Of a stretch of DNA of 64,000 nucleotides, positions 1 to 64,000 are shown piece by piece; position 1 is the first letter of the stretch, and each line of letters starts with the position of its first letter. The notes below the pieces were generated by a model that was not told the origin of the DNA, did no database searches, and saw nothing but the letters and a program-made list of their open reading frames with translations. The position numbers were made by a program, and so were the translations under genes. The DNA lies in contig CAWJQC010000007.1 of assembly GCA_963844965.1 (NCBI GenBank), forward strand, positions 64,001 to 128,000, written 5' to 3'. This DNA is from an uncultured bacterium. Lineage in GTDB: Bacteria > Patescibacteriota > Minisyncoccia > UBA6257 > 2-01-FULL-56-20.

Positions 1-193
1 CGAGGCGTTGTCCAGGGAATCCTTGGGGGCTCAGCTTAAGTTGGCGAACAAGGAGGGGATATCGCTCGCCTTGATATTGGGGCAGAAAGAGATTTACGAA
101 TCGTCGGTCATAATCCGCGACATGAGGACGGGGTTGCAAGAATCCGTGCCTTTAGATAGACTGGTTGATGAAATTAAAAAGCGCTCGAAGTAG
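1..193 (+). CDS. C-terminal anticodon-binding domain of a class II aminoacyl-tRNA synthetase, most like histidyl-tRNA synthetase (5' end outside the window)
   Basis: Translation ...QLKLANKEGISLALILGQKEIYESSVIIRDMRTGLQESV resembles the HisRS/ProRS/ThrRS anticodon-binding fold. The ORF is open to the window edge. Confidence 0.5.
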   Translation, partial: EALSRESLGAQLKLANKEGISLALILGQKEIYESSVIIRDMRTGLQESVPLDRLVDEIKKRSK

Positions 194-280
194 AGTAATC
201 GCTAATGACGCGAATGATAGCAAATAACGCAAATAAAATTCGCATTATTGGTAAAAATTAGCATTATTCGCGAACACTCT

Positions 281-712
281 ATGGAAGATTGTATCTTTTG
301 TAAAATAGCGGTCAAGAAAAATCCGGCCTTCGTCGTCTACGAGGACGAAGAAACGATGGCGTTTTTGGATGTTACTCCGCGCGCGGAGGGGCACACCATG
401 GTCATACCGAAGCAGCATTACGCCACGCTCGTTGACTTGCCGGAATCGGAGGTTAAGGCGCTTTTTCTGGCCGTGAAGTCGGTATCGGAGCTTCTTCTTA
501 AGAACCTGAACGCGGAAGGGCTTACGATCGGCATCAATCACGGCGCGGTGAGCGGCCAGGTTGTGGGGCACCTACACGTTCACGTTCTGCCAAGATTCAG
601 CAATGATGGTGGCGGCATGATTCAGTCTATCGTGCACCAGCCACCCACGAGTTCGCTAGGAGATACGCTCAAAAAAATACTGGCGAAATCAAAAGGCCGA
701 AAATTAAATTAA
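281..712 (+). CDS. HIT-family (histidine triad) nucleotide hydrolase
   Basis: Carries the HxHxHxx triad as HLHVHVLPR and an N-terminus MEDCIFCKI typical of HIT proteins. The start was moved to the internal ATG that fits the family N-terminus. Confidence 0.8.
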   Translation: MEDCIFCKIAVKKNPAFVVYEDEETMAFLDVTPRAEGHTMVIPKQHYATLVDLPESEVKALFLAVKSVSELLLKNLNAEGLTIGINHGAVSGQVVGHLHVHVLPRFSNDGGGMIQSIVHQPPTSSLGDTLKKILAKSKGRKLN

Positions 713-787
713 AGATGAAAAATGAAATATTAAAAATTAGTACCCATGCGCATTTTTAATTTTTAATATTTAATTTTTTATTTTTCG

Positions 788-1006
788 ATGTCAAGCGTTG
801 AAGCAAAAAGAAAACAGGGCGAGTCGGCTTCAAGCCTTCTCTATAATTTCACCAAAAGGGTAAAACGCAGCGGCGTTTTAAAGGAAGCGCGCAAACGCCG
901 TTTCCACACGCGCCGGATAAGCCGTCTGAAGCGGCGCCTTTCGGCGATTCACCGCGACAATAAGCGGAAAGAAATGGAAAGGGCGCGCAAGCTGGGCATT
1001 CTATGA
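788..1006 (+). CDS. rpsU: 30S ribosomal protein S21
   Basis: Small, very basic protein with the FKRxxxRSGVLxExRKRRF pattern of S21. Confidence 0.6.
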   Translation: MSSVEAKRKQGESASSLLYNFTKRVKRSGVLKEARKRRFHTRRISRLKRRLSAIHRDNKRKEMERARKLGIL

Positions 1007-1018
1007 ACCATATATTTT

Positions 1019-1474
1019 ATGTCTACCCACGACAAAATTAAAGAAGACCTGACGGTGGCGTTGAAGAGTGGCTTGAAAGACCGCATCAGTGTTTTGCGCA
1101 TGATTATGGCGGAGCTTCACAATAAAGAAAAAGAAAAGCCGGCGGATAAGCAATCTTTGATCGAAGAAGAAACGCTCGCGGTTTTGAAAAAAGAAGTTAA
1201 AAAAAGAAAGGAGGCCATAGAACTTTTCCGAAAAGGAAACCGGGAAGATTTGGCAAAAAAAGACGAAGCCGAACTCAAGATTATCGGCGAGTATCTGCCG
1301 CCGGAGATTGACCCCGCAGAAATCAAAGCGGTCGTTGAGCGGCTCTTCACCGCGGGTAACAAAGAATTCAACACGCTGATGCGCGAAACGATGAAAGAAC
1401 TCGCGGGCCGCGCCGATGGCAAGATTGTGAGTGAGAATCGTGAAAGAGAAGTTGGCAAAATAAGCCGTGGTTGA
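1019..1474 (+). CDS. GatB/YqeY domain protein
   Basis: N-terminal LKxxLKxxLKxRxxxxLxxLRMIxAExxNKE pattern and ~150-aa length, as in YqeY. Confidence 0.7.
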   Translation: MSTHDKIKEDLTVALKSGLKDRISVLRMIMAELHNKEKEKPADKQSLIEEETLAVLKKEVKKRKEAIELFRKGNREDLAKKDEAELKIIGEYLPPEIDPAEIKAVVERLFTAGNKEFNTLMRETMKELAGRADGKIVSENREREVGKISRG

Positions 1475-1550
1475 CGCTGTATTGCAGCGGTCGGGCGTTG
1501 CTCGGCTTTTTTGTTATTGACTATGGCCGTTTTTTCAGCGAAGATATGTC

Positions 1551-1958
1551 TTGATGGTTAGAAAATTGGGAAAAACACCACTCGAAACGCGGCTTGAATC
1601 GCTCTCTCAGCGGCTGTTTCGCGTTCTCAAAATTAAAAACTCCTACGCGGAGGTTTTTTTATTGAGCGGGGCGGAAATGCGGCGTTTAAGCAGGAAATAC
1701 CTCAAAAAAAAGAAGGGCTATACGCCGGATGTCCTAAGTTTTGTTGAGCCAAAAGGATTCCCGCACCCGGAAAAATCAAAGAAGCTTCTGGGTGAAATTT
1801 GTATAAATGAAGACATTGCCCGTCGCGACCCGAGGCGCGCGCGGGTGCTCCTCCTGCATGGACTTTTGCACATCTTGGGCTACACACACGACAAGAAAGG
1901 TGATACGCTGAAGATGGAGCGGTTAGAACGAAAGCTGATTAAAAAATTAACGAATTAA
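1551..1958 (+). CDS. ybeY: rRNA maturation endoribonuclease YbeY
   Basis: Metal-binding motif HGLLHILGYTHD (HxxxHxxGxxH) and ~135-aa size. Confidence 0.8.
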   Translation: MMVRKLGKTPLETRLESLSQRLFRVLKIKNSYAEVFLLSGAEMRRLSRKYLKKKKGYTPDVLSFVEPKGFPHPEKSKKLLGEICINEDIARRDPRRARVLLLHGLLHILGYTHDKKGDTLKMERLERKLIKKLTN

Positions 1959-2030
1959 CGAGTTCACGAGTTAGCGCGACGCTTATTGTTTTTATTTAAC
2001 CCGTTAACCGATTAATTGTATTTACTAATT

Positions 2031-3257
2031 ATGTCTTCTAACTTTATAACCGGCTTAGATATCGGAACTTCCGCGATTAAAGTCGCTGTTGCCGAGAACA
2101 AAGACAACCGGCCGGCGCTAAAAGCGGTTTTTAAGGAACCGTCCATGGGATTGAGGAAGGGCGCCATTACCGAGCTCGCGGAGGCCTCCCAGGCCATAAG
2201 CCGCGCCCTCGCGGAGGTCAAAAAGATTTCCAAATCCGCGGCGAAGAACATTTACGTGAACATAGGAACTTCGCAGGTCAAGGCACAGGTTTCAAAAGGA
2301 ATAGTAGCGGTATCCCGCGCCGACACGGAAATTTATCGCGACGACGTAGATAGGGCAGTCAAGGCGAGTCAGGCGGTAAATCTCCTGCCGAATCGGACTA
2401 TCATACATAACGTCACGAGGGAATTCGTAGTTGACGGAGTCGGAGACATTCCTGACCCCTTGGGATTGTCTGGCAGCCGCCTTGAGGTGCAGAGTCTGGT
2501 CATAGACGCATTCTCTCCTCACGTGAAAAGCCTGGTCAAGGCCGTGGAACTTGCCGGTGGTCAAGTATCGGGACTCGTATTCAGTCCGCTTGTCGCAAGC
2601 CGTTCGTCTTTGAGCAGGAGCCAGAAGGATCTGGGAGTCGCGCTCATAGATATCGGATTCGGCACGACGGGCCTCGCGATTTACGAGGAGAACAAATTGT
2701 TGAGCGCGGTGAAGTTCCCGGTCGGCGCCTCCAACATTTCCAACGATTTGGCCGTCGGTTTGAAGATTCCCGTTCCGGCCGCGGAGAGTTTGAAATTGAA
2801 TTATGGCTACGCCTTGGCTCGCGACGTCGGGCAGAAAGAGTCCGTGGACCTCAAGAAATTTTTCCCGGAGGCTAAAGGAACAGTTTCGCGCCGTTTTGTG
2901 GCGGAGATTATAGAATCGCGGCTTGCCGAAATTCTGGATTTTATTAATAATGAATTGAAACTTTTGGAGAATCGAGGAAAGTTGCCCGGCGGAGTTATGT
3001 TAGTTGGGGGCGGAGCGAAGATGCCGGGCTTGAGCGACCTCGTCAAACAGGAACTGAAGCTTCCGAGCCAGGTAGGATTGTCTCTCGGCGATGAATGGGG
3101 AACCGAGGGCGCAAATTTTGAAGAATTTTTGGAAGATCCGGAATTTGTCACAGCCTTGGGGCTGGTCCTTTGGGGAACAGATAATGAGGGTTGGAATCGG
3201 AGCGGAGCGCTTTCCGGTTTCAGTGTCAGAAATGTCGTGAAATTGTTTTTGCCATAA
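2031..3257 (+). CDS. ftsA: Cell division protein FtsA
   Basis: Actin-like ATPase signatures (LDIGTSAIKVAV ... MLVGGGAKMPGL). It sits immediately upstream of ftsZ. Confidence 0.85.
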   Translation: MSSNFITGLDIGTSAIKVAVAENKDNRPALKAVFKEPSMGLRKGAITELAEASQAISRALAEVKKISKSAAKNIYVNIGTSQVKAQVSKGIVAVSRADTEIYRDDVDRAVKASQAVNLLPNRTIIHNVTREFVVDGVGDIPDPLGLSGSRLEVQSLVIDAFSPHVKSLVKAVELAGGQVSGLVFSPLVASRSSLSRSQKDLGVALIDIGFGTTGLAIYEENKLLSAVKFPVGASNISNDLAVGLKIPVPAAESLKLNYGYALARDVGQKESVDLKKFFPEAKGTVSRRFVAEIIESRLAEILDFINNELKLLENRGKLPGGVMLVGGGAKMPGLSDLVKQELKLPSQVGLSLGDEWGTEGANFEEFLEDPEFVTALGLVLWGTDNEGWNRSGALSGFSVRNVVKLFLP

Positions 3258-3387
3258 CCTTCCAATACATGAATCCCGTTAGAAGCCGCGATCGCCATAT
3301 CAAACAACAAATCAGTCCCATGTACTACAGTCGTTGTTATAAAATAATTTTACAGACTCGCATCAATCGCGATCTGCTTCTAACGGG

Positions 3388-4638
3388 ATGAAAGAGAGCA
3401 AGAAGCAGCGCCATATTCAGAAGAAGAAGGAGAAGCCCCAAGAAATCTTGGCGAATATAAAAGTGGTCGGCATTGGCGGCGGAGGGGGAAATGCGGTGGC
3501 GCGCATGAGCAAGAACTTCATCCGCGGAGTTGAATTTGTTGCCATCAATACCGACCATCAGGACCTTGACCGGTGCAGCGTGCGCAGGAAAATTTATATC
3601 GGTAAAAATCTCACGAAAGGATTGGGCACCGGCATGAATCCGGACCTCGGGAGGCAGGCGGCGGAAGAGAATAAGTCGGAGATTGCGGAGGCGCTCGCAG
3701 GCGCGGATATGGTTTTTGTGGCGGCGGGGTTGGGCGGCGGAACCGGTTCCGGCGGAGCGCCGGTCATTGCCGAGGTCGCGAAGCACAGCGGAGCGCTCAC
3801 GATTGCCGTTGTCACGAAACCCTTCGCTTTTGAAGGAGCCCAGCGCGACAGGATCGCCCGCGAGGGCCTCGTGAAGCTGAAGGACAAGGTGGACGCCATA
3901 ATCGTGGTTCCGAACGATAGGATTTTCAGTATCATCAGCAAGGATACGCCGATCATGAAGGCCTTTGACGCAATTGACGACGTTCTGAGGAACGCGCTCC
4001 GCGGCATTGTTGAGCTGATTGTTTCTCCGGGGATAATCAACGTTGACTTCGCCGATGTCAAAACGATAGTTCAGGACGCCGGCGCCGCCGTTATCGGGGT
4101 CGGGATTGGGTCTGGTGCTGACAGGGCCGCGAGCGCCGTCAATCTGGCGCTAAGCTCGCCGCTCGTTGAGGCGACTGCCGAAGGCGCGAAAGCGGTGCTT
4201 TTGGGAATTTCCGGCGGGCGCGATTTGAAAATGAACGAGATAAATGAGGCGGCAAAAGTTGTCGCTCAGGTAGTAGATCCGGGCGCGCGCATAATATTCG
4301 GTGCGTATCACGATAAGAACTTGCGGCCGAACCAGGTCAAGGTCACTTTGATCGCTACCGGTTTTAACGGCAATCAGCCAAGCTCCCTTTTTCCCGGCGG
4401 CCAGTCGGGCGAGAAACATCCGGGTTATGGCGTGGAGTCGGCGCATGGCGACGACAAATCCAAAACCGGCATTGCTGATGCGAGAAAGACACAAGTTTTC
4501 AAATCTAAGCAGGAAAGCGGCGCGGTGCAGGCCGTTGCTGATAAAAGAAGAGACGATAATTTTCCGCAGAAAACCGAGGCGGCAAAAAGCGACAGCGACT
4601 GGGACTTCCCGACGTTTTTGAGAAAAAAGAAAAAATAA
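3388..4638 (+). CDS. ftsZ: Cell division GTPase FtsZ
   Basis: Tubulin signature GGGTGSG and VVGIGGGGGNAV, followed by a C-terminal low-complexity tail. Confidence 0.95.
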   Translation: MKESKKQRHIQKKKEKPQEILANIKVVGIGGGGGNAVARMSKNFIRGVEFVAINTDHQDLDRCSVRRKIYIGKNLTKGLGTGMNPDLGRQAAEENKSEIAEALAGADMVFVAAGLGGGTGSGGAPVIAEVAKHSGALTIAVVTKPFAFEGAQRDRIAREGLVKLKDKVDAIIVVPNDRIFSIISKDTPIMKAFDAIDDVLRNALRGIVELIVSPGIINVDFADVKTIVQDAGAAVIGVGIGSGADRAASAVNLALSSPLVEATAEGAKAVLLGISGGRDLKMNEINEAAKVVAQVVDPGARIIFGAYHDKNLRPNQVKVTLIATGFNGNQPSSLFPGGQSGEKHPGYGVESAHGDDKSKTGIADARKTQVFKSKQESGAVQAVADKRRDDNFPQKTEAAKSDSDWDFPTFLRKKKK

Positions 4639-4654
4639 TCCGCTTAAGAATTTC

Positions 4655-4678
4655 AACCCCCTCTGTTGCGAGGGGGTT
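4655..4678. terminator. Bidirectional intrinsic terminator between ftsZ and rmuC
   Basis: Hairpin AACCCCCT-N8-AGGGGGTT flanked by T-runs, lying between two convergent genes. Confidence 0.6.
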
Positions 4679-4701
4679 TCACTTCTGGCTGAGGTCGTTT
4701 C

Positions 4702-5748
4702 CTAATCGTCGCTTTCAGTGTCTGGTCCTTCAATCGCCATGGGCTCTATATTCATGCCTTCGCCGGTGATTTTCAGAACGTCTTTGTCCACTTTTTTCAG
4801 TTCTTTGTAGGCTTTTGTATACATTCCTACCGTTGTTCCGAGGTGTGTTCCCAATTTTTGCATGTAGGCATCGTAGCTCCCGAGATGTCTTCCCAATTCT
4901 TCCACGCGGGCGCGGATTTCCTTTGCCGATTCTTCAATTTGCATCGCCTTTAGTCCCTGGAGGACCGTTTGCAGATAGGCGAGAAACGAAGTGGGGGAGA
5001 CGATGATCACCTTCTTATCTTTTGTCGCGTACTCCACGAGGTCGCGCGTGTTCGCCTTTACCGAGCCGATTTTGTTGACGAGAAGATCGTAGTAAATGGC
5101 TTCGGAGGGGATGAACATGAAGGCGAAGTCCATCGTGCCTTCGTTGGGCTTGATGTATTTTGACGTTTCGTCAATTCTGGTTTTGAGGTCGTTTTTGAAT
5201 ACTTCCTCAAGTCGTTCCCGCTCGGCGTCATTTTTCGCTTCAAGAATGCGGTTGTAATTATCAAGACTGAATTTGGAATCAATCGGTATGATCCTGTCTT
5301 TTACGAAAATGATGGCATCCACAATCGTTCCGTCCTTGAATCCGTACTGCATTTGATACGTACCCGGCGGCATGACATTCTTCAAAACCGTTTCCAGGTA
5401 ATATTCGCCGAGTATCCCGCGCTGTTTCGGGTTTTTCAGGATATCCTGGAGATTTTTCAGCTGGTCGGTTATGTTCATGACCTGCTTTTGCCCTTCGCCC
5501 ACCTTTGTGAGCTCGGTCGTGATTTCCTTGATGATTTTGGCGCTTTCGCCGAATTGTTGCTGGATCACCTTCGTAGATTCGCCGAGTTTTGTATCAAGCG
5601 TGCGTGAGAGTTCATTGATTTGGTTCTGAATCAGTAGAAACGCCTGATCTTTTTGATCGGTTTTCTTGTGAGCTCTTACGAAATTCCAGAAGATGGCGAT
5701 TCCCGCAGCTAAGACTATTAAGACGATTATGAGGAGTATTGTTTCCAT
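4702..5748 (-). CDS. rmuC: DNA recombination protein RmuC
   Basis: N-terminal transmembrane segment, a long coiled coil, and a C-terminal RmuC-type domain (FAFMFIPSEAIYYDL). Confidence 0.8.
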   Translation of the reverse strand: METILLIIVLIVLAAGIAIFWNFVRAHKKTDQKDQAFLLIQNQINELSRTLDTKLGESTKVIQQQFGESAKIIKEITTELTKVGEGQKQVMNITDQLKNLQDILKNPKQRGILGEYYLETVLKNVMPPGTYQMQYGFKDGTIVDAIIFVKDRIIPIDSKFSLDNYNRILEAKNDAERERLEEVFKNDLKTRIDETSKYIKPNEGTMDFAFMFIPSEAIYYDLLVNKIGSVKANTRDLVEYATKDKKVIIVSPTSFLAYLQTVLQGLKAMQIEESAKEIRARVEELGRHLGSYDAYMQKLGTHLGTTVGMYTKAYKELKKVDKDVLKITGEGMNIEPMAIEGPDTESDD

Positions 5749-5788
5749 TTTTTTAATTCTAACTTTTTTCGTAAAAATTTAAAACAAA

Positions 5789-5818
5789 ACCGCCGAGCAC
5801 GTATACCCGGCGGTTTTA
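5789..5818. terminator. Hairpin plus T-run, a possible bidirectional terminator
   Basis: ACCGCCG-N11-CGGCGGT palindrome flanked by AAAA on one side and TTTT on the other. Confidence 0.5.
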
Positions 5819-6164
5819 TAAAAGGCGTTTCATTTCGACCGTTATCTCAAGATGATTTTCGCCACAGTGCACAGTGGCGAGCGCACTAAACCATCTCAAT
5901 CAAACGCGTTCTACTTTGAAATCTTCTCGTTAGCCTTAGCCGCTGGATTGCTCCAAGCCGTAGGCGGTGGGCCGATAAATCGACTCTGCCTGTATGGGGG
6001 AGGCCTTTCAGCATTCCCGACTTACCTTAAGTATAGCTCCTATATTCCTCAAAGTCAAATTGTTTTATCCACAGGACAAAACATCCCCAATTTGAGCCGG
6101 GGTGTTTTTTGGGTTGCGTTTACCAGCGTCCCTGTCCGCCGCGATCTCCGCGCAGAGCCGGTTC

Positions 6165-6190
6165 AAAGAAAAAAGCTGCCATACGGCAGC
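6165..6190 (-). terminator. Intrinsic terminator of the small minus-strand ORF at 6217-6387
   Basis: Perfect GCTGCC-ATAC-GGCAGC hairpin followed on the minus strand by TTTTTTCTTT. Confidence 0.65.
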
Positions 6191-6216
6191 TATCTGGAGG
6201 ATTTACCTCCCGCACT

Positions 6217-6387
6217 TCATTTTTTTGAGGCGCGTTTTTTGCGCTTAGTACTTTTTGTGGCTGTCTCGTCAATAATTGACTCTATCTGCTTACGCCTTTT
6301 TTCTGAAACCCCCAGAATTTTCGCGACTTCTTTTGTTGTCGGGTATGGTGTGGTGATTAGGACCGGTTTCTTCTTTTGTTTTGCCAT
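6217..6387 (-). CDS. Unannotated 56-aa basic protein (MAKQKKKPVLITTPYPTTKEVAKILGVSEKRRKQIESIIDE...), possibly a small HTH-like DNA-binding protein
   Basis: Not in the ORF track because it is under 60 aa. A strong GGAGG Shine-Dalgarno sits 7 nt upstream, and its own terminator follows immediately. Confidence 0.55.
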   Translation of the reverse strand: MAKQKKKPVLITTPYPTTKEVAKILGVSEKRRKQIESIIDETATKSTKRKKRASKK

Positions 6388-6499
6388 TTTCTAGCCTCCT
6401 CGTACGAGTTAATTGATGCTAAATTTATTATATCGTCATATATACAATAAAACAACCCCGACTTTGTGTCGGGGTTGTTTTATTGTCTCAAGCGGTAAA

Positions 6500-6805
6500 T
6501 TACCAACGTCCCTGTCCGCCGCCGTAACCGCCCCTGTCTCCGCGAGGAGCCCGGGGTTCTAACGGCCGCGCTTCGTTGACCGTGAGCGTGCGTCCGCCGA
6601 ATTCCTTTCCGTTCCACATTTCAATTGCCTTGTTTGCCTCATCGTCAGAGGACATCTCAACAAAGCCGAAGCCCTTGGAGCGGCCGGACATCTTGTCAAC
6701 GATTACCGTTGCCGAGGTGACCGTGCCGGCCTGGGCGAAGGCGTTTTGCAATTCGTCCTGCGTCGTAGAGTAGGGCAGACCGCCAACGTATAACTTCTTA
6801 GCCAT
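6500..6805 (-). CDS. Glycine-rich RNA-binding protein with an RRM domain
   Basis: RNP-1 motif KGFGFVEM and RNP-2 motif LYVGGL, with a C-terminal RGDRGGYGGGQGRW tail. A ~290-nt upstream region has no ORF and is likely a long 5' leader. Confidence 0.9.
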   Translation of the reverse strand: MAKKLYVGGLPYSTTQDELQNAFAQAGTVTSATVIVDKMSGRSKGFGFVEMSSDDEANKAIEMWNGKEFGGRTLTVNEARPLEPRAPRGDRGGYGGGQGRW

Positions 6806-7118
6806 TAATTAATAAATTAACTTCTAGCTTTTAGCTCAAAGCTTTTAGTAATTTTAGTCTTCTAAAACCTAACAGCTAACACCTAAAAACTATTTTCTTG
6901 TAAGGCGACCGATTTCTCTTTATTTCGCGCACACCTCGCACACAGTTTGCTGTTGCGCGGGGCATATCCACACCTTATTTGTGCGTAGATTCGCGTTTGC
7001 GAGAACACTTACAAACATATGTAGTATACACCAATATGAAAAATAAAGCAAGAGGCGGGCTTTTTAGGCTATTTGCTTCACGCCGCTACCTCGGGCGGTG
7101 TATACTTTTTGTATATAT

Positions 7119-7589
7119 ATGCCCAAAACCAGCGCGGGAATAATTTTATATCGCAAACGCGAGGGTGGATTGGAAGTTTTGCTTGTGCACCCAGGAGGAC
7201 CGTTTTGGGCTAAAAAAGATTCGGGCGCATGGAGCGTGCCGAAGGGGGAGATTGAATCCGGCGAGGACTTGCTATCCGCCGCCAAGCGGGAATTTGAAGA
7301 GGAACTGGGGTTTACGCCGCCGTCCGTAGAGCTCTTGCCACTCGGGACGATTATTCAGAAGGGCGGGAAGGTAGTTTATGCCTGGGCGATTGAAGGGGAT
7401 TGTGACGTCCGGGCGATAAGAAGCAACACTGTTAAGGTTGAATGGCCGCCGCACTCGGGAAGACTTCAAGAGTTTCCGGAAGTGGATCGCGCGGAGTTTT
7501 TCGGAATTGAAGAAGCGAAGAAAAAAATCAACCCGGCGCAGGTTGAGCTTCTGGAGAGAGCTGGAGAGAAAAAAGGATTAGGAGCGTAA
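7119..7589 (+). CDS. NUDIX hydrolase
   Basis: Nudix box GEIESGEDLLSAAKREFEEELG. Confidence 0.85.
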   Translation: MPKTSAGIILYRKREGGLEVLLVHPGGPFWAKKDSGAWSVPKGEIESGEDLLSAAKREFEEELGFTPPSVELLPLGTIIQKGGKVVYAWAIEGDCDVRAIRSNTVKVEWPPHSGRLQEFPEVDRAEFFGIEEAKKKINPAQVELLERAGEKKGLGA

Positions 7590-7614
7590 TTTGTCGCCCC
7601 CCCTTATTTCTGTG

Positions 7615-8253
7615 TCATGCTCGGCCGAACAGCAGATAATCCTTCGGGAATATGTATTTTGTAATATGGAAAATACCGAAAGAGATAAAGAGTGCGGAGA
7701 AAACGTCTATGGAATAGTGAAGATGCCCTAAAAGGACGCTTGTGCCGCCGATCGCGGTTGAAAGAAGGAAGAAATACCTTGGAAGTTTTTCTTTCCAGAA
7801 GATGATCGCAAAGAGAAACGGCAAGCCGGTGTGCGCGGAGAAGAACAGATCGTCGCCGGAGCTCAGCTTGTGGAGAATTTCGGTCGGGTCTATATACGAT
7901 TGGGCAAGGGGAGGAGCAAGATGCGTGAGGACCATAAAAAGCGAGCGCACGAGCGTGAAAAGCGCCGCACCCTTCAAGACGAAGGGAATTCGCCGCGGTT
8001 CGTGGAGAAGCATTATCACGACTATGCATATAAAAATTAAAGCGCCCTCGTTGAAAACGAAGTCCACGTTTACTACTGGCAAATTGTCCAGAATGATATC
8101 CGTGACGGCGTTGCTCGCGCGAATGGTGGTGTAAATGTTGGCGTAATACGTCGCGACCAAACTTGCCGCAAGTAGCAGCAAGCCGAACAAAACCTGCCAA
8201 ATGAACGATTTATTTGGCCAAAGTAACTTGTGCTTTTGGAGAATTTCGCGCAT
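7615..8253 (-). CDS. PAP2-superfamily membrane protein (phosphatase / sphingomyelin-synthase-like)
   Basis: Polytopic membrane protein with SAHTG and HYSIDV motifs, the PAP2_C-type SGH...H..D pattern. Confidence 0.5.
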   Translation of the reverse strand: MREILQKHKLLWPNKSFIWQVLFGLLLLAASLVATYYANIYTTIRASNAVTDIILDNLPVVNVDFVFNEGALIFICIVVIMLLHEPRRIPFVLKGAALFTLVRSLFMVLTHLAPPLAQSYIDPTEILHKLSSGDDLFFSAHTGLPFLFAIIFWKEKLPRYFFLLSTAIGGTSVLLGHLHYSIDVFSALFISFGIFHITKYIFPKDYLLFGRA

Positions 8254-8336
8254 TTATCGCTTTGTTGCCGTCCCCGGCTGCTTGTATGGTAGTATACCAC
8301 TCCCGCGCACAGCGCGGGAGTGGTGGCTGGGGAAGA

Positions 8337-8813
8337 TTACTGCTGTGGGTTTGCTTGCTGTCCGGGATTACCTGCGGGGCTATTGGTCGGCCGTATTTGT
8401 ATTGACTGCGCGGTTACGCTGCCGTCGGAATTGGCCGTGCCGACAACGGTTACATTTTCTCCCGTCGTGAGGTCGTCAAGAGTGCCGTTCACCGATTTCG
8501 TTATGGGCGTGGAGTTTGAGACAAGGACTATTTTCGTGGAATTCCCGGAACTTGTAGAACTGCCATTGCTCAATTCCACGATTATGCTCTGGTTATCTTT
8601 GGAGATAATTTGTCCGGATACGAATCCGCCGCTATTTCCTCCGCCGGATCCACCGTTCCTCATCCTTCCTGTTCCAAACCCTTGGCCTCCTGCCGATGTG
8701 CCGCTAGACGGACTTTTAGTTCCGGTTTGCGACTTGCCATATATCATGCCGCCGTAAAACACGGCTATCACAACTATGAGTGCGCCGACGATTGTAATGA
8801 TGCGTTTTTTCAT
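8337..8813 (-). CDS. Secreted / membrane-anchored hypothetical protein, paralogous to the 14311-14789 gene
   Basis: N-terminal signal anchor, a G/S-rich linker, and a C-terminal TGENVTVVGTANSDGSVTAQSIQI block shared with the 14311-14789 gene. Confidence 0.6.
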   Translation of the reverse strand: MKKRIITIVGALIVVIAVFYGGMIYGKSQTGTKSPSSGTSAGGQGFGTGRMRNGGSGGGNSGGFVSGQIISKDNQSIIVELSNGSSTSSGNSTKIVLVSNSTPITKSVNGTLDDLTTGENVTVVGTANSDGSVTAQSIQIRPTNSPAGNPGQQANPQQ

Positions 8814-8895
8814 CTTACGGTTTTTATTTAAGCCACCCGACTAAGTGGCCGGTTTATTTGTGCTCAAGTGTTTTTTATCGGATTAGGTTCAGCGT

Positions 8896-10575
8896 CTATT
8901 TTCCGGCATTGAGCGCCGCCCGTGTCGCAGGGCCAACGTTGCCAAGTGGCTCAATGCCGTTGAGTGTTTGATATTTCTCAACAGCCGTTTCCGTGAGGGA
9001 GCCATAGTATCCCGTGATTGGTCCTGAATATATTCCTTCAGTAGTAAGCCGCTGTTGAAGTTCCGTGACATCCTGACCTGTGGAGCCGAGTGTCAGCGGA
9101 TTGAGGAATTTGTAAGTGGTAGCGGCGCTGTTGCTTTGCTGGGCTTGGGTTTGCAGTTGTGCAAGCTGGGTCTGCAATGCCTGAATTTGAGCTGTTAACG
9201 CGCTTGTGCCCGAAGCTTGAATTGTCGCGGTTGCTCCTGTCTGAACGGTGAATGGGGAAATAAAGAGCTGATTGCTGGTATTCCCGGAATAGTCGGTGAC
9301 CGTAATAGAGCAATTACTGTGTGTTCCGTCAGCCAAACTGTTAAAAATTATGTTATTCGTGCCAGCAATGGCGTTCGCCACAGAACCTGAGCAGTCCCCG
9401 CCGTAACGTATGATGCCGGCAACGTTTGAGACGAAGCCATAGCTTGGGTTTGCCGTCGTAACCACGCTTGGCACCGAAGTTACCACATAAATGAACGGCG
9501 CTGAGGAGTTAGTGTTGATTGTCCTCACCACGTCATAACCGGAAATGGGATAACTTGTGTTGCCGTTCTCGTCTGTCACCGTCACGCCGGTTATCTGAAG
9601 CGGTGTGGATTGGTTGGCTTGGCCACCTGCAACGATATAAGTGGCCGTGTATGTCGCTCCGCCGTCATTTGTATACCAAGAAAGGAGAACGCCATTGTAA
9701 TAGCCGGTTACTTTCGCGTTGGGCAGCGCCGTCCCGAGATGCAGGGTGAAGATGATTGAACCTCCCACGCTCAACACGCCTGCCGTCGTGGCGTCAGACG
9801 TGATATAACCGCTTATGGCCGCTGACGAATTCGTGCTGCCATAGATGTTTACCGTTGCCCGCCCGGAATTTCCTTGGGCATCCGTGAAGGAAACAATGAC
9901 GGGAATGGTTCCTTCCTGATCACCGCTTACTAATGTGTAGTTTACCGTGTACGGGCCGGAACCATTCCCGTTCACCGCGATCGTGTGGCCTAAAATGGTT
10001 ACGGTCGGATTCACCACGGTCTCGTTCGTGGTGAACGAAATTGTTACCATACTGCCGACGGTAGAGAAGGCGTTGTTTATATTATTGAAGTTTGCGGAAA
10101 ATGACTGAAGGATGGGCACGACGGCGCTTGTGACCTGAAATGTTCCGCCGGAGAAATAAGTTGTGTCGCTTATGCCGTAAACACCGCTGCCGATGTAGAG
10201 GTAGCCGGTCGCGCCAGGCTGGAACGGCGTGCCGTTGAAGGTAAGGGTGATGGTGTTCGTGCCGCTGCCGTTCACCGACATCAAAGCGGCTCCGGAAAGT
10301 GACCCCGTGAAGCCGCTGTAATCGCCGGGACTTGTAGCCACCGGCTCCGACCACAGAAGCGTTATCGTATTGGTACTTGTCACTTTCGCGCTTATAAGCG
10401 ACGGTCCCGCCGCGTAGACCGGATAGATGGGGGCGCTTAGCGCGATAATGCCCATGGCAAGGAAAATACTTAAGAAGGTGGACTTGTTTTTACTTGAAAC
10501 CATATTTGTTGTGTTTTTATTTTTAGTAATGGACTTTTTTTTGCAATCGTTCGACCAAACCCGCCGGAATTTCAA
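8896..10575 (-). CDS. Large secreted surface protein with a C-terminal peptidoglycan-binding domain
   Basis: Signal peptide, T/S/G-rich Ig-like repeats, and a C-terminal PG_binding_1-like segment (GSTGQDVTELQQRL...GPATRAALN). Confidence 0.7.
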   Translation of the reverse strand: MKFRRVWSNDCKKKSITKNKNTTNMVSSKNKSTFLSIFLAMGIIALSAPIYPVYAAGPSLISAKVTSTNTITLLWSEPVATSPGDYSGFTGSLSGAALMSVNGSGTNTITLTFNGTPFQPGATGYLYIGSGVYGISDTTYFSGGTFQVTSAVVPILQSFSANFNNINNAFSTVGSMVTISFTTNETVVNPTVTILGHTIAVNGNGSGPYTVNYTLVSGDQEGTIPVIVSFTDAQGNSGRATVNIYGSTNSSAAISGYITSDATTAGVLSVGGSIIFTLHLGTALPNAKVTGYYNGVLLSWYTNDGGATYTATYIVAGGQANQSTPLQITGVTVTDENGNTSYPISGYDVVRTINTNSSAPFIYVVTSVPSVVTTANPSYGFVSNVAGIIRYGGDCSGSVANAIAGTNNIIFNSLADGTHSNCSITVTDYSGNTSNQLFISPFTVQTGATATIQASGTSALTAQIQALQTQLAQLQTQAQQSNSAATTYKFLNPLTLGSTGQDVTELQQRLTTEGIYSGPITGYYGSLTETAVEKYQTLNGIEPLGNVGPATRAALNAGK

Positions 10576-10599
10576 ATAAATTGGGCGGGCAAACGATTT

Positions 10600-11838
10600 T
10601 TATTCATATCTCAGGGCCTCTATGGGATTGAGGCCGGCCGCGCGGCGGGCGGGATAATATCCGAAAACGATTCCCGTTAGCGCCGACACGCCTACGGCCA
10701 GGAAGACCGACCACCAAGAAACGCTCGTGGTAATGCTTGCGAATCTGGTTATCAGGAATGAAACTATCCAGCCGAGTATCACCCCCACAATGCCGCCGAC
10801 AAACGTGAGCATCACGGATTCCAGCAAAAACTGTATGCTTATGTCCCTTTTTTTCGCGCCAATTGCTTTGCGCAGCCCTATTTCCCTCGTCCTTTCGGTC
10901 ACGGTCGTGAGCATCATGTTCATGATCCCTATGCCGCCGACGATAAGTGAAATTCCGGCGATGGAAGCGAGAAGCATGGTGAACGTATTCGTAACGCTTG
11001 AGGCCGTGGCGACAATGTCCGATTGAGTTTGAACGGTGAAATCCGCTTGCGAAGAATCGGAAATGTTATGCCTGCCCAAAAGCAGATCGGTGATCTCGTT
11101 CTGCACTTGTGAAATTGAATTCTGGTCTTGCGCCTGGACGTCTACTTCGGAAACGTAGGACGTGCTTCCCAAAAGATAATGTTGGCCCGTTGTAAGCGGG
11201 ACATAGATGACGTTGTCCTGATTGCCGAATCCGGTGCCGCCTTTGGATACAGTGACGCCGACAACCTTGAAGTTAATGCTTTTTATCCTGATGGTATTTC
11301 CGATCGCCTCGTCCGGAGTAGCGGTGGCATTTACGCCAAAGAGGTCTTGCAGGACCGTAGGACCAATAACCGCAATCTTGTCGGATTTTGTCACGTCCGC
11401 ATCCGTGATAAAAGCGCCCTGATCGATTGCCACGTTGCGTACTTGTGTATACGCCGGGACAGTTCCCACAACGCTTGTGTTGGTGTTCGCACCCTTGTAG
11501 ATAACTTGGTATCTGCCGCTGATTTGGGAGCCGTCGCTTCCACGCCGCTCAGCCCTGCGATCGCGTCTGCGTCGTCCGGCGTCAAGGTTTGCGCGCTTCC
11601 TTGCCCTGCCCGCACACCGTAGCCCAAAGTTCTTTGTTGCCCCGGAGTTACCATTAGAAGATTTGATCCAATTGATTGGATTCGCGCGGTGATCGAATCC
11701 TTGCGCACCTTGGCCGATGGAAACCATGGCGATGACGGAGCCGATGCCGATTACGATGCCCAATATTGTGAGGCCCGACCGCACCTTGTTCACCGTTATG
11801 GCGGACGAGGCCTCGTGAAATAGTTCGGAGATGATCAT
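10600..11838 (-). pseudogene. MacB/FtsX-family ABC transporter permease with two apparent compensating frameshifts (near 11700 and 11515)
   Basis: Frame A encodes TM1 and then an implausible R-rich stretch. Frame B over the same ~190 bp encodes the conserved periplasmic segment ITARIQSIGSNLLMVTPG...LTPDDADAIAGLSGV. Frame A resumes with canonical MacB sequence and a C-terminal FtsX domain. Confidence 0.65.
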
Positions 11839-12548
11839 TGATGGTTAACGTGAACAATGCGGCGGTCGTGACTTTTGCCGTCTGTGGCTATTTCGCCGTC
11901 GAGTATGTGAATTATGCGTTCGGCGTGTTCGGCGATGTATTTTTCGTGCGTGATGAGCACGATGGTGCGTCCTTCTTCGTGCAGGTTCTGGAATGTGTCA
12001 ATGACTATTTCGCCGGTTTTTGAATCAAGATTGCCGGTCGGTTCGTCAGCTAAGATAAGCGTCGGATTATTCACGAGCGCCCGGGCAATGGCTACTCTCT
12101 GCATTTGTCCTCCCGATAGCTGATTTGAATGGTGTTGCCACCATGCTTCGGGCAGGGCCGCACCTCTAAGTGCGCGCTTCGCCTCCTCCTCCCTTTTCTC
12201 TTTCGCCGCGCCGGCGTAAATGAGGGGCAGCATTACGTTGCGGAATACCGTAGCGCGGGGCAATAGATTGAATTGCTGGAATACGAAACCTATTTTTTCG
12301 TTGCGGATGTCGGCGAGCTCGTCTTCGGAGAACTTTGAAACGTCTTTTCCATCGAGAAGATATTCTCCGCTCGTCGGCGTATCAAGAGCTCCCAGGATAT
12401 GCATCAGGGTTGACTTGCCGGAACCGGAAGGTCCCATAATCGAAACAAATTCCCCGTCTTTTATGGTGAAAGAAATGTTTTTCAGCGCCACCGTTTCAAC
12501 ATCGTCGCCGATTTTATATATTTTCGTGATGTTGCGCAGTTCGATCAT
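11835..12548 (-). CDS. ABC transporter ATP-binding protein (MacB/LolD-like)
   Basis: Walker A GPSGSGKST, signature LSGGQMQRV, and Walker B ILADEPT. Confidence 0.9.
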   Translation of the reverse strand: MIELRNITKIYKIGDDVETVALKNISFTIKDGEFVSIMGPSGSGKSTLMHILGALDTPTSGEYLLDGKDVSKFSEDELADIRNEKIGFVFQQFNLLPRATVFRNVMLPLIYAGAAKEKREEEAKRALRGAALPEAWWQHHSNQLSGGQMQRVAIARALVNNPTLILADEPTGNLDSKTGEIVIDTFQNLHEEGRTIVLITHEKYIAEHAERIIHILDGEIATDGKSHDRRIVHVNHQ

Positions 12549-12580
12549 TGTGATTTAGCCGCCGCCAGATCTACCGCCGC

Positions 12581-14278
12581 CTATGAGTATCCCGCCCCCT
12601 CCCCCAAGACCCGGAAGTCTGGTTCCCCTCCGCCCGTAGTAGCTTGCGAAGTGCCAGAAGTTATGGTTTGCGTAACGACGGCGTCTCCTTCGTTCAGGCC
12701 TGAAACTATTTCCGTCATCGTGTCGTTCGATAGGCCGACGGTTACCTCCTGTTGTTTCGGCTTACCGTCTGACCCTAGGACGCTCACATGCGAAGTTCCT
12801 TGTTTTGTCGTAACGGCAGAATTTGGCACAAGAAGCACGCCTGATTTTACGTTTGTGATAATGTTAACCGTGTCGCTCATGCTGGGTTTTACGTCCGAAG
12901 TGGAATTGTCCAGCACGATTTGCACGCCGTAGCTCACAACTCCCTGAGATACGGTTCCTACCGGATCAACCTCCGAAACTTTTCCAGTAAAGGTAACGTC
13001 CGGCAGTGCGTCAAGCGTTATTGTGGTCTCCTGCCCGACTTTTACGTTGACTATGTCGGTCTCGTTGAATGTCGCCTGCGCGAATTTCTGGTCGGAAACG
13101 ATTGTTGCGACGGCGCCGCTTGCCGTATCGCCGACTTTCACGCTGACCGAAGCAATGGTGCCGTCAAACGGTGCAACGATCGTGTAGTAACTCAAATCAT
13201 TTTGCAGGTCAACAAGATTTTGCTCCTCGGTTATAAGATTGTTATTAGCGATCTGAAGGCTTATTGGATTGTCGCCGTTGGGATTGCCGACCTGGAGTAG
13301 CGCGATGTTCTGCTTGTCGGCTGTAATCGTCTGCTTGTCTGTATCGATCGTGTTTTTCTGGGACAAGAGAGCGCTCAGGTCGTTATTCACCGTCGACAAA
13401 TAGTTCCGCGTATTTGTCTGCAGCGTATTTACCGCCGTCGGGAGGTAACGATTATACTGAGTCGCGAGATCGTTCGCCGCCCCAAGTAGATTCAACTCGT
13501 CCTGTAATGTTTGCGCAACGTCAGTCGCCATATCAATCGATTGTTCAAGTATGGTTTCAATCTGGTCGCCGCTCGAATTCCGACTTAATTGTTTATAGGC
13601 AATAACGCTCGGGTCATATTCTGCAGTCGCGGTCGCGTAGCTACTTTTTGCGCTGTCTGCAAGTGTTTCCATTGTTGATGTGGTTTTGTCGCTGAATAAG
13701 TTGATAAGTGTGTCTACGTTCCACTGGCTGGCCTTCGGGTTGATGTCTGTGCCATAGAGGACGTCTTGCATGCCGGTCATGACGTTTGGCAGGTCCAAGT
13801 AGGTGTTCGATAGCGTGTTGAACGCATCGTTATATTGGGTTTGCAAATTATCTTGATCGGTGGTGAGGGTATCAAGCGCTTTTTGGTAATCGATCGGGGC
13901 CTGAGCCGTACTTTGCTGGAGTTGGAGCTTTGCTGTTACGAGGGATTGCTTTGCGTTTGCAACTGCCTGTTGCGCATCGGTGTCATCCATCTTCATTATC
14001 GCCTGATTGGCTTTGACCTTGTCGCCCGCGCTTACCCCTATCCACGTTATCTCTCCGGCAACCTGCGCTTTTATGTCAATTTGGTACAAGGCCGCGATCT
14101 GCCCGCTGCCCGAAACAGAAACGACAAGCGTTCCTTTCTGGGCCTTAGTTGTGACGTATTGCAACTTAGTGGAAGTGCCACCTCTGATTGCGCCGTAGGC
14201 GTAGTAGGCGGCGATAATGATAACGATTGCTGCTATAACGAGAAATTTTTTATTTGTTAATATCTTTTTCATGTTCAA
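12581..14278 (-). CDS. HlyD/MacA-family periplasmic adaptor (membrane fusion protein)
   Basis: N-terminal transmembrane segment, biotin-lipoyl-like halves flanking a long coiled coil, and a C-terminal beta-barrel. It lies upstream of the ABC ATPase and permease in one operon. Confidence 0.75.
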   Translation of the reverse strand: MNMKKILTNKKFLVIAAIVIIIAAYYAYGAIRGGTSTKLQYVTTKAQKGTLVVSVSGSGQIAALYQIDIKAQVAGEITWIGVSAGDKVKANQAIMKMDDTDAQQAVANAKQSLVTAKLQLQQSTAQAPIDYQKALDTLTTDQDNLQTQYNDAFNTLSNTYLDLPNVMTGMQDVLYGTDINPKASQWNVDTLINLFSDKTTSTMETLADSAKSSYATATAEYDPSVIAYKQLSRNSSGDQIETILEQSIDMATDVAQTLQDELNLLGAANDLATQYNRYLPTAVNTLQTNTRNYLSTVNNDLSALLSQKNTIDTDKQTITADKQNIALLQVGNPNGDNPISLQIANNNLITEEQNLVDLQNDLSYYTIVAPFDGTIASVSVKVGDTASGAVATIVSDQKFAQATFNETDIVNVKVGQETTITLDALPDVTFTGKVSEVDPVGTVSQGVVSYGVQIVLDNSTSDVKPSMSDTVNIITNVKSGVLLVPNSAVTTKQGTSHVSVLGSDGKPKQQEVTVGLSNDTMTEIVSGLNEGDAVVTQTITSGTSQATTGGGEPDFRVLGEGAGYS

Positions 14279-14310
14279 TAAAATTCAATATTTAAATATT
14301 AATTAATTTA

Positions 14311-14789
14311 TTACCGCAGAATACGTATGAAACTTGCTTCTATTTGGCCGCTTTCGTCCGGAGAGCCGATGACAACGACCGGGTCACCGGTTTTAAAATC
14401 AGCAATCTGGATTTCTTCACCGCCTTCACGCATGATTGTAGAAGGAAGGATGGTTGCGGTCCTCTCGATCCGTCTTGGCCGCTTATGGCTATGCTGGAAC
14501 TCGTTGTGTTTAGAACCGTGCCGAAAGCGCCGTGCGCATTTATGGGGCCAGGGTTTGGAGGAGTTCCTGGGGCGCCTATAAATCCTGGGCCTGCTGGAAT
14601 TCCTAATATGTTATGACGTTCTCCTCCGAAATTGCGGCCATAGTTCTCTCCCCAGGCGTACGAAAACCGCGCCTTGTTATAGCCAACCAAAATCCCTGCG
14701 CCGAAAGATATTAAAACTATAATAAGCAGGCCGACGCCGATGACGATTCTCTTGAAAAGTTTTGATTGGAGAAAATTATTGTAGTTCAT
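14311..14789 (-). pseudogene. Secreted hypothetical protein (paralog of 8337-8813) with an apparent frameshift near 14455
   Basis: The ORF-track frame loses protein-like character after ...SSSIAISGQDG. An alternative frame gives ...TATILPSTIMREGGEEIQIADFKTGDPVVVIGSPDESGQIEASFIRILR, which matches the C-terminal block of the 8337-8813 paralog. Confidence 0.5.
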
Positions 14790-14792
14790 CGC

Positions 14793-15221
14793 TTAGTTGC
14801 TCTTTACAAGTTTTGAGAACGAGAAGGTGTCGCTCGCGTATTTGGCGGCATATTTGAGCGACTCAAGGAGGACGAGAAGTGTAGTCAGGAAAACTGCCAG
14901 GTAAACAACGGGGAGTGACTCCAGGAGGAACGAACCGAAGTCCAACCAATTGGCCGCGATTGACAGAGGGTCGGAGACGATAAGCGAAAGGAGTTTGAAT
15001 ATTTGTGACTCCGCAAGCGCACCCTCCAGCGATAAGAACGCGGCCAAAAAAGCGATTGCCGAACCGAAAAGCGCGAAAACGAAAAATACCGTTCTCTTTC
15101 GAACCACTTCAAATTTTTTCTCGGCGCGTATGCGGTTCATTATCTTGCCACAAAGACAAGAAGGCGGCGTCGCCGCTTCCTTGTTGTCAAGGAAAATATC
15201 AGTTTTATCGCCTTGTTCCAT
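14793..15221 (-). CDS. Putative membrane anti-sigma factor (partner of the adjacent ECF sigma factor)
   Basis: Lies directly downstream of the ECF sigma gene in the same orientation. It has a cytoplasmic N-terminus with Cys residues and a central transmembrane region. The call rests on position only. Confidence 0.4.
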   Translation of the reverse strand: MEQGDKTDIFLDNKEAATPPSCLCGKIMNRIRAEKKFEVVRKRTVFFVFALFGSAIAFLAAFLSLEGALAESQIFKLLSLIVSDPLSIAANWLDFGSFLLESLPVVYLAVFLTTLLVLLESLKYAAKYASDTFSFSKLVKSN

Positions 15222-15256
15222 AACAATAATACGGCGGGACCGGCGTTTTTGGTGCG

Positions 15257-15880
15257 TTAATCCTCGTTTTCCGGCGCTTTGGCGTAGCTGCGCAAAAGAT
15301 GGATGGCGCGCCAGTAATGGCTTTTGACTGTGTTCAGCGGTTTCTTTAATTTTTTGGCTATTTCCTTGAACGTTAGATATTCTTTGTTCCGCATCGTTAT
15401 TACCGCTTGGTAGTGTTCCGGCAAACTGTTGGCGGCCGCATTCACTTTCTCGGCGGCCATCTTAATGTCCAGTGTGGCGTCGGGCAGGGCAAGCGAATCG
15501 GCCACTTCAAGAATCGGATTTTCGTTTTCTTCTCTGGTCGCGAGCGAAGAGAACGGCAAGGCCCCGCGCTTCTTCAGCCAATCAAGCGCCGTGTTTTTGG
15601 CGATGGCGTAGAGCCACGGTTTGAATTGTTTTGTCCGGTCAAATTTTTTCAGATTGCGCCAGACCTTGATGAATGTTTCCTGCGCGATATCGGCGGCTTT
15701 GTCGGTGTCGCCGGTATAGCGCCGCGAAAAACCATAAATCAACGGTAGGTATCTTTTAATAAGAACCTCCAAAGCCGTTTCATCGCCTTTGCGCGATAAG
15801 AGAATAAGTTCTTCGTCTTTTAGATTTTCCAAATTATTCATGCCTACAGTGTCCATTTTAGCACAACCAAAAGAAATCAC
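15257..15880 (-). CDS. RNA polymerase ECF-type sigma-70 factor
   Basis: Sigma70 region 2 (LIYGFSRRY...AQETFIKVW) and region 4 (LTFKEIAKKLKKPLNTVKSHYWRA). The true start is probably an internal Met (MDTVG or MNNLEN). Confidence 0.85.
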   Translation of the reverse strand: MISFGCAKMDTVGMNNLENLKDEELILLSRKGDETALEVLIKRYLPLIYGFSRRYTGDTDKAADIAQETFIKVWRNLKKFDRTKQFKPWLYAIAKNTALDWLKKRGALPFSSLATREENENPILEVADSLALPDATLDIKMAAEKVNAAANSLPEHYQAVITMRNKEYLTFKEIAKKLKKPLNTVKSHYWRAIHLLRSYAKAPENED

Positions 15881-16136
15881 GCAAGCTCAGTATGGTTGTT
15901 TGTGGTGTTTTTGGAGGTTTATCTAAACATAGACGTTAAATTATGAATAATATCTGAAGAATCATGGGCATGGGTATGACGCATTTCGGGCGTTTACACG
16001 AATCCCGGAAAGAAATCGGTTTTGATTCGTCGCCTTTCTAACCCAATGTTTTTTGATACTTCTTCAAATGCGACGACCATGGAGCGCGGGCCCGAGGGGT
16101 AGAACATTCTTTTCCGATAGTCCGGGATTTCTTTTT

Positions 16137-16535
16137 CTAATTCCAGTTTAGGGCCGTTATGGTGAGTTGCAACACTGTCGCGAATAAGACCCAGAGGAGG
16201 TACGGAATATTTACGAGGGCGATCCAATTCGCGTAGGGATAGATCGCGGCGATTGTCCAGACAAGTGTAGCGAGTACGAGGAGAATGTCGATTGCCGCCA
16301 GGATATTATTTCGCAGGCCGAATTGGATCGGCGCGAAGGCAAGATTGGAAACGAGATTCAGGGCGAACGGCAGAGCCGTTATCTTTGGCAATTGGCCCTC
16401 TGCGATTTTATAGAATGTCGCGCCAAAAGAAACAGCGATAATCGCGTAGAGTACTGTCCAGACCGGCCCGAAGAGCCAGGCGGGCGGAGCCCACGACGGC
16501 TTCGTTAATGTTTGATACCAAGCGTAAGCGCTCAC
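16137..16535 (-). CDS. TspO/MBR tryptophan-rich sensory protein
   Basis: Five-transmembrane, Trp-rich sequence (WYQTLTKPSWAPPAWLFGPVWTVLY), as in the TspO family. Confidence 0.8.
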   Translation of the reverse strand: MSAYAWYQTLTKPSWAPPAWLFGPVWTVLYAIIAVSFGATFYKIAEGQLPKITALPFALNLVSNLAFAPIQFGLRNNILAAIDILLVLATLVWTIAAIYPYANWIALVNIPYLLWVLFATVLQLTITALNWN

Positions 16536-16690
16536 CTGTTAATTCTATATTTTTTTGGGAAATTTGAAAGTTTCGGGCGCAATGATTTTTTCGGCTGGCT
16601 GGATTTTGGTTTGGATTCGAGCTCATTAAGTAAATCCAGTTATTCTGGTACTATAATAGTGTTCTGGCTGAGAAAAAATAAAAGTTCTCA

Positions 16691-19208
16691 ATGCGCAAAC
16701 AAGATGTTCTCGGGATAAGTTTGAGCGGGCTTTTTGGCGAATTGAGATCGTCCGAGAACGGTCTCACCGAAGAAGAAGCCGCCAAACGTTTTCGCGAGCA
16801 CGGTCCGAATATTCTCAAAAAAGAAGGCGTTAGCGCGCTCGGAGTTTTGCTTCGCCAATTCCAAAGCTCACTGATTTATCTTCTTGTCGCGGCGAGCGCG
16901 ATATCTTTTTGGATTAGGGATTATTCGGATGGGACGATTATCGCCGTTATTCTCCTCGTCAACGCCTCCCTGGGATTTTTTCAGGAATATAGATCGGAAA
17001 AGATCGTTGAGAAACTTTCAAAGTTTATCAGCCACCAAGTTCGCCTCAGGAGAAGCGGGCAGATTGTGTTATTGGACGAATCACGGATTGTTGTCGGAGA
17101 CGTGCTTGTCGTTCGCGAAGGCGATATTGTTCCGGCGGACATGCGGCTGTTTGAAGCCGACAATCTGGAAGTGAACGAGTCGCAGCTTACGGGCGAGTCG
17201 GTGCCGGTCGTTAAGCGTGTCTCAAATGATATCGCCAAAAATCCCGACTGCCTCGTTTTCACTGGCAGCGTCATTGAGAAAGGTGAGGGCGTTGGGATTG
17301 TCTATGCGATCGGCAACGACACGGAATTGGGAACTATCGCCAGGTTGTCAACGGAAACAAAGAAAGAAACGCAGTATGAGAAATCACTGCGGTCATTCAG
17401 TTCTTCTTTGATGAAAGTTGTTCTCCTCGGCTTGGCCCTGGTTTTCGCGCTCAAGTTGATTTTGAACGGAGGATTTTCAAACGCAGCGGGTCTTTTGCTT
17501 TTTATCATAGCCATGGCCGTTGCCGTGGTGCCCGAAGTTCTGCCGGTTATCGCCACGGTTACCTTGTCAAACGGAGCATTGAAACTCGCCAAAAGGCATG
17601 TGGTAGTTAAACGCCTGTCGTCGCTGGAGGATCTCGGCAATGTGGATTTGCTGTGCGCCGATAAGACAGGGACCATCACCGAAAACAGAATGGTCATAAA
17701 CAAAATTGTTTCCGCCGATGATAAATTGTTTCAGGAGCTTGCCTACGCCGCCATTACGCCCCTGAAAGGCAGAAAGAGAAGGATGCAGAATTCGTATGAC
17801 GACGCGTTCAACCGATATGTTTCCGACGCCGTGAGGAAAGAGGCGGTGAATTTCAGAGATCTTGAAAGAACTTCCTTTTGACCCGTATGACAGGAGAAGC
17901 CGGGTGGTGCTTGAGGATGCGGCGCACGGAAAACACTTTCTGCTTTCAATCGGCGCCCCCGAAGCGGTCTTTGAAATTAGCGGGAGCGAGCAAAAAGCGA
18001 AATATCTGGAAGACATCGCCGCGGAAGGCAGAAAAGGCCTGCATCATCTGGCGATAGCGTACAAGGAAGTATCATATGCTAACGATTTTGATATTTTGAA
18101 AAACGAACGCGATTTGAAATTCCTCGGATATGTGAGTTTAGAAGATCCGTTGCGGCCTACGGCCAAGAATACCGTTTACCTTGCCGAAAAACTTGGCATA
18201 AAAATCAAAATCCTGACGGGAGACAGCAAAGAGGTCGCCGAGTATGTCGGAAAGCAAATAGGGTTGGTGAAAGAGGGAGATAAAGAGGAAGATAAGGTGT
18301 ATCTCGGCGGCGAACTTGAGAAAATGTCGGAGGACGAATTCAGGACAGCCGTTCGGAGATGCAATGTGTTCGCCAGAGTTTCTCCGACCGATAAATACAA
18401 TATTATAAGGGCTCTCAAGGAAACTAATGTCGTCGGCTACGAGGGAGACGGCATCAATGACGCTCCGGCGCTGAAACTGGCGGACGTGGCGATCGCGGTC
18501 AACTCGGCCACGGACATCGCCAAGGAAAATTCCGACATTGTTCTTCTCAACAAAAGCCTTGAGGTCGTTATCAACGGCATAAAATACGGCAGGTCCATAT
18601 TCGTGAATATCAATAAGTATATTAAATACACCATGGTAAATAATTTTGGCACCTTTATTGCACTGGCCGTTTTATACTTGCTGTCTGCCTATTTACCAAT
18701 GCTCCCGATTCAAATACTTTTGACGAATGTGATTACAGACATTCCTCTCGTCACAATTTCGTCCGACACGGTTGAAGATGTAGAAGTAGTGCGGCCGGAA
18801 AAACACAATACGAAAGAACTGGTGTTCATCTCGCTTATTCTGGGAATTCCAACGGCTTTTTTTGAACTTCTCTACTTCTTGATTATCCGCTCACATCCCC
18901 GAGAGTTCGTGGCAACAGGCCTTTACGTCTTCCTTACCTTCTTGGCATTAATTGTTTTCTATGCGATAAGAAACAAAGAAAATTTCTGGAAAACAAAGCA
19001 GCCATCCCGTCTTTTGAACGTCTCTTTTGTGCTCGCTTTTGTCTTCTCGCTCGCGATCATTTATATGCCCCAGTTTCAGGCGTGGTTTTCCTTCGTGCCG
19101 TTGCCCGCGGCGTCGGTGATTGTCATTCTAATTCTGATGGTGCTCTACCTTTTCGCGGTGGATTTCGTCAAGGTGAGGTATTACAAGTTTTCTGCGGGGG
19201 AGAAATGA
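16691..19208 (+). pseudogene. P-type cation-transporting ATPase split by an apparent frameshift near 17855
   Basis: ORF1 (16691-17881) carries TGESVPV and DKTGTIT. ORF2 (17862-19208, TTG start) carries ELPFDPYDRR, GDGINDAPAL and C-terminal transmembrane helices. The two ORFs overlap by 20 nt in different frames. Confidence 0.75.
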
Positions 19209-19320
19209 GGTTTATATCATAACCGGTTATTTTTCCGTTGTTGTGTGTTTGATGGTTACAAATCGTTGGGCCATTACGATAGATTTTGCAATATCATACC
19301 GGACAGTTGGTTAGAAAATA

Positions 19321-19350
19321 AAAACGCCCCGTTTGTTTCGGGGCGTTTTT
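19321..19350. terminator. Bidirectional intrinsic terminator between the P-type ATPase and the CBS gene
   Basis: AAAACGCCCCG-TTTGTTT-CGGGGCGTTTTT. Confidence 0.7.
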
Positions 19351-19388
19351 ATAGCTTACTGGGCATTTATTTATAGCATAGCGTTTTG

Positions 19389-19862
19389 TCAGAACCCCAA
19401 ATGTTTCTTGAAAATGGTGCCGTAGATGTCTCTGCGGGTTATGATGCCGATCAGCTTTTTATTTTCCACCACGGGCAAGCGATGGAGGCCTCGGCCGAGC
19501 ATAAGGCCGCCGGCGCTCAGGATGCAGGCGTCGGCGTCAATCGTGACTACGCGCCTGTTCATATATTTTTCTATCGGCTGCGCGCGAATCTCTTCAATTT
19601 CATCTTCCTGAAGCTCCGGGTCGTGGTACACGTAAGGTTCCCGTGCGTAGTTCTCGTAGGACGGGAACATTGCCCGGAAGAGATCTTTCTCCGAAACAAT
19701 GCCGATGAGATTCCCCGCGTCGTCCACCACTGGCATGCCACTGATTTTGTGCTTATGAAGAAGCGCCGCCGTCTCCTCGTAGCTTGTCTTCGGCGAGACC
19801 GTGACGACAGGCGCAATCATTACTTCACGCACCTTCATGCAGTTTATCGTAGCGCTTGCCAC
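19389..19862 (-). CDS. CBS-domain pair protein
   Basis: Two CBS motifs. The likely true start is the internal MKVREVM at about 19838. Confidence 0.8.
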   Translation of the reverse strand: MASATINCMKVREVMIAPVVTVSPKTSYEETAALLHKHKISGMPVVDDAGNLIGIVSEKDLFRAMFPSYENYAREPYVYHDPELQEDEIEEIRAQPIEKYMNRRVVTIDADACILSAGGLMLGRGLHRLPVVENKKLIGIITRRDIYGTIFKKHLGF

Positions 19863-19969
19863 GCAAAAGGGAAGTCACAGTTTGTGCACCGATTTCCTTA
19901 CACAAAATTAAAAAATATTGCTTGCTATGACAACAGGAATCGAACCTAAAATTGGAAGCCCCCGATATC

Positions 19970-20030
19970 CAGAGGCTATTATAAGTGTCCTTTCAGATAG
20001 AAATTATATGGAAAATCTGCATTTTAAATT
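19970..20030 (+). repeat. Copy 1 of a ~65-bp direct repeat (CCAGARGCTATTATAAGTGTC...AATTATATGGAAAATCTG...)
   Basis: About 85% identical to the copy at 22484-22545. Preceded 20 nt upstream by a tRNA T-arm-like motif (GGTTCGATTCC on the minus strand). Confidence 0.7.
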
Positions 20031-20296
20031 CTGTTTCATAAAGGCGTTACAACGCTCAGAAACGGCACATTAACGGCGGCAAGAAATTATTATAACAAAG
20101 GACCTCTTCTTGCGCGGCATAGTAGACGACGCTAGAGCCGTCATCCAGCGATAAAATGAGTATATTTACATCCCAAATTTGAGGGCAGAAGCAATGAGGG
20201 TATAATTTCACCTACTGCATTATTCACTATTTCTCTTGCCATAATATCCTGCGCTTGACACCTGTTTTTAATTTTTGGAAGGGATATAATTATATT

Positions 20297-20572
20297 ATGA
20301 ATAAAAAATTACTAATAAGCGTCTTAGGTGTCTTCGTGTTATTAATTTTAGGCCTAGCCGGTTATTATTTGTGGTTTTATAAAAAACCAATGTCTCCTAC
20401 CGCCGAACAAGCGGTTACGGATATTCAAAAAACGGTTCAGTCTATTGATCAGAATGTAGCCGGGAGTGTTTTCGGCACCACAACGGCTAATCCAATGGAG
20501 AATGTCCCCGATGTTAATCCCTATAAAAATACCAACCCATTTTCAGATATTAAAACCAATCCTTTTCAATAA
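20297..20572 (+). CDS. Small signal-anchored protein with a C-terminal NPY/NPF-repeat tail
   Basis: Begins MNKKLLISVLGVFVLLILGLAGYYLW, a transmembrane anchor. A TATAAT box lies 7 nt upstream. Confidence 0.55.
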   Translation: MNKKLLISVLGVFVLLILGLAGYYLWFYKKPMSPTAEQAVTDIQKTVQSIDQNVAGSVFGTTTANPMENVPDVNPYKNTNPFSDIKTNPFQ

Positions 20573-20577
20573 AAACT

Positions 20578-22263
20578 ATGAATAAAAAAACTTTAAGCGT
20601 ATTGATACTAATTTCTTCAGTAATGATCTCCGGTGTTATTGTCGGTTCGGCGATGGCGCAGACCCCGGCCGATCAAAGTACGACAACTTTATCCGCAAGT
20701 ATCACGTATCCGATTCCGGAATTGGGCAATTGTCAAAGTCAGGCGGATTGTAAAACCTTTTGCGACGATACCAAGAATACCGATGCCTGTTTGGCTTTTG
20801 CCCAAGCCAATAATTTAATGAGTTCCGACCAAGTGGCTGCCGCTAAAAAATTTGCGGATAGCGGAATGGTTGGTCCGGGCGGATGCAAGGGAGAAACCGA
20901 ATGCGACACGTATTGCGGCGATACGAGCCACATAGAAGAGTGTATTACGTTTGCGCAAAATAACGGATTGATGTCCGAACAAAAGCTACAGGAATCGCAA
21001 AAGGTTTTGGCAGCCATTAAAACAGGTGTCAAACCTTTGGGCTGCAATAGTGAGCAGGAATGTGAAGCATATTGTGCGACCGCTGAACATATGGAGGAGT
21101 GCATAAATTTCGGCACCGAGGCAGGAATATTGCCGGCTCAGGATCAGGAGAATGCGCGCAAAGTTTTGACCGCTATAAAAAATGGTGCCGTGCCTCCGTG
21201 CGAAGGTGATGCGTGTCCGGCTTTTTGCAGCAAACCGCAGAACGCGGATGCTTGCGAGAAGTTCCGTATCGAGGCTGGAATTCCGTCACGCTCCGAAATG
21301 ATAGTAGTTCAGGCAATACTTACTCTTATAGCAAAAGGAACTACTATGTCTACTTGCAGCGGTGCGCAAGGATGCCAGGATTATTGTTCTCAAGATGCCC
21401 ATGCTGAAGAATGCGCTAAATTTGCCGAGGATAATGGGGCGATTACGTCTTCAGAGGCAGAAGCAGCTATAGGCGGAGAAGCAGCGCCCGAAGGACCGGG
21501 TGGATGTAAGACTAAAGACGAGTGCGATGCTTATTGCAATAATCCGGATAATTCCGAAACTTGCTTTAATTATGCCAAGGATAACGGACTGATTTCCTCG
21601 GAAGACCTAAAGAAAATAGAAGATAGCCAGCAGCAAATGAAAGATTCTTTTAATAATATGCCCGCAGAGATATTAACCTGTTTAACTACTTCTTTAGGCG
21701 CAGACACGGTTGAAAAATTAAAAAGCGGAAACGCTATACCAGATCAGAAAACGGCCGAACAAATGAAGACTTGTTTTGACCAATACACTCCAACCGCTCC
21801 AACCGCTCCGGCTGGTCCGGGGAGTCAAGCCGGACAAAATCAGGGCGGACAAGGACAGGGTGGCGGAGGAGGTGGCAACGGTGGTGGTAGCGGCGGAGGT
21901 AGTGGCGGGGGAGGACAGGGCCAAGGTAACCAACCAACCCAACCTACTCAACCGAGCCAACCTATGCAACCAACCCAACCTACTCAACCGGGCCAGCCGA
22001 CTCAGCCCAGCCAACCATCACAGCTACTACCTCAGACGGGCCCCGGTGGATGCAAAACCATCGAAGAATGTAAGACGTATTGCCAGGCGCATCCGGAAGC
22101 TAAAACAGAGTGTCAGCAATTTAAGCAGAGTCAACAGGGACAATCTGGACAGAATCAGCCGACGCAAGGCCCGAATAATCAACAACCCAGTCAACCCAGC
22201 CAGCCGACTCCACCGCAACCTCCGACTCAGCCTACTCCACCAAGTCAACCAAGCCCGCCATAA
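20578..22263 (+). CDS. Secreted cysteine-rich repeat protein with a G-rich and (PTQ)n-rich C-terminal tail
   Basis: Signal peptide followed by at least six ~40-aa repeats of the pattern GGCKxxxECDxYCx6-8CxxFAxxNGLxS. Then a GGGGGNGGGSGGGSGGGG stretch and PTQPTQPSQP repeats. Confidence 0.8.
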   Translation: MNKKTLSVLILISSVMISGVIVGSAMAQTPADQSTTTLSASITYPIPELGNCQSQADCKTFCDDTKNTDACLAFAQANNLMSSDQVAAAKKFADSGMVGPGGCKGETECDTYCGDTSHIEECITFAQNNGLMSEQKLQESQKVLAAIKTGVKPLGCNSEQECEAYCATAEHMEECINFGTEAGILPAQDQENARKVLTAIKNGAVPPCEGDACPAFCSKPQNADACEKFRIEAGIPSRSEMIVVQAILTLIAKGTTMSTCSGAQGCQDYCSQDAHAEECAKFAEDNGAITSSEAEAAIGGEAAPEGPGGCKTKDECDAYCNNPDNSETCFNYAKDNGLISSEDLKKIEDSQQQMKDSFNNMPAEILTCLTTSLGADTVEKLKSGNAIPDQKTAEQMKTCFDQYTPTAPTAPAGPGSQAGQNQGGQGQGGGGGGNGGGSGGGSGGGGQGQGNQPTQPTQPSQPMQPTQPTQPGQPTQPSQPSQLLPQTGPGGCKTIEECKTYCQAHPEAKTECQQFKQSQQGQSGQNQPTQGPNNQQPSQPSQPTPPQPPTQPTPPSQPSPP

Positions 22264-22483
22264 CAACCAACTCCACCACAACTGCCGACTCCGCCAAGCA
22301 GTTTCTTGCGACAAACGCAGAAGTTTTTAGGGAGCATCTTGGATGTATTCACGAGGTAAGGATTTTTGCAATAAAATAGATTGTTATTCCTCCCGGCCCT
22401 CTCCTTCGGTTCGAATCCAGACTGTCAAAACGAGAAATAAAAATGAACGGCGCAAGACCGTTCATTTTTATTTTAGCTCCAGG

Positions 22484-22545
22484 TTCCAGAAGCTATTATA
22501 AGTGTCTTATCGGATAGGAATTATATGGAAAATCTGTATTCCAAG
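22484..22545 (+). repeat. Copy 2 of the ~65-bp direct repeat
   Basis: Aligns with 19970-20030. It lies 43 bp from the IS3 copy A end and is preceded by a bidirectional hairpin terminator (22437-22470) and a T-arm-like GGTTCGAATCCAG motif. Confidence 0.7.
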
Positions 22546-22644
22546 TTTTACATTTTGAGGGAGATGGAGCGGTTGGAAATATCTAAATGTAAAGGATAGG
22601 TTTCTTTAGACAGTGATTCGACGGCTTTTTGCCGTTTTTTTTCG

Positions 22645-23427
22645 TTAAGCCGCAATCTTCTCGGCAAACACGGACGGCGGCATCTTGAGGGCGGAGTGGA
22701 TCCGCGTGTGGTTGTACTGCCACAAGGTGCTGTAGATCTCCGCCACGAGCTCGCCGAAGGTCCCGAACCGGTTGGGATCACCGAGGTCAATCTTGAACTT
22801 GTCATAGAACGATTCCTGGTAGCCGTTTTCCCATGGGGCACCGGGCCGCGACCGCGAGATCGTGATGCCACAGTCCCCCAGTGTATCGGTGAACGCTCGT
22901 GCCTTGTACTCGCTGCCGTTGTCCGAATGGAAGATGACCGGATGCGGATGGTGGAAAAGCGCGTTGGCCAGGGTCTGTATCGTGAGGGGCGATCCTTTCC
23001 GCAACGCCACATGGACGCCCATCAATCGTCTCGTGAAAAGATCGAGTATCGTGGACACGTACACTTTCTTGCCGCGATACAGGAACTCCGTGAAATCGGT
23101 TGCCCAGACGTGGTTCGCGTACGAGGGCATGATGGCAAGTAAGAGGTTCGGAAAGGCCCGCGATGCCTTTGATTTCCGGTATTTCCTGCCTCGCCTCCGG
23201 TACGGCCTTATGCCGAAGATTCGCATGACGCGCTGCGCTCGCGGACGGCTCACGCCCAGAGCTTGTCCCAAGCGCCGGGAACCGTATGCCGGATGGCGCT
23301 GCAATTCTTCTTCCATGCGGATCTTGAGCGCCCAATCTTTCTTGTCCTGCCGTGATACGTAGTAGAGCGATGCCCGCGAGACGCCCATGGCCCGCGCCAT
23401 GGCGGACTTGTTCCGCTTTTCCGTCAA
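22645..23427 (-). CDS. IS3-family transposase OrfB (DDE integrase, rve domain)
   Basis: HSDNGSEYKARAF...PGAPWENGYQESFY rve-type DDE motif. Confidence 0.9.
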   Translation of the reverse strand: MTEKRNKSAMARAMGVSRASLYYVSRQDKKDWALKIRMEEELQRHPAYGSRRLGQALGVSRPRAQRVMRIFGIRPYRRRGRKYRKSKASRAFPNLLLAIMPSYANHVWATDFTEFLYRGKKVYVSTILDLFTRRLMGVHVALRKGSPLTIQTLANALFHHPHPVIFHSDNGSEYKARAFTDTLGDCGITISRSRPGAPWENGYQESFYDKFKIDLGDPNRFGTFGELVAEIYSTLWQYNHTRIHSALKMPPSVFAEKIAA

Positions 23428-23687
23428 TTCTTTTTTTGGGCCTGGGAGAGCTTCACGGTGAGCTCGCCCACCACTTCAAACAGCTCCCTGTTCTGCTTCT
23501 GGAGACGGCTGAACTCGCCCCAGGAAGGGACGCCCGATGCTCCTGCGCCTAGCCAATTGTAGATGGTGGACTCGTGCAAACCGTGGTCCTTCGCAGCCTG
23601 CGCTACGGGGACTCCTTCTTCCTTCACCCGGCGGAGGATGTCCGCCTTCACTTCCTTCGCAATCCGATGCCCTTTTTTGTTGCTCAT
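23424..23687 (-). CDS. IS3-family transposase OrfA (HTH)
   Basis: HTH segment VPVAQAAKDHGLHESTIYNWL. The ORF ends at an A AAA AAG slippery site that overlaps the start of orfB. Confidence 0.85.
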   Translation of the reverse strand: MSNKKGHRIAKEVKADILRRVKEEGVPVAQAAKDHGLHESTIYNWLGAGASGVPSWGEFSRLQKQNRELFEVVGELTVKLSQAQKKN

Positions 23688-23741
23688 GACACAATGGTAG
23701 TTTGTTTCGACCTTTGTGTCTAAATTATCCTATCCGGGTCA

Positions 23742-23773
23742 ACCTTTGTGTCTAAATTATCCTATCCGGGTCA
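23742..23773. repeat. 32-bp tandem duplication of the IS3 left terminal repeat
   Basis: CCTTTGTGTCTAAATTATCCTATCCGGGTCA occurs twice in tandem at 23711-23741 and 23743-23773. Confidence 0.8.
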
Positions 23774-23777
23774 AGTG

Positions 23778-23951
23778 ATGGTTGATTTAAGTAAGCTCTA
23801 TCCCGATATTGATATTGCCGAAACGCTCTCGAACCTAACGGGAAAATGGATCAAGACAATCAAGGGCAATAAGGTTGAATTTTCTGATGGTAGCGAGATA
23901 GATACAAGCGATATGGATTACAAACTTATTAAGCCATTGATTTGGTGGTAA
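23778..23951 (+). CDS. 57-aa ORF whose N-terminus resembles that of the downstream helicase (possible 5' duplicate fragment)
   Basis: MVDLSKLYPDIDIAETL...GKW versus MSKLYLQDIVEDIPFDDLPAKW in the next gene. It overlaps that gene's start by 10 nt. Confidence 0.35.
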   Translation: MVDLSKLYPDIDIAETLSNLTGKWIKTIKGNKVEFSDGSEIDTSDMDYKLIKPLIWW

Positions 23952-23953
23952 AT

Positions 23954-26650
23954 ATGTCGAAGTTGTATTTACAAGACATAGTTGAGGACATCCCGTTTGA
24001 TGATCTGCCCGCGAAATGGCAGGACTTTGACTTCGGCAGGTTTTCTTCCGATAAAACACTATTTGGCTTCCAGCAAAATGGCTTACGGAACGCTCTGAAA
24101 GCGCTCTGGCTTTTTTATAAAGATAGGAAGGGAAACAAAATAGAGCTTTATGAACAATATAAGGCAAATGGCTTGGGCGCGGATTTTGATTATGATTTGA
24201 CGCGAGAAAGAAAAGCCGCTGACCATCTTTTGGAATTTGATACGGATTATCCGAAAACAGACGGCAAAATTGCTTTTGCCCACTTCTTAAACCGCATGAG
24301 CTTTTGGATGGCTACGGGCTCTGGAAAGACGCTGATTATCGTAAAACTCATTGATATGCTCGGCGCTTTAATGAGGCAAAAAGAGATTCCTCAAAACGAT
24401 ATTCTGTTCTTGGCTCATAGGGACGACCTTTTGGAACAATTCAAAAATCATGTGGATCAATTCAATAGCTTCAATTTTGAAACAAGAATCAACTTCAAGA
24501 GCTTGAAAGATTATGAGAGCGTCAAGCGCGAGAACGCTCTGCCATTTGCAAAAAACGAGATAACGGTATTCTACTACCGCTCGGATTTAATATCAGACGA
24601 GCACAAAGAAAAAATTGTCAATTTCAAAAATTATGATAACGGCGGCAAGTGGTATGTTCTTCTCGATGAGGCGCACAAAGGCGATAGAGAGGACAGCAAA
24701 AGACAGATTCTATATTCAATCCTTTCAAGAAGCGGCTTTCTGTTCAATTTTTCCGCTACCTTTACCGATCCGCGGGATTACGCAACCTGTGCCTTTAATT
24801 TCAATCTTTCAAAATTCATTGAGGATGGTTACGGCAAGCATATTTATGTATCAAGCGCGGAAGTAACGGCTTTCCGCGATCAAGACGACTTCTCAAAAAT
24901 TACGAAGCAGAAAATCGTTTTGAAAACGCTGATACTGCTTACATATATCAATAAGTATTTTGAGAAGGTTCGGAAACAGGATAAAAAGCTGTATCATCGC
25001 CCACTCCTTCTTACTCTCGTCAATTCCGTTGATACGAAAGATGCGGACTTAAAGCTGTTCTTTTCCGAACTGGAAAAGATAGCCAAAAATGAAATAAGAG
25101 GCGACTTGATTGAAAAAGCCAAAGAGGAACTCATAAAAGAATTTGAAGAAAATCCGCAATATGAATTTGAGGGCATAAATGTAGAGATTGATAAGGCCTC
25201 GCTCAAAAAAATCTGCTATAAGGATATTTTGAAGCAGATTTTCAACGCAAAATCTTCTGGTAATATCGAGGTTTTGAAAATTCCGAATAACAGAAACGAA
25301 ATAATCTTTAAGCTGCAAACTTCTGAAAAACCATTCGGGCTGATTAAGATCGGGGATATTTCGGGATGGCTTAAGGAAACGCTTGAGGGTTATGAAATAA
25401 TCGAGAGCTTTGAGAATGAAAGCGTATTTAAGCGGATCAACCACGATGACTCCGAAATTAACATTCTGATGGGCTCCCGTGCCTTTTACGAGGGCTGGGA
25501 CTCAAACAGGCCGAACATTCTCTTATTCGTAAATATCGGCATCGGAAGCGACGCAAAGAAGTTTGTCCTGCAATCCGTTGGCCGAGGCGTAAGAATTGAA
25601 CCGCAAAAGAATAAACGGAAAAGAATTTTGGAATTGCACAACGCAAAAGAAATAAAGACAGAGCTATTTAATAAAATCCGAAGCAATATACAAGCGCTTG
25701 AGAGCTTGTTCGTATTCGGAACAAACGCCGATAATCTGAAGGAAATAATCAAGGCGCTGAAAGAAGAAAAACAAGAGCAAGATTTAGGTGCCGAATTTAT
25801 TATAAATAAAGATGCTGAAAAACGGCTGTTGCTTATACCTACTTACCGAGAATCGGAAAAGATATTTGCCGAAGAAAAAGAGCCGCAGAAATACGGAATC
25901 AGCCGAGAGGACTTGGCACTCGCAAAATCAATGTTCAGCTATCTTGGCGATAAAGTAACTCTGGCAAAATTTGAGTGTGAAGTAAGGGTTATTAAAAAGA
26001 CAGCCGAGAGTTTTGAAACAGCCGAGCAATACTTTGACCTTAACGAGGAGAGGTCAATTTCCGAGCCAGATTTGCTGGTTGATAGGATACTGGACTACTT
26101 CAGCGTCAGGGATAAAGAATTTGATAAATTCAAAAAACTGGAAAACGAGATCGTCCACTTCAAGCGGATAAGGTTTAATGACGGCGAGAAGTTTGAAGAA
26201 ATAAAACAGAAAATCGGCAAAATAAAGGAGTATCCAGAAAGACAGCGAGAACTGGATAAACAATACGGAAAAATATCGCGGGAAGAATTTGCGAGAAAGC
26301 AGGCGAGTTTGTTTGACGCGCAGACCTTTGAATACAAGAGCAAAAAGCTAAAAATCAAATATATCCAAAACCATTACTACATTCCTCTGATTATTTCAGA
26401 AAATGAAAAAGTTGATTATCTCAACCACATTATTGATGTTGAAAGCGAAGTCCGTTTCATAGAACAATTGGAAGAATACCTACAGCAGGACGACAATGTA
26501 TTCAAACAATTTGATTGGTGGATGTTCTCAAAGCTCGATCAAACGCTGGACGAAGTTCATGTGCCGTATTACAGCCCAAAAGAAAACAATATGGCAAGGT
26601 TTAAGCCCGACTTTATCTTCTGGCTGCAAAAGGTGACCCGGATAGGATAA
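23954..26650 (+). CDS. SF2 helicase / Type III restriction Res-like protein (DEAH box), C-terminally truncated by IS3 copy B
   Basis: Motif I MATGSGKT, motif II LLDEAHKG, and motif VI QSVGRGVR. The C-terminus ...FKPDFIFWLQK runs 17 nt into the IS terminal repeat and stops (KVTRIG*), as if the PD-(D/E)xK nuclease motif were cut off. Confidence 0.7.
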   Translation: MSKLYLQDIVEDIPFDDLPAKWQDFDFGRFSSDKTLFGFQQNGLRNALKALWLFYKDRKGNKIELYEQYKANGLGADFDYDLTRERKAADHLLEFDTDYPKTDGKIAFAHFLNRMSFWMATGSGKTLIIVKLIDMLGALMRQKEIPQNDILFLAHRDDLLEQFKNHVDQFNSFNFETRINFKSLKDYESVKRENALPFAKNEITVFYYRSDLISDEHKEKIVNFKNYDNGGKWYVLLDEAHKGDREDSKRQILYSILSRSGFLFNFSATFTDPRDYATCAFNFNLSKFIEDGYGKHIYVSSAEVTAFRDQDDFSKITKQKIVLKTLILLTYINKYFEKVRKQDKKLYHRPLLLTLVNSVDTKDADLKLFFSELEKIAKNEIRGDLIEKAKEELIKEFEENPQYEFEGINVEIDKASLKKICYKDILKQIFNAKSSGNIEVLKIPNNRNEIIFKLQTSEKPFGLIKIGDISGWLKETLEGYEIIESFENESVFKRINHDDSEINILMGSRAFYEGWDSNRPNILLFVNIGIGSDAKKFVLQSVGRGVRIEPQKNKRKRILELHNAKEIKTELFNKIRSNIQALESLFVFGTNADNLKEIIKALKEEKQEQDLGAEFIINKDAEKRLLLIPTYRESEKIFAEEKEPQKYGISREDLALAKSMFSYLGDKVTLAKFECEVRVIKKTAESFETAEQYFDLNEERSISEPDLLVDRILDYFSVRDKEFDKFKKLENEIVHFKRIRFNDGEKFEEIKQKIGKIKEYPERQRELDKQYGKISREEFARKQASLFDAQTFEYKSKKLKIKYIQNHYYIPLIISENEKVDYLNHIIDVESEVRFIEQLEEYLQQDDNVFKQFDWWMFSKLDQTLDEVHVPYYSPKENNMARFKPDFIFWLQKVTRIG

Positions 26651-26687
26651 TTTAGACACAAAGGTCGAAACAAACTACCATTGTGTC

Positions 26688-26951
26688 ATGAGCAACAAAA
26701 AAGGGCATCGGATTGCGAAGGAAGTGAAGGCGGACATCCTCCGCCGGGTGAAGGAAGAAGGAGTCCCCGTAGCGCAGGCTGCGAAGGACCACGGTTTGCA
26801 CGAGTCCACCATCTACAATTGGCTAGGCGCAGGAGCATCGGGCGTCCCTTCCTGGGGCGAGTTCAGCCGTCTCCAGAAGCAGAACAGGGAGCTGTTTGAA
26901 GTGGTGGGCGAGCTCACCGTGAAGCTCTCCCAGGCCCAAAAAAAGAATTGA
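26688..26951 (+). CDS. IS3-family transposase OrfA (HTH)
   Basis: Identical to the product of 23424-23687. Confidence 0.85.
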   Translation: MSNKKGHRIAKEVKADILRRVKEEGVPVAQAAKDHGLHESTIYNWLGAGASGVPSWGEFSRLQKQNRELFEVVGELTVKLSQAQKKN

Positions 26952-27730
26952 CGGAAAAGCGGAACAAGTCCGCCATGGCGCGGGCCATGGGCGTCTCGCG
27001 GGCATCGCTCTACTACGTATCACGGCAGGACAAGAAAGATTGGGCGCTCAAGATCCGCATGGAAGAAGAATTGCAGCGCCATCCGGCATACGGTTCCCGG
27101 CGCTTGGGACAAGCTCTGGGCGTGAGCCGTCCGCGAGCGCAGCGCGTCATGCGAATCTTCGGCATAAGGCCGTACCGGAGGCGAGGCAGGAAATACCGGA
27201 AATCAAAGGCATCGCGGGCCTTTCCGAACCTCTTACTTGCCATCATGCCCTCGTACGCGAACCACGTCTGGGCAACCGATTTCACGGAGTTCCTGTATCG
27301 CGGCAAGAAAGTGTACGTGTCCACGATACTCGATCTTTTCACGAGACGATTGATGGGCGTCCATGTGGCGTTGCGGAAAGGATCGCCCCTCACGATACAG
27401 ACCCTGGCCAACGCGCTTTTCCACCATCCGCATCCGGTCATCTTCCATTCGGACAACGGCAGCGAGTACAAGGCACGAGCGTTCACCGATACACTGGGGG
27501 ACTGTGGCATCACGATCTCGCGGTCGCGGCCCGGTGCCCCATGGGAAAACGGCTACCAGGAATCGTTCTATGACAAGTTCAAGATTGACCTCGGTGATCC
27601 CAACCGGTTCGGGACCTTCGGCGAGCTCGTGGCGGAGATCTACAGCACCTTGTGGCAGTACAACCACACGCGGATCCACTCCGCCCTCAAGATGCCGCCG
27701 TCCGTGTTTGCCGAGAAGATTGCGGCTTAA
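26948..27730 (+). CDS. IS3-family transposase OrfB (DDE)
   Basis: Identical to the product of 22645-23427. Probably expressed as an OrfAB fusion through a -1 frameshift. Confidence 0.9.
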   Translation: MTEKRNKSAMARAMGVSRASLYYVSRQDKKDWALKIRMEEELQRHPAYGSRRLGQALGVSRPRAQRVMRIFGIRPYRRRGRKYRKSKASRAFPNLLLAIMPSYANHVWATDFTEFLYRGKKVYVSTILDLFTRRLMGVHVALRKGSPLTIQTLANALFHHPHPVIFHSDNGSEYKARAFTDTLGDCGITISRSRPGAPWENGYQESFYDKFKIDLGDPNRFGTFGELVAEIYSTLWQYNHTRIHSALKMPPSVFAEKIAA

Positions 27731-27861
27731 CGAAAAAAAACGGCAAAAAGCCGTCGAATCACTGTCTAAAGAAACCTATCCTTTACATCGGGCAAAAAGT
27801 TAGAGTTTACAATGCGAAAACCGTTTGATGCGGTCCTCGAATTGGCTACTTGTCCAACTGG

Positions 27862-27933
27862 GCTCCGGCGCCTGGATTCGAACCAGGAACCTTCTCCTTA
27901 ACAGGGAGCCGCTCTACCGTTGAGCTACGCCGG
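27862..27933 (-). tRNA. tRNA-Asn (GTT anticodon)
   Basis: Cloverleaf with acceptor TCCGGCG/CGCCGGA, D-arm GCTC-AACGGTA-GAGC, anticodon loop CTGTTAA, and T-arm CCTGG-TTCGAAT-CCAGG. The first base is U1, as in E. coli tRNA-Asn. CCA is not encoded. Confidence 0.8.
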
Positions 27934-28087
27934 AATCCTTATTCTTATTAATGTATCAAAAAAACAGATTTTTTTCAATCTCGCCAGCCGCAATGCTGCG
28001 AGATCATACTTTAATGTTGAAAAAAAAGAAAAAAGCCGAGTGGTTGGAAAAGTTAGGAAAGGCGGCGTAAAAATTAAAACGTCCCGG

Positions 28088-28831
28088 TTAGAATCGGGGC
28101 GTTCTTGTTTGGTGCCAGGCGCGCAATTTTTTCCAGGCGAGCTTTAATATCTTCGTTTCGTCAGTGACGTCAGTGAACGGTATTGGAAAAGCGTTGAGTA
28201 CGATAAGGAAGATAGAGAAGAATCCTCCAATAATTAGCCACACAACAATATTGCCGTAGTCAGGGGCGGATGTCCCTGCGGCGTGCGCGGTAGTGGTTGT
28301 GACGGCGTTGTGGTGGATTATAAAAGCGCAGAAGGTGTAGTAGGAGAGAAGTCCGGCGGCTATCGGGCCAAGAAGCGGCAATACGTAGGCACAGAATATT
28401 TTTGAGAAAATAATCAATACGGAAATTACCGCGCAGCTCGCGGCGGCAATTATCATAAACCACTGGTTTTTTGGACAGTAGCCGATAAGGAAAGCGGCGG
28501 AAAGCAAGGTTATTCCGAATACAATATTTGCTAACATGCCGGCTCCGTGAAAAAGAGCAGCGTCTTTGTATGCGAGTTTCCCGAATTTCTCTGTGGTATC
28601 GGGCGACGTTTCAAGGTTGATTCCAACGAAAAATAGTGGATTTATTGTTATCGGATATTTGCGGAATTTCAGCTGCAAGGAGGGGAGCCATTTTATTTTC
28701 ATGCCTAAGCCGATTTTCACTATTTTTATGCCGAGATTGCGCATGGCAAGCCAATGTCCAGTTTCGTGTACGGCGGCAACCAAAGCGATCAAAAAGACAG
28801 TAGAAATAATGGGTAACACAGCAGCCTCCAC
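28088..28831 (-). CDS. Site-2 protease family membrane metalloprotease (M50)
   Basis: HETGHWL zinc-binding HExxH within a transmembrane helix; polytopic. Confidence 0.75.
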   Translation of the reverse strand: MEAAVLPIISTVFLIALVAAVHETGHWLAMRNLGIKIVKIGLGMKIKWLPSLQLKFRKYPITINPLFFVGINLETSPDTTEKFGKLAYKDAALFHGAGMLANIVFGITLLSAAFLIGYCPKNQWFMIIAAASCAVISVLIIFSKIFCAYVLPLLGPIAAGLLSYYTFCAFIIHHNAVTTTTAHAAGTSAPDYGNIVVWLIIGGFFSIFLIVLNAFPIPFTDVTDETKILKLAWKKLRAWHQTRTPRF

Positions 28832-28967
28832 ATAAAATATAAAAGCAACGCTGTTTTATTTATACAGCAGGCGCGATTTTTTGTATAGTCGACGGTTTAT
28901 CGGTGGCAAGCGATCAGCCACGGGTAGTTGTGCGGCAGGCGCGATTCTTCCGGCGCGGTATCTTTGG

Positions 28968-31274
28968 TTAGGAAGTATATTTGGCCAGATTTTCGTCGCC
29001 GATTTTCGCCACGGCCTCGTCTATTTCGCAAACGCCGCCGACGCACGCCAATTCTTTCTTTACGTCCGTTTCATCATCTTTCTCGTAGAGAAGGATCTGC
29101 GAGAAATCTATCTCGGGCATTTTCGCTGCCATTTCTTCGTACCTCTCTTTCGTGATCTCTTCGTACGGCGCGAGAAGGTAAGAATGGTCGTCGCGCGGCA
29201 GGAAAGAAAGTCCGCCGATTATTTCCCAATTGTCGTAGACCCAGTTCGCAACTCCGATCCATTCTTTATCGCCGACGGAAATGGTCACCGAAGGATTGTG
29301 CTCCGTGTAATTCACCTTCACTTTTTTCCAGTAGTCCAGTTGTTCAAGCGCGGTGAGGTCGTCTTTCACGACGGCTCCTTCCGGCGACTTTATGGGGAAT
29401 TCAATCACGAAAGTGTTTGCCGCGTTCGTTGATTGTCCGACTTCCGGATAGTAGGGGATCTTCTGGTCCTTGAGCATTTGGAAGAGAGCGTCGGTGGAAG
29501 CGATGCGCACGCGCCGGATGTAATACTTGGAGTGACGCGGATGGAGGCCGGAAGAGGCGTCAACGGTTTGCGAAAGATTTCCGGATGGTTTGATGCAGGT
29601 GATCGCGGCGGAGGGGTTGATGCCGAACCTCGCTGCATATTCCTTATTGACTTCAATGGCGCGATTCAGCAGTTTGCGGAGCGTTTGTTCGTTCCTCACT
29701 GCTTCGCAATCCCATTGGCCGGTGATGGAGACACCAAGGAGTCGCTCCTCGTCGCAGTGTTTTTTCCATTCGCTTGAAAGGAAAGGAAAGTTTGTGAGCG
29801 TTGACTGGTATGTCCCCAAAATCGTGGCCAAGCTGATTTTTTTGAGCAGGGTTTCTTCGGTGTCCTTGGCGCGGGCGACAACTTCCGACAGATTGCAGAA
29901 TTCCTTCGGCTCAAGAAGTATTTCGCCGCAGGGATTTGTACCGATTTTTGAGATATAGGGTTTTATTGTTTTGCGGCGACGCTCGGGAATTTGGTTTAAG
30001 ATGCTACCGCGGTTGAATATGCCGCGCTCGCCCGTGCCGCTTCTCGCCAAGGCGAGCCATTCTTCCAAGAATTGCGTCGCGCTCGGCTTTTCGGTATAGA
30101 CGGCGGAGTTGTTGGCCATGGAGCGCTGCGGTTCTGTGATGTAGAATTGTCCTTTTTTCGCGTCGCGCATTAGTGGATCGTCCAGATCGGAGAGGGAGAT
30201 CATCGCGCTCCTTCGCACGCCGCCCGACACCACGACTTCGCCGATCTTGCAGATGATGTCGTGGACGTCAATGTTCGAGAGCCGCTTGTTCTGGTTAGCC
30301 AAAATTTTGCGGCGGGTGAAATCCAAGAGCGCGCGCAACGGTTCCGGTCCAGAACTTTTGCCTCCCATGGTCTTAAGGCGAGCTCCCGCCGGCCGGAGTT
30401 TTGAATAGTCAAATGTGATATCTTTGCCGCCGAACCAAGCTTTGAGGCCGAACGTGAGTGCTCCGCACCATCCTTCCTTGCTGTCCTCTATAATGTGGGT
30501 CGGCAATTTTTTTCCGGTTTGTTTTTTTATTTGCGGGAGTTGCTGGACTGATTGGCTTTCAACGCTGAAGCCCGCGCCGGTGCCGCACATGGAGATGTAC
30601 ATGATCTCAGCGAAGTCCTCGAGCTTCTCCGGCGTTATGAATGAGCAATTGAAAGCGGCGACGTTCGTCGCGCGCGCCGCGCGGCCCGCGAATTGCAGAA
30701 GCCGCATTGAAGGCATCGCTTCCTGACGGAGAATTCCTTCGCGCAATTCCGCGTATTCATCGTCGTTGAGCTTCCCTCCAAGATTTTCTTTCATGAAGTT
30801 CATGTAGCGGTCAACGGTCTCTATCCAGGTTTCGCGGCGGCCTTCCTCGTCTACCCAACGGGAGTAGGTGCGGTAATACACGAACTCGGCGAGCTGATTT
30901 CTGAAATATTTTTTGCTTTCGGCGGCAAGGTGCGCGACGTGTTCCGGGATCTGTCTCCTTTGTTCCCTGATTTCGGCGCGCTTTTTTCTGTATAAGATGT
31001 AGGCTTTCGCGGTTTTGGCGAAGTCCATCATCACGAGCTGTTCCTCAACGACATCCTGTATCTCTTCAATGGAGGGAACATGGTCTTTGTCAATTTTTTT
31101 TGCGAGCGAACTTATCACCTGGTCGGCGACTTTCTCCGCGTCGTCCTTCGGATCGCCTTCCTGAGCCGCCTGCATCGCGCGCGAAACTGCGCTTACTATT
31201 CTCGTTTGATCAAAAGGCGCGATTCTCCCATCGCGCTTTCTTACTTCCGTGAACGGAAACTTCTTGAAGAGCAT
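28968..31274 (-). CDS. nrdJ: Class II (adenosylcobalamin-dependent) ribonucleotide reductase with an N-terminal ATP-cone
   Basis: ATP-cone (KRDGRIAPFDQTRIVSAV), a monomeric ~770-aa RNR with active-site Cys segments (NPCGEI) and a C-terminal Cys pair (CVGGVC). Confidence 0.85.
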   Translation of the reverse strand: MLFKKFPFTEVRKRDGRIAPFDQTRIVSAVSRAMQAAQEGDPKDDAEKVADQVISSLAKKIDKDHVPSIEEIQDVVEEQLVMMDFAKTAKAYILYRKKRAEIREQRRQIPEHVAHLAAESKKYFRNQLAEFVYYRTYSRWVDEEGRRETWIETVDRYMNFMKENLGGKLNDDEYAELREGILRQEAMPSMRLLQFAGRAARATNVAAFNCSFITPEKLEDFAEIMYISMCGTGAGFSVESQSVQQLPQIKKQTGKKLPTHIIEDSKEGWCGALTFGLKAWFGGKDITFDYSKLRPAGARLKTMGGKSSGPEPLRALLDFTRRKILANQNKRLSNIDVHDIICKIGEVVVSGGVRRSAMISLSDLDDPLMRDAKKGQFYITEPQRSMANNSAVYTEKPSATQFLEEWLALARSGTGERGIFNRGSILNQIPERRRKTIKPYISKIGTNPCGEILLEPKEFCNLSEVVARAKDTEETLLKKISLATILGTYQSTLTNFPFLSSEWKKHCDEERLLGVSITGQWDCEAVRNEQTLRKLLNRAIEVNKEYAARFGINPSAAITCIKPSGNLSQTVDASSGLHPRHSKYYIRRVRIASTDALFQMLKDQKIPYYPEVGQSTNAANTFVIEFPIKSPEGAVVKDDLTALEQLDYWKKVKVNYTEHNPSVTISVGDKEWIGVANWVYDNWEIIGGLSFLPRDDHSYLLAPYEEITKERYEEMAAKMPEIDFSQILLYEKDDETDVKKELACVGGVCEIDEAVAKIGDENLAKYTS

Positions 31275-31398
31275 GGTGATAACGATAAATCTGTTTTTTC
31301 AACCCAATATGATTTTAGCACGTCAAGCTATCCGCTTTTCACGGAAACTGGGGATAACTTTCGCCTGGATATTGAAGTCCGGCTCGGATCCGGGAAAT

Positions 31399-31415
31399 TT
31401 TTACCCCAGATACAC
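31399..31415. promoter_or_regulatory. 17-bp palindrome ATACACA-TTT-TGTGTAT upstream of nrdJ, a candidate operator
   Basis: Perfect 7-bp arms, ~125 bp upstream of the ATP-cone RNR start. Its ACAC...GTGT ends recall NrdR boxes, but the spacing differs. Confidence 0.3.
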
Positions 31416-31598
31416 ATTTTGTGTATGGCATGAACCGTTCGCACTGCCATTTCAATGGAAATACGCTTGGAGGCGCTGGTAACTGATGTTTTTTGTCGGT
31501 GCGGTGATTTTTTTGGGGGCGTATTGACGCGAAGAGGCCGTCTTTGATAGGGTAGTGGTGATTTTATTTGGGATTCCGTGTGTTAGATTCCCGCGAAT

Positions 31599-33539
31599 AT
31601 GGACACTTTTGGCTTGGAAGAAGAAAAACAAAAGGAGAAAAATAGCCGCAGATTGCGATTCGTGCTTATTATTGTTGTGGTCGCCGCCGTTTTGGTGGTT
31701 GGCATATGCGGATTTATTTACGGATTTGACGTACCGGAGGCATTTTTGAGCAAAACCGCGGCTTTGACGCTTAATACGTTCCGTGATGTGCTTGGTTCGG
31801 GAGGCGGAGGAAAATTGGCCTTCGAGATTGACATGAGCGGCGAGCCGCAGTCGTCTTCGCCGCTGTCCGCGATTTCCGAAACGGCGTCATCCGGCGCCGT
31901 CCAAGATTACGCGAGCGGTGAAATGGTCTCCGTGTCTCAAATTTTGAATGCGAGCGGCGAAAAAAGCGCGGCTTTGGGCGGCTCCAACGGGGAATCGTCA
32001 TCAGCTTCTTCGCTTGGAGCGGGTTTCGGAAGCGATTCCGCGCCTTCCGACGCCACGGCAAAGACGTCTTCAGGTAAGTCGGCGAAAAATTCTTCGGCTC
32101 CAGCCACGTCTCTTTGCGGTTTTGCCTCGGCTGGTAGTCCGGCTCGTAAGGTTATCTTTAATGAAATTGCTTGGATGGGTTCCGCGCCGCAAGCCGGTGA
32201 AACCGCGGCTCACGCCGCGAACAGAGAGTGGATTGAACTCAAGAATATTTCCCGCGACGACATTGATCTGACCGGCTGGCAGATTTCGGACAGTTCGGGA
32301 AAATTTAAAGTTATTTTCGGCGCCGGAGATAAAATCGGCACTGGCGGTTCGGTCACGTTCAACGCTGGCGGATTTTACCTGCTTGAACGCGCGAGCGATA
32401 ATTCCGTGCCTGGGATCAAAGCGAACGAAATTTATTCGGGCGTTCTTACGAATTCCGGAATGAGTTTGCGCCTCTTCGGTGCGGATTGCACGCTCTCCGA
32501 TGAAATTGTAAACGCTTCCTCCGGTTGGGCTGCCGGGGATAATCCAACCAAAGCGACGATGGAGCGGAATGCCCACGATTTTGGCTGGCACACGAGTGTC
32601 TCTCCCGGCGGAACGCCCAAAGCGGAGAATTCTGTTCCAGCGGTTGTCGCAAGCGCAACTACAACCGCAAGTACCTCCACGATTACTGCAGCGACAACAA
32701 CGGCGGTGACGGTGACGACGACAACCGTTTCGGCGGCCACAACCACTCCGATTTCCTCAATCGTGTCCTATACGGTCGGCGTTTCGTCCCAGGGCGACGG
32801 CTCCGGTATGGTTATTTCCAGTCCGGTTGGAATTTATTGCGGCACGGATTGCGTGGAATCGTATATCTCGGGGACATTACTCACTCTCGCCGCCATGCCG
32901 GACAGCAATTCGGAATTTGCCGGCTGGTCCGGCCCCTGCAGCGGCACTGGCGTTTGTGTGTTTGCCGTGAACGGCACGACGGCGGTTGTTGGTATGTTCA
33001 AGTCGCTCGCGCCGTCTTCGCCAACGGCCTCGCAAAGTTCAGGCGATGATCAAAGTGGGGAGAATCCTACTTCAACTCCTGCCGTACCAGCTTCTGGCGG
33101 CATCGTTGTCAGCGAAATTTTTTATGATGCCGTGGGCAGCGACGCGGGAAAAGAATTCGTTGAACTTTACAACGGGGGCACTGCCGCCGTTGACCTTCCC
33201 GGCTGGTCGCTCAAGAACGGCACGAGCTCGCTTGTTTCAATAGGTTCAAAGACCGAGGACAAGACCAGCGTGAACGGCGGCGGATATTTCCTGATCGGCT
33301 TCAGCAGCTACAACTCAACGCCGCCGGCGGACGCCGTGCGCTCGGCTTCTTTGCCGAACACGACCACCACACTTACTTTTTACAATAAGGACGGTGGCAT
33401 TGTTGATTCCGTTACTTATCCTGCTTCTTGCTCAGGCTGCCTTTTGTCGGCCGGCCAAAGCTATGAACGCGATCCTCTTTCGGGTGACCAGTTTGTCGTA
33501 GAGCCTAATCCCAATCCGCAAAATTCCGGGAATTTATGA
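31599..33539 (+). CDS. Cell-surface protein with two lamin-tail domains (LTD) and an InlB B-repeat-like Cys domain
   Basis: VIFNEIAWMGS...EWIELKN and IVVSEIFYDAVGS...EFVELYN are LTD signatures. GWSGPCSGTGVC is a B-repeat. The N-terminus has a transmembrane anchor. Confidence 0.75.
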   Translation: MDTFGLEEEKQKEKNSRRLRFVLIIVVVAAVLVVGICGFIYGFDVPEAFLSKTAALTLNTFRDVLGSGGGGKLAFEIDMSGEPQSSSPLSAISETASSGAVQDYASGEMVSVSQILNASGEKSAALGGSNGESSSASSLGAGFGSDSAPSDATAKTSSGKSAKNSSAPATSLCGFASAGSPARKVIFNEIAWMGSAPQAGETAAHAANREWIELKNISRDDIDLTGWQISDSSGKFKVIFGAGDKIGTGGSVTFNAGGFYLLERASDNSVPGIKANEIYSGVLTNSGMSLRLFGADCTLSDEIVNASSGWAAGDNPTKATMERNAHDFGWHTSVSPGGTPKAENSVPAVVASATTTASTSTITAATTTAVTVTTTTVSAATTTPISSIVSYTVGVSSQGDGSGMVISSPVGIYCGTDCVESYISGTLLTLAAMPDSNSEFAGWSGPCSGTGVCVFAVNGTTAVVGMFKSLAPSSPTASQSSGDDQSGENPTSTPAVPASGGIVVSEIFYDAVGSDAGKEFVELYNGGTAAVDLPGWSLKNGTSSLVSIGSKTEDKTSVNGGGYFLIGFSSYNSTPPADAVRSASLPNTTTTLTFYNKDGGIVDSVTYPASCSGCLLSAGQSYERDPLSGDQFVVEPNPNPQNSGNL

Positions 33540-33722
33540 CCTCGCGAAATCTCGCGAGAGGGAGATCAAACCAGCCGCCACTCATCCCACGCGTACTTTT
33601 GGTATGTGTGGTTAATCGACTAACAGAAAATTTTGTGATAGATTAAAAGGTGTAGTTTTCGCGGTTCACAGAGTTTTGCCATTCCTCGCGTCACCTTGAG
33701 CCCGCCGCCAATAATTTATAAG

Positions 33723-34436
33723 ATGAACACGCAAAATTTGGACAAGTCCGGGATATGCTTCATCATTCTGCACGGTTTCGCTTCAGATCCCGATCCGCTC
33801 AAGCCTATAAAAAGTTATCTTGAGAAGATCGGATGCGCGGCGATAGCGACAAATTTTTGGGGCGACGGCGTCGTATCCGATTTTTCCAAGTTGAGAATTG
33901 AGCCGTGCATTGAGAATCTTGATTCTTTGGTCAAAAAAGTCAGGAGCAAATGCCGACTTGTGGTTGGTGTCGGTATAAGCCTCGGCGGTTCAATATTGAT
34001 TGAATACGCCAAAAATCATTCAGAATTGGATTATATCGTGAGCGTTGGGACGCCGTTCAGATTAAAGAACAGAAAATTAATATCTATCGGCCTTTTTTTG
34101 CTTCCCATCATCAATCCTGTGTGGAATTTAATAGATAAAATAAAAATATTGAGGTTGCCTCCAATCGGTGCCTCAAAAACAGTTGTGAATTTTTTGGAGA
34201 GGCAATGTTTGGAAAATTTGGACAAAGTAAAGACACCCCTTCTCTTCCTCCATAGCTGCAAGGATCCCATAGCCGATTACAGAGCGGTAGGCGAGTACGC
34301 GGAAAAAATTTTGAACGCGCCCAAAAAGATAATTTTATTTGAGAACGGGAGCCACGAGATAAATTACGATTCGGAAACCATATGCGAGAATATAATGAAA
34401 TTCGTCGGGCTGACGCGAAACGTCAACCGGAAATGA
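33723..34436 (+). CDS. Alpha/beta hydrolase
   Basis: HGF oxyanion motif and GISLGG nucleophile elbow. Confidence 0.7.
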   Translation: MNTQNLDKSGICFIILHGFASDPDPLKPIKSYLEKIGCAAIATNFWGDGVVSDFSKLRIEPCIENLDSLVKKVRSKCRLVVGVGISLGGSILIEYAKNHSELDYIVSVGTPFRLKNRKLISIGLFLLPIINPVWNLIDKIKILRLPPIGASKTVVNFLERQCLENLDKVKTPLLFLHSCKDPIADYRAVGEYAEKILNAPKKIILFENGSHEINYDSETICENIMKFVGLTRNVNRK

Positions 34437-34508
34437 CGCATTTCAGATTCTGGTTGCGGCTGGTCGTTTCGCATTTTTGTATCATGGGCGCGAGAGGTTA
34501 TAATAATA

Positions 34509-35234
34509 GTGATGCTTGAGATAAAAAATCTCGTAAAAAAGTTCGGTCCGGTGGGGGCGGTGAACAAAGTGACGCTTAACGTGAAAGCCGGAGAAATTTA
34601 TGCACTGATTGGGCCGAACGGTTCCGGAAAGACCACGCTTATAAAAACCGTCGCCGGACTTCTGCGGCCGACGGCGGGCGAGGTGCGCGTCGGCGGGGCG
34701 GATGTGAAAAAGGATCCCGCCGCGACAAAACAGCTGATAGGCTATGTTCCGGACGAACCGTCCGTCTGGCCGGCGATGACCGGGGAGGAGTTTTTGCATT
34801 TCACGGGCGCGCTTTTCGGAGTCGCGGAGAACGAACGCGCGAAAAAAATAAGCGGGTTGCTCAAAATTTTCGGCTTGGAAGGAATAGAAAAGGGGTATTT
34901 TGAGGATTATTCCCGCGGCAACAAGCAGAAGTTCACAATTATCGCGGCACTGCTCCATAAACCGAAACTGCTTCTGGTTGACGAACCGATCGTAGGCCTT
35001 GACCCGACATCCGCCGAGGTCGCGAAAAACGAATTCAAGAAATTCGCCGCCGGAGGCGGCGCCGTGCTTCTCGCGACTCACACGCTTCCCGTGGCGCAGG
35101 AGATCGCGGACACTATCGGCGTCTTGAGGGAAGGAAAACTTCTTGCTTCGGCGCCCTTCCCGAAACTCGTTTCGCGGGCCAGGCTCGGGCGTAGCGCCTC
35201 GCTTGAGGATGTGTACCTCGTGCTCACAAAATAA
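34509..35234 (+). CDS. ABC transporter ATP-binding protein
   Basis: GPNGSGKTT Walker A, LSGGQ-like signature, and LLVDEP Walker B. Confidence 0.9.
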   Translation: MMLEIKNLVKKFGPVGAVNKVTLNVKAGEIYALIGPNGSGKTTLIKTVAGLLRPTAGEVRVGGADVKKDPAATKQLIGYVPDEPSVWPAMTGEEFLHFTGALFGVAENERAKKISGLLKIFGLEGIEKGYFEDYSRGNKQKFTIIAALLHKPKLLLVDEPIVGLDPTSAEVAKNEFKKFAAGGGAVLLATHTLPVAQEIADTIGVLREGKLLASAPFPKLVSRARLGRSASLEDVYLVLTK

Positions 35235-36919
35235 TGTTCGCTTATTTACTTCGTTTCCGGTTTTTACAGGCCCGCCGTTATTTCAAAAACAGGCGCCTCG
35301 CCAAGGCCATAACGGCCTTGATCTTCCTCGCAGTCATATTCCTTGTGGCGGTCGGCATCTACGTTTTTTTCCGCTGGGAGTTCCGGCTCACGTCCGCGGA
35401 CCAGTATCTGAAATCCGCCCTGCCTCTCTATCTCTTTGAGTGGCTTTTCTTCGTTGTTTTCGCTCTCGTCGCGGCGAGTGCCTTCGTTACCGGCCTCTTC
35501 ACGCTTTTCCGCGGTGAGAACGACGGCTGGCTCATCGCCTCGCCGAAATTCAAAACTGTTTTCTGGAGCGCTTACGCGAGAATTTTTCTTTCCTCCGTCT
35601 GGCCGCTTTTGATCGTTGCCCTGCCTGCCTTCCTCGGTTTCCGCGCCTCATACAATATCGGACTCGCGGGAATTGCGCTCGGACTTTTGGCAATGGTGTT
35701 TTTGGTCGGATTCGCCGTTTCGCTCGCGGTTTTTATCGTGATGCTTTGCGCGTATATCTTGTCCGTTCCGTCAAAGAAAAATTTTTTGACCATTGGGCGG
35801 GTCGCGCTTCTCGTCGCGCTTATTTTCGTGGCATTCGTTTTCTTCGCCTGGCAGAGGATCGGAACGGCGGATATTTTGAAACTGTTCGCGCCGGTCAGTC
35901 CGTCGTGGAATTTCTCCCGTACAGATGTTATTCTCGGGCAGTTCAGGATTTTCCCGTCGCATCTTGTTGCGCTCACCCTTTTCGCTTTGCAAAATAATCT
36001 GGTGGGTGAGGCGTTTCTCGCGGTTATCCAGCTCGGTGTTATGTTTATTTTGGGATTTCTTCTCGTATGGATTTCGTCCCTGACATATCTGGAGTTGTGG
36101 CAAATTTTGCGCGAGGGGCATCTTCAGGCGAAAACTGCGGTGCGCGGAGTGAGAACGGGGCCGGTTCGCTTCCCGCGGTATTTGAAGAGTCCGCTCGGCG
36201 CGTTCTTTGAAAAGGAAGCGCTCGTCAACTTCCGCGAACTTCGGAACGTCCTTTGGTTCGGTTTTCTCTTTTTCCTCTGGCTCGTGCAGGTGGCGGCCGG
36301 GTTTTTCATCCGCCGCAACATGGTTCATTACGGGACAAGCCAGCTCGCGTCCGTGGCTTTGCTTGAAGCGCTGGAAATAGTCGTCGCGGTTTATTTCGCG
36401 AGCGCCTTCGTTCTGCGCTTCGCTTTTCCTTCGTTCAGCACGGAGCGCAAGACCGCCTGGATCTTCGGCAGCGCGCCTTTGAAGCTTGAAAAAGTTTTTT
36501 TGGCAAAACTTTTGTTTTACGGAGCGGTTTTCATGGCGATGGGGTTAGCCGTGGGCGCCGCGAATTCCTTCATCATCGGCGTTCCTCTCGCGGATGCGGT
36601 GCTATTCCTCTTTTTTGTCGCGCTCGCTATCGCTTTTGTCACCACATTCGGGCTTTGCATGGGAACAGTTTACCCGAATTTTGACACCGACGACCCGGAA
36701 GTTCTGAGCACGTCGCTTGCCGGCCTCGGATTCATTTTCGGCTCGCTCATATACGGCGGCGCGGGCTCGCTTGCGTTCTATGTGTTCCTCGCGGGCGGCG
36801 GCCCGCTTGGCCTCGTCGCTTTCGGAATTTTATCCGTCCTCGGCATCGCGGTGCTTTTGGATTGGGCGTTCCGCTCGCTCCGCACATTTGAATTCGTGAA
36901 AGAAATTTCGGCAGGTTGA
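35234..36919 (+). CDS. Polytopic membrane protein, putative permease partner of the upstream ABC ATPase
   Basis: At least ten hydrophobic helices. Its start codon overlaps the ATPase stop. Confidence 0.6.
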   Translation: MFAYLLRFRFLQARRYFKNRRLAKAITALIFLAVIFLVAVGIYVFFRWEFRLTSADQYLKSALPLYLFEWLFFVVFALVAASAFVTGLFTLFRGENDGWLIASPKFKTVFWSAYARIFLSSVWPLLIVALPAFLGFRASYNIGLAGIALGLLAMVFLVGFAVSLAVFIVMLCAYILSVPSKKNFLTIGRVALLVALIFVAFVFFAWQRIGTADILKLFAPVSPSWNFSRTDVILGQFRIFPSHLVALTLFALQNNLVGEAFLAVIQLGVMFILGFLLVWISSLTYLELWQILREGHLQAKTAVRGVRTGPVRFPRYLKSPLGAFFEKEALVNFRELRNVLWFGFLFFLWLVQVAAGFFIRRNMVHYGTSQLASVALLEALEIVVAVYFASAFVLRFAFPSFSTERKTAWIFGSAPLKLEKVFLAKLLFYGAVFMAMGLAVGAANSFIIGVPLADAVLFLFFVALAIAFVTTFGLCMGTVYPNFDTDDPEVLSTSLAGLGFIFGSLIYGGAGSLAFYVFLAGGGPLGLVAFGILSVLGIAVLLDWAFRSLRTFEFVKEISAG

Positions 36920-37001
36920 TTTTGAGCCGGAAAGGGCAATAATGCAGTGGAGATTTGCGGTTGAGGAAATTTAAAAAGTATGATAAAATAAGAACAACGG
37001 G

Positions 37002-38027
37002 ATGGATAAAAAACAGATTATACAATATATAGAAGGCGCGCGGCACTCGCGCATTATAACCTACCTTACGAGCGACAGGCAGGGGCCGTTTAACGCGCGG
37101 ATAGCGATGGACATTGTGCCGCTTGTGAGCAAACAGCTTCGGAATATAGGGAAAACGCAGAATATAGACCTTTACCTTTATAGTGTGGGCGGGGATACGA
37201 TGGCGCCGTGGCGGCTGGTGTCTATGATCCGCGAATATTGCGACAAATTTTCCGTGCTGGTGCCATATAAAGCGCACAGTGCGGCAACGATGGTTGCGCT
37301 TGGAGCGGATGAAATTGTGATGAGCGACCTTTCGGAGCTTTCGCCGATTGATCCCTCCACCGCGAACGTTTTCAATCCGATTGACCCGGCGAATCCGCAA
37401 AATCGCATTCCGATTTCGGTTGAGGATGTGATGGCATATTTTGAACTGGCAAAAAATAAATTCGGCATAAAAAGCGACGAAGATTTAGCCCGCATATTTA
37501 TGAAATTCGTTGAAGCCAATCCGCAAATTCATCCGCTCGCGCTTGGAAACGTAAACCGCATCCATAACCTTATTCGTATCCTTGCGAAGCGGTTGATCAA
37601 AAGCCACAAAACGCCGCTCAAAGAAGAAGAGGTGGAAAAAATCGTTGATTACTTCACCGAAAAATTATATTCTCACCAGTATTTCATCGGTAGAAAAGAA
37701 GCGAAAGACGATTTGGGGCTTAAAACCGTCGTTGACGCCGACGCCAATCTTTCCAAAGCGATGTCCGACCTCCTGGAGGAATACAACAAAGATTTGGATT
37801 TTGGGAAAATCTGGAATCCCGAAGGCGAATTGGGCGCGAACGCCGTGCAGACCCGAAAGGATTATAAAATTGCCTACATTGAGAGCCGCCAGCTTTCAAA
37901 TTATTATGATATCTCCGTTGAGTACAGAAAACAGCAGGTAAATATGGTCCAACAAACGCCGCAAGGACCAATTCAGGTTCCGCAGGAACAAGTCGGGTTC
38001 AAAATCATCGGGCAAGGGTGGAAATAG
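37002..38027 (+). CDS. ClpP-fold (SDH / S49-like) serine peptidase
   Basis: ClpP/crotonase-fold core LYLYSVGGDTMAPWRLV...YKAHSAATMVALGADEIVMS. No ATPase domain. Confidence 0.6.
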   Translation: MDKKQIIQYIEGARHSRIITYLTSDRQGPFNARIAMDIVPLVSKQLRNIGKTQNIDLYLYSVGGDTMAPWRLVSMIREYCDKFSVLVPYKAHSAATMVALGADEIVMSDLSELSPIDPSTANVFNPIDPANPQNRIPISVEDVMAYFELAKNKFGIKSDEDLARIFMKFVEANPQIHPLALGNVNRIHNLIRILAKRLIKSHKTPLKEEEVEKIVDYFTEKLYSHQYFIGRKEAKDDLGLKTVVDADANLSKAMSDLLEEYNKDLDFGKIWNPEGELGANAVQTRKDYKIAYIESRQLSNYYDISVEYRKQQVNMVQQTPQGPIQVPQEQVGFKIIGQGWK

Positions 38028-38029
38028 CC

Positions 38030-38710
38030 ATGAATTTTTCTGATTACAAGAATTCTATTTTACTGCCCGATCAATCTGCTTGGCAACAGGCGGAGTATTG
38101 GATTACTGAATCGAATATCAATGTTTTCAGCTTTCTTTCCTCTCAAAACGTTTCCATCAAAACTACGAGTTCTTCTGCTAGAGAGCTTTCATTCCAGTCG
38201 TACGTTCAGAATTTGTTTGTCAACGACCTTTCGAATACAGCGTCAGAATTAAATAGTAAGGAATCCTTTGTTTTGTCTTCCATTAATGGCTCTTTGACTT
38301 TTGAAAAATTAAGCCCCTTGGGATTTCCGGCACAAGTTATTCCAGATAAAGAGTTGGGTTCTTTAATAAAATCAAACCAATTTCCACTTTGGGATTCCTC
38401 GCCCTTCTTTTTGAGAATGAAAAGGAATAGGCGCAGTCAAGCTGATATCGAGCATTTTTATCTTGGGAGATATTTACAGAAGAATAAGCAGCCATTTTTC
38501 GTTTTTACAAATGACGACGACCAGATCCGGCAGGCTCAGCTTGAAGGATTTAAATTTATGCGGCCGCCAGACCTTCTGGTGTGGATGGTTAAAGATACGT
38601 TTGTCACGCGACAAAAAGCCGTGTGGGCTTACGAGAAAGCAAAAAAACATAATGCGCGATGGGCGAAAGCAGGCCTAAGATTCAGAGATATTCTGAACAA
38701 GTGTAGGTAA
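38030..38710 (+). CDS. Hypothetical protein, translationally coupled to the ClpP-like peptidase
   Basis: The ATG lies 3 nt after the upstream stop, with a GGTGGA ribosome-binding site. No recognisable domain. Confidence 0.55.
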   Translation: MNFSDYKNSILLPDQSAWQQAEYWITESNINVFSFLSSQNVSIKTTSSSARELSFQSYVQNLFVNDLSNTASELNSKESFVLSSINGSLTFEKLSPLGFPAQVIPDKELGSLIKSNQFPLWDSSPFFLRMKRNRRSQADIEHFYLGRYLQKNKQPFFVFTNDDDQIRQAQLEGFKFMRPPDLLVWMVKDTFVTRQKAVWAYEKAKKHNARWAKAGLRFRDILNKCR

Positions 38711-38775
38711 CTTAGCGCAATGCCCTCTCTTAACTGGATTGGGAAAGAAAAAATCGTAAATCACGACAAAGTTAA

Positions 38776-39795
38776 ATGACCGAGTTGAAAAATCGGACTT
38801 TATATTTCGGCGACAATCTGGAAATCCTACGCGAGAAAATTCCCGACGAGAGTTTTGATTTGATTTACCTTGACCCGCCGTTCAATTCCAACCGTGCCTA
38901 CAATGTAATTTATAAGGAAGGGTTGCAGGACAGCCCGGCACAAATTAAGGCCTTTGAGGATTCTTGGCATTGGACGCCGGAGGCGCAGGCAACTTTTGAG
39001 GAACTTGTCGGCATGCGGCAATCAAGGACGAAAATCAACGCTGACATTGTCAATTTGATGCAGGCGATGGAAAAACTCGTGGGACACAATGATATGCTTG
39101 CGTACCTTACAATGATGACAGTTCGGCTCATTGAACTGCGGCGCGTTTTGAAGTCAACCGGCAGTATTTATCTGCATTGCGACCCGACCGCAAGCCATTA
39201 TTTGAAAATCGTGATGGACACGATTTTCGGAAAACAGAATTTCCAAAACGAAATTATTTGGTGTTATGAAATCGGAGCTAGAAGTAAAACACACTGGGGG
39301 AGTAAACACGATGTAATTCTCTTTTATACAAAATCAGGAAACTTTATCTTTAACACAAGGGCCGTTGCTGTGCCACGGAAAGAAGGGACACACATGAAAA
39401 CCGCAGTAGACGAAGAAGGAAGAGAATATCAAGAAAAGAAGGATGCAAAAAGTGGTAAGGTCTATAGATATTATCTTGATGAAGGCGCCATCCCTCCCGA
39501 TTGGTGGGTGGGAATTCAGCAATTAAATCGTGAAGCACAAGAAAGATTGCATTATCCCACCCAAAAACCCGAAGCGCTTCTGGAAAGAATTATTAAGGCA
39601 TCGTCTAACGGACCTCCGCCAAGTCCTTCGCTGATTGCGACAGAGACAGAGGAGGTGGAGGAGAATAGAGGCGATTGGGTTCTTGACCCGTTTTGCGGTT
39701 GCGGCACGACGGTTGCCGTCGCCGAGCGGCTGAAAAGAAACTGGGTCGGCATTGACCCGCTCCGCCGCAAGCCCCGGCCTTTAGGCCGAGGATAA
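38776..39795 (+). pseudogene. N4/N6 DNA methyltransferase (beta class) whose 3' end is interrupted by an IS200/IS605 element
   Basis: DPPFN motif IV near the N-terminus and DPFCGCGTT motif I near the C-terminus. The reading frame runs into IS sequence after ...NWVGID. Confidence 0.8.
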
Positions 39796-40320
39796 GGCGA
39801 CCCCGTAGCCCCGAGCGAAGCGAGGGGCGGAGGGCTTATTTGCCTGTTCCCACTGGTTTCTGCCGGTGCGATAATGAAGATAATGCCCTCTGGATTCTGG
39901 CCAAGCAACCACAGCTATACGCGATGTTTGTACCACGTTGTTTTCTGCCCAAAGTACCGCCGCTCGATACTGCGAGGGGACATGGTCGGGCGACTCAAGA
40001 CATTGTTCTTTCAAGCCGCCAAGATGAATAAATGGTTCATCCATGAAGCGCAGATAATGCCCGACCATGTCCATCTATTGCTTCAAATTCCTGCTACCCT
40101 GACGGTTGCCAAAGCGGTGTTTTATCTCAAAGGCGGTACGTCCAGGGCTGTCAGAAAAGAATTTCCCGAGCTGGAAGAATTCCTCTGGGGAGACAGCTTG
40201 TGGCAGGATGGTTACTTTGCCGAAACCGTTGGCCGTCAAAACGAAAAAGCGATGAGAGAATATATCAGAAACCAGTGGGAACAGGAGCCGAACACAAGCC
40301 GCGGGCTTTAGCCCGCGGTG
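39757..40320 (+). mobile_element. IS200/IS605-family element (tnpA only)
   Basis: Y1 HuH transposase ORF and subterminal hairpins (CCGCGGGC-TTTA-GCCCGCGG at 40297-40317). A 20-bp inverted repeat CCTGTTCCCACTGGTTTCTG occurs at 39844-39863 and 40266-40285. An ATTGAC hexamer abuts both ends. Confidence 0.75.
39874..40311 (+). CDS. tnpA: IS200/IS605 TnpA (Y1 HuH transposase)
   Basis: YHVVFCPKYRR ... MPDHVHLLLQIP (HuH motif) ... YIRNQ C-terminus. Confidence 0.9.
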   Translation: MKIMPSGFWPSNHSYTRCLYHVVFCPKYRRSILRGDMVGRLKTLFFQAAKMNKWFIHEAQIMPDHVHLLLQIPATLTVAKAVFYLKGGTSRAVRKEFPELEEFLWGDSLWQDGYFAETVGRQNEKAMREYIRNQWEQEPNTSRGL

Positions 40321-40935
40321 ATTGACATTACGATGCTTGCCATCAATTTAATAAAACACCGGCTGATAGACGGCTTGGGAGTGGGACGGAACGAAATATG
40401 CACCGACGGTATTCCAAAGGACTTGAGCGGAGCGGAGGAACTGGCCAAAAAGGACAGATTTGCCTTTGAGTATTGGGTTTTGGATTTGGTGAACGCCGTT
40501 CCGGCGCAAAGCAAGACGAAAGAAAATATGCGCGGCGCGGACAAGGGGATTGACGGCATAATTACCATCGTAAAGTCGGTCAAGGACAATAAAAAAGAGC
40601 TTGGGAAAATTTTGGTTCAGGTGAAAAGCGGCGGCGTCCATCGCGACGACGTAGCCACGCTTAAGAGCGACGTTGAACGGGAAAAGGCCGTCGGCGGCGT
40701 TTTCATCACGCTGGAAAAGCCGACTCAGCCGATGAGAACGGAGGCGGTTGAGGCGGGAACGTTCAGGGTTGACTACTCCCAGGAAAATTTGCCGAAAATT
40801 CAGATTATAACGGTTGAGGACTTGTTGAGCGGCAAGAAACTGGACCTGCCTCCGGCCGTGGCGCTTCAGGAAACCTACTATAAGGAAGCAAAACCTGCGA
40901 AACCCGAAAACAGGGCAAAAAAATTGGGAATATAG
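40318..40935 (+). pseudogene. Mrr-like PD-(D/E)xK restriction endonuclease domain, separated from the methyltransferase by the IS200 insertion (likely the C-terminal part of one fusion protein)
   Basis: FAFEYWVLDLV...GADKGIDGII...ILVQVKSG is the Mrr_cat pattern. The frame is open from the IS end with no ATG (GTG only). Joining ...NWVGID to ITMLAINLIKHRL... gives a typical methyltransferase C-terminal helix. Confidence 0.65.
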
Positions 40936-40941
40936 AATTTT

Positions 40942-41595
40942 ATGAATTTGGATGAATTTAAACTGCAGAATTTGGGCATTGACAAAGAAAAATTCGGAAA
41001 AATTCTCAGCTTTGTAGACTTCGGCAACGTTAATTATTGGTATGAGAAAGACCGGCGCGACTGGGAGGACAACACCATTAAGCCGAATCAAAGATTAATA
41101 ATTGATATCGCAAAACTCGCTCAATTTTTGAATCTTTTCTCTGATCAAAAGCGCTTTTACTACGGATGGCACAAGCGCATGAAGAGATCTTGGCATATTT
41201 TGGTATTGGCGGAGAGAAATGGATTTGTTAAAATTACCAAACCAATACAATTCATAAAGCATTATCTTGAAGAGTTAGAGTTGGCGAGCGCAAACGGGAG
41301 GCTTGTTAAAGAAGACTTGATGGGCAGGTATATTGAAATTCCAAAAAGCAATTTTGATGTAGAGATAAGCGTTGATTCAATTCGTTTGCTGGACAAATAC
41401 AATACATTTTGCTTGCTTTCCGGCGATAGCGATTTTACTTATTTAAACCGATTTTTAAAAAGAAGGGGGAAGAAAATTATTGTTATTGCTGCAGGTCAAA
41501 TACTTCATTCCCTAAAAGAAACCGCGGACTTATATATAAACGCGCAGACAATTAAGGGAAGCATTGCCGCCGTAAAAGAAACCTCGCCCGGTTAA
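40942..41595 (+). CDS. NYN-domain (LabA-like, PIN fold) protein
   Basis: FVDFGNVNYW, DVEISVD and LLSGDSDF acidic motifs. Confidence 0.7.
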   Translation: MNLDEFKLQNLGIDKEKFGKILSFVDFGNVNYWYEKDRRDWEDNTIKPNQRLIIDIAKLAQFLNLFSDQKRFYYGWHKRMKRSWHILVLAERNGFVKITKPIQFIKHYLEELELASANGRLVKEDLMGRYIEIPKSNFDVEISVDSIRLLDKYNTFCLLSGDSDFTYLNRFLKRRGKKIIVIAAGQILHSLKETADLYINAQTIKGSIAAVKETSPG

Positions 41596-41724
41596 GGGCG
41601 AGGTTTGGATATCGGATCCGTCTCCGACGGACAGGGTAGCTTGAGGCTACAAAGTAAGCATAGCATGGGCAATTATTAAAAGTCAATGAACTGTGGATAA
41701 TTAAAGGAGTAATCAAAATACAAC

Positions 41725-42507
41725 ATGTCCCAATATTACAAGCCGAAACGCGGCAGGAATTTATACAATCCGGCGAATCCGGAGCCGTTCGTCGTCAGCC
41801 GTTCCGGCATTGACCTATATATAGAGTGCCCGCGGTGTTTTTATCTGGACAGGCGTCTTGGCACCGCTAGGCCGCCGGGTTTTCCTTTCAGTTTGAACAC
41901 GGCGGTTGATGCTTTGCTCAAAAAAGAATTTGACATCCACCGCGCCGCGAACACGCAGCATCCCTTGATGAAAAAATATGGCATTGACGCCGTGCCCTAT
42001 GCGCACGAAAAGCTGGAAGAGTGGCGCGATTCCCGCCTTCGGGGCATAAAATTTTTCCACGAGCCGACGAATCTCACGATAAAAGGCGGCATTGACGACG
42101 TCTGGGTAAATCCGAAAGGAGAATTGCATATCGTGGATTACAAAGCTACCTCAAAAACATCGGAAGTTAACATTGACGCCGAGTGGCAGAGCGGATACAA
42201 GCGGCAGATGGAAGTTTACCAGTGGCTTTTCCGCAAGAACGGCTTTGATGTTTCCGACATCGGCTATTTCGTTTACTGCAACGGCGACACGGACAAAAAA
42301 GCGTTTGACGCCAAGCTGGAATTTAACGTCAAGGTGATTCCCTACAAAGGAAACGACGGCTGGGTGGAGGAAACGATTCGCGAGGTAAAAAGCTGCCTTG
42401 ATTTTGATGAACTTCCCGCGGCGAACGACAGCTGCGACTGGTGTGCCTACTTCGGCGCGAGAGAACGGCTGGAGAAAGGAAACAGCGACTTTATTGAGAG
42501 CGCGTGA
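41725..42507 (+). CDS. PD-(D/E)xK nuclease with a four-Cys cluster (Cas4/RecB-like)
   Basis: GIDDVWVNPKGELHIVDYKATSK core; N-terminal CPRC and C-terminal CDWC. Confidence 0.65.
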   Translation: MSQYYKPKRGRNLYNPANPEPFVVSRSGIDLYIECPRCFYLDRRLGTARPPGFPFSLNTAVDALLKKEFDIHRAANTQHPLMKKYGIDAVPYAHEKLEEWRDSRLRGIKFFHEPTNLTIKGGIDDVWVNPKGELHIVDYKATSKTSEVNIDAEWQSGYKRQMEVYQWLFRKNGFDVSDIGYFVYCNGDTDKKAFDAKLEFNVKVIPYKGNDGWVEETIREVKSCLDFDELPAANDSCDWCAYFGARERLEKGNSDFIESA

Positions 42508-42558
42508 TTTGGAGGCGTTCTTCATCAAATATTTCGGTGTCTCCATTAGCTTTTTAAT

Positions 42559-43248
42559 ATGCTTAGGAGTTTTCTGGGCAAACGTTTGCTTGTTCTTGTG
42601 GCGCATCCCGACGACGAGAGTTTCGCGGCCGCCGGAACTATCCACAAGAATCGCGAGGCGGGCGGAAAGAACGCCATCATTTGCGTTACCCGCGGCGAGA
42701 GGGGAAAGTCCCATCTCGCAAGGCCGCATACGTCGCGCGAGCTTAAAGCCATCCGTTCAAAGGAGCTTGAAGCCGCGGCGCGGTTTTTGAAGGTGATGGA
42801 ACTGCGCATTCTTGATTTTCCCGATGGAAGAGTCACGGAGAATAAAAATAAAATTTACGAAAGATGCCTGCCACTTGCGCGGTGTTTGAAGCCCGACGTG
42901 ATTTTGAGCTTCGGTCCGGACGGAATTTCCGGGCATCTTGACCACATCGCCGTCGGTTCCGTGGCGAAAAAAATAGCAAGAGACCTGAAAGTTCCTTTCA
43001 TAGCTTTCGCTGCTTCGCCGCATCTCGTCAAGAATTTCCGAAGTCTTGAACAACGTAGGAAATTCGGCGTGTATTCAAAGAGCGTCCGTCACGCGGCGCA
43101 CGATCTGAAGATAGCCGTCAATTCTAAAATAAAATCAAAGACGCTGCGGTTCCATAGATCGCAGATAGGCGATGTTGGGCAGTTCCGCTCCGAAAACAGG
43201 GTGATTGCCAAAAATTTTTTGCGATACGAATATTTTCGCGTGTTGTGA
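42559..43248 (+). CDS. LmbE/PIG-L family N-acetylglucosaminyl deacetylase
   Basis: VAHPDDESFAAAG motif. Confidence 0.75.
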   Translation: MLRSFLGKRLLVLVAHPDDESFAAAGTIHKNREAGGKNAIICVTRGERGKSHLARPHTSRELKAIRSKELEAAARFLKVMELRILDFPDGRVTENKNKIYERCLPLARCLKPDVILSFGPDGISGHLDHIAVGSVAKKIARDLKVPFIAFAASPHLVKNFRSLEQRRKFGVYSKSVRHAAHDLKIAVNSKIKSKTLRFHRSQIGDVGQFRSENRVIAKNFLRYEYFRVL

Positions 43249-43333
43249 GCAGCGGGCGCGGCTTGCGCGAGCGTTTCAGCGCCGGGGAAAATCCGGAGAA
43301 AAAATCGCGATGTCGGGAGATTTGCTGCGGAGG

Positions 43334-43930
43334 TTATCGGGAATATTTTTTTGTTATCCTGCGGTAAATTCTTACTAGTACAAAAATTACGACTCCGACG
43401 GCAACGATGCCGGCGATGGTGCTTTGGATACCGGAAAAATCGCCCCAATAGCTTCCTGCGGCGTATCCAAGGGACAGCGCAACGAAAGGTTCAATAAAGT
43501 TACCTAAGAAATCATATGTGATGAAGGTTTTGAACGGCACCTTCACGAGGCCGGCGAGAATCGCCGCAATTGGGCTTAGCGATCCCGCAAAGCGGGTCGC
43601 GAATACCGTCGCCGCGGCATCAGCAACCAGTTCTTCTTTGAGCCGGGTAAAAAAGACAATTTTTTCCAGCCGCAGGACGCGGACAATCCACCTGCTGTAT
43701 TTTCTTGTAACCGCGTAGTCGGTTAAGTCGCCGAGCGTGTTGGCGGTAACGGCAACGGTGAGCGCCAGCCAATAACTGAAATACCCCTGGCTTGAAAACG
43801 CTCCTATGGCGAGGAGCATGGCATTGCCGGGAAGCGGCAGAATCACCGCGGCGGAATAGACGATGATGAAGATCGCCTCATATCTATATAGTAGTACGTA
43901 GGATAGAAGAGAACCGAGCAGGGGAATCAT
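43334..43930 (-). CDS. DedA/VTT-family membrane protein
   Basis: Polytopic, with a GDLTDYAVTRK-type DedA motif. Confidence 0.6.
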   Translation of the reverse strand: MIPLLGSLLSYVLLYRYEAIFIIVYSAAVILPLPGNAMLLAIGAFSSQGYFSYWLALTVAVTANTLGDLTDYAVTRKYSRWIVRVLRLEKIVFFTRLKEELVADAAATVFATRFAGSLSPIAAILAGLVKVPFKTFITYDFLGNFIEPFVALSLGYAAGSYWGDFSGIQSTIAGIVAVGVVIFVLVRIYRRITKKYSR

Positions 43931-44391
43931 TTTGTTGCGCTGGGTACCGTGCTTGTTGAGTAGGTGCGCACCGCGTTTTGGACGACGGCTAAGAACACGG
44001 TTGCCGTGATGTGCTGGTTACTCGCGCAGCGGTTAAGAGAAACGCGCGGATAATGCGGGTCCGATATCCCCAGTTTTGTTTTGAGATAATACGGCTGCAG
44101 GTTGAAAATTCTGTTTATGTAGTCAAATGTCATCCAGCCCTGGATGATGCCGGAGTTTTCTGGTGAAAGCGGGCCGCGCCCGCGAAGAGTGTTCAAAAAG
44201 GAGGTGTGGTCGCGCATAATTTGCGACCTGCGCAAGGTCCGGTATTCCCTGTAGAGCGCGAAACACAAAACGACCAGTATGATGCCGAGAACCGCGATGA
44301 CGTACTTCAGGTACGAACCGGTGTGGTTTGGTTTTGATATTGTCATACCGTTAATTATAATCCTTTTAGTTTTAGAAAACCCGATATTCAC
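43927..44391 (-). CDS. Hypothetical membrane protein (operon partner of DedA)
   Basis: Single transmembrane segment. Its stop overlaps the DedA start (4-nt overlap). Confidence 0.4.
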   Translation of the reverse strand: MNIGFSKTKRIIINGMTISKPNHTGSYLKYVIAVLGIILVVLCFALYREYRTLRRSQIMRDHTSFLNTLRGRGPLSPENSGIIQGWMTFDYINRIFNLQPYYLKTKLGISDPHYPRVSLNRCASNQHITATVFLAVVQNAVRTYSTSTVPSATK

Positions 44392-44421
44392 GAATCTTTA
44401 CTTTGCGGCTAAAATAAAGAG

Positions 44422-45042
44422 ATGAGAGGCGCTTATTTTTTTATTGTATTAGCGGGAATCGCGGCACTGTCTGCTCCCGTGGCGCGGGTCGCGGCGGATG
44501 TGAATGCGGCTTCGTCAACGGGGAATATTCGCCCGACCATTCCTGCCGGTGTGGACGTGAACCGCGTGCCGGTTACGGAGCGCGGCTGGGAAGTCGGGAG
44601 GACAGACGATATAGAAATTGTCGGATTGAAAGCTCCAGCCGTTGTGCCGGCTGTCGCGACGACAAGCGACCCTTTGCTCGTTCAAACCGTGAGCGACATG
44701 AGAACGTTCGGGCGGGACGTAGCGGAGCGTGACGCGAATATCAGATTGATTATGGTCAGTCCCGAGACGACGGAGGTGGATTATGCCGTCCAGGGAAAGT
44801 TTCTTTGGATCGTGCCAATGAAAGTAAACGTAGATGTGTCGGTTGATAAGGAAGACGACGTGAAAGTAGAACTGCCGTGGTACGGAGCTTTCGTGAAAAT
44901 GGCGGCGAGATTTGACGTTTGGGACATTGAACAGACGCTTGATGAGCGCGCCGTCTCGGCGCCGGAGGATGAGTTCAGCCGTCAGGCGTGGACCCTGCAG
45001 GAATTGGCCGCGATCATGAAGGAATATACCGCGCGTAATTAG
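44422..45042 (+). CDS. Secreted hypothetical protein
   Basis: Signal peptide MRGAYFFIVLAGIAALSAPVARVAA. No recognisable domain. Confidence 0.5.
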   Translation: MRGAYFFIVLAGIAALSAPVARVAADVNAASSTGNIRPTIPAGVDVNRVPVTERGWEVGRTDDIEIVGLKAPAVVPAVATTSDPLLVQTVSDMRTFGRDVAERDANIRLIMVSPETTEVDYAVQGKFLWIVPMKVNVDVSVDKEDDVKVELPWYGAFVKMAARFDVWDIEQTLDERAVSAPEDEFSRQAWTLQELAAIMKEYTARN

Positions 45043-45697
45043 ATTCGTTTTTTCTTAATCGGTTTGTTGGGAAGTGTTCGGTCACGGCGCGTGAGCTTGA
45101 CCACGCCCGCAGTTCGCGCTAAACTGCGGCTGGCGTTAATTTTTGAGAAAACACGGGAGGCGCGGAGTGGAAATACAGATTGTTGGTATTGGGTGTGCGT
45201 TGCTTAGCGGGATATGGGTTGCCCATCTGGATATGGGCATTTTGTTGCTTGCCATCATGCTCTTTGTGGTGATCATCGCGGCGAGACATTTACTGCCCAA
45301 AATGTCCCAGGCTTCACATGAACCGCTGGCGAAAGATGGCAAAAGATAGAGAATCGCGGTGAGGAGGGCGAGGAGAAGGAAGTATCCCGGGGTTATCGCC
45401 GAAATCAAGAAAGTGAAATCGGCCAGAGACCTTATGGATATTGTCGGCAGGTATAATTGCTTGGTCGGGAAAGAGAACAATGTTTTCCTAGTGAAAGCAC
45501 AGTTGTTTGAAAACCATCTCTCTGAGTGTGACTGGGCCAATATCTATTGCATCGCGGAAGAAGGGAGCGAGCTTGAAAAAGTCGCCAGAGAAAAAGCCGG
45601 CGATGCGTTGGATTTTCCTGAACCGATTTGAGTTTTTACGGCCGCGCGGTCAAGAACCGGCGGCCTGTTTTATTTTTAGTTGTGTTAAAATTACCTT

Positions 45698-46597
45698 ATG
45701 AAGTTGCCAAAGAAAGAAATTCCTACGCTCGCGGGAGTCGCCGCGGTGATTTTGCTTTTGGTTTTCGGGGGATATTATTTCTGGAAACTGAACGAAGAGA
45801 AGAAAATTCTTGAGGCGCGGAATACCACGCTCACGCAGTCCTTGAAGACCACCGAGGAAGCGCTTACGCGCCTCGAGGGGAATTTGTCGCAGTCCCAGAA
45901 AGACAACTCCGATCTCTCGGAGTCGCTCACGGCGGAAAAAACTAGGAACGATTCGTTCGCGTCGCAGATCAGCGACCTTTCGGGAACGGTCGGCACGCTT
46001 CAGAAGCTGGCCGCGACCGACCCGGAGCTTTTGATGAAATATTCCAAAGTTTATTTTTTGAGCGAAAATTACGTGCCCGCCCAACTTTCACCTATCGGTT
46101 CGGATTATCTTTACGACGAGAAAAAACCCCAGCTCATACTTTCCGGCGTTCTGCCGTACATCACGGCGATGCTCGCGTCGGCCAAGCGTGACGGAGTTGA
46201 ACTGCGCGTTCTTTCCGCCTACCGGTCTTTCTATGAGCAATTTTCGCTTAAGTACGAATACAAAATGGTCTACGGTTCGGGCGCCAACCAATTTTCTGCC
46301 GACCAGGGATATTCTGAGCACCAGCTGGGGACGGCTTGCGACTTCACGACGCCCGCGGTCGGTGGAAACCTTTCAGAATTCGCGAGTTCAACCGCTTATG
46401 CTTGGCTTACGGCGAACGCTTACGAATTCGGTTTCACGCTTTCCTATCCGGAAAACAATTCCTATTACCAGTTTGAACCGTGGCACTGGCGTTTCGTCGG
46501 TGTGGCTTTGGCGACCCATCTCCACGAAACGAACGAATATTTTTACGAGATGGCCCAGCGCGACATAGACCAATATCTCGTTTCATTTTTTGATTAG
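45698..46597 (+). CDS. M15-family D-Ala-D-Ala carboxypeptidase (VanY-like) with an N-terminal anchor and coiled coil
   Basis: SEHQLGTACD and EPWHWRFVG zinc-peptidase motifs. Confidence 0.75.
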   Translation: MKLPKKEIPTLAGVAAVILLLVFGGYYFWKLNEEKKILEARNTTLTQSLKTTEEALTRLEGNLSQSQKDNSDLSESLTAEKTRNDSFASQISDLSGTVGTLQKLAATDPELLMKYSKVYFLSENYVPAQLSPIGSDYLYDEKKPQLILSGVLPYITAMLASAKRDGVELRVLSAYRSFYEQFSLKYEYKMVYGSGANQFSADQGYSEHQLGTACDFTTPAVGGNLSEFASSTAYAWLTANAYEFGFTLSYPENNSYYQFEPWHWRFVGVALATHLHETNEYFYEMAQRDIDQYLVSFFD

Positions 46598-47060
46598 GCG
46601 CGGTTCGTCTGTCCGCCGGAAAGAAGCAGCCGCGCAGATTTTATAAGGCGAAACCGGCTTATGCACAGGGGTGTGCACAACGCGCCACTTTACGGGCAGA
46701 CCGCGGCACTACAATTAAGGTGAGCCTCGGGATGAGGAGAACGAAGTCGTAAGGCAGAGTTGTTCAGCAGAAATGTTGATATGTGTCCCGGGGCTCACGA
46801 AAGACCGCGCCCGCGCGGCTTTTTGTTTTGGCTGGTATGAGTTCATTTGCGCGCAAGTTTTATCCACACAAGATTTGCCGAATTGATGTTTATTTAGTTT
46901 AGTTGAGGACGTCAGTAGCCTGTCTGGTTGGACAGGACGGCAAGAGACCTATCCCTCACAAGGCGAGTTGATTGAGTGTAGGTATTATGGTAAGATGTCC
47001 TTAATGGGTCGATGGATTGAATTAATTAAACATAATTATTAATTATCTATAAAATTTAAA

Positions 47061-48230
47061 ATGGTTTCCAAGAAATTGTTTTGTTTCGGCATTATTGTTT
47101 CTCTTGTTTCTTTCGCGGGAGCGATGTCCTTTGTTTTTGCTCGCCAGCCGATAGACGGTTTTGAAGCTCATCATCCTATCCATGTGAGAGGAGAAGATTC
47201 TCATGGGAATATAACGGCTATCGCCGCCGCTCTTAGGCCCGATCAGACAACCAGCCTTACGCCGACAGCGATAAAGAGCGCATATAAATTGCCGGCAACC
47301 GGCGGCAGCGGAACGACGATTGCCATCGTGGACGCATACAACGATCCGAACATAGAAAACGACCTCAATGTCTTCAGTAAACAGTTTGGCTTGCCTTCGG
47401 TTACCAGTGCGAACTTCAGCGAGGTTTTAATGTCCCCGAGAGTTCAGAACGACAGCGGCTGGGGGCTTGAGGAATCACTCGATACCCAGTGGGCTCATGC
47501 TGTTGCGCCAAGCGCAAAAATTCTTCTAGTGATTGCGAAATCGGCGAGCGGCAATGACCTTCTTGCGGCAGTTGATTACGCGCGATCTCAGCGTGGCGTT
47601 GTGGCGGTCTCTATGAGCTGGGGTGGCAGCGAATTTTCAGGCGAGTCAAGCTATGATTCGTATTTTACGAGCAAGAACGGCAATAGCATTACCTTCTTTG
47701 CCGCCTCGGGAGATGGCGGACACGGTGTTGAATGGCCTGCGGTTTCTTCAAATGTCGTTGGCGTAGGCGGGACAACACTTACGCTCGCGGCGAACGGCGC
47801 AGTATCTTCTGAAACGGCCTGGAGCGGGAGTGGTGGAGGATTGAGCGGCTACGAGTCTGAGCCGGGCTACCAGACAACGTATAATATTCCAAATGATGCA
47901 AAAAAGTATCGGGCGGTACCGGATGTGTCGTATGATGCCGATCCCAATTCCGGTGTTTCGGTATATGACAGTTACGCTTATCAGGGATATAAGGGTTGGT
48001 TTGTCGTTGGCGGCACAAGCGTCGGAGCACCTCAATGGGCGGCAATCAAAGCGCTCGGCGGCACAGCCTCAAACCAGAAATTCTATCCGGACGCTTCGGG
48101 TGTCTCCTATGCATCCTACTTCCGCGACATCATGAGCGGCGGAAATGGTTCGTGTGCTCTTTATTGTACGGCCTCAGGTGGCTACGATTACGTTACTGGA
48201 CTCGGAAGTCCGCTTACGACAAAGTTCTAG
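47061..48230 (+). CDS. Secreted S8/S53-family serine peptidase (sedolisin-like)
   Basis: Signal peptide, IAIVDAY (catalytic Asp), and GGTSVGAPQWAAIKAL (catalytic Ser motif). Confidence 0.6.
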   Translation: MVSKKLFCFGIIVSLVSFAGAMSFVFARQPIDGFEAHHPIHVRGEDSHGNITAIAAALRPDQTTSLTPTAIKSAYKLPATGGSGTTIAIVDAYNDPNIENDLNVFSKQFGLPSVTSANFSEVLMSPRVQNDSGWGLEESLDTQWAHAVAPSAKILLVIAKSASGNDLLAAVDYARSQRGVVAVSMSWGGSEFSGESSYDSYFTSKNGNSITFFAASGDGGHGVEWPAVSSNVVGVGGTTLTLAANGAVSSETAWSGSGGGLSGYESEPGYQTTYNIPNDAKKYRAVPDVSYDADPNSGVSVYDSYAYQGYKGWFVVGGTSVGAPQWAAIKALGGTASNQKFYPDASGVSYASYFRDIMSGGNGSCALYCTASGGYDYVTGLGSPLTTKF

Positions 48231-48263
48231 TTCCCCTTCGGAAACGGAAAAGACAATCCAATT

Positions 48264-48290
48264 AAAAACCGGGCGTATGCCCGGTTTTTA
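48264..48290 (+). terminator. Intrinsic terminator of the peptidase gene
   Basis: ACCGGGC-GTAT-GCCCGGT followed by TTTTTA. Confidence 0.75.
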
Positions 48291-48363
48291 ATTTGTCCGT
48301 GCGTTACCGGGCACCGGCTGTTTCTGTTATACTTAAACCAGATCTTGCGAAGGAGGTGGAATT

Positions 48364-48498
48364 ATGTTCGGTCAGATCTTTGCTATAGTATTTATCGTGG
48401 CCGAAGCCGCTGCAGTAACTTTTATTTTTGCCGGCGCCAGGCCGAAAAAGCCGAAAGAGTCCAGAGAGGAGAAGCAGGAGAAAAAGAAAGATAAGTAG
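48364..48498 (+). CDS. Unannotated 44-aa membrane peptide (MFGQIFAIVFIVAEAAAVTFIFAGARPKKPKESREEKQEKKKDK)
   Basis: Strong AAGGAGGTG Shine-Dalgarno 5 nt upstream of the ATG. One hydrophobic helix plus a charged tail, followed by its own terminator. Below the 60-aa threshold of the ORF track. Confidence 0.6.
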   Translation: MFGQIFAIVFIVAEAAAVTFIFAGARPKKPKESREEKQEKKKDK

Positions 48499-48533
48499 GC
48501 CGCCCATCGCGCTTCACCGGGCGGCTTTTTTTG
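48499..48533 (+). terminator. Intrinsic terminator
   Basis: GGCCGCCC-N13-GGGCGGC followed by TTTTTTT. Confidence 0.7.
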
Positions 48534-48673
48534 ATTACGTTGCGACACATCGCGCTTGCCTTGCGGAACCGCTCCATCATTCGGGCGAATGGTGGAATAG
48601 TTGATGAAATCGCTTAAATGTAGGATGATGCAGGGACCGCGGAAATTCCCGGCAAACGGCAAATTTTAAGCAG

Positions 48674-49420
48674 ATGAAAATAAGGAACATCGGCGCGGGG
48701 AAGGCAACAGTCCTCGTGGGCGTTCTCAAGCGCAAGCGGGATTTGGACATATTTCTCAAAGAACATTGGTATAGGATCCCGCTTCTTAAAGTGCCCAAGC
48801 GGAAGTTTCGTTATTTGGCGCTGTACGAACCGGCGCGCTTTGGACGGCGAAGCAAGTGCATCAGATATTACGCCCGCGTCGCGCGGTGCCTTGTGGAGAA
48901 GCGGCGCGAACTGCTGCCGGACGAAAGGGAGCATCCGAACGCCGAAGAGAGGTATCTGAGGATTCGCGTCGGCAGGGTCACGCGGTTGCCGCGGCCAATT
49001 CGGAACGTGCCGCCGCGCCGCCTGTCTTTCGGTTTCGCCGACCTTGACCGGCTGCTTGCCGTGAAGACCATTTTACAGCTTTACCACGTCGCTCCGACCG
49101 AGGAGATCGTCGGCGCGGCGCTCAAGCGTTCTCACATCCGCGCCATTCCCCAGTGCCATGTTTCGTGCGCCGGGAAACATTACTGTTTGGATTTCGCGGT
49201 CCATTGCGAACGCGGCTCAATTGCCGTTGAGTGCGACAATAAGAAAGCGCATGCCGGCGCCCGCCAGCAAGCGTACGATAGCGCCAAAGACACTTTTCTT
49301 TTTAATCATGGCTGGACGGTCATCCGGCTGAAGGAGGAAGCGATACTCTCCGATGTCCAATCCTGTGTTTTGCGGATACGGCGCGCCATAAAAAACTTCG
49401 GTGGAATGGCCTGTCGGTAG
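48674..49420 (+). CDS. DUF559-type (Vsr-like) endonuclease-domain protein, GC-rich and probably foreign
   Basis: C-terminal DFAVHCERGSIAVECDNKKAH...D..R...L...GWTVIRL pattern of DUF559. Arg-rich and visibly higher GC than neighbouring genes. Confidence 0.55.
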   Translation: MKIRNIGAGKATVLVGVLKRKRDLDIFLKEHWYRIPLLKVPKRKFRYLALYEPARFGRRSKCIRYYARVARCLVEKRRELLPDEREHPNAEERYLRIRVGRVTRLPRPIRNVPPRRLSFGFADLDRLLAVKTILQLYHVAPTEEIVGAALKRSHIRAIPQCHVSCAGKHYCLDFAVHCERGSIAVECDNKKAHAGARQQAYDSAKDTFLFNHGWTVIRLKEEAILSDVQSCVLRIRRAIKNFGGMACR

Positions 49421-49580
49421 TTGCCAGAAATTCGCGCCGCCATAAAAATTTCCGCGGGTGTTTGCCTGCTGGTAGGGCGGTTATGTTTTCGGATTTTTTC
49501 CGATTTCGTTTCCGCCGAGGGCGGATTAGCTTCCGATAGAAACCTACGGCGAGCCGTCGGGTAATTCAAGCGTCCTCACC

Positions 49581-50367
49581 GCCCGCCGGTTAACAATTGT
49601 TAACCGGCGGGCGGGAAGAGCAGGGTGTAATGAGGCGCGTAGCTCACCTGGCTGCTAATGGCGCGGCGCGATTTTCTCGCGCTAATTTCCGGGATGCGAA
49701 CCATTTCAGGATTTTCGGCAGATCGTTTTTGCTGATAACAAAAGCCCTCCCGATGCGGGTTGCCGGAATTCTCTTTTTGTCTATATTTTTGAAAACCGCG
49801 ACGCGGCTGATGCCCAAAACTTTCGCAAGTTCCGCCGTGGATATGAATTCCTTGTTGATCTCGTCCGCCATTCTCCGCATTTTCATTTTTCCACCTTAGC
49901 ACAATATCCGCGGGTTAACAATTGTTAACTTTGTCGGAATGGTAATCGGCCATAGTTAAAATCATAGTCAAAATGGTGGCTCATCTAGTGATTTGCCTCT
50001 GGTTGGGGGCTCTGAGTATCAACCAGTACCGGTTAACAATTGTTAACTTTGTCAGAATAGTGATTTGACATAGTTAGAACAATTAGAATGGTGACCTGCC
50101 ATAGTCGCATAGTCACGTGGCTCGTCCTTGGTGGTGGACTTTGGGCATCAATCGGCGCGGGTTAACAATTGTTAACTTTGTCAGAATGGTAATCTGTAGC
50201 CGGCGGGATCTCTGGCGGAGTCCTCCGCCAGGGGCGTGGTATCCCGGACATCAACTGGCGCCGGTTAACAATTGTTAACCGAGCAACAGAAAACAAAACC
50301 GAGAAAAAATCCCCCCAGTCATTTTTTCATCGTTTTTCCGTCCGCAGGTTAACAATTGTTAACCTGC
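49581..50367. repeat. Array of six perfect 16-bp palindromes GTTAACAATTGTTAAC. Copies 2-5 sit within ~100-130-bp degenerate tandem repeat units.
   Basis: Palindrome cores at 49589, 49914, 50032, 50161, 50264 and 50348. Three are extended to 22-32-bp perfect palindromes (for example GCCCGCCGGTTAACAATTGTTAACCGGCGGGC at 49581-49612). Copies 2-4 share a TTTGTCRGAATRGTRATY extension, and repeat units share ...ATCAAYNNNNCSGGTTAAC. Confidence 0.85.
49644..49886 (-). CDS. Excisionase-family / MerR-like helix-turn-helix DNA-binding protein
   Basis: ISTAELAKVLGISRVAVFKNIDKKRIPATRIGRAFVISKNDL matches the excisionase-family HTH pattern. Confidence 0.7.
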   Translation of the reverse strand: MKMRRMADEINKEFISTAELAKVLGISRVAVFKNIDKKRIPATRIGRAFVISKNDLPKILKWFASRKLARENRAAPLAAR

Positions 50368-50484
50368 ACTGTGCGCTGCCTGTTGACTATTACTGACTAT
50401 TAAAAAATGCGGGTAGATAAAGCGAGCACGGTATGGAGTTGGGGCCGCTTGACGATGCGCGGTCGCGGTGTTAATTTCATAAAT

Positions 50485-50967
50485 ATGAACGAGGAAAAGA
50501 GGGGGAAATATTGGAAGTTCGCGGTCGGGCTCGTCGCGCTCGTTCTTTTGGCGTTAGGGGCTTTTGTCGCGGCGAGGTATTATGGGCGACTGGAAGAGCA
50601 GCGGGCGGCGAACGACGCCACACAGTCGCTCCAAAAAGAAATCGCGGACTACAACGCGCGTCTCGCCTTGGACACCTACGGCGGCAAAACGCCGCAGGAA
50701 ACGCTGCAGCTCTACGTTGACGCCGTGGAGAAAGGCAACTACGTCCTCGCGAGCAAGTATTTCATAGGGGACAATCAGGAGAAGGAATTAAGCAGTTTAC
50801 AGAACAGTCCGAAGGAAAACACACAAAATGTTTTGCGTCTGCTTAAAACCGATCTTCAATCCGAAGGAAGTTTTTCTGAGAATAAAGATACGTATGGTAT
50901 AGAGAAGCCGCTTTTTGTTGATTTCAGACTTTATCCCAACGGCATCTGGAAGATTATAGAAATTTAG
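50485..50967 (+). CDS. Membrane-anchored hypothetical protein
   Basis: MNEEKRGKYWKFAVGLVALVLLALGAFVAA transmembrane anchor. Lies downstream of the palindrome array and is followed by a weak hairpin terminator at 51075-51096. Confidence 0.5.
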   Translation: MNEEKRGKYWKFAVGLVALVLLALGAFVAARYYGRLEEQRAANDATQSLQKEIADYNARLALDTYGGKTPQETLQLYVDAVEKGNYVLASKYFIGDNQEKELSSLQNSPKENTQNVLRLLKTDLQSEGSFSENKDTYGIEKPLFVDFRLYPNGIWKIIEI

Positions 50968-51100
50968 TAGTTCTTGTGGCTCTTGCCTGCCGGCAGGCAG
51001 GCAATAGGGTTTGGCCAACAGTCGTCTGTCATCTATCTGTCCGTCACAGCATCGCTTGGCACTGGCTTGAAAAAATCCGCCGAGAAGCGGTTTTTATTGA

Positions 51101-51130
51101 CTGGAAAAATTCGCGAAAAAGTGGGACAAT
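51101..51130 (+). promoter_or_regulatory. 30-bp motif CTGGAAAAATTCGCGAAAAAGTGGGACAAT immediately upstream of the RhuM-Fic gene (copy 1)
   Basis: 29 of 30 nt identical to the motif at 52340-52369. Contains the palindromic core TTCGCGAA. Confidence 0.6.
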
Positions 51131-51141
51131 AAGACAAAACC

Positions 51142-52107
51142 ATGAAAAAGAAGGCGATAAAAAATGAAATTGTAATATATCAGGCCAAAAACGGAGCGAT
51201 AGAATTTCGTAAGGACTTGCGCGCAGAAACGATTTGGGCAACGCAGGCGCAGATCGTTAAACTTTTTGATATTGATCAGTCAGTAGCTTCGCGGCACATA
51301 AGCAATATCTTCAAGGACGGCGAGGTTGACAAAAAAAGCAATATGCAAAAAATGCATATTGCAAATTCGGACAAACCAGTTGTTCTTTATTCACTCGATA
51401 TGATTTTAGCAGTCGGATATAGGACGAACTCGGGACGGGCGATAACTTTCCGCCAGTGGGCAACCAAGACCTTGCGGGCGCATATTATAGATAGCTATAC
51501 CATCAACCGTGCTCGCATTGCCCAGAATTACGAAGTTTTTCTGAAAGCGGTGGAAGATGTAAAAAAACTTCTTCCAACGGGCGGAGCAGTGGATATTGTC
51601 AATGTATTGGAATTGATCAAGACATTCGCGAGTACCTGGGTATCGCTGGATGCCTACGACAAATCCGCTCTGCCAAAGAGCGGCGCTACAAAAAAACAGG
51701 TTAAACTGACGGCGCAGGATTTCTCGGCCGCGCTCCTTGAACTTAGGCGGGAATTAACGGCCAAAAAAGAAGCCAGTGAACTTTTCGCGGTTGAACACCA
51801 GAAAGGAAACGTGACCGGTATAGTCGGCAACGTACTCCAATCCTTCGGCGGCAAAGACCTCTATCCAAGTGTTGAAGAAAAAGCGGCCCACCTTTTGTAT
51901 TTTATGGTTAAGAATCATCCGTTCACTGACGGCAACAAACGAGCAGGCGCATTTTCGTTCGTATGGTTTTTGAGAAAAGCCGGATTGCTGAATACCGCGC
52001 GCCTTACTCCCGAAGCCTTGACGGCGCTCACTCTGCTCGTTGCGGAAAGCAGTCCGAAAGACAAAGAGCGGGTAGTCGGATTGGCTCTTCTGCTTTTAAA
52101 AAAGTAG
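51142..52107 (+). CDS. RhuM-family N-terminal domain fused to a Fic/Doc domain
   Basis: N-terminal IVIYQAKNGAIEFRKD...WATQAQIVKLFD (RhuM-like). C-terminal HPFTDGNKRAG (Fic/Doc motif HxFx(D/E)GNKR). Confidence 0.7.
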   Translation: MKKKAIKNEIVIYQAKNGAIEFRKDLRAETIWATQAQIVKLFDIDQSVASRHISNIFKDGEVDKKSNMQKMHIANSDKPVVLYSLDMILAVGYRTNSGRAITFRQWATKTLRAHIIDSYTINRARIAQNYEVFLKAVEDVKKLLPTGGAVDIVNVLELIKTFASTWVSLDAYDKSALPKSGATKKQVKLTAQDFSAALLELRRELTAKKEASELFAVEHQKGNVTGIVGNVLQSFGGKDLYPSVEEKAAHLLYFMVKNHPFTDGNKRAGAFSFVWFLRKAGLLNTARLTPEALTALTLLVAESSPKDKERVVGLALLLLKK

Positions 52108-52339
52108 TTGCGACGAACCATCGAACAGTCCCACCCGTGCTCATCGGGGTTTAGTATTGGGGTGCGAAGCAGGGTGGTGAATGCGGCCTTTTTATATCCG
52201 GAGGATACCGCGTTCTACTGCTCTGGCCCGGCTAGGTTAATTGCCCCGACCTTGCGTCGGGGCTACTACCCATGAGCCCCATGGTGAAATTGCGACCAAA
52301 AATCGTGGCCGTAGGCCTTCGCAATTTCTACTATCGGGG

Positions 52340-52369
52340 CTGGAAAAATTCGCGAAAAAGTGGGAGAAT
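52340..52369 (+). promoter_or_regulatory. 30-bp motif CTGGAAAAATTCGCGAAAAAGTGGGAGAAT immediately upstream of the restriction endonuclease gene (copy 2)
   Basis: See copy 1. It ends 6 nt before the ATG at 52376. Confidence 0.6.
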
Positions 52370-52375
52370 GGGGAT

Positions 52376-53062
52376 ATGTCACAAGAGCAAATTAGGAAAA
52401 AAAATGGAGGCGCGGCAATCAAGGCTTTAGTCTCGGCAGGAGAAGAGATTTTGTCTAATTTGCAGCGAGTTATTGCTGTTGGCGGTTTCGATTATCGCAC
52501 TTTTGGTACGGCCATCGAGAAACACCTTAGCAATATTATTGTCAAAATTTTTAAAGAGAGAGGTTTTATTAGAAATAATCGGGATTACATTGTTGCACCA
52601 CATAAAAATTATTTTCCTGATTTTGAGTTAAAAACTGCGCCGCCCATTGCGATAGAGTTTAAATCCGGCAATAAAAGTCAGAACAGAAAGGGCAAATGGG
52701 TTACCGTTAAAAACAGCGAGAACGATATGGGCACGTTGAACGAGTGGCCCAAAAAGATTAAAAGATTTGGGGGAGAAAATATATACTATGTTTTTGTAAT
52801 CTATAATTTTAATAAAAAAACGAAACAGATCTTGAGTATAGAAATAGCCCCATTTTATAAATTTTTAGGACTTAGCAAGGGAAGCGTTCTTAAATATAGA
52901 GAAAAAGACGGAAATTTGCGGCCAAAAAATTTCGACGCCGAACCGCCGATAAAAAACCTGAGTCAGTTTGAGCAGTTATTTAATAAAACTATAATTTACA
53001 GATCAAAACGAATAATCAAAAAACACAAGCTAATTATTAAAAAAGCATCCTCGGGTTCTTGA
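52376..53062 (+). CDS. PD-(D/E)xK Type II restriction endonuclease candidate
   Basis: FPDFELKTAPPIAIEFKSG fits the PD...ExK pattern. Convergent with the methyltransferase and overlaps its 3' end by 26 bp. The start was chosen at the Met directly downstream of the conserved motif. Confidence 0.55.
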   Translation: MSQEQIRKKNGGAAIKALVSAGEEILSNLQRVIAVGGFDYRTFGTAIEKHLSNIIVKIFKERGFIRNNRDYIVAPHKNYFPDFELKTAPPIAIEFKSGNKSQNRKGKWVTVKNSENDMGTLNEWPKKIKRFGGENIYYVFVIYNFNKKTKQILSIEIAPFYKFLGLSKGSVLKYREKDGNLRPKNFDAEPPIKNLSQFEQLFNKTIIYRSKRIIKKHKLIIKKASSGS

Positions 53063-54617
53063 CGTTCACAGGGCTAGCTTTTTTATTAATTTGTTTTCTG
53101 GCAATAGCGAATGCGGGGTTATCTATCGGATAGATTCCTTCATCTTCGGATATCGTTAAATTTCTCAGATATTTTGATGCAACTTCTGGGGTATCGCCAT
53201 TGTATTTATAGCCGTTACTTGATCTATAATTAACTTTTTTGAGCTTGTCCGCAACAATTTTTTTATATTTTGGATCTATGTCAATACCGATATAGTTTCG
53301 GCCGAGTCGCTTTGCGGCCAATGCGGTTGTTCCTGCCCCAACGAAAGGATCTAGTACCACGTCGCCCTCGTCCGTCGTCATCAGAATCAAGCGTTCAAGT
53401 AGCGGCTCCGGAAGTTGGCACGGATGGGCGTCTCTGCGCGCATTATGTCTTATGCGGTGAATATCGGCCCAAACATCGCTTAGAAGTGTTCCGTGCGGGT
53501 GTATCTGACTTTTCTTTCCTCCGTAATCTTTGATCATTTTGCCACAACTCCGGCATTTCTTATGTGGCGCCCTAAGTTCGTGGAATTTAAATCCTTTGGG
53601 AAGTTTTGTATAGAATAGTATTCCGTAGTGTGCGGGTAATAAGGTTTTGCCTAAAGGCGTACTCATTGAATCCCACGCGATCCAGTGTTTAAAGACCGCA
53701 ATCTTATTGAGATGATTAGCATAATAAATTAACCACTTTGGTATATTGTGGACCAAAATAGAGCCCGTTGGTTTAGTTATTCTAACCATCTCGGTTAGCC
53801 ATTGCTCACACCACTTTATATAATCTTCCGCCGCTTTTTTGTCTTTATAGCTGCCGTATTTCTTATTTAGGTTAAATGGAGGGTCCGCGAAGGTCATATC
53901 AATTGAGTCGGCGGGAAGTTTTCTCATTTCCTCAATCGAATCTCCGCATAAAATTTCGTTGAGCGGTATCTTTTTGTATTGCTTATATTCTGTTTTTGTT
54001 TCCGGAAAGGTGACAGTAGAGGGAGTTTCTTCGCTGATAACATCGAGTACTATTCCTTGTATGGAAATATCCCGGCCATTTCGAAAGATTAGAGGCTCCA
54101 TGTTTTTGTTCGCCGGTTGTAAACGGATTCGGCCCCGTTCTTTATAGAATTTTTTAAGCGTTGCTTCGTGATTATCTATAAGTGCCACCACCTTTTGTCC
54201 ATTTTCGGCAACGCCCTGTTGTTTAACCAAGACGAGATCGCCATTGTTTATATTTTCGTCAACCATACTGTTTCCGACCACGCGTAGAGCGAAGAATTCT
54301 CCGGAGCGGGGAAGTTTGCTTTGCGGAACGGCAATGGTTTCTTTTTCCTCAACAGCTTCAATCGGCTGGCCGGCAGCTATGATGCCTAACAGGGGGATGC
54401 TAACCATTTTTTCCGATTCAGAAATTTGAATGCCGCGTCGCTTGTTCTCTTCTATTCGCAGGTGGCCGCCTTCCTGGAGCTTCTGAAGGTGTTCATGAAT
54501 GGTTCCGACTGCTCGCTTAAAATGTTTAGCTGTCTCCGGGATAGAAGGAGAGTAGCCATGTTTTTTTGAGTACGTTTTAAAAAAATCCAGAACCTCCTTT
54601 TGTTTTTTAGTGATCAT
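53037..54617 (-). CDS. LexA-like repressor (HTH plus S24 peptidase domain) fused to an N4/N6 DNA methyltransferase
   Basis: N-terminal ~200 aa: KQKEVLDFFK...HL, IPLLGIIAAGQPIEA, GNSMVDENINNGDLVLV and ATLKKF, the Ser/Lys dyad context of LexA. C-terminal ~320 aa: DPPFN, VLDPFVGAGTT and GIDIDPKY methyltransferase motifs. Confidence 0.75.
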   Translation of the reverse strand: MITKKQKEVLDFFKTYSKKHGYSPSIPETAKHFKRAVGTIHEHLQKLQEGGHLRIEENKRRGIQISESEKMVSIPLLGIIAAGQPIEAVEEKETIAVPQSKLPRSGEFFALRVVGNSMVDENINNGDLVLVKQQGVAENGQKVVALIDNHEATLKKFYKERGRIRLQPANKNMEPLIFRNGRDISIQGIVLDVISEETPSTVTFPETKTEYKQYKKIPLNEILCGDSIEEMRKLPADSIDMTFADPPFNLNKKYGSYKDKKAAEDYIKWCEQWLTEMVRITKPTGSILVHNIPKWLIYYANHLNKIAVFKHWIAWDSMSTPLGKTLLPAHYGILFYTKLPKGFKFHELRAPHKKCRSCGKMIKDYGGKKSQIHPHGTLLSDVWADIHRIRHNARRDAHPCQLPEPLLERLILMTTDEGDVVLDPFVGAGTTALAAKRLGRNYIGIDIDPKYKKIVADKLKKVNYRSSNGYKYNGDTPEVASKYLRNLTISEDEGIYPIDNPAFAIARKQINKKASPVNVKNPRMLF

Positions 54618-54798
54618 ATTTCCATTATATCATACCGACCCGAAAGAAAACCGAAAGTTATCCACAGGTTGGTTTTCGTTGATACGCGCGCTTGACGCCG
54701 CTCGTGTCGTTTGCTACCTTGTAGCGAATAGTAAATAGCCCATAACTCAATAACGAGTTCTGCCGCACTGGAGTAGCTTGCGGCGGAACATTTAATAT

Positions 54799-57700
54799 AT
54801 GCGAATAGCAAATAAGCTATCCGCGCACCAATCCCGCCTGGCGGGATGGTGCGGGATTTCGCTCCGCGGATCTACTCATTTGATAAAGCAAATGCGCGTT
54901 GGAAGCCGCGGAGCTCAACTTTTTGTTGTGTTGATTTTCTGTTTTGTTTTCCTGCCGTATCCCGGTGTCGTTTCGGCTTACGATAATTTGACGACACATC
55001 CGGCGCTCACGCAGGAGGTTGTTGATTTCTACAACAACGGCGGAAATTCCATAACGGCGGAGGAAAAAGAATGGATTATACAAGGGAGCGTTGAGGAAGA
55101 CACGCCGCCGAGGTGGCTGAACCATTTTTACGACCCGATAAGCGGGCAGGGTTGGACCGGCGAAAACACGGGAGAGTTGCCGTCAAGCTTTGTCTTGGAA
55201 TTTTCCGACCTATTTCTCGCGCCGGCAGACCCCGTCTCCGCCGTGCATTGGGTGAATGACGAGCTCACGCAATTGGAATACGGCCGCTATGGCGGCGACT
55301 GGACATGGAAACGCGGGCTCAGATATTTTGCCGACGGCGACAAGAAAGACGCCTATATTGCTTTGGGCCACACCCTGCATCTTTTGGAAGATATGGCCGT
55401 GCCGGAGCACACGAGGAACGATACGCACGTTGACCTGGGCGGCGTGGCGGGCGAATACGGTTCGCCGTACGAGGAATACGCGACCAAGTGGACGCGTACG
55501 ACGATTGGCGATTTGCACATTGTGGACGCGCTTCGCGCCGAGAACGCGACACCGCCCGCGAAAACATCAATTGAGGATTATTTGATTTCCGTCGCGCAAT
55601 ATTCCAATAAATATTTTTTCTCCAAGGATACGATTAACTCGGCGAAGTATTCTCTGCCGAAAATCGTCCGAGATGACGGGAATTTCGGATATGGAATTGA
55701 TGAAAATGAAACAGAGTTTCCGTTGGTAAAAGTTCATCAAACGAAAGATGCGAACAACAATATCCTTACGGGATATTCTATTGAGAACCTTCAAGATTAT
55801 CACCCTGTCCTTGATGCCTACTTTTCTCATCTCGCCCGGCAGGCGGTTCTGAACGGAGCGGGCGCGATAGCTTTATTCCAAAAGCAGGCGCAGGACGCCG
55901 TCGTCAACAAAGATTTCCAGTTCCAGACGGTGAACGAGGACGTGGTGAAGCCCGTCGTCTCCGGATTCTCTCTTTATGGTGAATTTGTGCAGGCGGCGAA
56001 TACGGTTGGAAGTTTCATCGGCAACGCTTTCTCCACGGTCGGCGGCTGGTTCGGCAGCGGCGGCGCGTTGATTGCCGACGCGTTCGGGACGATTACCGGC
56101 CCGAACGAGATAACGATTGTCCCTGAATTAACGACGTCGGACATCGTTAATTCGGGGAATAATGCAACATCAGGACATCCGACGTCCGAGAATTGCGTTA
56201 ATGTTGGGGACGTCGGATGTCCAAGCATTGGCGCGACAAATTCTACACAACATTCCAACATTCTTGAGAATGTTGGAATGTTGTCGTCCACCGTTGTCGG
56301 AGATGTTCCGGCTCAATCGTCGTCGCAGGAAGAACTCGCGGCCGCGCTTGGCAGGTTGGTTGAATTACTGCGGGGTCGGTTTGCGGCGAGTGTCGCGCCG
56401 ACATCCACCCAAATTGCGCCGGTTGCCGGCGGCGGTTCGGCGCTGCTTACCGCAAGCGGCGGCGGAAATTCTCCGGGCGGCGTGAGCATCGTGCTCGCGG
56501 ACGCGGGAGGAGCGTCAACGGCCGGATCGCAAACGGATTCAACGAGTTCCTCGCAGACGGATTCCACAAATTCCGCGAGTTCAACCGATTCACAGCAAGC
56601 CGGTTCCGGGCAGGCCTCCTCAACCGATTCGGGTCAAGCAACTTCAACCGATTCCTCCCAGCAAAATTCCAGCTCGGGAGAGACCACTTCCACCGGTTCA
56701 GGGATTGCCGTTTTGCTGGCCGACGTTCCCTCATCCATGTTTGCCCAGCGCGTTGATTCCACGGTATCAATTGGAAGCGATTACTCCGACAGCTGGTACG
56801 AGTTGGGAACTGGATTTTCCGGAACAATACACTCGCTCACGTTCTACGGATACGCCGATATCATCAGGCCGGATTTCGCCTCGCACATTTGGCTTGATGA
56901 GTTTAACGACCCGGGTTACGCAAGTTCCAGCAACCACTGGGTGATTTCCGATAACGCGCCGTTCGGCACGAGCGCCGGTTATGTCACGATTGGCGGCTTG
57001 AACATCACACTCTCGCCCGATAAATATTATCGCCTGGACACCTATCAGAGCGAGCAGAACAGAAATGTTTATCTCCTGGGCACGAGTTCCACGGGCACGG
57101 CGATGCGCAACTGGTTTTCCTATGGCACGGGGCGCGTGGAAGAACTTTATACTTTTTATCCGTACATCGTGGCGGATAAGCCGGTTCTAAATATTTCTTC
57201 ACTCGCGCAATATCAGCCGGACGGAACGACGGCGATCGGCGAAGGAGACGAGATAAGCGGGGACGCGGTTGCTCTCGGCGCGGTGCCGCAGTCATCGCCG
57301 GAGGGTCACCTGCAGCTGGAGGCACAAATGTTCACGACCGTGTCGCAGGGCGCGTGGTTCTCAAATCCTGTCGTTGACGCAGCCGGTTCTTTTGTTGCGT
57401 CCGGCGGCACGGCGACAGTTGCCGTAAAATTGCCGCGGAACGGATTTTACCATTGGCGCGCGAGGGCCGTGAATATTTGGGGCGACACTTCGGATTGGCT
57501 GGAGTTCGGAACACCGGGCAACACGGACTTCACGGCGCTTCACGTTTATCCAACACCGCCTCCGAGCCAGACGGTTTTTGATGCTTCTACAACATTGCCG
57601 ATGTCCGTCGGCTGCGAGAACGTGACAGGGGACGGGAGCGTGATAAGCAACGTCCGGGTTAAATACAAAACTGCAGATGCCGGCAACAATCCGCGTTTCA

Positions 57701-57990
57701 TAATAGAGACACCTCTTTATCCCGATGATTACAATAATTGCACGGGCAAGGATTCGCCGGCTTCCGCCGGCGCGGATAATCTCTACGACAGCGACTGGCA
57801 CGACATCAATTTCACTTTTCCGTCCACCACGCTTGAACTGGGAAAGCGTTATTTGTACCTTTTCATGTGCACGAACACTGGCTGTTATTTCGGCGGTTCC
57901 GCGTCCGATACTTATTCCGGCGGTAATTGGCTTTCCGGAAGCGGCATTGAGGACGCTTACTTCACGAGCGACGGCGTTGTCCAACAGTAG
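54799..57990 (+). CDS. 1063-aa secreted protein with an N-terminal zinc phospholipase C / P1-nuclease-like domain and long S/T-rich regions
   Basis: Signal anchor, then NHFYDP and LGHTLHLLEDMAVPEHT (PLC/P1 zinc ligands), then S/T/D/Q-rich low-complexity stretches. Confidence 0.55.
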   Translation: MRIANKLSAHQSRLAGWCGISLRGSTHLIKQMRVGSRGAQLFVVLIFCFVFLPYPGVVSAYDNLTTHPALTQEVVDFYNNGGNSITAEEKEWIIQGSVEEDTPPRWLNHFYDPISGQGWTGENTGELPSSFVLEFSDLFLAPADPVSAVHWVNDELTQLEYGRYGGDWTWKRGLRYFADGDKKDAYIALGHTLHLLEDMAVPEHTRNDTHVDLGGVAGEYGSPYEEYATKWTRTTIGDLHIVDALRAENATPPAKTSIEDYLISVAQYSNKYFFSKDTINSAKYSLPKIVRDDGNFGYGIDENETEFPLVKVHQTKDANNNILTGYSIENLQDYHPVLDAYFSHLARQAVLNGAGAIALFQKQAQDAVVNKDFQFQTVNEDVVKPVVSGFSLYGEFVQAANTVGSFIGNAFSTVGGWFGSGGALIADAFGTITGPNEITIVPELTTSDIVNSGNNATSGHPTSENCVNVGDVGCPSIGATNSTQHSNILENVGMLSSTVVGDVPAQSSSQEELAAALGRLVELLRGRFAASVAPTSTQIAPVAGGGSALLTASGGGNSPGGVSIVLADAGGASTAGSQTDSTSSSQTDSTNSASSTDSQQAGSGQASSTDSGQATSTDSSQQNSSSGETTSTGSGIAVLLADVPSSMFAQRVDSTVSIGSDYSDSWYELGTGFSGTIHSLTFYGYADIIRPDFASHIWLDEFNDPGYASSSNHWVISDNAPFGTSAGYVTIGGLNITLSPDKYYRLDTYQSEQNRNVYLLGTSSTGTAMRNWFSYGTGRVEELYTFYPYIVADKPVLNISSLAQYQPDGTTAIGEGDEISGDAVALGAVPQSSPEGHLQLEAQMFTTVSQGAWFSNPVVDAAGSFVASGGTATVAVKLPRNGFYHWRARAVNIWGDTSDWLEFGTPGNTDFTALHVYPTPPPSQTVFDASTTLPMSVGCENVTGDGSVISNVRVKYKTADAGNNPRFIIETPLYPDDYNNCTGKDSPASAGADNLYDSDWHDINFTFPSTTLELGKRYLYLFMCTNTGCYFGGSASDTYSGGNWLSGSGIEDAYFTSDGVVQQ

Positions 57991-58053
57991 GTTCATAATG
58001 TTCCAAACAAACGGTGTCCCGCGGGCACGAATTTTGGGGAACAGGCAAAGCGC

Positions 58054-58081
58054 TTGACGTTTTAATGGTTTTATGTATAAT
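58054..58081 (+). promoter_or_regulatory. Sigma70-like promoter (TTGACG-16 nt-TATAAT) upstream of the DksA-like gene
   Basis: TTGACG at 58054-58059 and TATAAT at 58076-58081, ~70 nt before the start codon. Confidence 0.5.
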
Positions 58082-58149
58082 GGGCAGTAGTACGACAGTT
58101 GTGAAGTAAGTAATCTTGCAAGCAATCTTCAGGTATAAGGAGGAAAAGG

Positions 58150-58533
58150 ATGACAGAAAGAGCGGATGTTAACGTTGTTAGAAAACGTTTGTTGGCCTTA
58201 TTGCCCAGGGTTAGCGCAGAGGTGGAAACTTTGCGCGAAACCGAGAAACTGAACTTGCTTGGATTTTTGGGTGATGACGCGCGGCTGGTTGTGGTCCAAG
58301 AGGAAACGACCGTGGCCGTTATCGGTGTGAAGGAAAATATAAGGCAAAACATCCTTTACGCCCTGCGGCGTCTCCGCGAAGGCCATTACCATTACGGGCA
58401 GTGCGAAGATTGCGGCGCCGAAATTCCGCAGGTGCCGCGCCTGGAAAGCGTTCCTTGGGCAACCCGTTGTGTGAGTTGCCAGGAATATTTTGAAACGTTC
58501 GGCGAACCACGAGTGCTTGCCCGGGCTGCGTAG
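58150..58533 (+). CDS. DksA/TraR-family C4 zinc-finger protein
   Basis: C-terminal CEDCGAEIP...RCVSCQ four-Cys finger after a coiled-coil N-terminus. Confidence 0.7.
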   Translation: MTERADVNVVRKRLLALLPRVSAEVETLRETEKLNLLGFLGDDARLVVVQEETTVAVIGVKENIRQNILYALRRLREGHYHYGQCEDCGAEIPQVPRLESVPWATRCVSCQEYFETFGEPRVLARAA

Positions 58534-58551
58534 GGCGCGGCAATCGCGGAC

Positions 58552-58583
58552 GTATCCTTGTGAGGCCTTTTTGTGCAAGGCCT
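58552..58583 (+). terminator. Intrinsic terminator
   Basis: GAGGCCT-N9-AGGCCTC followed by TTTTGTTTT. Confidence 0.75.
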
Positions 58584-58670
58584 CTTTTGTTTTCGGGAAA
58601 TAAAAATCCGAGCTTCTGGCTCGGTTTTTTGGTCTTAGTAATTGCTGTGTTGGAATTGCGGTTCGTGCTC

Positions 58671-59189
58671 TCAGCTCAGGCCTTTCGGAATTTTGTTCGT
58701 GTCAATGTTTCGTAAGAACTCCAATGCTTGCGCGTCGCTCATCCGCTCCGTTTTGTGCTCGCTTTGAAGACCCTGCTTCATTTTTTCAAGGACGCTTTCT
58801 TCTATATAGATAGGGCGAGTTGCGAGTACCGCTAAAACTATGGCTTCGTCAGGTGACGAATCAATTTTTATCACTTCGTTGCCGCGTTCTATGAATATCA
58901 GCGCTTGGAAGGCGTCACCTTGGCAATCGCTCACAACTACTTTCTGAACATGTCCGCCGAGCGCGTCAATGCAGTTGCTCAACGTCGCGTACACTTTGGA
59001 GCGCGGCGTCGGTATATTATCTCCGGCTCCCTTTGCCGCTAATATTGAAAGTACGGCTTCGGAGTCAATATTAAGACAGTAAAGGTCGGCTGGACCAGTT
59101 ATCTTCTGGCCTGACCTATGGAAGAATACCATTGATATCGGCAATTGTTCGGCCGCTATCACGCTTAAGACCTTAACCTCAACTTCCAT
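58671..59189 (-). CDS. Bifunctional nuclease (BFN/DUF151) family protein
   Basis: Pattern ...ALGGHVQKVVVSDCQGDAFQALIFIERGNEVIKIDSSPDEAIVLAV... matches the BFN domain. Confidence 0.6.
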   Translation of the reverse strand: MEVEVKVLSVIAAEQLPISMVFFHRSGQKITGPADLYCLNIDSEAVLSILAAKGAGDNIPTPRSKVYATLSNCIDALGGHVQKVVVSDCQGDAFQALIFIERGNEVIKIDSSPDEAIVLAVLATRPIYIEESVLEKMKQGLQSEHKTERMSDAQALEFLRNIDTNKIPKGLS

Positions 59190-59330
59190 CGTTTATCTCC
59201 TTTTGTCGTTGTCGGACAACTGTCAGTATAATAGCTGTTCTTCAATTCAAGTCAAGTGTGAGGGGCGCGGTCTGCGCGGAAACAAAAAGCCCCGCTCCGA
59301 CCGTGGTCGGAGCGGGATAGCCAAAGGATG

Positions 59331-59729
59331 TTATAAACTTCTCCGAACGAGGATTTTCTCCACCTGTTTCCTTAGCTCGGGATCATGTCCCTTGAGCCCG
59401 CGGGAGGCATCCATCAATTTGGTCGCCTCATCGTGGGGAAGGCCAATATCTTTGGCCGCAAGAGCCCATTGTTCAGGAGGATGATATTTTCCCTTGATGG
59501 CGTAGCACACCGCCGTAATCGGGCACAATTCACCTTCCAGGCTTTGAGCGTGTATGTGTCCATTCTCACCAATTTTCCAGTTGTAGCAATCGTGACACGC
59601 CGCGGCAAATCGCAGAACTTCTTTAGCGTTTATCATTCGTTGCTGTTCCACCCCCCCTCCTTTTGAAGCGTCATAGAATTGAACTTCGGTGAACTGTAAG
59701 CGATAATAGCATTCTACTTCTGAAGACAC
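59331..59729 (-). CDS. Hypothetical Cys/His-containing protein
   Basis: ORF only; no recognisable domain. Confidence 0.35.
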   Translation of the reverse strand: MSSEVECYYRLQFTEVQFYDASKGGGVEQQRMINAKEVLRFAAACHDCYNWKIGENGHIHAQSLEGELCPITAVCYAIKGKYHPPEQWALAAKDIGLPHDEATKLMDASRGLKGHDPELRKQVEKILVRRSL

Positions 59730-60225
59730 AAGGAAGCCGCGCCGAATTCTCTCCGTGTTGCCCGGAAATTATTGAACGCCCGCGGCATTTGACTTTTTAT
59801 GGGCTGGGAGTATTATTGTATGTGGTTCTACATTCCGGCGGAACCGATGTTCCGTCGCTGTCCCTGATAATCATTACGCCCGGTTGGCTGAAAGAGGCGG
59901 TTCGTCGCTCATTCTCCGCTCGAAACGCGGAGGAGCCGATGAAAATCGGATGCGTGAAGAGTACTGCCATCTAAGCGGTAAAACGTTGTGGCAGGAAAGT
60001 AGCGCTTTGACGAGGGCTGTCAACCCCACCGATTCGGCTTTTGAGGACGCGTTGCTTCTTTCTGGGAAGAAAGGAGGGCTAAAGACTCCCGAAAATGTTG
60101 CGATTGCGTTTTTCTTCGGTTTTTTTCGCGGTCCGGATGCGCGGCGACTATGTTCTGTCGCCGCGCATTCCCCCCTACCTAAATTCGTTACGTCGTAGTG
60201 GGTTTAGGCAGAGGAATAGGAAAAT

Positions 60226-60702
60226 ATGTCCGAGGTAGTCGTGGTTCTGCATAATATAAGAAGCTTGCACAACGTCGGTTCTATTTTCCGTACGGCGGAT
60301 GCCGCCGGCGTCTCCAAGATTTATTTGTGCGGTATAACGCCGGCGCTAATTGACCGGTTCGGAAAAATCCGCCCGCAGTTCGCGAAGGTTTCGCTGGGCG
60401 CGGAGAAATACGTGGAATGGGAAAAGGTTAATGCGACAAGCGCCTGTTTGAGAAAATTGAAAAAAGATAACTATAAAGTTTTTGCCGTTGAGCAATCAAA
60501 AAAATCAATTCCGTATTACAAATTGAAAATTGAAAATTTAAAATTGAAAATTGCTTTAGTGCTTGGCAACGAGGTCAATGGCCTGCCGCCGTCGGTTTTG
60601 AAACTTGCCGATAAAATTCTGGAGATTCCCATGGGGGGCGGGAAAGAATCGCTTAATGTGAGCGTGGCCGCCGGCGTTGTGCTTTTTGGGATTCAATACT
60701 AA
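60226..60702 (+). CDS. SpoU/TrmH-family RNA 2'-O-methyltransferase
   Basis: LVLGNEVNGL and SLNVSVAAGVVLF SPOUT motifs. Confidence 0.8.
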   Translation: MSEVVVVLHNIRSLHNVGSIFRTADAAGVSKIYLCGITPALIDRFGKIRPQFAKVSLGAEKYVEWEKVNATSACLRKLKKDNYKVFAVEQSKKSIPYYKLKIENLKLKIALVLGNEVNGLPPSVLKLADKILEIPMGGGKESLNVSVAAGVVLFGIQY

Positions 60703-60920
60703 AATTTCCGTCATACCCAGTAGGAAAATTTCGAATTGGCATCCCATATATTGCCCACCCATGAACATTCCCACTATCAACATAATAGGAACGAATCAAC
60801 GGCTTAGTCGAAAAAGCCGAAGAACTATTATAATGTGAAATTCTCCGGCAGAAGAGCAAAGCTCTCTACCGGACTTTAATCCCGTAGACAGCTTCGCTGT
60901 TCTACGGGGCTCTACTAGGT

Positions 60921-62156
60921 ATGGACAACGATAAAAAAATTTTCGGCGTCACGCGCAACGTATTTTTTCTGGGGCTCGTAAGTTTTTTCAACGACTTTTC
61001 CGCAGAGATGGTGCAGTCGGTGATGCCGGTTTTCATCACCAGCGTTCTGGGCGCGCCGGCTTTTTTTGTCGGCCTCATTGAAGGAGTGGCGGACGCCTTA
61101 TCAAGCGTGCTTAAGGTTTTTTCCGGCTGGTTTTCCGACAAAATAGGCCGGCGCAAGTTGCCGACCGTCCTGGGCTATGTGCTCTCGGTCGCCACGCGGC
61201 CGTTCCTAGCGCTGGTTTCCGGTTTTTGGCAGGTGTTTGAGCTTCGCGTCGTTGACCGCATCGGCAAGGGATTCCGCGACTCGCCGCGCGACGCCCTGAT
61301 TTCCGAATCCGTGGACAAAGCGGAGCTCGGAAAATCTTTCGGTTTTCACCGCTCGCTTGATACGCTCGGCGCGACGTTCGGTCCGCTTCTCGCGCTCGTG
61401 CTCCTGCCCCTGCTTCACGACAACTACCGCCATCTTTTTCTGATCGCCTTCGTGATAGGCGTAGGCGCGATTTTCAGTTTTATTTTCGTGAAAGAAAAGT
61501 CCCGACCCAGAGTCGGGACTCCGACCGAAGCGTCGGAGAAAGGAAAACCTCCGGCGGCGGAAGCGGTTAAGGCAAGGCCGAAGCTTAATTTTCAGCTCCT
61601 GCGAAATAACAAGAAATTTGCCCTCGCGGTTTTTTCTTTGTTTGTTTTCGGTCTCGGTACCCTGCCTATACTTTTGGTATTGCTGAAGGCAAAAGAGGCC
61701 GGCTTTCCCGGCGATATGGTACCGCTCATGTATTTTATATACAGTTTGACCTTTGTCCTGACCGCGGTTCCCTTGGGGCGGCTATCGGACAGAGTAGGTG
61801 AGCGCTATGTCATCGCCGGCGGGTTCTTGGCGGCGGCGCTCGCTTATTTCGGATTGGCAATGACCGCGAATCGGCTCGCTGTCATCGCGCTGTTCGTAGT
61901 CCTCGGGCTTTATTCCGCGGCAACTGACGGAATTGAGCGCGCGCTCGCGGCGAAGAATTTGGCGCCGGAAATTTTGGCGACGGGCCAGGGATTTTTGAAT
62001 ATGGCCATCGGTTTTTCATCTTTGTTCGCGGGAATTGTGGGTGGTCTTCTTTGGACGAACATCGGCTCTTCGGCGGCGCTCGTTTACGCCGGTGCATTCT
62101 CGGTGGTTGGCCTCATTTTCTTTCTCGTGATGACCCGCTCCAAGAGATATTCATAA
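60921..62156 (+). CDS. MFS transporter
   Basis: Twelve predicted transmembrane helices and an MFS loop motif GRLSDRVGER. Confidence 0.8.
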   Translation: MDNDKKIFGVTRNVFFLGLVSFFNDFSAEMVQSVMPVFITSVLGAPAFFVGLIEGVADALSSVLKVFSGWFSDKIGRRKLPTVLGYVLSVATRPFLALVSGFWQVFELRVVDRIGKGFRDSPRDALISESVDKAELGKSFGFHRSLDTLGATFGPLLALVLLPLLHDNYRHLFLIAFVIGVGAIFSFIFVKEKSRPRVGTPTEASEKGKPPAAEAVKARPKLNFQLLRNNKKFALAVFSLFVFGLGTLPILLVLLKAKEAGFPGDMVPLMYFIYSLTFVLTAVPLGRLSDRVGERYVIAGGFLAAALAYFGLAMTANRLAVIALFVVLGLYSAATDGIERALAAKNLAPEILATGQGFLNMAIGFSSLFAGIVGGLLWTNIGSSAALVYAGAFSVVGLIFFLVMTRSKRYS

Positions 62157-62211
62157 TGCGGAATTTTTCCGGTTTTTATTTTTCCCCGGCGCCGTATATA
62201 CTTAATACAAC

Positions 62212-62724
62212 TTGGTTGGGCAAATGACCAAAAACGTGTTTATAATCGCTGTTTTATTTGTGGTTTTGGCCGCGGTCGTTTTTGGTTACTACTTTTTGGG
62301 AATGCAAAACCCCGCGCTTCGCAAGGCTCAGGTTACGATTGGCACAAAAACTTTCCAGGTTGAAGTTGCCTCCACGACGCTTGAGCGTGCGCGCGGACTT
62401 TCGGGGCGCGACAGTTTGGCCGAGGACAGCGGAATGTTCTTCATTTTTGATGCGCCGTCCGATTACGGTTTCTGGATGAAGGATATGAAATTTCCTATAG
62501 ACATAATTTGGATAAAAGGTTCACCCTCCCAAATTTTGCCGGGCAAAACCTGGGAGGGCAAGGTGGCCGGCTTCGCGGAAAACGCCGCACCGGAACCTAG
62601 CAAGTCGGTTTGGGATTTGAAGATATATTATCCGCCGGAACCGGTTGACCGTGTGCTGGAAGTGAACGCCGGCGATGTCGCGAAATACGGCATAAAAGTC
62701 GGCGATAAAGTGTCGGCTCAGTAA
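62212..62724 (+). CDS. DUF192-domain protein
   Basis: RARGLSGRDSL...GMFFIF...FWMKDMKFPIDIIWI matches the DUF192 (COG1430) pattern. Confidence 0.65.
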   Translation: MVGQMTKNVFIIAVLFVVLAAVVFGYYFLGMQNPALRKAQVTIGTKTFQVEVASTTLERARGLSGRDSLAEDSGMFFIFDAPSDYGFWMKDMKFPIDIIWIKGSPSQILPGKTWEGKVAGFAENAAPEPSKSVWDLKIYYPPEPVDRVLEVNAGDVAKYGIKVGDKVSAQ

Positions 62725-62806
62725 TTGAGAACTGTCGGTTGCCGTTGGTATTGCGACCGGGCGTTTATTGGTATAGAATGGCTTCGGAAGAAATTTTGAA
62801 AAGGAG

Positions 62807-63541
62807 ATGACTAATATGGGAGAACTTGGCTGCTGTGTTGACCTTACTTGCCTTAAATCGTGGGCGACGCTGGGTGATTATGAAAAGCTGTGCCTGGATG
62901 CGATCGCTAACCGGGAAATTGTCCGCGCGGTTTGCATACCGCCCGTCTTGGAGATAATTTCTTATTGCAAGGGTTTCTCGCCGTCGATGGTGCCGATATG
63001 CGCGGTTGTGGACTTCCCGGAGGGATGGAGCGGTTTGGCTAAGATCTCCGAGGCACAAATTATGAAAGAAACGGGCGTCAACGAGGTTGATACGGTATTG
63101 AATGCCAGATTGATCATGTCCGCGGTGAAACACCCGGAGATGAAAGAGACATTCTACGATTTATTGGTTGCAGAGCTGAAGTCCGTTACGAGCAAATTTC
63201 CCGGACGGACCAAGGTTATCCTTGAAACCGGCCACGAGTTTTGGACCAAAGAGCTGATTCAGGAAGCGGTTCGGCTTGTCGGGAGGGCCGGAGTGTTCTG
63301 CGTCAAAACCAGCACCGGAGTTATTGATAATATCCCTCGCGCCGGAATACCGCTAGAGGTGAAAGTTCAGCACGTTGCCTGGATGTGGGAAGCTATCACA
63401 AGAGACAATTTGGGTCTTGCGATAAAGGTTGCCGGCGGCATAAAGACCATGAAAGACGCACGACTTTTTATGGATCTTGGCATTCCGCCGGAGAAACTTA
63501 TCTTCGGCGCCTCGGAAAAGTTCTGGGAGAAAGAAGAATAG
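62807..63541 (+). CDS. deoC: Deoxyribose-phosphate aldolase-like (DeoC family)
   Basis: CVKTSTGV Schiff-base lysine segment and an AGGIKT motif. Confidence 0.65.
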   Translation: MTNMGELGCCVDLTCLKSWATLGDYEKLCLDAIANREIVRAVCIPPVLEIISYCKGFSPSMVPICAVVDFPEGWSGLAKISEAQIMKETGVNEVDTVLNARLIMSAVKHPEMKETFYDLLVAELKSVTSKFPGRTKVILETGHEFWTKELIQEAVRLVGRAGVFCVKTSTGVIDNIPRAGIPLEVKVQHVAWMWEAITRDNLGLAIKVAGGIKTMKDARLFMDLGIPPEKLIFGASEKFWEKEE

Positions 63542-63656
63542 TTCATTATTGCAATAAGTTGTTATTGCAGCCGCCCCGGTTTGGACTTGGGCGGTTTTTT
63601 ATTTGGATTGCATTAATTTTTTAAAAGATGTAATATAAGCATAGCGCAATGTTTTT

Positions 63657-64000
63657 ATGAGGAGGCGGGAATGTTGTTTGCGGAACGAGAAGACGAAGAA
63701 TGTCACAAAAATTTATAAAGAAACGGAAAAGGAAGCGATTGCCTGGGGGCCGGTGAAATTTACCAAGGAAGAAGGCGACAGCTGGCGCATAAGTTTTAAG
63801 GCGCAATGGCAGGGGATGGAGCTGGTTCTCGAAAAACGGCATTCTATCGAATATGGTGGAAATGTTTCGAGAGATATTTGTTCTTTGACCGTCAGCAAGA
63901 ATGGCAAGAAGGAATTTTCGGCAGGTTATTCCACGGACGAAGATTACGTAGAGACGCTTGGCGCGACCGGCGTTCCGACTCTTGGATTACTCACGAGGCA
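63657..64000 (+). CDS. Hypothetical protein, 3' end outside the window
   Basis: Open frame from the ATG at 63657 (MRRRECCLRNEKTKNVTKIYKETEKEAIAWGPVKF...) to the window edge. Not in the ORF track because no stop codon is reached. Confidence 0.35.
   Translation, partial: MRRRECCLRNEKTKNVTKIYKETEKEAIAWGPVKFTKEEGDSWRISFKAQWQGMELVLEKRHSIEYGGNVSRDICSLTVSKNGKKEFSAGYSTDEDYVETLGATGVPTLGLLTR

What the first reader, a model, noticed from the sequence alone, without database searches (positions are those of the whole stretch)
51101..52369. Identical ~30-bp motif precedes both the RhuM-Fic gene and the restriction endonuclease
CTGGAAAAATTCGCGAAAAAGTGGGASAAT, with a TTCGCGAA palindromic core, ends 11 nt and 6 nt before the two start codons (29/30 identity). 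A shared promoter/operator cassette implies co-regulation of a Fic/Doc toxin-like gene and the REase. The HTH protein or the LexA domain of the methyltransferase are candidate regulators.
Basis: seen in the sequence. Interest (0 to 1): 0.55.

Follow-up and report, generated by a model that had tools for sequence, protein, structure and literature searches.

The report
Shared portable promoter before defence genes
A 30-base promoter-like sequence is repeated in front of a Doc-type toxin gene and a restriction enzyme gene, and the same sequence precedes unrelated restriction-modification genes in other uncultured bacteria.

Summary
CTGGAAAAATTCGCGAAAAAGTGGGASAAT occurs at 51101-51130 and 52340-52369 (29/30 identical), ending 11 and 6 nt before the two ATGs, and nowhere else in the window. 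It reads as a sigma70-type extended -10 promoter: TGGAAA, 17 nt, TG-n-GASAAT. The REase ATG lies exactly where leaderless genes of this window start.

The closest relative of the RhuM-Doc gene (L018) carries the same block: motif, gene, structured spacer, motif. There it is fused to a non-homologous REase, and homology ends 2 nt after copy 2. The same 29-mer also precedes two other unrelated R-M operons in unrelated contigs (L023, L024). Homologues of this REase and of RhuM-Doc elsewhere lack it.

The TTCGCGAA palindrome is broken in 3 of the 6 copies seen. LexA-methyltransferase loci have different operator-like repeats of their own, and the HTH gene sits among its own palindromes.

Best reading: a propagated (mobile) promoter. 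It flanks an inserted RhuM-Doc cassette and supplies a promoter to an REase gene that in at least one relative (L040) has no room for a promoter of its own. Co-expression is plausible. The proposed regulators are not supported. The letter-perfect spacer remains unexplained. Moderate interest.

The parts
51077..51098 (+). Short hairpin CCGCCGAGAAGCGG plus T-run (terminator-like, reads in both directions) directly upstream of motif copy 1
   Evidence: The hairpin plus motif is 86% identical over 49 nt to the terminator plus motif of L023.
51101..51130 (+). Motif copy 1. It has a -35-like TGGAAA (51102-51107), a 17-nt A-tract-phased spacer, TG at -15/-14 (51122-51123) and a -10 GACAAT (51125-51130). 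It ends 11 nt before the ATG.
51142..52107 (+). RhuM-Fic/Doc gene (321 aa). It has an N-terminal RhuM-type wHTH and a C-terminal Doc-type motif, HPFTDGNKR.
   Evidence: Pfam PF13310 + PF02661; TIGR01550 DOC_P1; PDB 9vzc death-on-curing protein; protein sequence. It is 83% identical to the L018 protein, with a mosaic pattern.
51232..51440 (+). Segment of the RhuM wHTH region that is only 48-63% identical in nucleotides to L018, while its flanks are 90-98% identical (a recombinational replacement)
52108..52339 (+). 232-nt non-coding, strongly structured spacer. Both ends are conserved in L018 and the middle hairpins vary. The long terminal hairpin at 52275-52341 abuts copy 2.
   Evidence: z = -2.6 here and -5.2 in L018. 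No Rfam family and no tRNA. The small ORF 52108-52275 is not conserved in L018 (read directly from the sequences).
52340..52369 (+). Motif copy 2. It has TGGAAA (52341-52346), TG (52361-52362) and a -10 GAGAAT (52364-52369). It ends 6 nt before the ATG, so the predicted transcription start is the A of the ATG (leaderless).
   Evidence: The 6-nt distance is the modal distance for -10-like hexamers in this window. Homology with L018 ends at 52371. GC falls from 52% to 34% at this point.
52376..53062 (+). Putative type II restriction endonuclease (228 aa) with an invariant PD...ExK motif
   Evidence: Always convergent with a LexA-S24-N6_N4 methyltransferase.
53037..54617 (-). LexA_DNA_bind - Peptidase_S24 - N6_N4 methyltransferase fusion (526 aa). 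It is convergent with the REase and overlaps its 3' end by 26 nt.
   Evidence: homologues.
54618..54667 (-). The methyltransferase's own promoter: CTGTGGATAAC (54657-54667), direct repeat CTTTCGG-TTTT-CTTTCGG (54640-54657), TG-A-TATAAT (TATAAT at 54624-54629), then 6 nt and the ATG. It is unlike the 30-bp motif.

Best explanation
The 30-mer is a compact sigma70-type promoter with an extended -10: TGGAAA, 17 nt, TG-n-GA(G/C)AAT. It has been propagated as a discrete unit among mobile defence genes of Patescibacteria.

In this window it flanks, as a direct repeat, a 1.2-kb cassette made of the RhuM-Doc toxin-like gene and a structured 3' spacer. Copy 1 follows a terminator and starts the RhuM-Doc transcript with a leader of about 5 nt. 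Copy 2 starts a leaderless REase transcript at the A of ATG 52376.

In these LexA-methyltransferase R-M modules the methyltransferase has its own self-contained promoter. The REase gene in at least one relative has no room for a promoter of its own and takes whatever lies upstream. Copy 2 is that promoter here.

The duplication most likely arose in one of two ways. Either the RhuM-Doc cassette was placed between a resident copy of this promoter and the downstream gene (insertion with target duplication, or single-crossover integration at the 30-mer), or the cassette carries the promoter at both ends. The R-M module downstream was later exchanged, with the junction exactly at the 3' edge of copy 2.

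The consequence is that the two 'killer' genes (Doc-type toxin and REase) are driven by the same signal, while the protective methyltransferase is controlled separately.

Shown: the sequence anatomy, its distribution, the junctions, and the lack of association with the proposed regulators. Inferred: promoter activity, transcription start sites, the direction and order of the insertion and replacement events, and co-expression.
For: Promoter anatomy:
- In all copies T and G sit at -15/-14, and A and T sit at hexamer positions 2 and 6. The one variable position in the 3' half of the motif is hexamer position 3.
- In this window, -10-like hexamers peak exactly 6 nt before start codons (7 of 46 genes; the 6-8 nt bin holds 13 against a background of about 4-5). 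The REase and the LexA-methyltransferase both fit this pattern.
- Copy 1 and the L023 copy directly follow intrinsic terminators, which marks the start of a new transcription unit.

Not generic:
- Two copies in 64 kb, no weaker copies found by profile search, and sub-motifs at chance frequency.

Portable block:
- L018 (RhuM-Doc 83% identical in protein, about 95% in DNA outside two replaced patches) has motif, gene, spacer and motif, followed by a non-homologous 274-aa gene.
- That gene's family is always convergent with a LexA-S24-methyltransferase, and L018's last 80 nt encode the matching methyltransferase C-terminus.
- Homology ends 2 nt after copy 2, where GC drops from 52% to 34%.

Same 29-mer before other R-M operons:
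- L023: N4/N6 methyltransferase plus MvaI/BcnI-type REase. L024: C5 methyltransferase plus a 344-aa gene plus Vsr.
- No other DNA or protein similarity between these contigs and the window near the motif.

REase genes of these modules do not carry this motif elsewhere:
- REase homologues at 70-77% identity, and homologues of the 274-aa family, have unrelated upstream DNA. In L040 the REase starts 3 nt after the dnaK stop.

Precedents in the literature:
- Homologous promoters upstream of non-homologous genes (PMC3488235).
- R-M-linked insertions flanked by long direct repeats (PMC2853133).
- RhuM and Doc domains fused and embedded in R-M loci (PMC3710099).
Against: - No transcription data exist; the promoter and start sites are inferred from sequence alone.
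- The -35 is weak (4/6) and the -10 is GAGAAT/GACAAT, not TATAAT.
- Sigma70 recognition does not explain why the 14-nt spacer is almost invariant across four unrelated contigs, nor why similarity has sharp edges on both sides. That pattern points to an additional constraint: a bound protein, DNA curvature from three phased A-tracts, or a recombination function.
- Only four loci carry the motif. The public scans needed exact 19-22-mers, and the metagenome scan missed L018 although L018 matches the pattern, so the collection is incomplete.
- The left edge of the L018 block is cut off by the contig end, and no orthologous 'empty site' was found. The insertion scenario and its direction are therefore not demonstrated.
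- The REase could also be read through from the RhuM-Doc transcript, because the spacer has no U-tract terminator.
Confidence: 0.55

Rival explanations
1. The motif is a promoter plus operator of a dedicated, trans-acting factor (a specialised sigma factor, or a wHTH or response-regulator-type protein that binds the phased repeats GGAAAAAT / CGAAAAAG / GGGAGAAT). This factor would define a 'defence regulon' in these bacteria. The whole 29 nt would be conserved by selection for binding, not by common descent.
For: - The spacer is invariant, and the block has sharp edges, in contigs that share nothing else.
- All six copies lie in the sense orientation before defence genes of five non-homologous families.
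- The repeat architecture (units of about 8 nt spaced 11 and 9-10 nt apart, abutting the -10) is the same as the operator-like repeats in the LexA-methyltransferase promoters.
Against: - No candidate regulator gene is shared by the four loci.
- Only one or two copies are seen per stretch of DNA held.
- The RhuM wHTH, the obvious local candidate, is the most diverged segment between the window and L018 while the motif is unchanged. RhuM-Doc is also absent from the held parts of L023 and L024.
- RhuM-Doc homologues at 72-74% identity have no motif.
Confidence: 0.22
2. The 30-mer is primarily a recombination site, or the junction of a cassette-exchange system, at which defence cassettes are integrated and swapped (att-like, or a hotspot for homologous exchange). 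Its promoter-like look would be secondary.
For: - Direct repeats flank a single-gene cassette.
- The same block is joined to different downstream genes, with the break exactly at the motif edge and a compositional step there.
- A 67-nt imperfect hairpin abuts copy 2.
- A large serine recombinase lies 1.5 kb upstream in L024.
Against: - No recombinase gene lies next to the motif in the window. The nearest transposases are IS3 copies 23 kb away.
- There is no inverted-repeat symmetry typical of tyrosine or serine recombinase core sites. The only palindrome (8 bp) is broken in half of the copies.
- L023 and L024 have a single copy and no second site within the DNA held.
- Other RhuM-Doc insertions have no flanking repeats.
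- There is no integron integrase and no attC features.
Confidence: 0.15
3. One reading: TTCGCGAA is a palindromic operator bound by the LexA-type domain of the methyltransferase, or by the neighbouring 80-aa HTH protein, which co-regulates the toxin and the REase.
For: - Both motif-bearing RhuM-Doc loci (window and L018) are followed by an R-M module with a LexA-S24-methyltransferase.
- Methyltransferases with DNA-binding N-terminal regions that regulate R-M promoters are known, for example SsoII, EcoRII and MspI (from my own knowledge; one search shows only the titles of the SsoII, MspI and EcoRII papers in the reference list of PMC3874152).
Against: - The palindrome is not conserved (TTCGCGGAA in 3 of 6 copies).
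- Six other LexA-methyltransferase loci lack the motif.
- L023 and L024 have the motif but no LexA-type methyltransferase.
- The window-type and L018-type methyltransferases are only about 39% identical and have different recognition helices. Each type has its own promoter repeats (CTTTCGG x2, CGTTCTA x2, TTGTCGGG x2), yet copy 2 is identical in both loci.
- The HTH_17 gene is surrounded by six copies of its own palindrome.
Confidence: 0.05
4. The repeat is a chance match or an assembly artefact.
For: None beyond the fact that the source is a metagenome assembly.
Against: - None of 100 shuffles gave a match.
- A second assembly is identical.
- The same architecture appears in another sample, and the same 29-mer in two further contigs.
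Confidence: 0.01

Closest known systems
Putative mobile promoters / promoter propagation (Matus-Garcia, Nijveen & van Passel 2012, PMC3488235)
   Same: [quoted passage not shown] The proposed role is to activate horizontally acquired genes.
   Different: Those families were defined as 50-100 nt at 80% identity or more. Here the conserved block is only 29-30 nt (46-49 nt for some pairs) and nearly letter-perfect. Every case seen lies in front of R-M or toxin genes of Patescibacteria, and there is no link to an IS, MITE or riboswitch.
Insertion with long target duplication, and allelic substitution of R-M units (Furuta, Abe & Kobayashi 2010, PMC2853133)
   Same: A selfish defence-type gene unit is flanked by direct repeats of about 30 bp or more with no transposase or integrase. 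Neighbouring R-M genes are replaced by unrelated ones at a fixed junction.
   Different: The flanked unit is a RhuM-Doc gene, not an R-M pair. The repeat is at the 30-bp lower limit of that study, whose criterion asks for more than 30 bp. The same repeat recurs at other loci, so it is not a random target. No empty site is available for comparison.
Control of type II R-M expression by C proteins or by DNA-binding methyltransferases (review PMC3874152)
   Same: These are separate promoters for convergent R and M genes, with leaderless transcripts. The methyltransferase here carries a DNA-binding domain and operator-like repeats in its own promoter.
   Different: There is no C gene and no C-box. 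The REase promoter (the motif) is not shared by homologous R-M modules and does not resemble the methyltransferase's own repeats.
RhuM / Doc genes embedded in R-M loci as 'multi-level defence' (Anantharaman et al. 2013, PMC3710099)
   Same: A RhuM-Doc fusion gene lies next to R-M genes.
   Different: That work describes gene neighbourhoods, mostly type I systems with PrrC. It does not describe a shared, duplicated promoter or a cassette bounded by it.
phd/doc type II toxin-antitoxin module
   Same: The C-terminal domain has the Doc-type catalytic motif HxFxDGNKR.
   Different: There is no separate Phd antitoxin gene. The Doc domain is fused to a RhuM wHTH region, and autoregulation at the motif is not supported (the HTH segment diverged while the motif did not).

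Membership tests
Sigma70-type extended -10 promoter | -10 hexamer with A at position 2 and T at position 6 | tested here: met
   GACAAT or GAGAAT in all full copies, and GAAAAT in L018 copy 1. A2 and T6 are invariant, and only hexamer position 3 varies.
Sigma70-type extended -10 promoter | TG at -15/-14, one base upstream of the hexamer | tested here: met
   GTGgGASAAT: T and G are invariant in all copies.
Sigma70-type extended -10 promoter | -35 hexamer close to TTGACA at 16-18 nt | tested here: inconclusive
   TGGAAA at 17 nt scores 4/6, and TAGAAA in L018 copy 2 scores 3/6. The tool's consensus scan did not list the site. A weak -35 is tolerated by extended -10 promoters (established knowledge).
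Sigma70-type extended -10 promoter | Position consistent with transcription starts of the genome | tested here: met
   The 6-nt distance to the ATG is the modal distance for -10-like hexamers in this window. Terminators lie directly upstream of copy 1 and of the L023 copy.
Sigma70-type extended -10 promoter | Mapped transcription start or promoter activity | not testable with these tools
   No transcript data are available.
LexA/SOS-type operator | Conserved dyad-symmetric box | tested here: not met
   Only an 8-bp palindrome is present. It is at chance frequency and is broken in 3 of 6 copies.
LexA/SOS-type operator | Co-occurrence of the site with the LexA-type protein | tested here: not met
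   Six LexA-methyltransferase loci lack the motif, and two motif loci lack a LexA-type gene.
C-protein-controlled R-M (C-box) | A small C gene upstream of, or co-transcribed with, the REase, with palindromic C-boxes | tested here: not met
   There is no ORF between the motif and the REase (a 6-nt gap), no HTH_3-type C gene in the module, and no C-box-like dyads.
Putative mobile promoter (PMC3488235) | Homologous sequence upstream of non-homologous CDSs | tested here: met
   Five non-homologous downstream genes.
Putative mobile promoter (PMC3488235) | Length 50-100 nt at 80% identity or more | tested here: not met
   The common block is 29-30 nt. It reaches 46 nt (L023 versus L024) and 49 nt (window copy 1 versus L023) for some pairs.
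Insertion with long target duplication (PMC2853133) | Direct repeats longer than 30 bp flanking the insert, with no mobility gene | tested here: inconclusive
   The direct repeat is 30 bp at 29/30, exactly at that study's 30-bp limit, which asks for more than 30 bp. There is no mobility gene inside the 1239-bp unit.
Insertion with long target duplication (PMC2853133) | An empty site with a single repeat copy at the orthologous locus of a relative | tested here: inconclusive
   Single copies exist (L023, L024) but at non-orthologous loci. No orthologous locus was retrievable.
Insertion with long target duplication (PMC2853133) | The insert contains R and M genes | tested here: not met
   The insert holds RhuM-Doc only.
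Integron gene cassette | IntI integrase and attI nearby; attC with R''/L''/L'/R' sites at the cassette's 3' end | tested here: not met
   No tyrosine recombinase was found in the ORFs scanned on either side of the motif. The hairpin at 52275-52341 shows no GTTRRRY/RYYYAAC boundary (read).
phd/doc toxin-antitoxin | Doc catalytic motif HxFx(D/N)(A/G)NKR | tested here: met
   HPFTDGNKR; TIGR01550 at E = 9e-8.
phd/doc toxin-antitoxin | A separate upstream Phd-type antitoxin gene | tested here: not met
   Only 11 nt separate the motif from the ATG, with a terminator upstream.

The most novel reading that the evidence does not exclude
The 29-mer is a dedicated 'docking' signal for defence genes in Patescibacteria: a fully conserved promoter/operator, or a recombination junction. 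Unrelated R-M and toxin cassettes would be plugged in, swapped and expressed at this site. That would amount to an integron-like expression platform with no recognisable integrase, possibly read by a specialised transcription factor that places REases and Doc-type toxins in one regulon.
Probability: 0.2. Interest if true: 0.7.

Novelty: new variant of a known kind. Interest (0 to 1): 0.42.

Why it matters
Patescibacteria (CPR) are thought to rely heavily on restriction-modification for phage defence (from my own knowledge). How their mobile R-M and toxin genes get expressed after transfer is unknown.

A short, portable promoter would explain how REase genes that travel without a promoter become active. 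This one recurs in front of five unrelated defence genes, and here it brackets a Doc-type toxin cassette. It would also explain how a toxin and an REase come to be co-expressed while the methyltransferase is controlled separately.

If the letter-perfect conservation reflects a dedicated factor or a recombination function, the 29-mer would be a searchable marker for defence cassettes in CPR genomes.

The analysis also removes a tempting but unsupported idea, SOS/LexA-type control of the REase through TTCGCGAA. It points instead to a different candidate operator for the LexA-methyltransferase fusions.

Tried and rejected
1. Generic promoter element. Rejected: only two copies in the window, sub-motifs at chance frequency, and no weak copies found by nhmmer profile in the window or in the held loci (L002-L045).

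2. Coding sequence. The genome-wide 20-mer scan gave six hits with nothing in common beyond the 20-mer; they look like one reading frame (E-I-R-E-K-V-G by my own translation, gene models not checked) in unrelated bacteria. Viral scans hit only one conserved phage gene. All are chance matches. The two window copies are in different frames relative to their genes.

3. Conserved operator of this R-M family. Rejected: REase homologues at 70-77% identity have unrelated upstream DNA.

4. Motif tied to RhuM-Doc in general. Rejected: homologues at 72-74% identity (L019-L022, L035) lack both the motif and any flanking repeats.

5. Known RNA or tRNA-derived att site. No Rfam family and no tRNA or tmRNA was found.

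6. Sigma54, sigma32, ECF, sigmaB and sigmaH consensus sequences were compared by eye. Spacings or key bases do not fit. This was not a formal test.

7. Recognition-site-in-promoter idea (TCGCGA or CGCG methylation sensing). Not general, because the four loci carry different R-M types and the palindrome varies. TTCGCGAA is not depleted in the window.

8. Shared synteny or a shared mobile element among motif loci. tblastx and blastp found no shared proteins other than generic methyltransferase similarity.

9. Plasmid and phage databases. No match to terminator plus motif, or to spacer plus motif.

10. Exact-protein look-up of the REase found no record, so strain variants lacking the cassette could not be sought.

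11. Small ORF in the spacer (52108-52275) as an antitoxin. It is not conserved in L018.
Full report
**1. The observation**

The 30-mer CTGGAAAAATTCGCGAAAAAGTGGGASAAT is present exactly where reported, at 51101-51130 and 52340-52369 on the + strand. The copies are 29/30 identical and differ only at position 27 (C versus G). No further match with up to 3 mismatches exists on either strand of the 64-kb window, and none of 100 dinucleotide shuffles produced a match. The bases just outside the 30-mer differ, so the repeat is sharply bounded.

Copy 1 ends 11 nt before ATG 51142, the start of a 321-aa RhuM + Fic/Doc protein. Copy 2 ends 6 nt before ATG 52376. That ATG is the real start of the 228-aa protein, because homologues start with the same residues.

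The 228-aa protein has no Pfam, NCBIfam or PDB sequence match. It is still credibly a restriction endonuclease. It has an invariant PD...E-x-K motif in 28 homologues. In every homologous locus examined it is convergent with a LexA_DNA_bind-Peptidase_S24-N6_N4 methyltransferase, as it is here (53037-54617).

An independent Logan contig is identical over 50676-52413, so the arrangement is not an assembly artefact.

**2. What the motif looks like**

Read as a promoter, it is TGGAAA (4/6 to TTGACA), then 17 nt, then TG-n-GA(G/C)AAT. This is an extended -10 promoter with T and G at -15/-14 and with the critical A and T of the hexamer.

Across the six copies I could collect, the variable positions are 1, 3, 16 and 27. 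Position 27 is the third base of the hexamer (my own knowledge: one of the less conserved -10 positions). TG, A-11 and T-7 never vary.

In this window, -10-like hexamers are enriched exactly 6 nt upstream of start codons. Seven of 46 genes with an upstream gap show this, and the 6-8 nt bin holds 13 against about 4-5 in other bins. Leaderless transcription is therefore common here. The REase (GAGAAT, 6 nt, ATG) and the methyltransferase (TATAAT, 6 nt, ATG) both follow this rule.

Copy 1 directly follows a terminator-like hairpin plus T-run. So does the L023 copy, and the two hairpin-plus-motif stretches are 86% identical over 49 nt.

The 8-bp palindrome TTCGCGAA is at chance frequency in the window. 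It is not conserved: three of the six copies read TTCGCGGAA.

The spacer is better described as three phased A-tract units: GGAAAAAT, CGAAAAAG and GGGAGAAT, starting 11 nt and then 9-10 nt apart.

**3. Where else it occurs**

A 20-mer scan of one genome per species found only six hits in unrelated bacteria that share nothing with the motif beyond the 20-mer. By my own translation these look like one reading frame (E-I-R-E-K-V-G), though I did not check gene models. Viral scans found only chance matches inside one phage gene family.

REase homologues at 70-77% identity (L009, L011, L014 and others) always have the LexA-methyltransferase partner. They have unrelated upstream DNA and no RhuM-Doc gene. 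RhuM-Doc homologues at 72-74% identity sit as single genes between housekeeping genes, with no motif and no flanking repeats.

The closest RhuM-Doc gene is in L018, a 2.2-kb JGI contig. It has the same architecture:
- The contig starts inside copy 1.
- The gene follows, then a spacer of about 200 nt whose last 119 nt are 93% identical to the window.
- Copy 2 follows (CTAGAAAAATTCGCGAAAAAGTGGGAGAAT).
- Then comes a different, non-homologous 274-aa gene.

That gene's family is also always convergent with a LexA-S24-N6_N4 methyltransferase (L036, L039, L040). The last 80 nt of L018 encode the matching methyltransferase C-terminus. These methyltransferases are only about 39% identical to the window's.

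Homology between the window and L018 stops 2 nt after copy 2. At that point GC falls from 52% to 34%.

- In L023 the 29-mer follows a terminator and precedes an N4/N6 methyltransferase plus an MvaI/BcnI-type REase.
- In L024 it precedes a C5 methyltransferase, a 344-aa gene and a Vsr endonuclease, with a large serine recombinase 1.5 kb upstream.

These contigs share no other DNA or protein similarity near the motif, either with the window or with each other. Their GC contents differ (42-44% against 49%). The alignment of five copies shows similarity confined to about 29 nt with sharp edges.

The scan missed L018 even though L018 matches the pattern. The collection is therefore incomplete, and four loci is a lower bound.

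**4. Testing the proposed regulators**

LexA domain:
- All seven LexA-methyltransferase promoters examined contain TGTGGATAAC (a DnaA-box-like 9-mer, in either orientation).
- Next to the -10, each also has a pair of 7-8 nt direct repeats at 11-nt spacing, and the repeat sequence is locus-specific: CTTTCGG in the window and L011, CGTTCTA in L009 and L014, TTGTCGGG or TTGTTAGGG in L040 and L036.
- The repeat sequence groups with the sequence of the predicted recognition helix.
- These repeats are the natural candidates for the LexA-type domain's operator, and nothing like them occurs in the 30-mer.
- The same copy 2 stands before R-M modules of two different LexA-methyltransferase families. Six LexA-methyltransferase loci lack the motif, and two motif loci lack a LexA domain.

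HTH protein: the 80-aa HTH_17/excisionase-family gene (49644-49886, minus strand) lies among six perfect copies of GTTAACAATTGTTAAC. No such gene was found in the ORFs scanned at L023 and L024.

RhuM wHTH, my own candidate: between the window and L018 the block is 90-98% identical in DNA. The wHTH segment 51232-51440 is the exception at 48-63%, and the middle of the spacer also differs. The motif is unchanged. This argues against a specific RhuM-motif pairing but does not exclude it.

**5. Best explanation**

The 30-mer is a compact promoter that has been propagated as a unit among mobile defence genes. Here it brackets a RhuM-Doc cassette.

In these R-M modules the methyltransferase has a self-contained, probably autoregulated promoter. 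The REase gene in at least one relative leaves no room for a promoter of its own: in L040 it starts 3 nt after the dnaK stop. Copy 2 supplies the REase promoter in the window and in L018.

The direct repeat fits one of two origins. The cassette may have been inserted between a resident copy of the promoter and its gene. Precedent for this exists in R-M-linked insertions with long direct repeats (PMC2853133). Alternatively, the cassette may carry the promoter at both ends. The downstream R-M module was later replaced at the motif's 3' edge.

The concept matches 'putative mobile promoters' (PMC3488235). The RhuM-Doc/R-M neighbourhood is itself known (PMC3710099).

The functional consequence is that the Doc-type toxin (motif HPFTDGNKR) and the REase are driven by the same signal.

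**6. What remains unexplained**

Sigma70 contacts do not account for the nearly invariant 14-nt spacer, nor for the sharp boundaries of the block in contigs that share nothing else. Two rivals therefore stay open:
- A dedicated trans-acting factor that binds the phased repeats (a defence regulon).
- A recombination or junction function.

I found no shared regulator gene, no recombinase adjacent to the motif in the window, and no inverted-repeat symmetry. Both rivals rank below the promoter-propagation reading. They cannot be excluded without whole-genome scans and experiments.

The structured 232-nt spacer is also unexplained. It folds with z = -2.6 here and -5.2 in L018, it has no Rfam family, and its internal hairpins vary.

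**7. Verdict**

A shared promoter is likely. The palindromic operator and the LexA or HTH regulators are not supported.
- Novelty: a new variant of a known kind, namely a propagated promoter combined with a repeat-flanked selfish-gene insertion. Its unusual features are its short length, its exact conservation and its exclusive association with defence genes in Patescibacteria.
- Interest is moderate, at 0.42.

Noticed in passing
window 49571-50380: Six perfect copies of the 16-bp palindrome GTTAACAATTGTTAAC (0.01 expected by chance), at spacings of 325, 118, 129, 103 and 84 nt. Three of them are followed by a conserved stretch of about 33 nt (TTTGTCAGAATGGTAATC...). They surround the 80-aa HTH_17/excisionase-like gene (49644-49886, minus strand) and fill the gap up to the 186-aa gene. 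This could be an operator or iteron array, or an array of small transcription units. None of the 45 loci held at the time of that search (L001-L045) has the palindrome. Viral-contig hits are single occurrences.
   Followed up: partly
window 54618-54667 (- strand); L009 8317, L011 8308, L014 8372, L036 2538, L039 3601, L040 7360: Every LexA-S24-methyltransferase gene examined (7 of 7, from two REase families) has a perfect TGTGGATAAC (DnaA-box-like TTATCCACA) in its upstream region, in either orientation. Each also has a locus-specific pair of 7-8 nt direct repeats at 11-nt spacing abutting a TATAAT that lies 6 nt before the ATG. The repeat sequence groups with the recognition-helix sequence of the LexA-type domain. 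This is the likely autoregulatory operator of a methyltransferase fusion for which one full-text search turned up no description.
   Followed up: partly
window 52108-52339; L018 1015-1217: The spacer downstream of RhuM-Doc is non-coding and strongly structured, with conserved ends and variable internal hairpins. It includes a G-U to A-U change within a helix, read on the + strand. It has no Rfam match. It could be a 3'-UTR element, a small RNA or an insulator.
   Followed up: partly
window 51232-51440: The wHTH segment of RhuM-Doc is only 48-63% identical in nucleotides to L018, inside a gene that is otherwise 90-98% identical. This looks like a recombinational swap of the DNA-binding segment.
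   Followed up: partly
L011 5063-10961 and L040 1669-7288: Two different REase + LexA-methyltransferase modules (the 228-aa and 274-aa REase families) are both inserted in the hrcA-grpE-dnaK heat-shock region of different Patescibacteria. In L040 the REase starts 3 nt after the dnaK stop. This may be an insertion hotspot, or a case of borrowing the heat-shock promoter.
   Followed up: no
window 22587-23748 and 26627-27788: Two 1162-nt copies, 100% identical, of an IS3-family element (HTH_Tnp_1 + rve ORFs) lie in inverted orientation. They flank a 2.9-kb segment that encodes a 902-aa ResIII/SNF2-type helicase, giving a composite-transposon-like arrangement.
   Followed up: partly
window, upstream regions of 46 genes: -10-like hexamers peak exactly 6 nt before start codons (7 genes; 13 within 6-8 nt). 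Leaderless mRNAs are therefore common in this organism.
   Followed up: yes
window 53037-53062: The convergent REase and methyltransferase genes overlap by 26 nt at their 3' ends. The same tail-to-tail overlap is seen in the homologous loci. It leaves room for transcriptional interference or antisense control.
   Followed up: no
L039 3956-6851: Next to a LexA-methyltransferase R-M module lie a 380-aa protein with a DnaA C-terminal DNA-binding domain (PF08299) and a MORC/GHKL-type ATPase. This is of interest given the DnaA-box-like sequence in all these methyltransferase promoters.
   Followed up: no

What the first reader, a model, noticed from the sequence alone, without database searches (positions are those of the whole stretch)
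52376..54617. Convergent R-M pair in which the methyltransferase is fused to a complete LexA-like repressor
The 526-aa product has a full LexA architecture in its first ~200 aa: a winged HTH, then an S24 autopeptidase with Ser in GNSM and Lys in ATLKKF. This is joined to an N4/N6 methyltransferase (DPPFN...DPFVGAGTT). The partner PD-(D/E)xK endonuclease converges on it and overlaps its 3' end by 26 bp. I do not know of a LexA fused to a modification enzyme. The fusion would couple methyltransferase level or operator binding to RecA-stimulated self-cleavage. That would make an SOS-responsive R-M or abortive-infection-like switch.
Basis: partly seen in the sequence, partly recalled or inferred. 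Interest (0 to 1): 0.8.

Follow-up and report, generated by a model that had tools for sequence, protein, structure and literature searches.

The report
LexA-fused methyltransferase in a restriction-modification module
A mobile two-gene restriction-modification system of Patescibacteria makes its protective DNA methyltransferase as a fusion with a complete self-cleaving LexA repressor, which most likely shuts off its own promoter; this would be an undescribed, DNA-damage-sensitive way of controlling restriction systems.

Summary
ORF 53037-54617(-) encodes one 526-aa protein made of a LexA winged helix, an S24 autopeptidase and a beta-class DNA methyltransferase. It converges on a 228-aa gene (52376-53062) and overlaps it by 26 bp. 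That gene has no sequence-family hit but folds like the blunt-cutting type IIP endonucleases SwaI, EcoRV, NlaIV and HincII.

The fusion is not an assembly artefact. There are 125 distinct full-length homologues, all from Patescibacteria where named, and all keep the Ala-Gly cleavage site and the Ser/Lys dyad. The endonuclease is always the convergent neighbour. These two genes are the only ones shared by 45 of 45 loci, so the pair is a mobile module.

New here: the fusion promoter carries a conserved direct repeat, (T/G)TTC-N7-(T/G)TTC, the format of the alphaproteobacterial LexA box. It lies over the -35/spacer region in 39 of 39 unique loci, and its half-site varies with the LexA recognition helix. 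A perfect DnaA-box consensus lies just upstream in 37 of 39.

The same LexA module is fused to beta, gamma, Dam-like and C5 methyltransferases. Unfused lexA-M-R relatives also exist.

Best reading: a LexA-type autorepressor controls the R-M system, and derepression on DNA damage is likely. That last step is inferred, not shown. I found no literature on this.

The parts
53037..54617 (-). Gene for the 526-aa LexA-S24-methyltransferase fusion (the M gene of the module)
   Evidence: ORF. Three Pfam domains. lexA equivalog above cut-off. More than 100 homologous clusters with the same architecture.
54432..54614 (-). LexA winged helix-turn-helix DNA-binding domain (aa 2-62). The recognition helix is around TIHEHLQKL.
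   Evidence: PF01726 match. pLDDT is 79-89 in the full-length model. The helix sequence varies with the operator half-site across loci.
54048..54395 (-). S24 autopeptidase and dimerisation domain (aa 75-190). The Ala82-Gly83 cleavage site is at 54369-54374, Ser117 at 54267-54269 and Lys155 at 54153-54155.
   Evidence: PF00717 at 97.8 bits. The site and dyad are kept in 125 of 125 distinct fusions. They are invariant across 45 fusions to other methyltransferase classes.
53955..54029 (-). Variable, probably flexible linker (aa 197-221) between the LexA part and the methyltransferase
   Evidence: Poorly conserved columns in A1. pLDDT is 29-32.
53253..53903 (-). Beta-class N6/N4 amino-methyltransferase domain (aa 239-455). 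Motif IV DPPF is at 53874-53885 and motif I DPFVGAGTT at 53325-53351. It is followed by a conserved C-terminal tail running to 53037.
   Evidence: PF01555 at 175.8 bits. Motif IV precedes motif I. PDB relatives are 8urk/9c3u, M.MboIIA, CcrM and M.RsrI. PADLOC classes it as MTase_II.
52376..53062 (+). Type IIP restriction endonuclease candidate, 228 aa, EcoRV/SwaI-like PD-(D/E)XK fold. D82 is at 52619-52621, E94 at 52655-52657 and K96 at 52661-52663.
53037..53062 (.). 26-bp tail-to-tail overlap of the two coding regions, leaving no room for an intergenic terminator
   Evidence: An overlap of 4-35 bp occurs in 50 of 53 distinct modules.
54624..54632 (-). Extended -10 element TGATATAAT of the fusion's promoter. 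Its last T lies 6 nt before the ATG, so the mRNA is probably leaderless.
   Evidence: Sequence read. A TATAAT at -12 recurs in about 10 of 39 loci. The generic promoter scan does not find it because the -35 is poor.
54640..54656 (-). Putative operator of the LexA domain: direct repeat TTTCGGTTTTCTTTCGG (TTTC-N7-TTTC, 11-bp period) covering the -35/spacer region
   Evidence: It occurs once in the 64-kb window. It is present in 35 of 39 unique upstream regions in this orientation and in the other 4 inverted, against a background of 1.9%. The strict form gives 41 hits in 703 kb of module loci, all but about 4 of them at this promoter (one of the 4 lies upstream of an unfused lexA-like gene), against 1 hit in 732 kb of control loci. 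It varies with the recognition helix.
54657..54667 (-). CTGTGGATAAC, a perfect match to the DnaA-box consensus (TTATCCACA), directly upstream of the operator
   Evidence: It is the only perfect 10-mer in the window. The 9-mer is perfect in 37 of 39 unique upstream regions, against a background of 0.7%. It is also present upstream of unfused lexA-like genes and of LexA fusions to C5 and gamma methyltransferases.
52340..52368 (+). Promoter-like element of the endonuclease gene (CTGGAAAAATTCGCGAAAAAGTGGGAGAAT). An exact 26-bp copy lies at 51101-51126 before the Fic/RhuM gene. It contains a weak TTTC-N7-TTTC on the minus strand.
   Evidence: 2 copies, 0 expected. It is not conserved upstream of the endonuclease in other loci, so assigning it to the LexA circuit is weak.

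Best explanation
This is a mobile type IIP restriction-modification module of Patescibacteria whose controller is a LexA-family repressor fused to the methyltransferase.

Shown:
- The module is two convergent genes that overlap tail to tail. One is an EcoRV-fold endonuclease. The other is a methyltransferase carrying a complete LexA at its N-terminus.
- Only these two genes travel together.
- The methyltransferase promoter carries a conserved direct-repeat box over its -35/spacer region, with a DnaA-box consensus just upstream.
- The self-cleavage site and catalytic dyad are universally conserved.

Inferred:
1. The fusion dimerises through its S24 domain. It binds the direct repeat with its two winged helices and represses its own transcription. 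Repressor concentration then equals methyltransferase concentration, so modification activity is held at a set point. This is the logic of M.SsoII-type methyltransferases and of C proteins.
2. On entry into a naive cell no repressor is present. The (probably leaderless) M transcript is made at full rate and runs into the R gene, so modification is established before restriction.
3. DNA damage produces RecA-ssDNA filaments. These trigger Ser117/Lys155 cleavage at Ala82-Gly83, which releases the winged helix and derepresses the promoter. More methyltransferase is then made while repair and recombination are creating unmethylated sites. This would be a type II counterpart of restriction alleviation.
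4. The DnaA box probably lets host DnaA tune this promoter. That is the weakest step.
For: Anatomy.

The fusion is real and widespread: (125 of 125 distinct fusions keep the AG site, Ser and Lys).

It is a module: the endonuclease is convergent and adjacent in all loci. Only M and R are shared by 45 of 45 loci of at least 6 kb. The flanks are unrelated, and a large serine recombinase is nearby in 9 loci. The 3' overlap occurs in 50 of 53 modules.

Operator:
- The direct repeat [GT]TTC-N7-[GT]TTC is present in 39 of 39 unique upstream regions (35 in the same orientation), against 1.9% background.
- The strict form is almost exclusive to this promoter in 703 kb, with 1 hit in 732 kb of control DNA.
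- It abuts or overlaps the -10 or -35.
- The half-site type tracks the H-x-H residue of the recognition helix: Q/E with TTCGG, F/Y with TTTC(T/G)AT, H with GTTCTAT. The DnaA box stays invariant.
- GTTC-N7-GTTC is an established LexA box format in Alphaproteobacteria (PMC8565304).

A dedicated link between LexA and R-M:
- Unfused relatives have a separate lexA-like gene directly upstream of M, with the same box architecture and a convergent R.
- wHTH-only fusions keep an 11-bp-period repeat.
- The LexA module is fused to beta, gamma, Dam-like and C5 methyltransferases: 45 of 45 long relatives have LexA plus S24, and 43 have a DNA methyltransferase domain. Where examined, these again sit beside a convergent gene. 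In one case that gene is an AccI-family endonuclease plus an XRE HTH gene, and similar boxes are present.

Precedent for methyltransferase-borne autoregulation: the N-terminal region of M.SsoII/M.Ecl18kI (PMC3978073, PMC2760811).
Against: Nothing here is experimental.
- Binding of the fusion to the repeat, autorepression, cleavage and damage induction are all inferred.
- The link between helix and half-site could partly reflect co-inheritance of a linked promoter and gene within clades.
- A host LexA, rather than the fusion, could be what binds the repeat. A stand-alone LexA relative has a similar TTTCACC repeat at its own promoter.
- No recA or other SOS gene lies in the 64-kb window, so RecA availability in this host is assumed.
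- Natural variants without the S24 domain (P0113/P0115/P0116, L115/L116) show that cleavage is dispensable for the R-M function itself.
- The fate of the cleaved S24-methyltransferase fragment is unknown. If it is degraded, the outcome would be the opposite one (self-restriction).
- The methyltransferase part of the full-length structure model failed (pLDDT below 50).
- The recognition sequence is unknown.
Confidence: 0.6

Rival explanations
1. Suicide or abortive-infection switch. RecA-stimulated cleavage destabilises or inactivates the methyltransferase, for example by proteolysis of the cleavage products as happens with E. coli LexA fragments. Modification then lapses, and the endonuclease kills the damaged or phage-infected cell.
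For: The cleavage site and dyad are strictly conserved. The module is mobile and sits in a defence-island-like region next to a Fic/DOC PDC-S23 gene, an Mrr-like nuclease, a NYN domain and other nucleases. R-M systems are known to kill on loss of modification (PMC2993543, listed).
Against: Cleavage removes only the 82-aa winged helix. The S24 domain and the methyltransferase stay in one piece, and wHTH-only variants show that the methyltransferase does not need the LexA part. Cleavage also derepresses the promoter that the operator covers, which raises synthesis. Degradation of the fragments in these organisms is pure assumption.
Confidence: 0.2
2. The fusion is the host's general SOS repressor, which happens to carry a methyltransferase. 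It would control recA, uvr and polymerase genes genome-wide, and the methyltransferase would be an SOS-linked epigenetic enzyme.
For: It scores above the curated cut-off of the lexA equivalog model, and NCBI names homologues LexA. No other lexA is present in the window. A stand-alone LexA relative uses a similar direct repeat.
Against: The gene is always paired with the same endonuclease, and its genomic neighbourhoods are otherwise unrelated. The strict operator occurs essentially only at the gene's own promoter within 703 kb of flanking DNA. It occurs once in the 64-kb window. In a rough tree the LexA domains of fusions group apart from the bulk of 200-aa LexAs.
Confidence: 0.1
3. The LexA part is only a DNA-binding and dimerisation scaffold. 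It never cleaves in vivo, so the system is a plain autoregulated R-M of the SsoII type with no damage input.
For: S24-less wHTH-methyltransferase variants exist with the same promoter architecture. Some LexA homologues in other phyla do not respond to DNA damage (abstract of PMC4759255, listed).
Against: Ala-Gly, Ser and Lys are kept in 125 of 125 fusions at 63-80% identity. They are invariant across 45 fusions to unrelated methyltransferase classes. That is hard to explain without selection for cleavage.
Confidence: 0.1
4. Assembly or annotation artefact: a chimeric join of a lexA gene and a methyltransferase gene.
For: None beyond the oddity of the architecture. One related locus (L007) does have a stop between the parts.
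Against: An identical ORF occurs in an independent assembly. More than 100 clusters from NCBI, JGI, ENA and Logan have the same uninterrupted architecture.
Confidence: 0.01

Closest known systems
M.SsoII / M.Ecl18kI / M.EcoRII-type methyltransferases with an N-terminal DNA-binding region that regulates their own R-M system (PMC3978073, PMC2760811)
   Same: A DNA-binding domain is fused to the N-terminus of the methyltransferase. The (inferred) operator lies in the methyltransferase's own promoter. Feedback therefore ties repressor level to methyltransferase level.
   Different: In those systems the domain is a short (about 70 aa) simple HTH on a C5 methyltransferase, and the genes are divergent. 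Here it is a complete LexA (wHTH plus self-cleaving S24 domain). The genes are convergent and overlapping, the operator is an 11-bp-period direct repeat, and a damage-sensing cleavage step is built in.
C-protein (controller) dependent type II R-M systems (PvuII, AhdI, Esp1396I and others; own knowledge)
   Same: A dedicated transcription factor times and balances M against R. Promoters are often leaderless. In 11-16 related loci, and beside the AccI-family endonuclease in L167, a 69-78-aa XRE HTH gene sits directly upstream of R, exactly as a C gene does.
   Different: The window has no C gene upstream of R. The regulator on the M side is LexA-family, not XRE, and it is covalently part of the enzyme.
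LexA, the SOS repressor, in particular the alphaproteobacterial type that binds GTTC-N7-GTTC (PMC8565304)
   Same: The domain architecture, Ala-Gly site and Ser/Lys dyad match, and the score is above the lexA equivalog cut-off. The best PDB relative is Thermotoga LexA 3k2z. The box is a direct repeat with the same spacing.
   Different: It carries about 330 extra residues of DNA methyltransferase. It travels with an endonuclease on a mobile module. There is no evidence of a regulon beyond its own promoter.
S24-family repressors of mobile elements (lambda CI, ICE SetR; own knowledge)
   Same: A self-cleaving repressor lets a mobile genetic element sense the host's SOS signal.
   Different: Those control lysis or transfer genes and are stand-alone proteins. 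Here the controlled gene is the repressor-enzyme fusion itself, in an R-M system.
Restriction alleviation of type I R-M systems (ClpXP degradation of HsdR after DNA damage; PMC4231737, PMC11109961)
   Same: The proposed purpose is the same: to avoid self-restriction when repair or recombination creates unmodified sites.
   Different: That mechanism is proteolysis of the restriction subunit. Here it would be transcriptional derepression of the modification enzyme, and it remains hypothetical.

Membership tests
LexA repressor family (TIGR00498 / PF01726 + PF00717) | N-terminal winged HTH of the LexA type | tested here: met
   PF01726 matches aa 2-62 at 40.2 bits against a cut-off of 23.7. TIGR00498 scores 171.5 against a cut-off of 110.95.
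LexA repressor family (TIGR00498 / PF01726 + PF00717) | S24 domain with an Ala-Gly cleavage site and a Ser/Lys dyad | tested here: met
   A82-G83, S117 and K155 are present. They are conserved in 125 of 125 fusions and invariant in A4.
LexA repressor family (TIGR00498 / PF01726 + PF00717) | RecA-stimulated self-cleavage | not testable with these tools
   This needs biochemistry. Only conservation of the machinery is shown.
LexA repressor family (TIGR00498 / PF01726 + PF00717) | Represses a DNA-damage regulon (recA, uvr, polymerases) through SOS boxes | tested here: inconclusive
   The box was found only at the gene's own promoter, in the 64-kb window and in 703 kb of related loci.
Type II (IIP) restriction-modification system | DNA methyltransferase with catalytic motif IV (D/S/N-PP-Y/F) and AdoMet motif I | tested here: met
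   DPPF and DPFVGAGTT are present, and PF01555 scores 175.8 bits. PADLOC classes it as MTase_II.
Type II (IIP) restriction-modification system | Separate adjacent endonuclease with a nuclease fold and catalytic residues | tested here: met
Type II (IIP) restriction-modification system | Endonuclease and methyltransferase share a defined recognition sequence | tested here: inconclusive
   Palindrome-avoidance analysis gave no clear target; GATATC has O/E 0.74 and z -4.1 at best. Methylome or cleavage assays are needed.
Beta-class amino-methyltransferases (N6A/N4C) | Motif IV precedes motif I, with the target-recognition region between them | tested here: met
   DPPF is at aa 245-248 and FxGxG at aa 425-429. 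The nearest structures are 8urk/9c3u, M.MboIIA, CcrM and M.RsrI. Asp in motif IV suggests N6-adenine (own knowledge); this was not tested.
Methyltransferase-autoregulated R-M systems (SsoII type) | DNA-binding domain fused N-terminally to the methyltransferase | tested here: met
Methyltransferase-autoregulated R-M systems (SsoII type) | The domain binds an operator in the system's promoter region and represses M | tested here: inconclusive
   A conserved repeat that varies with the recognition helix overlaps the promoter. Binding itself was not tested.
Methyltransferase-autoregulated R-M systems (SsoII type) | Divergent R and M genes sharing one regulatory region | tested here: not met
   The genes are convergent with overlapping 3' ends. 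R has its own separate upstream region without the box.
C-protein controlled R-M systems | Small XRE-family C gene upstream of, and co-oriented with, R | tested here: not met
   There is no such ORF in 52108-52375 of the window. One is present in 11-16 related loci and in L167.

The most novel reading that the evidence does not exclude
A portable cassette, made of a DnaA box, an 11-bp-period direct-repeat operator and a self-cleaving LexA module, forms a general and so far undescribed class of R-M controller in Patescibacteria. It has been fused or linked repeatedly to all major DNA methyltransferase classes. It would wire modification activity to two host signals at once: the SOS signal through RecA-stimulated cleavage, and replication initiation through DnaA. 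That would give type II systems a built-in form of restriction alleviation. It might also cross-talk with the host SOS regulon through shared box types.
Probability: 0.35. Interest if true: 0.85.

Novelty: new variant of a known kind. Interest (0 to 1): 0.72.

Why it matters
Restriction systems have to be kept from killing their own host. The known solutions are C proteins, methyltransferases with a small HTH, antisense RNAs and, for type I enzymes, proteolytic restriction alleviation. A controller that is a complete LexA would add a direct input from DNA damage to type II systems. This mechanism does not appear in a 270,000-character 2025 review of R-M biology or in any paper I could find.

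It is not a curiosity of one contig. The same LexA module is fused to beta, gamma, Dam-like and C5 methyltransferases in at least 45 protein clusters at 50% identity.

For LexA biology, it shows a lineage recruited away from, or in addition to, the SOS regulon. It comes with a predicted operator and a recognition-helix/half-site correspondence that can be tested by EMSA.

For Patescibacteria, which are mostly uncultured, it offers a compact promoter-operator-repressor unit that could be studied in a heterologous host. The conserved DnaA box at a mobile element's promoter is a separate puzzle.

Tried and rejected
- Sequence-based identification of the endonuclease failed: Pfam, NCBIfam, PADLOC and PDB phmmer gave no hits. 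Only the fold comparison worked.
- Palindrome avoidance did not reveal the recognition site. No 6-mer stands out in 701 kb of module-bearing DNA, and GATATC is only mildly depleted. The upstream partner of the stand-alone methyltransferase homologues is only marginally DpnII-like, so GATC specificity cannot be claimed.
It is an exact repeat in this window with a weak TTTC-N7-TTTC on the other strand. It is absent upstream of the endonuclease in other loci, so I treat it as a local promoter duplication.
- I looked for a second lexA, recA or other SOS genes and for further operator copies in the window. None were found. This cannot settle the regulon question.
- I considered whether the DnaA-box-like motif is the methyltransferase's target or the LexA operator. 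I rejected the first because the motif is asymmetric and recurs with C5 and gamma methyltransferase fusions. The second is disfavoured because the motif is invariant while the recognition helix varies.
- The full-length AlphaFold model gave a confident LexA part, but the methyltransferase part was unusable, so no fold search was run on it.
- The key paper on the Patescibacteria SOS network (Sanchez-Osuna et al. 2017, doi 10.1111/1462-2920.13826) is not held. I therefore could not compare the canonical Patescibacteria LexA box, or check whether that paper mentions such fusions.
- There is no Rfam hit in 49-56 kb and no tRNA next to the module. The generic promoter scan misses the fusion's promoter.
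Full report
**Observation**

The window contains an uninterrupted 526-aa ORF on the minus strand (53037-54617) and a convergent plus-strand ORF ending at 53062. Pfam places LexA_DNA_bind at residues 2-62, Peptidase_S24 at 75-190 and N6_N4_Mtase at 239-455 of the long ORF. NCBI's curated lexA equivalog model scores 171.5 bits against a cut-off of 110.95 over residues 2-194. The best solved relatives are Thermotoga LexA (3k2z, E 4e-33) for the first 193 residues. For the rest they are beta-class methyltransferases: 8urk/9c3u, M.MboIIA, CcrM and M.RsrI.

The partner, read from the ATG at 52376 where its homologues also begin, is 228 aa. It overlaps the fusion's last 26 bp.

**Is the fusion real?**

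A separately assembled Logan contig carries the identical ORF and the same overlapping neighbour. A search of 5.8 billion proteins returned more than 100 clusters with the same three domains at 63-80% identity and 93-100% coverage. Where named, they come from Patescibacteria (Tagabacteria, Parcubacteria and others), and NCBI labels them 'transcriptional repressor LexA'.

I pooled these with translations from fetched loci, which gave 125 distinct full-length fusions. All have the Ala-Gly site, the Ser of GxSM and the Lys of TLKK. The methyltransferase half is much more conserved than the LexA half. Three clusters, and loci L115/L116, have only the winged helix joined to the methyltransferase, without S24. 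In one locus (L007) the two halves are split by a stop.

**The partner gene**

It has no hit in Pfam, NCBIfam, PADLOC or the PDB by sequence. Its 276 relatives are all 'hypothetical'. The alignment shows invariant P81-D82, E94 and K96.

**A mobile two-gene module**

- In all 10 fusion loci from species-representative genomes, the endonuclease homologue lies convergent and adjacent.
- A metagenome scan seeded with the endonuclease returned 80 loci. Every locus with enough DNA has a convergent methyltransferase, and almost all of those carry the LexA part.
- Among 45 loci of at least 6 kb, only these two genes are shared by all. The next most common neighbours are a 73-aa XRE HTH gene upstream of R (11 loci) and a large serine recombinase (9 loci).
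- Tail-to-tail overlap of 4-35 bp holds in 50 of 53 distinct modules.
- In the window the module sits at the end of a stretch rich in defence and mobile genes. These include a second N6_N4 methyltransferase, an IS200 transposase, an Mrr-like nuclease, NYN, PDDEXK_1, a DUF559 nuclease and a Fic/DOC-RhuM protein matching PADLOC PDC-S23. G+C dips to 0.42 over 52-54 kb.

**The promoter and its boxes**

Reading upstream of the fusion gives, in order:
- CTGTGGATAAC (54657-54667);
- TTTCGGTTTTCTTTCGG (54640-54656);
- an extended -10, TGATATAAT (54624-54632);
- only six bases before the ATG, which implies a leaderless transcript.

Both motifs are unique in the 64-kb window.

Across 39 non-identical upstream regions of fusion genes:
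- 37 contain a perfect TGTGGATAA/TTATCCACA, against a background of 0.7% per 120 nt.
- All 39 contain a direct repeat [GT]TTC-N7-[GT]TTC (35 in the transcription orientation, 4 inverted), against a background of 1.9%.
- The repeat covers the -35 position or abuts the -10.

The strict form TTCGG-N6-TTCGG occurs 41 times in 703 kb of module loci. All but about four hits are at this promoter, and one of those four lies upstream of an unfused lexA-like gene. It occurs once in 732 kb of control loci.

The repeat has the format of the alphaproteobacterial LexA box, GTTC-N7-GTTC (PMC8565304). Its half-site differs between lineages in step with the recognition helix:
- H-[Q/E]-H goes with TTCGG.
- H-[F/Y]-H goes with TTTC(T/G)AT.
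- H-H-H goes with GTTCTAT.

The TGTGGATAAC element never changes. This pattern is what is expected if the variable winged helix reads the repeat and a conserved host protein reads the other element. Linked inheritance within clades could contribute to it.

The invariant element equals the DnaA-box consensus. With its flanks it equals the strongest E. coli oriC boxes R1 and R4 (own knowledge). I read it as a DnaA site placed just upstream of the -35, but this is the least secure inference.

**The link between LexA and R-M goes beyond this fusion**

- More distant modules (endonuclease 48-55% identical) have a separate 202-219-aa lexA-like gene directly upstream of, and co-oriented with, a 582-592-aa methyltransferase. 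The endonuclease is again convergent. Three of the four have the DnaA box plus an 11-bp-period repeat upstream of lexA.
- An exhaustive HMMER search with residues 1-205 against 1.84 billion representatives found, among the best 150, 45 proteins of at least 331 aa with the LexA part at the N-terminus. All 45 have LexA_DNA_bind plus Peptidase_S24. The C-terminal parts are N6_N4_Mtase (30), Eco57I/N6_Mtase (7, two with TaqI_C), D12/Dam-like (4) and C5 DNA_methylase (2). Ala-Gly, Ser and Lys are invariant in their alignment.
- Contexts fetched for four of them show a convergent, usually overlapping, downstream gene each time. One pairs a LexA-Eco57I-type methyltransferase with an AccI-family endonuclease preceded by an XRE HTH gene.
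- Their promoters again show an 11-bp-period TTTC-type repeat between the -35 and -10. In two of the four the DnaA box is also present.
- In a rough neighbour-joining tree, the LexA domains of fusions group apart from the bulk of 200-aa LexAs, with the methyltransferase classes interspersed (no support values).

The LexA module with its promoter therefore behaves as a portable regulatory cassette for methyltransferases.

**Mechanism**

Shown: the gene pair, the folds, the conserved catalytic and cleavage residues, the conserved boxes over the promoter, and the modular distribution.

Inferred:
1. The fusion dimerises. It binds the direct repeat and represses its own promoter, which clamps the methyltransferase level. 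This is the logic proven for the N-terminal region of M.SsoII/M.Ecl18kI (PMC3978073, PMC2760811) and for C proteins.
2. In a naive host the unrepressed, probably leaderless, M transcript is made first. Because the genes overlap tail to tail, it collides with R transcription.
3. RecA-ssDNA filaments trigger cleavage at Ala82-Gly83. This frees the winged helix and derepresses M, so that sites left unmethylated by repair synthesis or recombination are modified before the endonuclease finds them. It would be a transcriptional analogue of type I restriction alleviation (PMC4231737, PMC11109961).
4. DnaA modulates the promoter.

I put about 0.7 on step 1, about 0.45 on step 3 in this direction, and about 0.3 on step 4. 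The main rival for step 3 is the opposite outcome: loss of methyltransferase and endonuclease-mediated death.

In the window the endonuclease has no C gene. It has its own promoter-like element, duplicated exactly before the neighbouring Fic/RhuM gene. That element is not conserved elsewhere.

**Comparison with what is known, and novelty**

The system works like an SsoII-type autoregulated R-M. It also resembles mobile elements that use S24 repressors to sense SOS. By all sequence criteria its N-terminal half belongs to the LexA family.

It fails the SsoII layout (convergent, not divergent) and the C-protein layout (no C gene here). Whether it controls an SOS regulon could not be tested.

I found no paper describing LexA-methyltransferase fusions or LexA-controlled R-M systems. 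A comprehensive 2025 review of R-M biology does not contain the word LexA. One PADLOC type II methyltransferase profile extends into the S24 region (residues 118-463 of the fusion). Such proteins are therefore probably already in the collections of methyltransferase sequences from which these profiles were built, without comment.

I rate it a new variant of a known kind: R-M control by an enzyme-borne repressor, here of the self-cleaving LexA type. It is of clear interest to both R-M and SOS specialists and is directly testable.

**Limits**

- There are no experimental data.
- The recognition sequence is unknown.
- The methyltransferase half of the full-length model was unusable.
- Whole genomes of carriers were not available.
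- The tree and the helix/half-site correspondence are not corrected for phylogeny.

Noticed in passing
window 22587-23748 and 26627-27788: A perfect 1162-nt inverted repeat (100% complementary) flanks a 2878-nt segment. Each arm encodes an rve-family transposase, and the segment carries most of a 902-aa ResIII/SNF2-type helicase gene (23942-26650). This looks like a composite transposon or an invertible segment. tRNA-Asn lies just beyond the right arm (27859-27935).
   Followed up: partly
window 38776-42507: A cluster of defence and mobile genes: a second N6_N4 methyltransferase (38776-39795, 28% identical to the fusion's methyltransferase part), an IS200 Y1 transposase (39874-40311), an Mrr_cat/NA-iREase1 nuclease (40318-40935), a NYN domain protein (40942-41595) and a PDDEXK_1 nuclease (41725-42507). 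A REase_MTES_1575/DUF559 protein lies at 48674-49420.
   Followed up: partly
window 51101-51129 and 52340-52368: An exact 26-bp repeat (about 29 bp with one mismatch), CTGGAAAAATTCGCGAAAAAGTGGGA(C/G)AAT, lies immediately upstream of both the Fic/DOC-RhuM gene (51142-52107, PADLOC PDC-S23) and the endonuclease gene. It looks like a duplicated promoter, and it implies that the two genes are co-regulated in this genome only.
   Followed up: yes
window 52286-52295 and 52319-52328: A perfect 10-bp inverted repeat, GAAATTGCGA / TCGCAATTTC, with a 23-nt spacer lies in the 268-nt gap between the Fic gene and the endonuclease gene. Its function is unknown.
   Followed up: no
window, whole 64 kb: TCGA is strongly avoided (70 observed against 252 expected, O/E 0.28). 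This suggests that a TaqI-like (TCGA) restriction system is or was active in this organism, unrelated to the module studied.
   Followed up: no
window 16691-17881 and 17862-19208: A P-type cation ATPase appears split into two overlapping ORFs: E1-E2_ATPase plus the N-terminus in one, and Hydrolase plus Cation_ATPase_C in the other. This is a frameshift, a pseudogene or a sequencing error.
   Followed up: no
related loci, e.g. L120, L125, L126, L130, L142 (upstream of the fusion gene) and L165-L167: In 12 of 39 upstream regions, GTCAA occurs within 20 nt before the ATG (background 2%). It forms a 7-8-nt inverted repeat with the -35 region (GTTGACAC ... GTGTCAAC, or TTGACTTT ... AAAGTCAA). This could be a second operator, or a face-to-face antisense promoter. 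It is unexplained.
   Followed up: partly
related loci L009, L010, L094, L098, L101, L105, L107 (upstream of the XRE HTH gene): The 73-78-aa XRE HTH genes that precede the endonuclease in some modules have their own conserved palindromic upstream element (ATCCCATTTTGGGAT...ACAATAGGATAT; a second group has GACAATTTGGAATAT...ACAATGGAATAT). These resemble C-boxes of controller proteins.
   Followed up: no
loci L012-L081 (Chloroflexota, Poribacteria, Nitrospirota, some archaea): Stand-alone methyltransferases of about 320-330 aa are 60-69% identical to the fusion's methyltransferase domain and occur across many phyla. In 54 of 70 loci they follow a co-oriented 312-aa gene that is marginally DpnII-like (25.1 bits against a cut-off of 23). 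The same methyltransferase lineage is therefore paired with a different endonuclease family outside Patescibacteria.
   Followed up: partly
locus L007 (CAVVFV010000007.1), about 2520-2620: In this Falkowbacteria contig, the LexA part and the methyltransferase part are separated by an in-frame stop. This is a natural split, a pseudogene or a sequencing error.
   Followed up: no
loci L170/L171: A stand-alone 204-aa LexA relative (P0292) lies about 3 kb from a HinfI-family endonuclease gene in two different assemblies. This hints that unfused LexAs of this lineage may also be associated with R-M genes.
   Followed up: no
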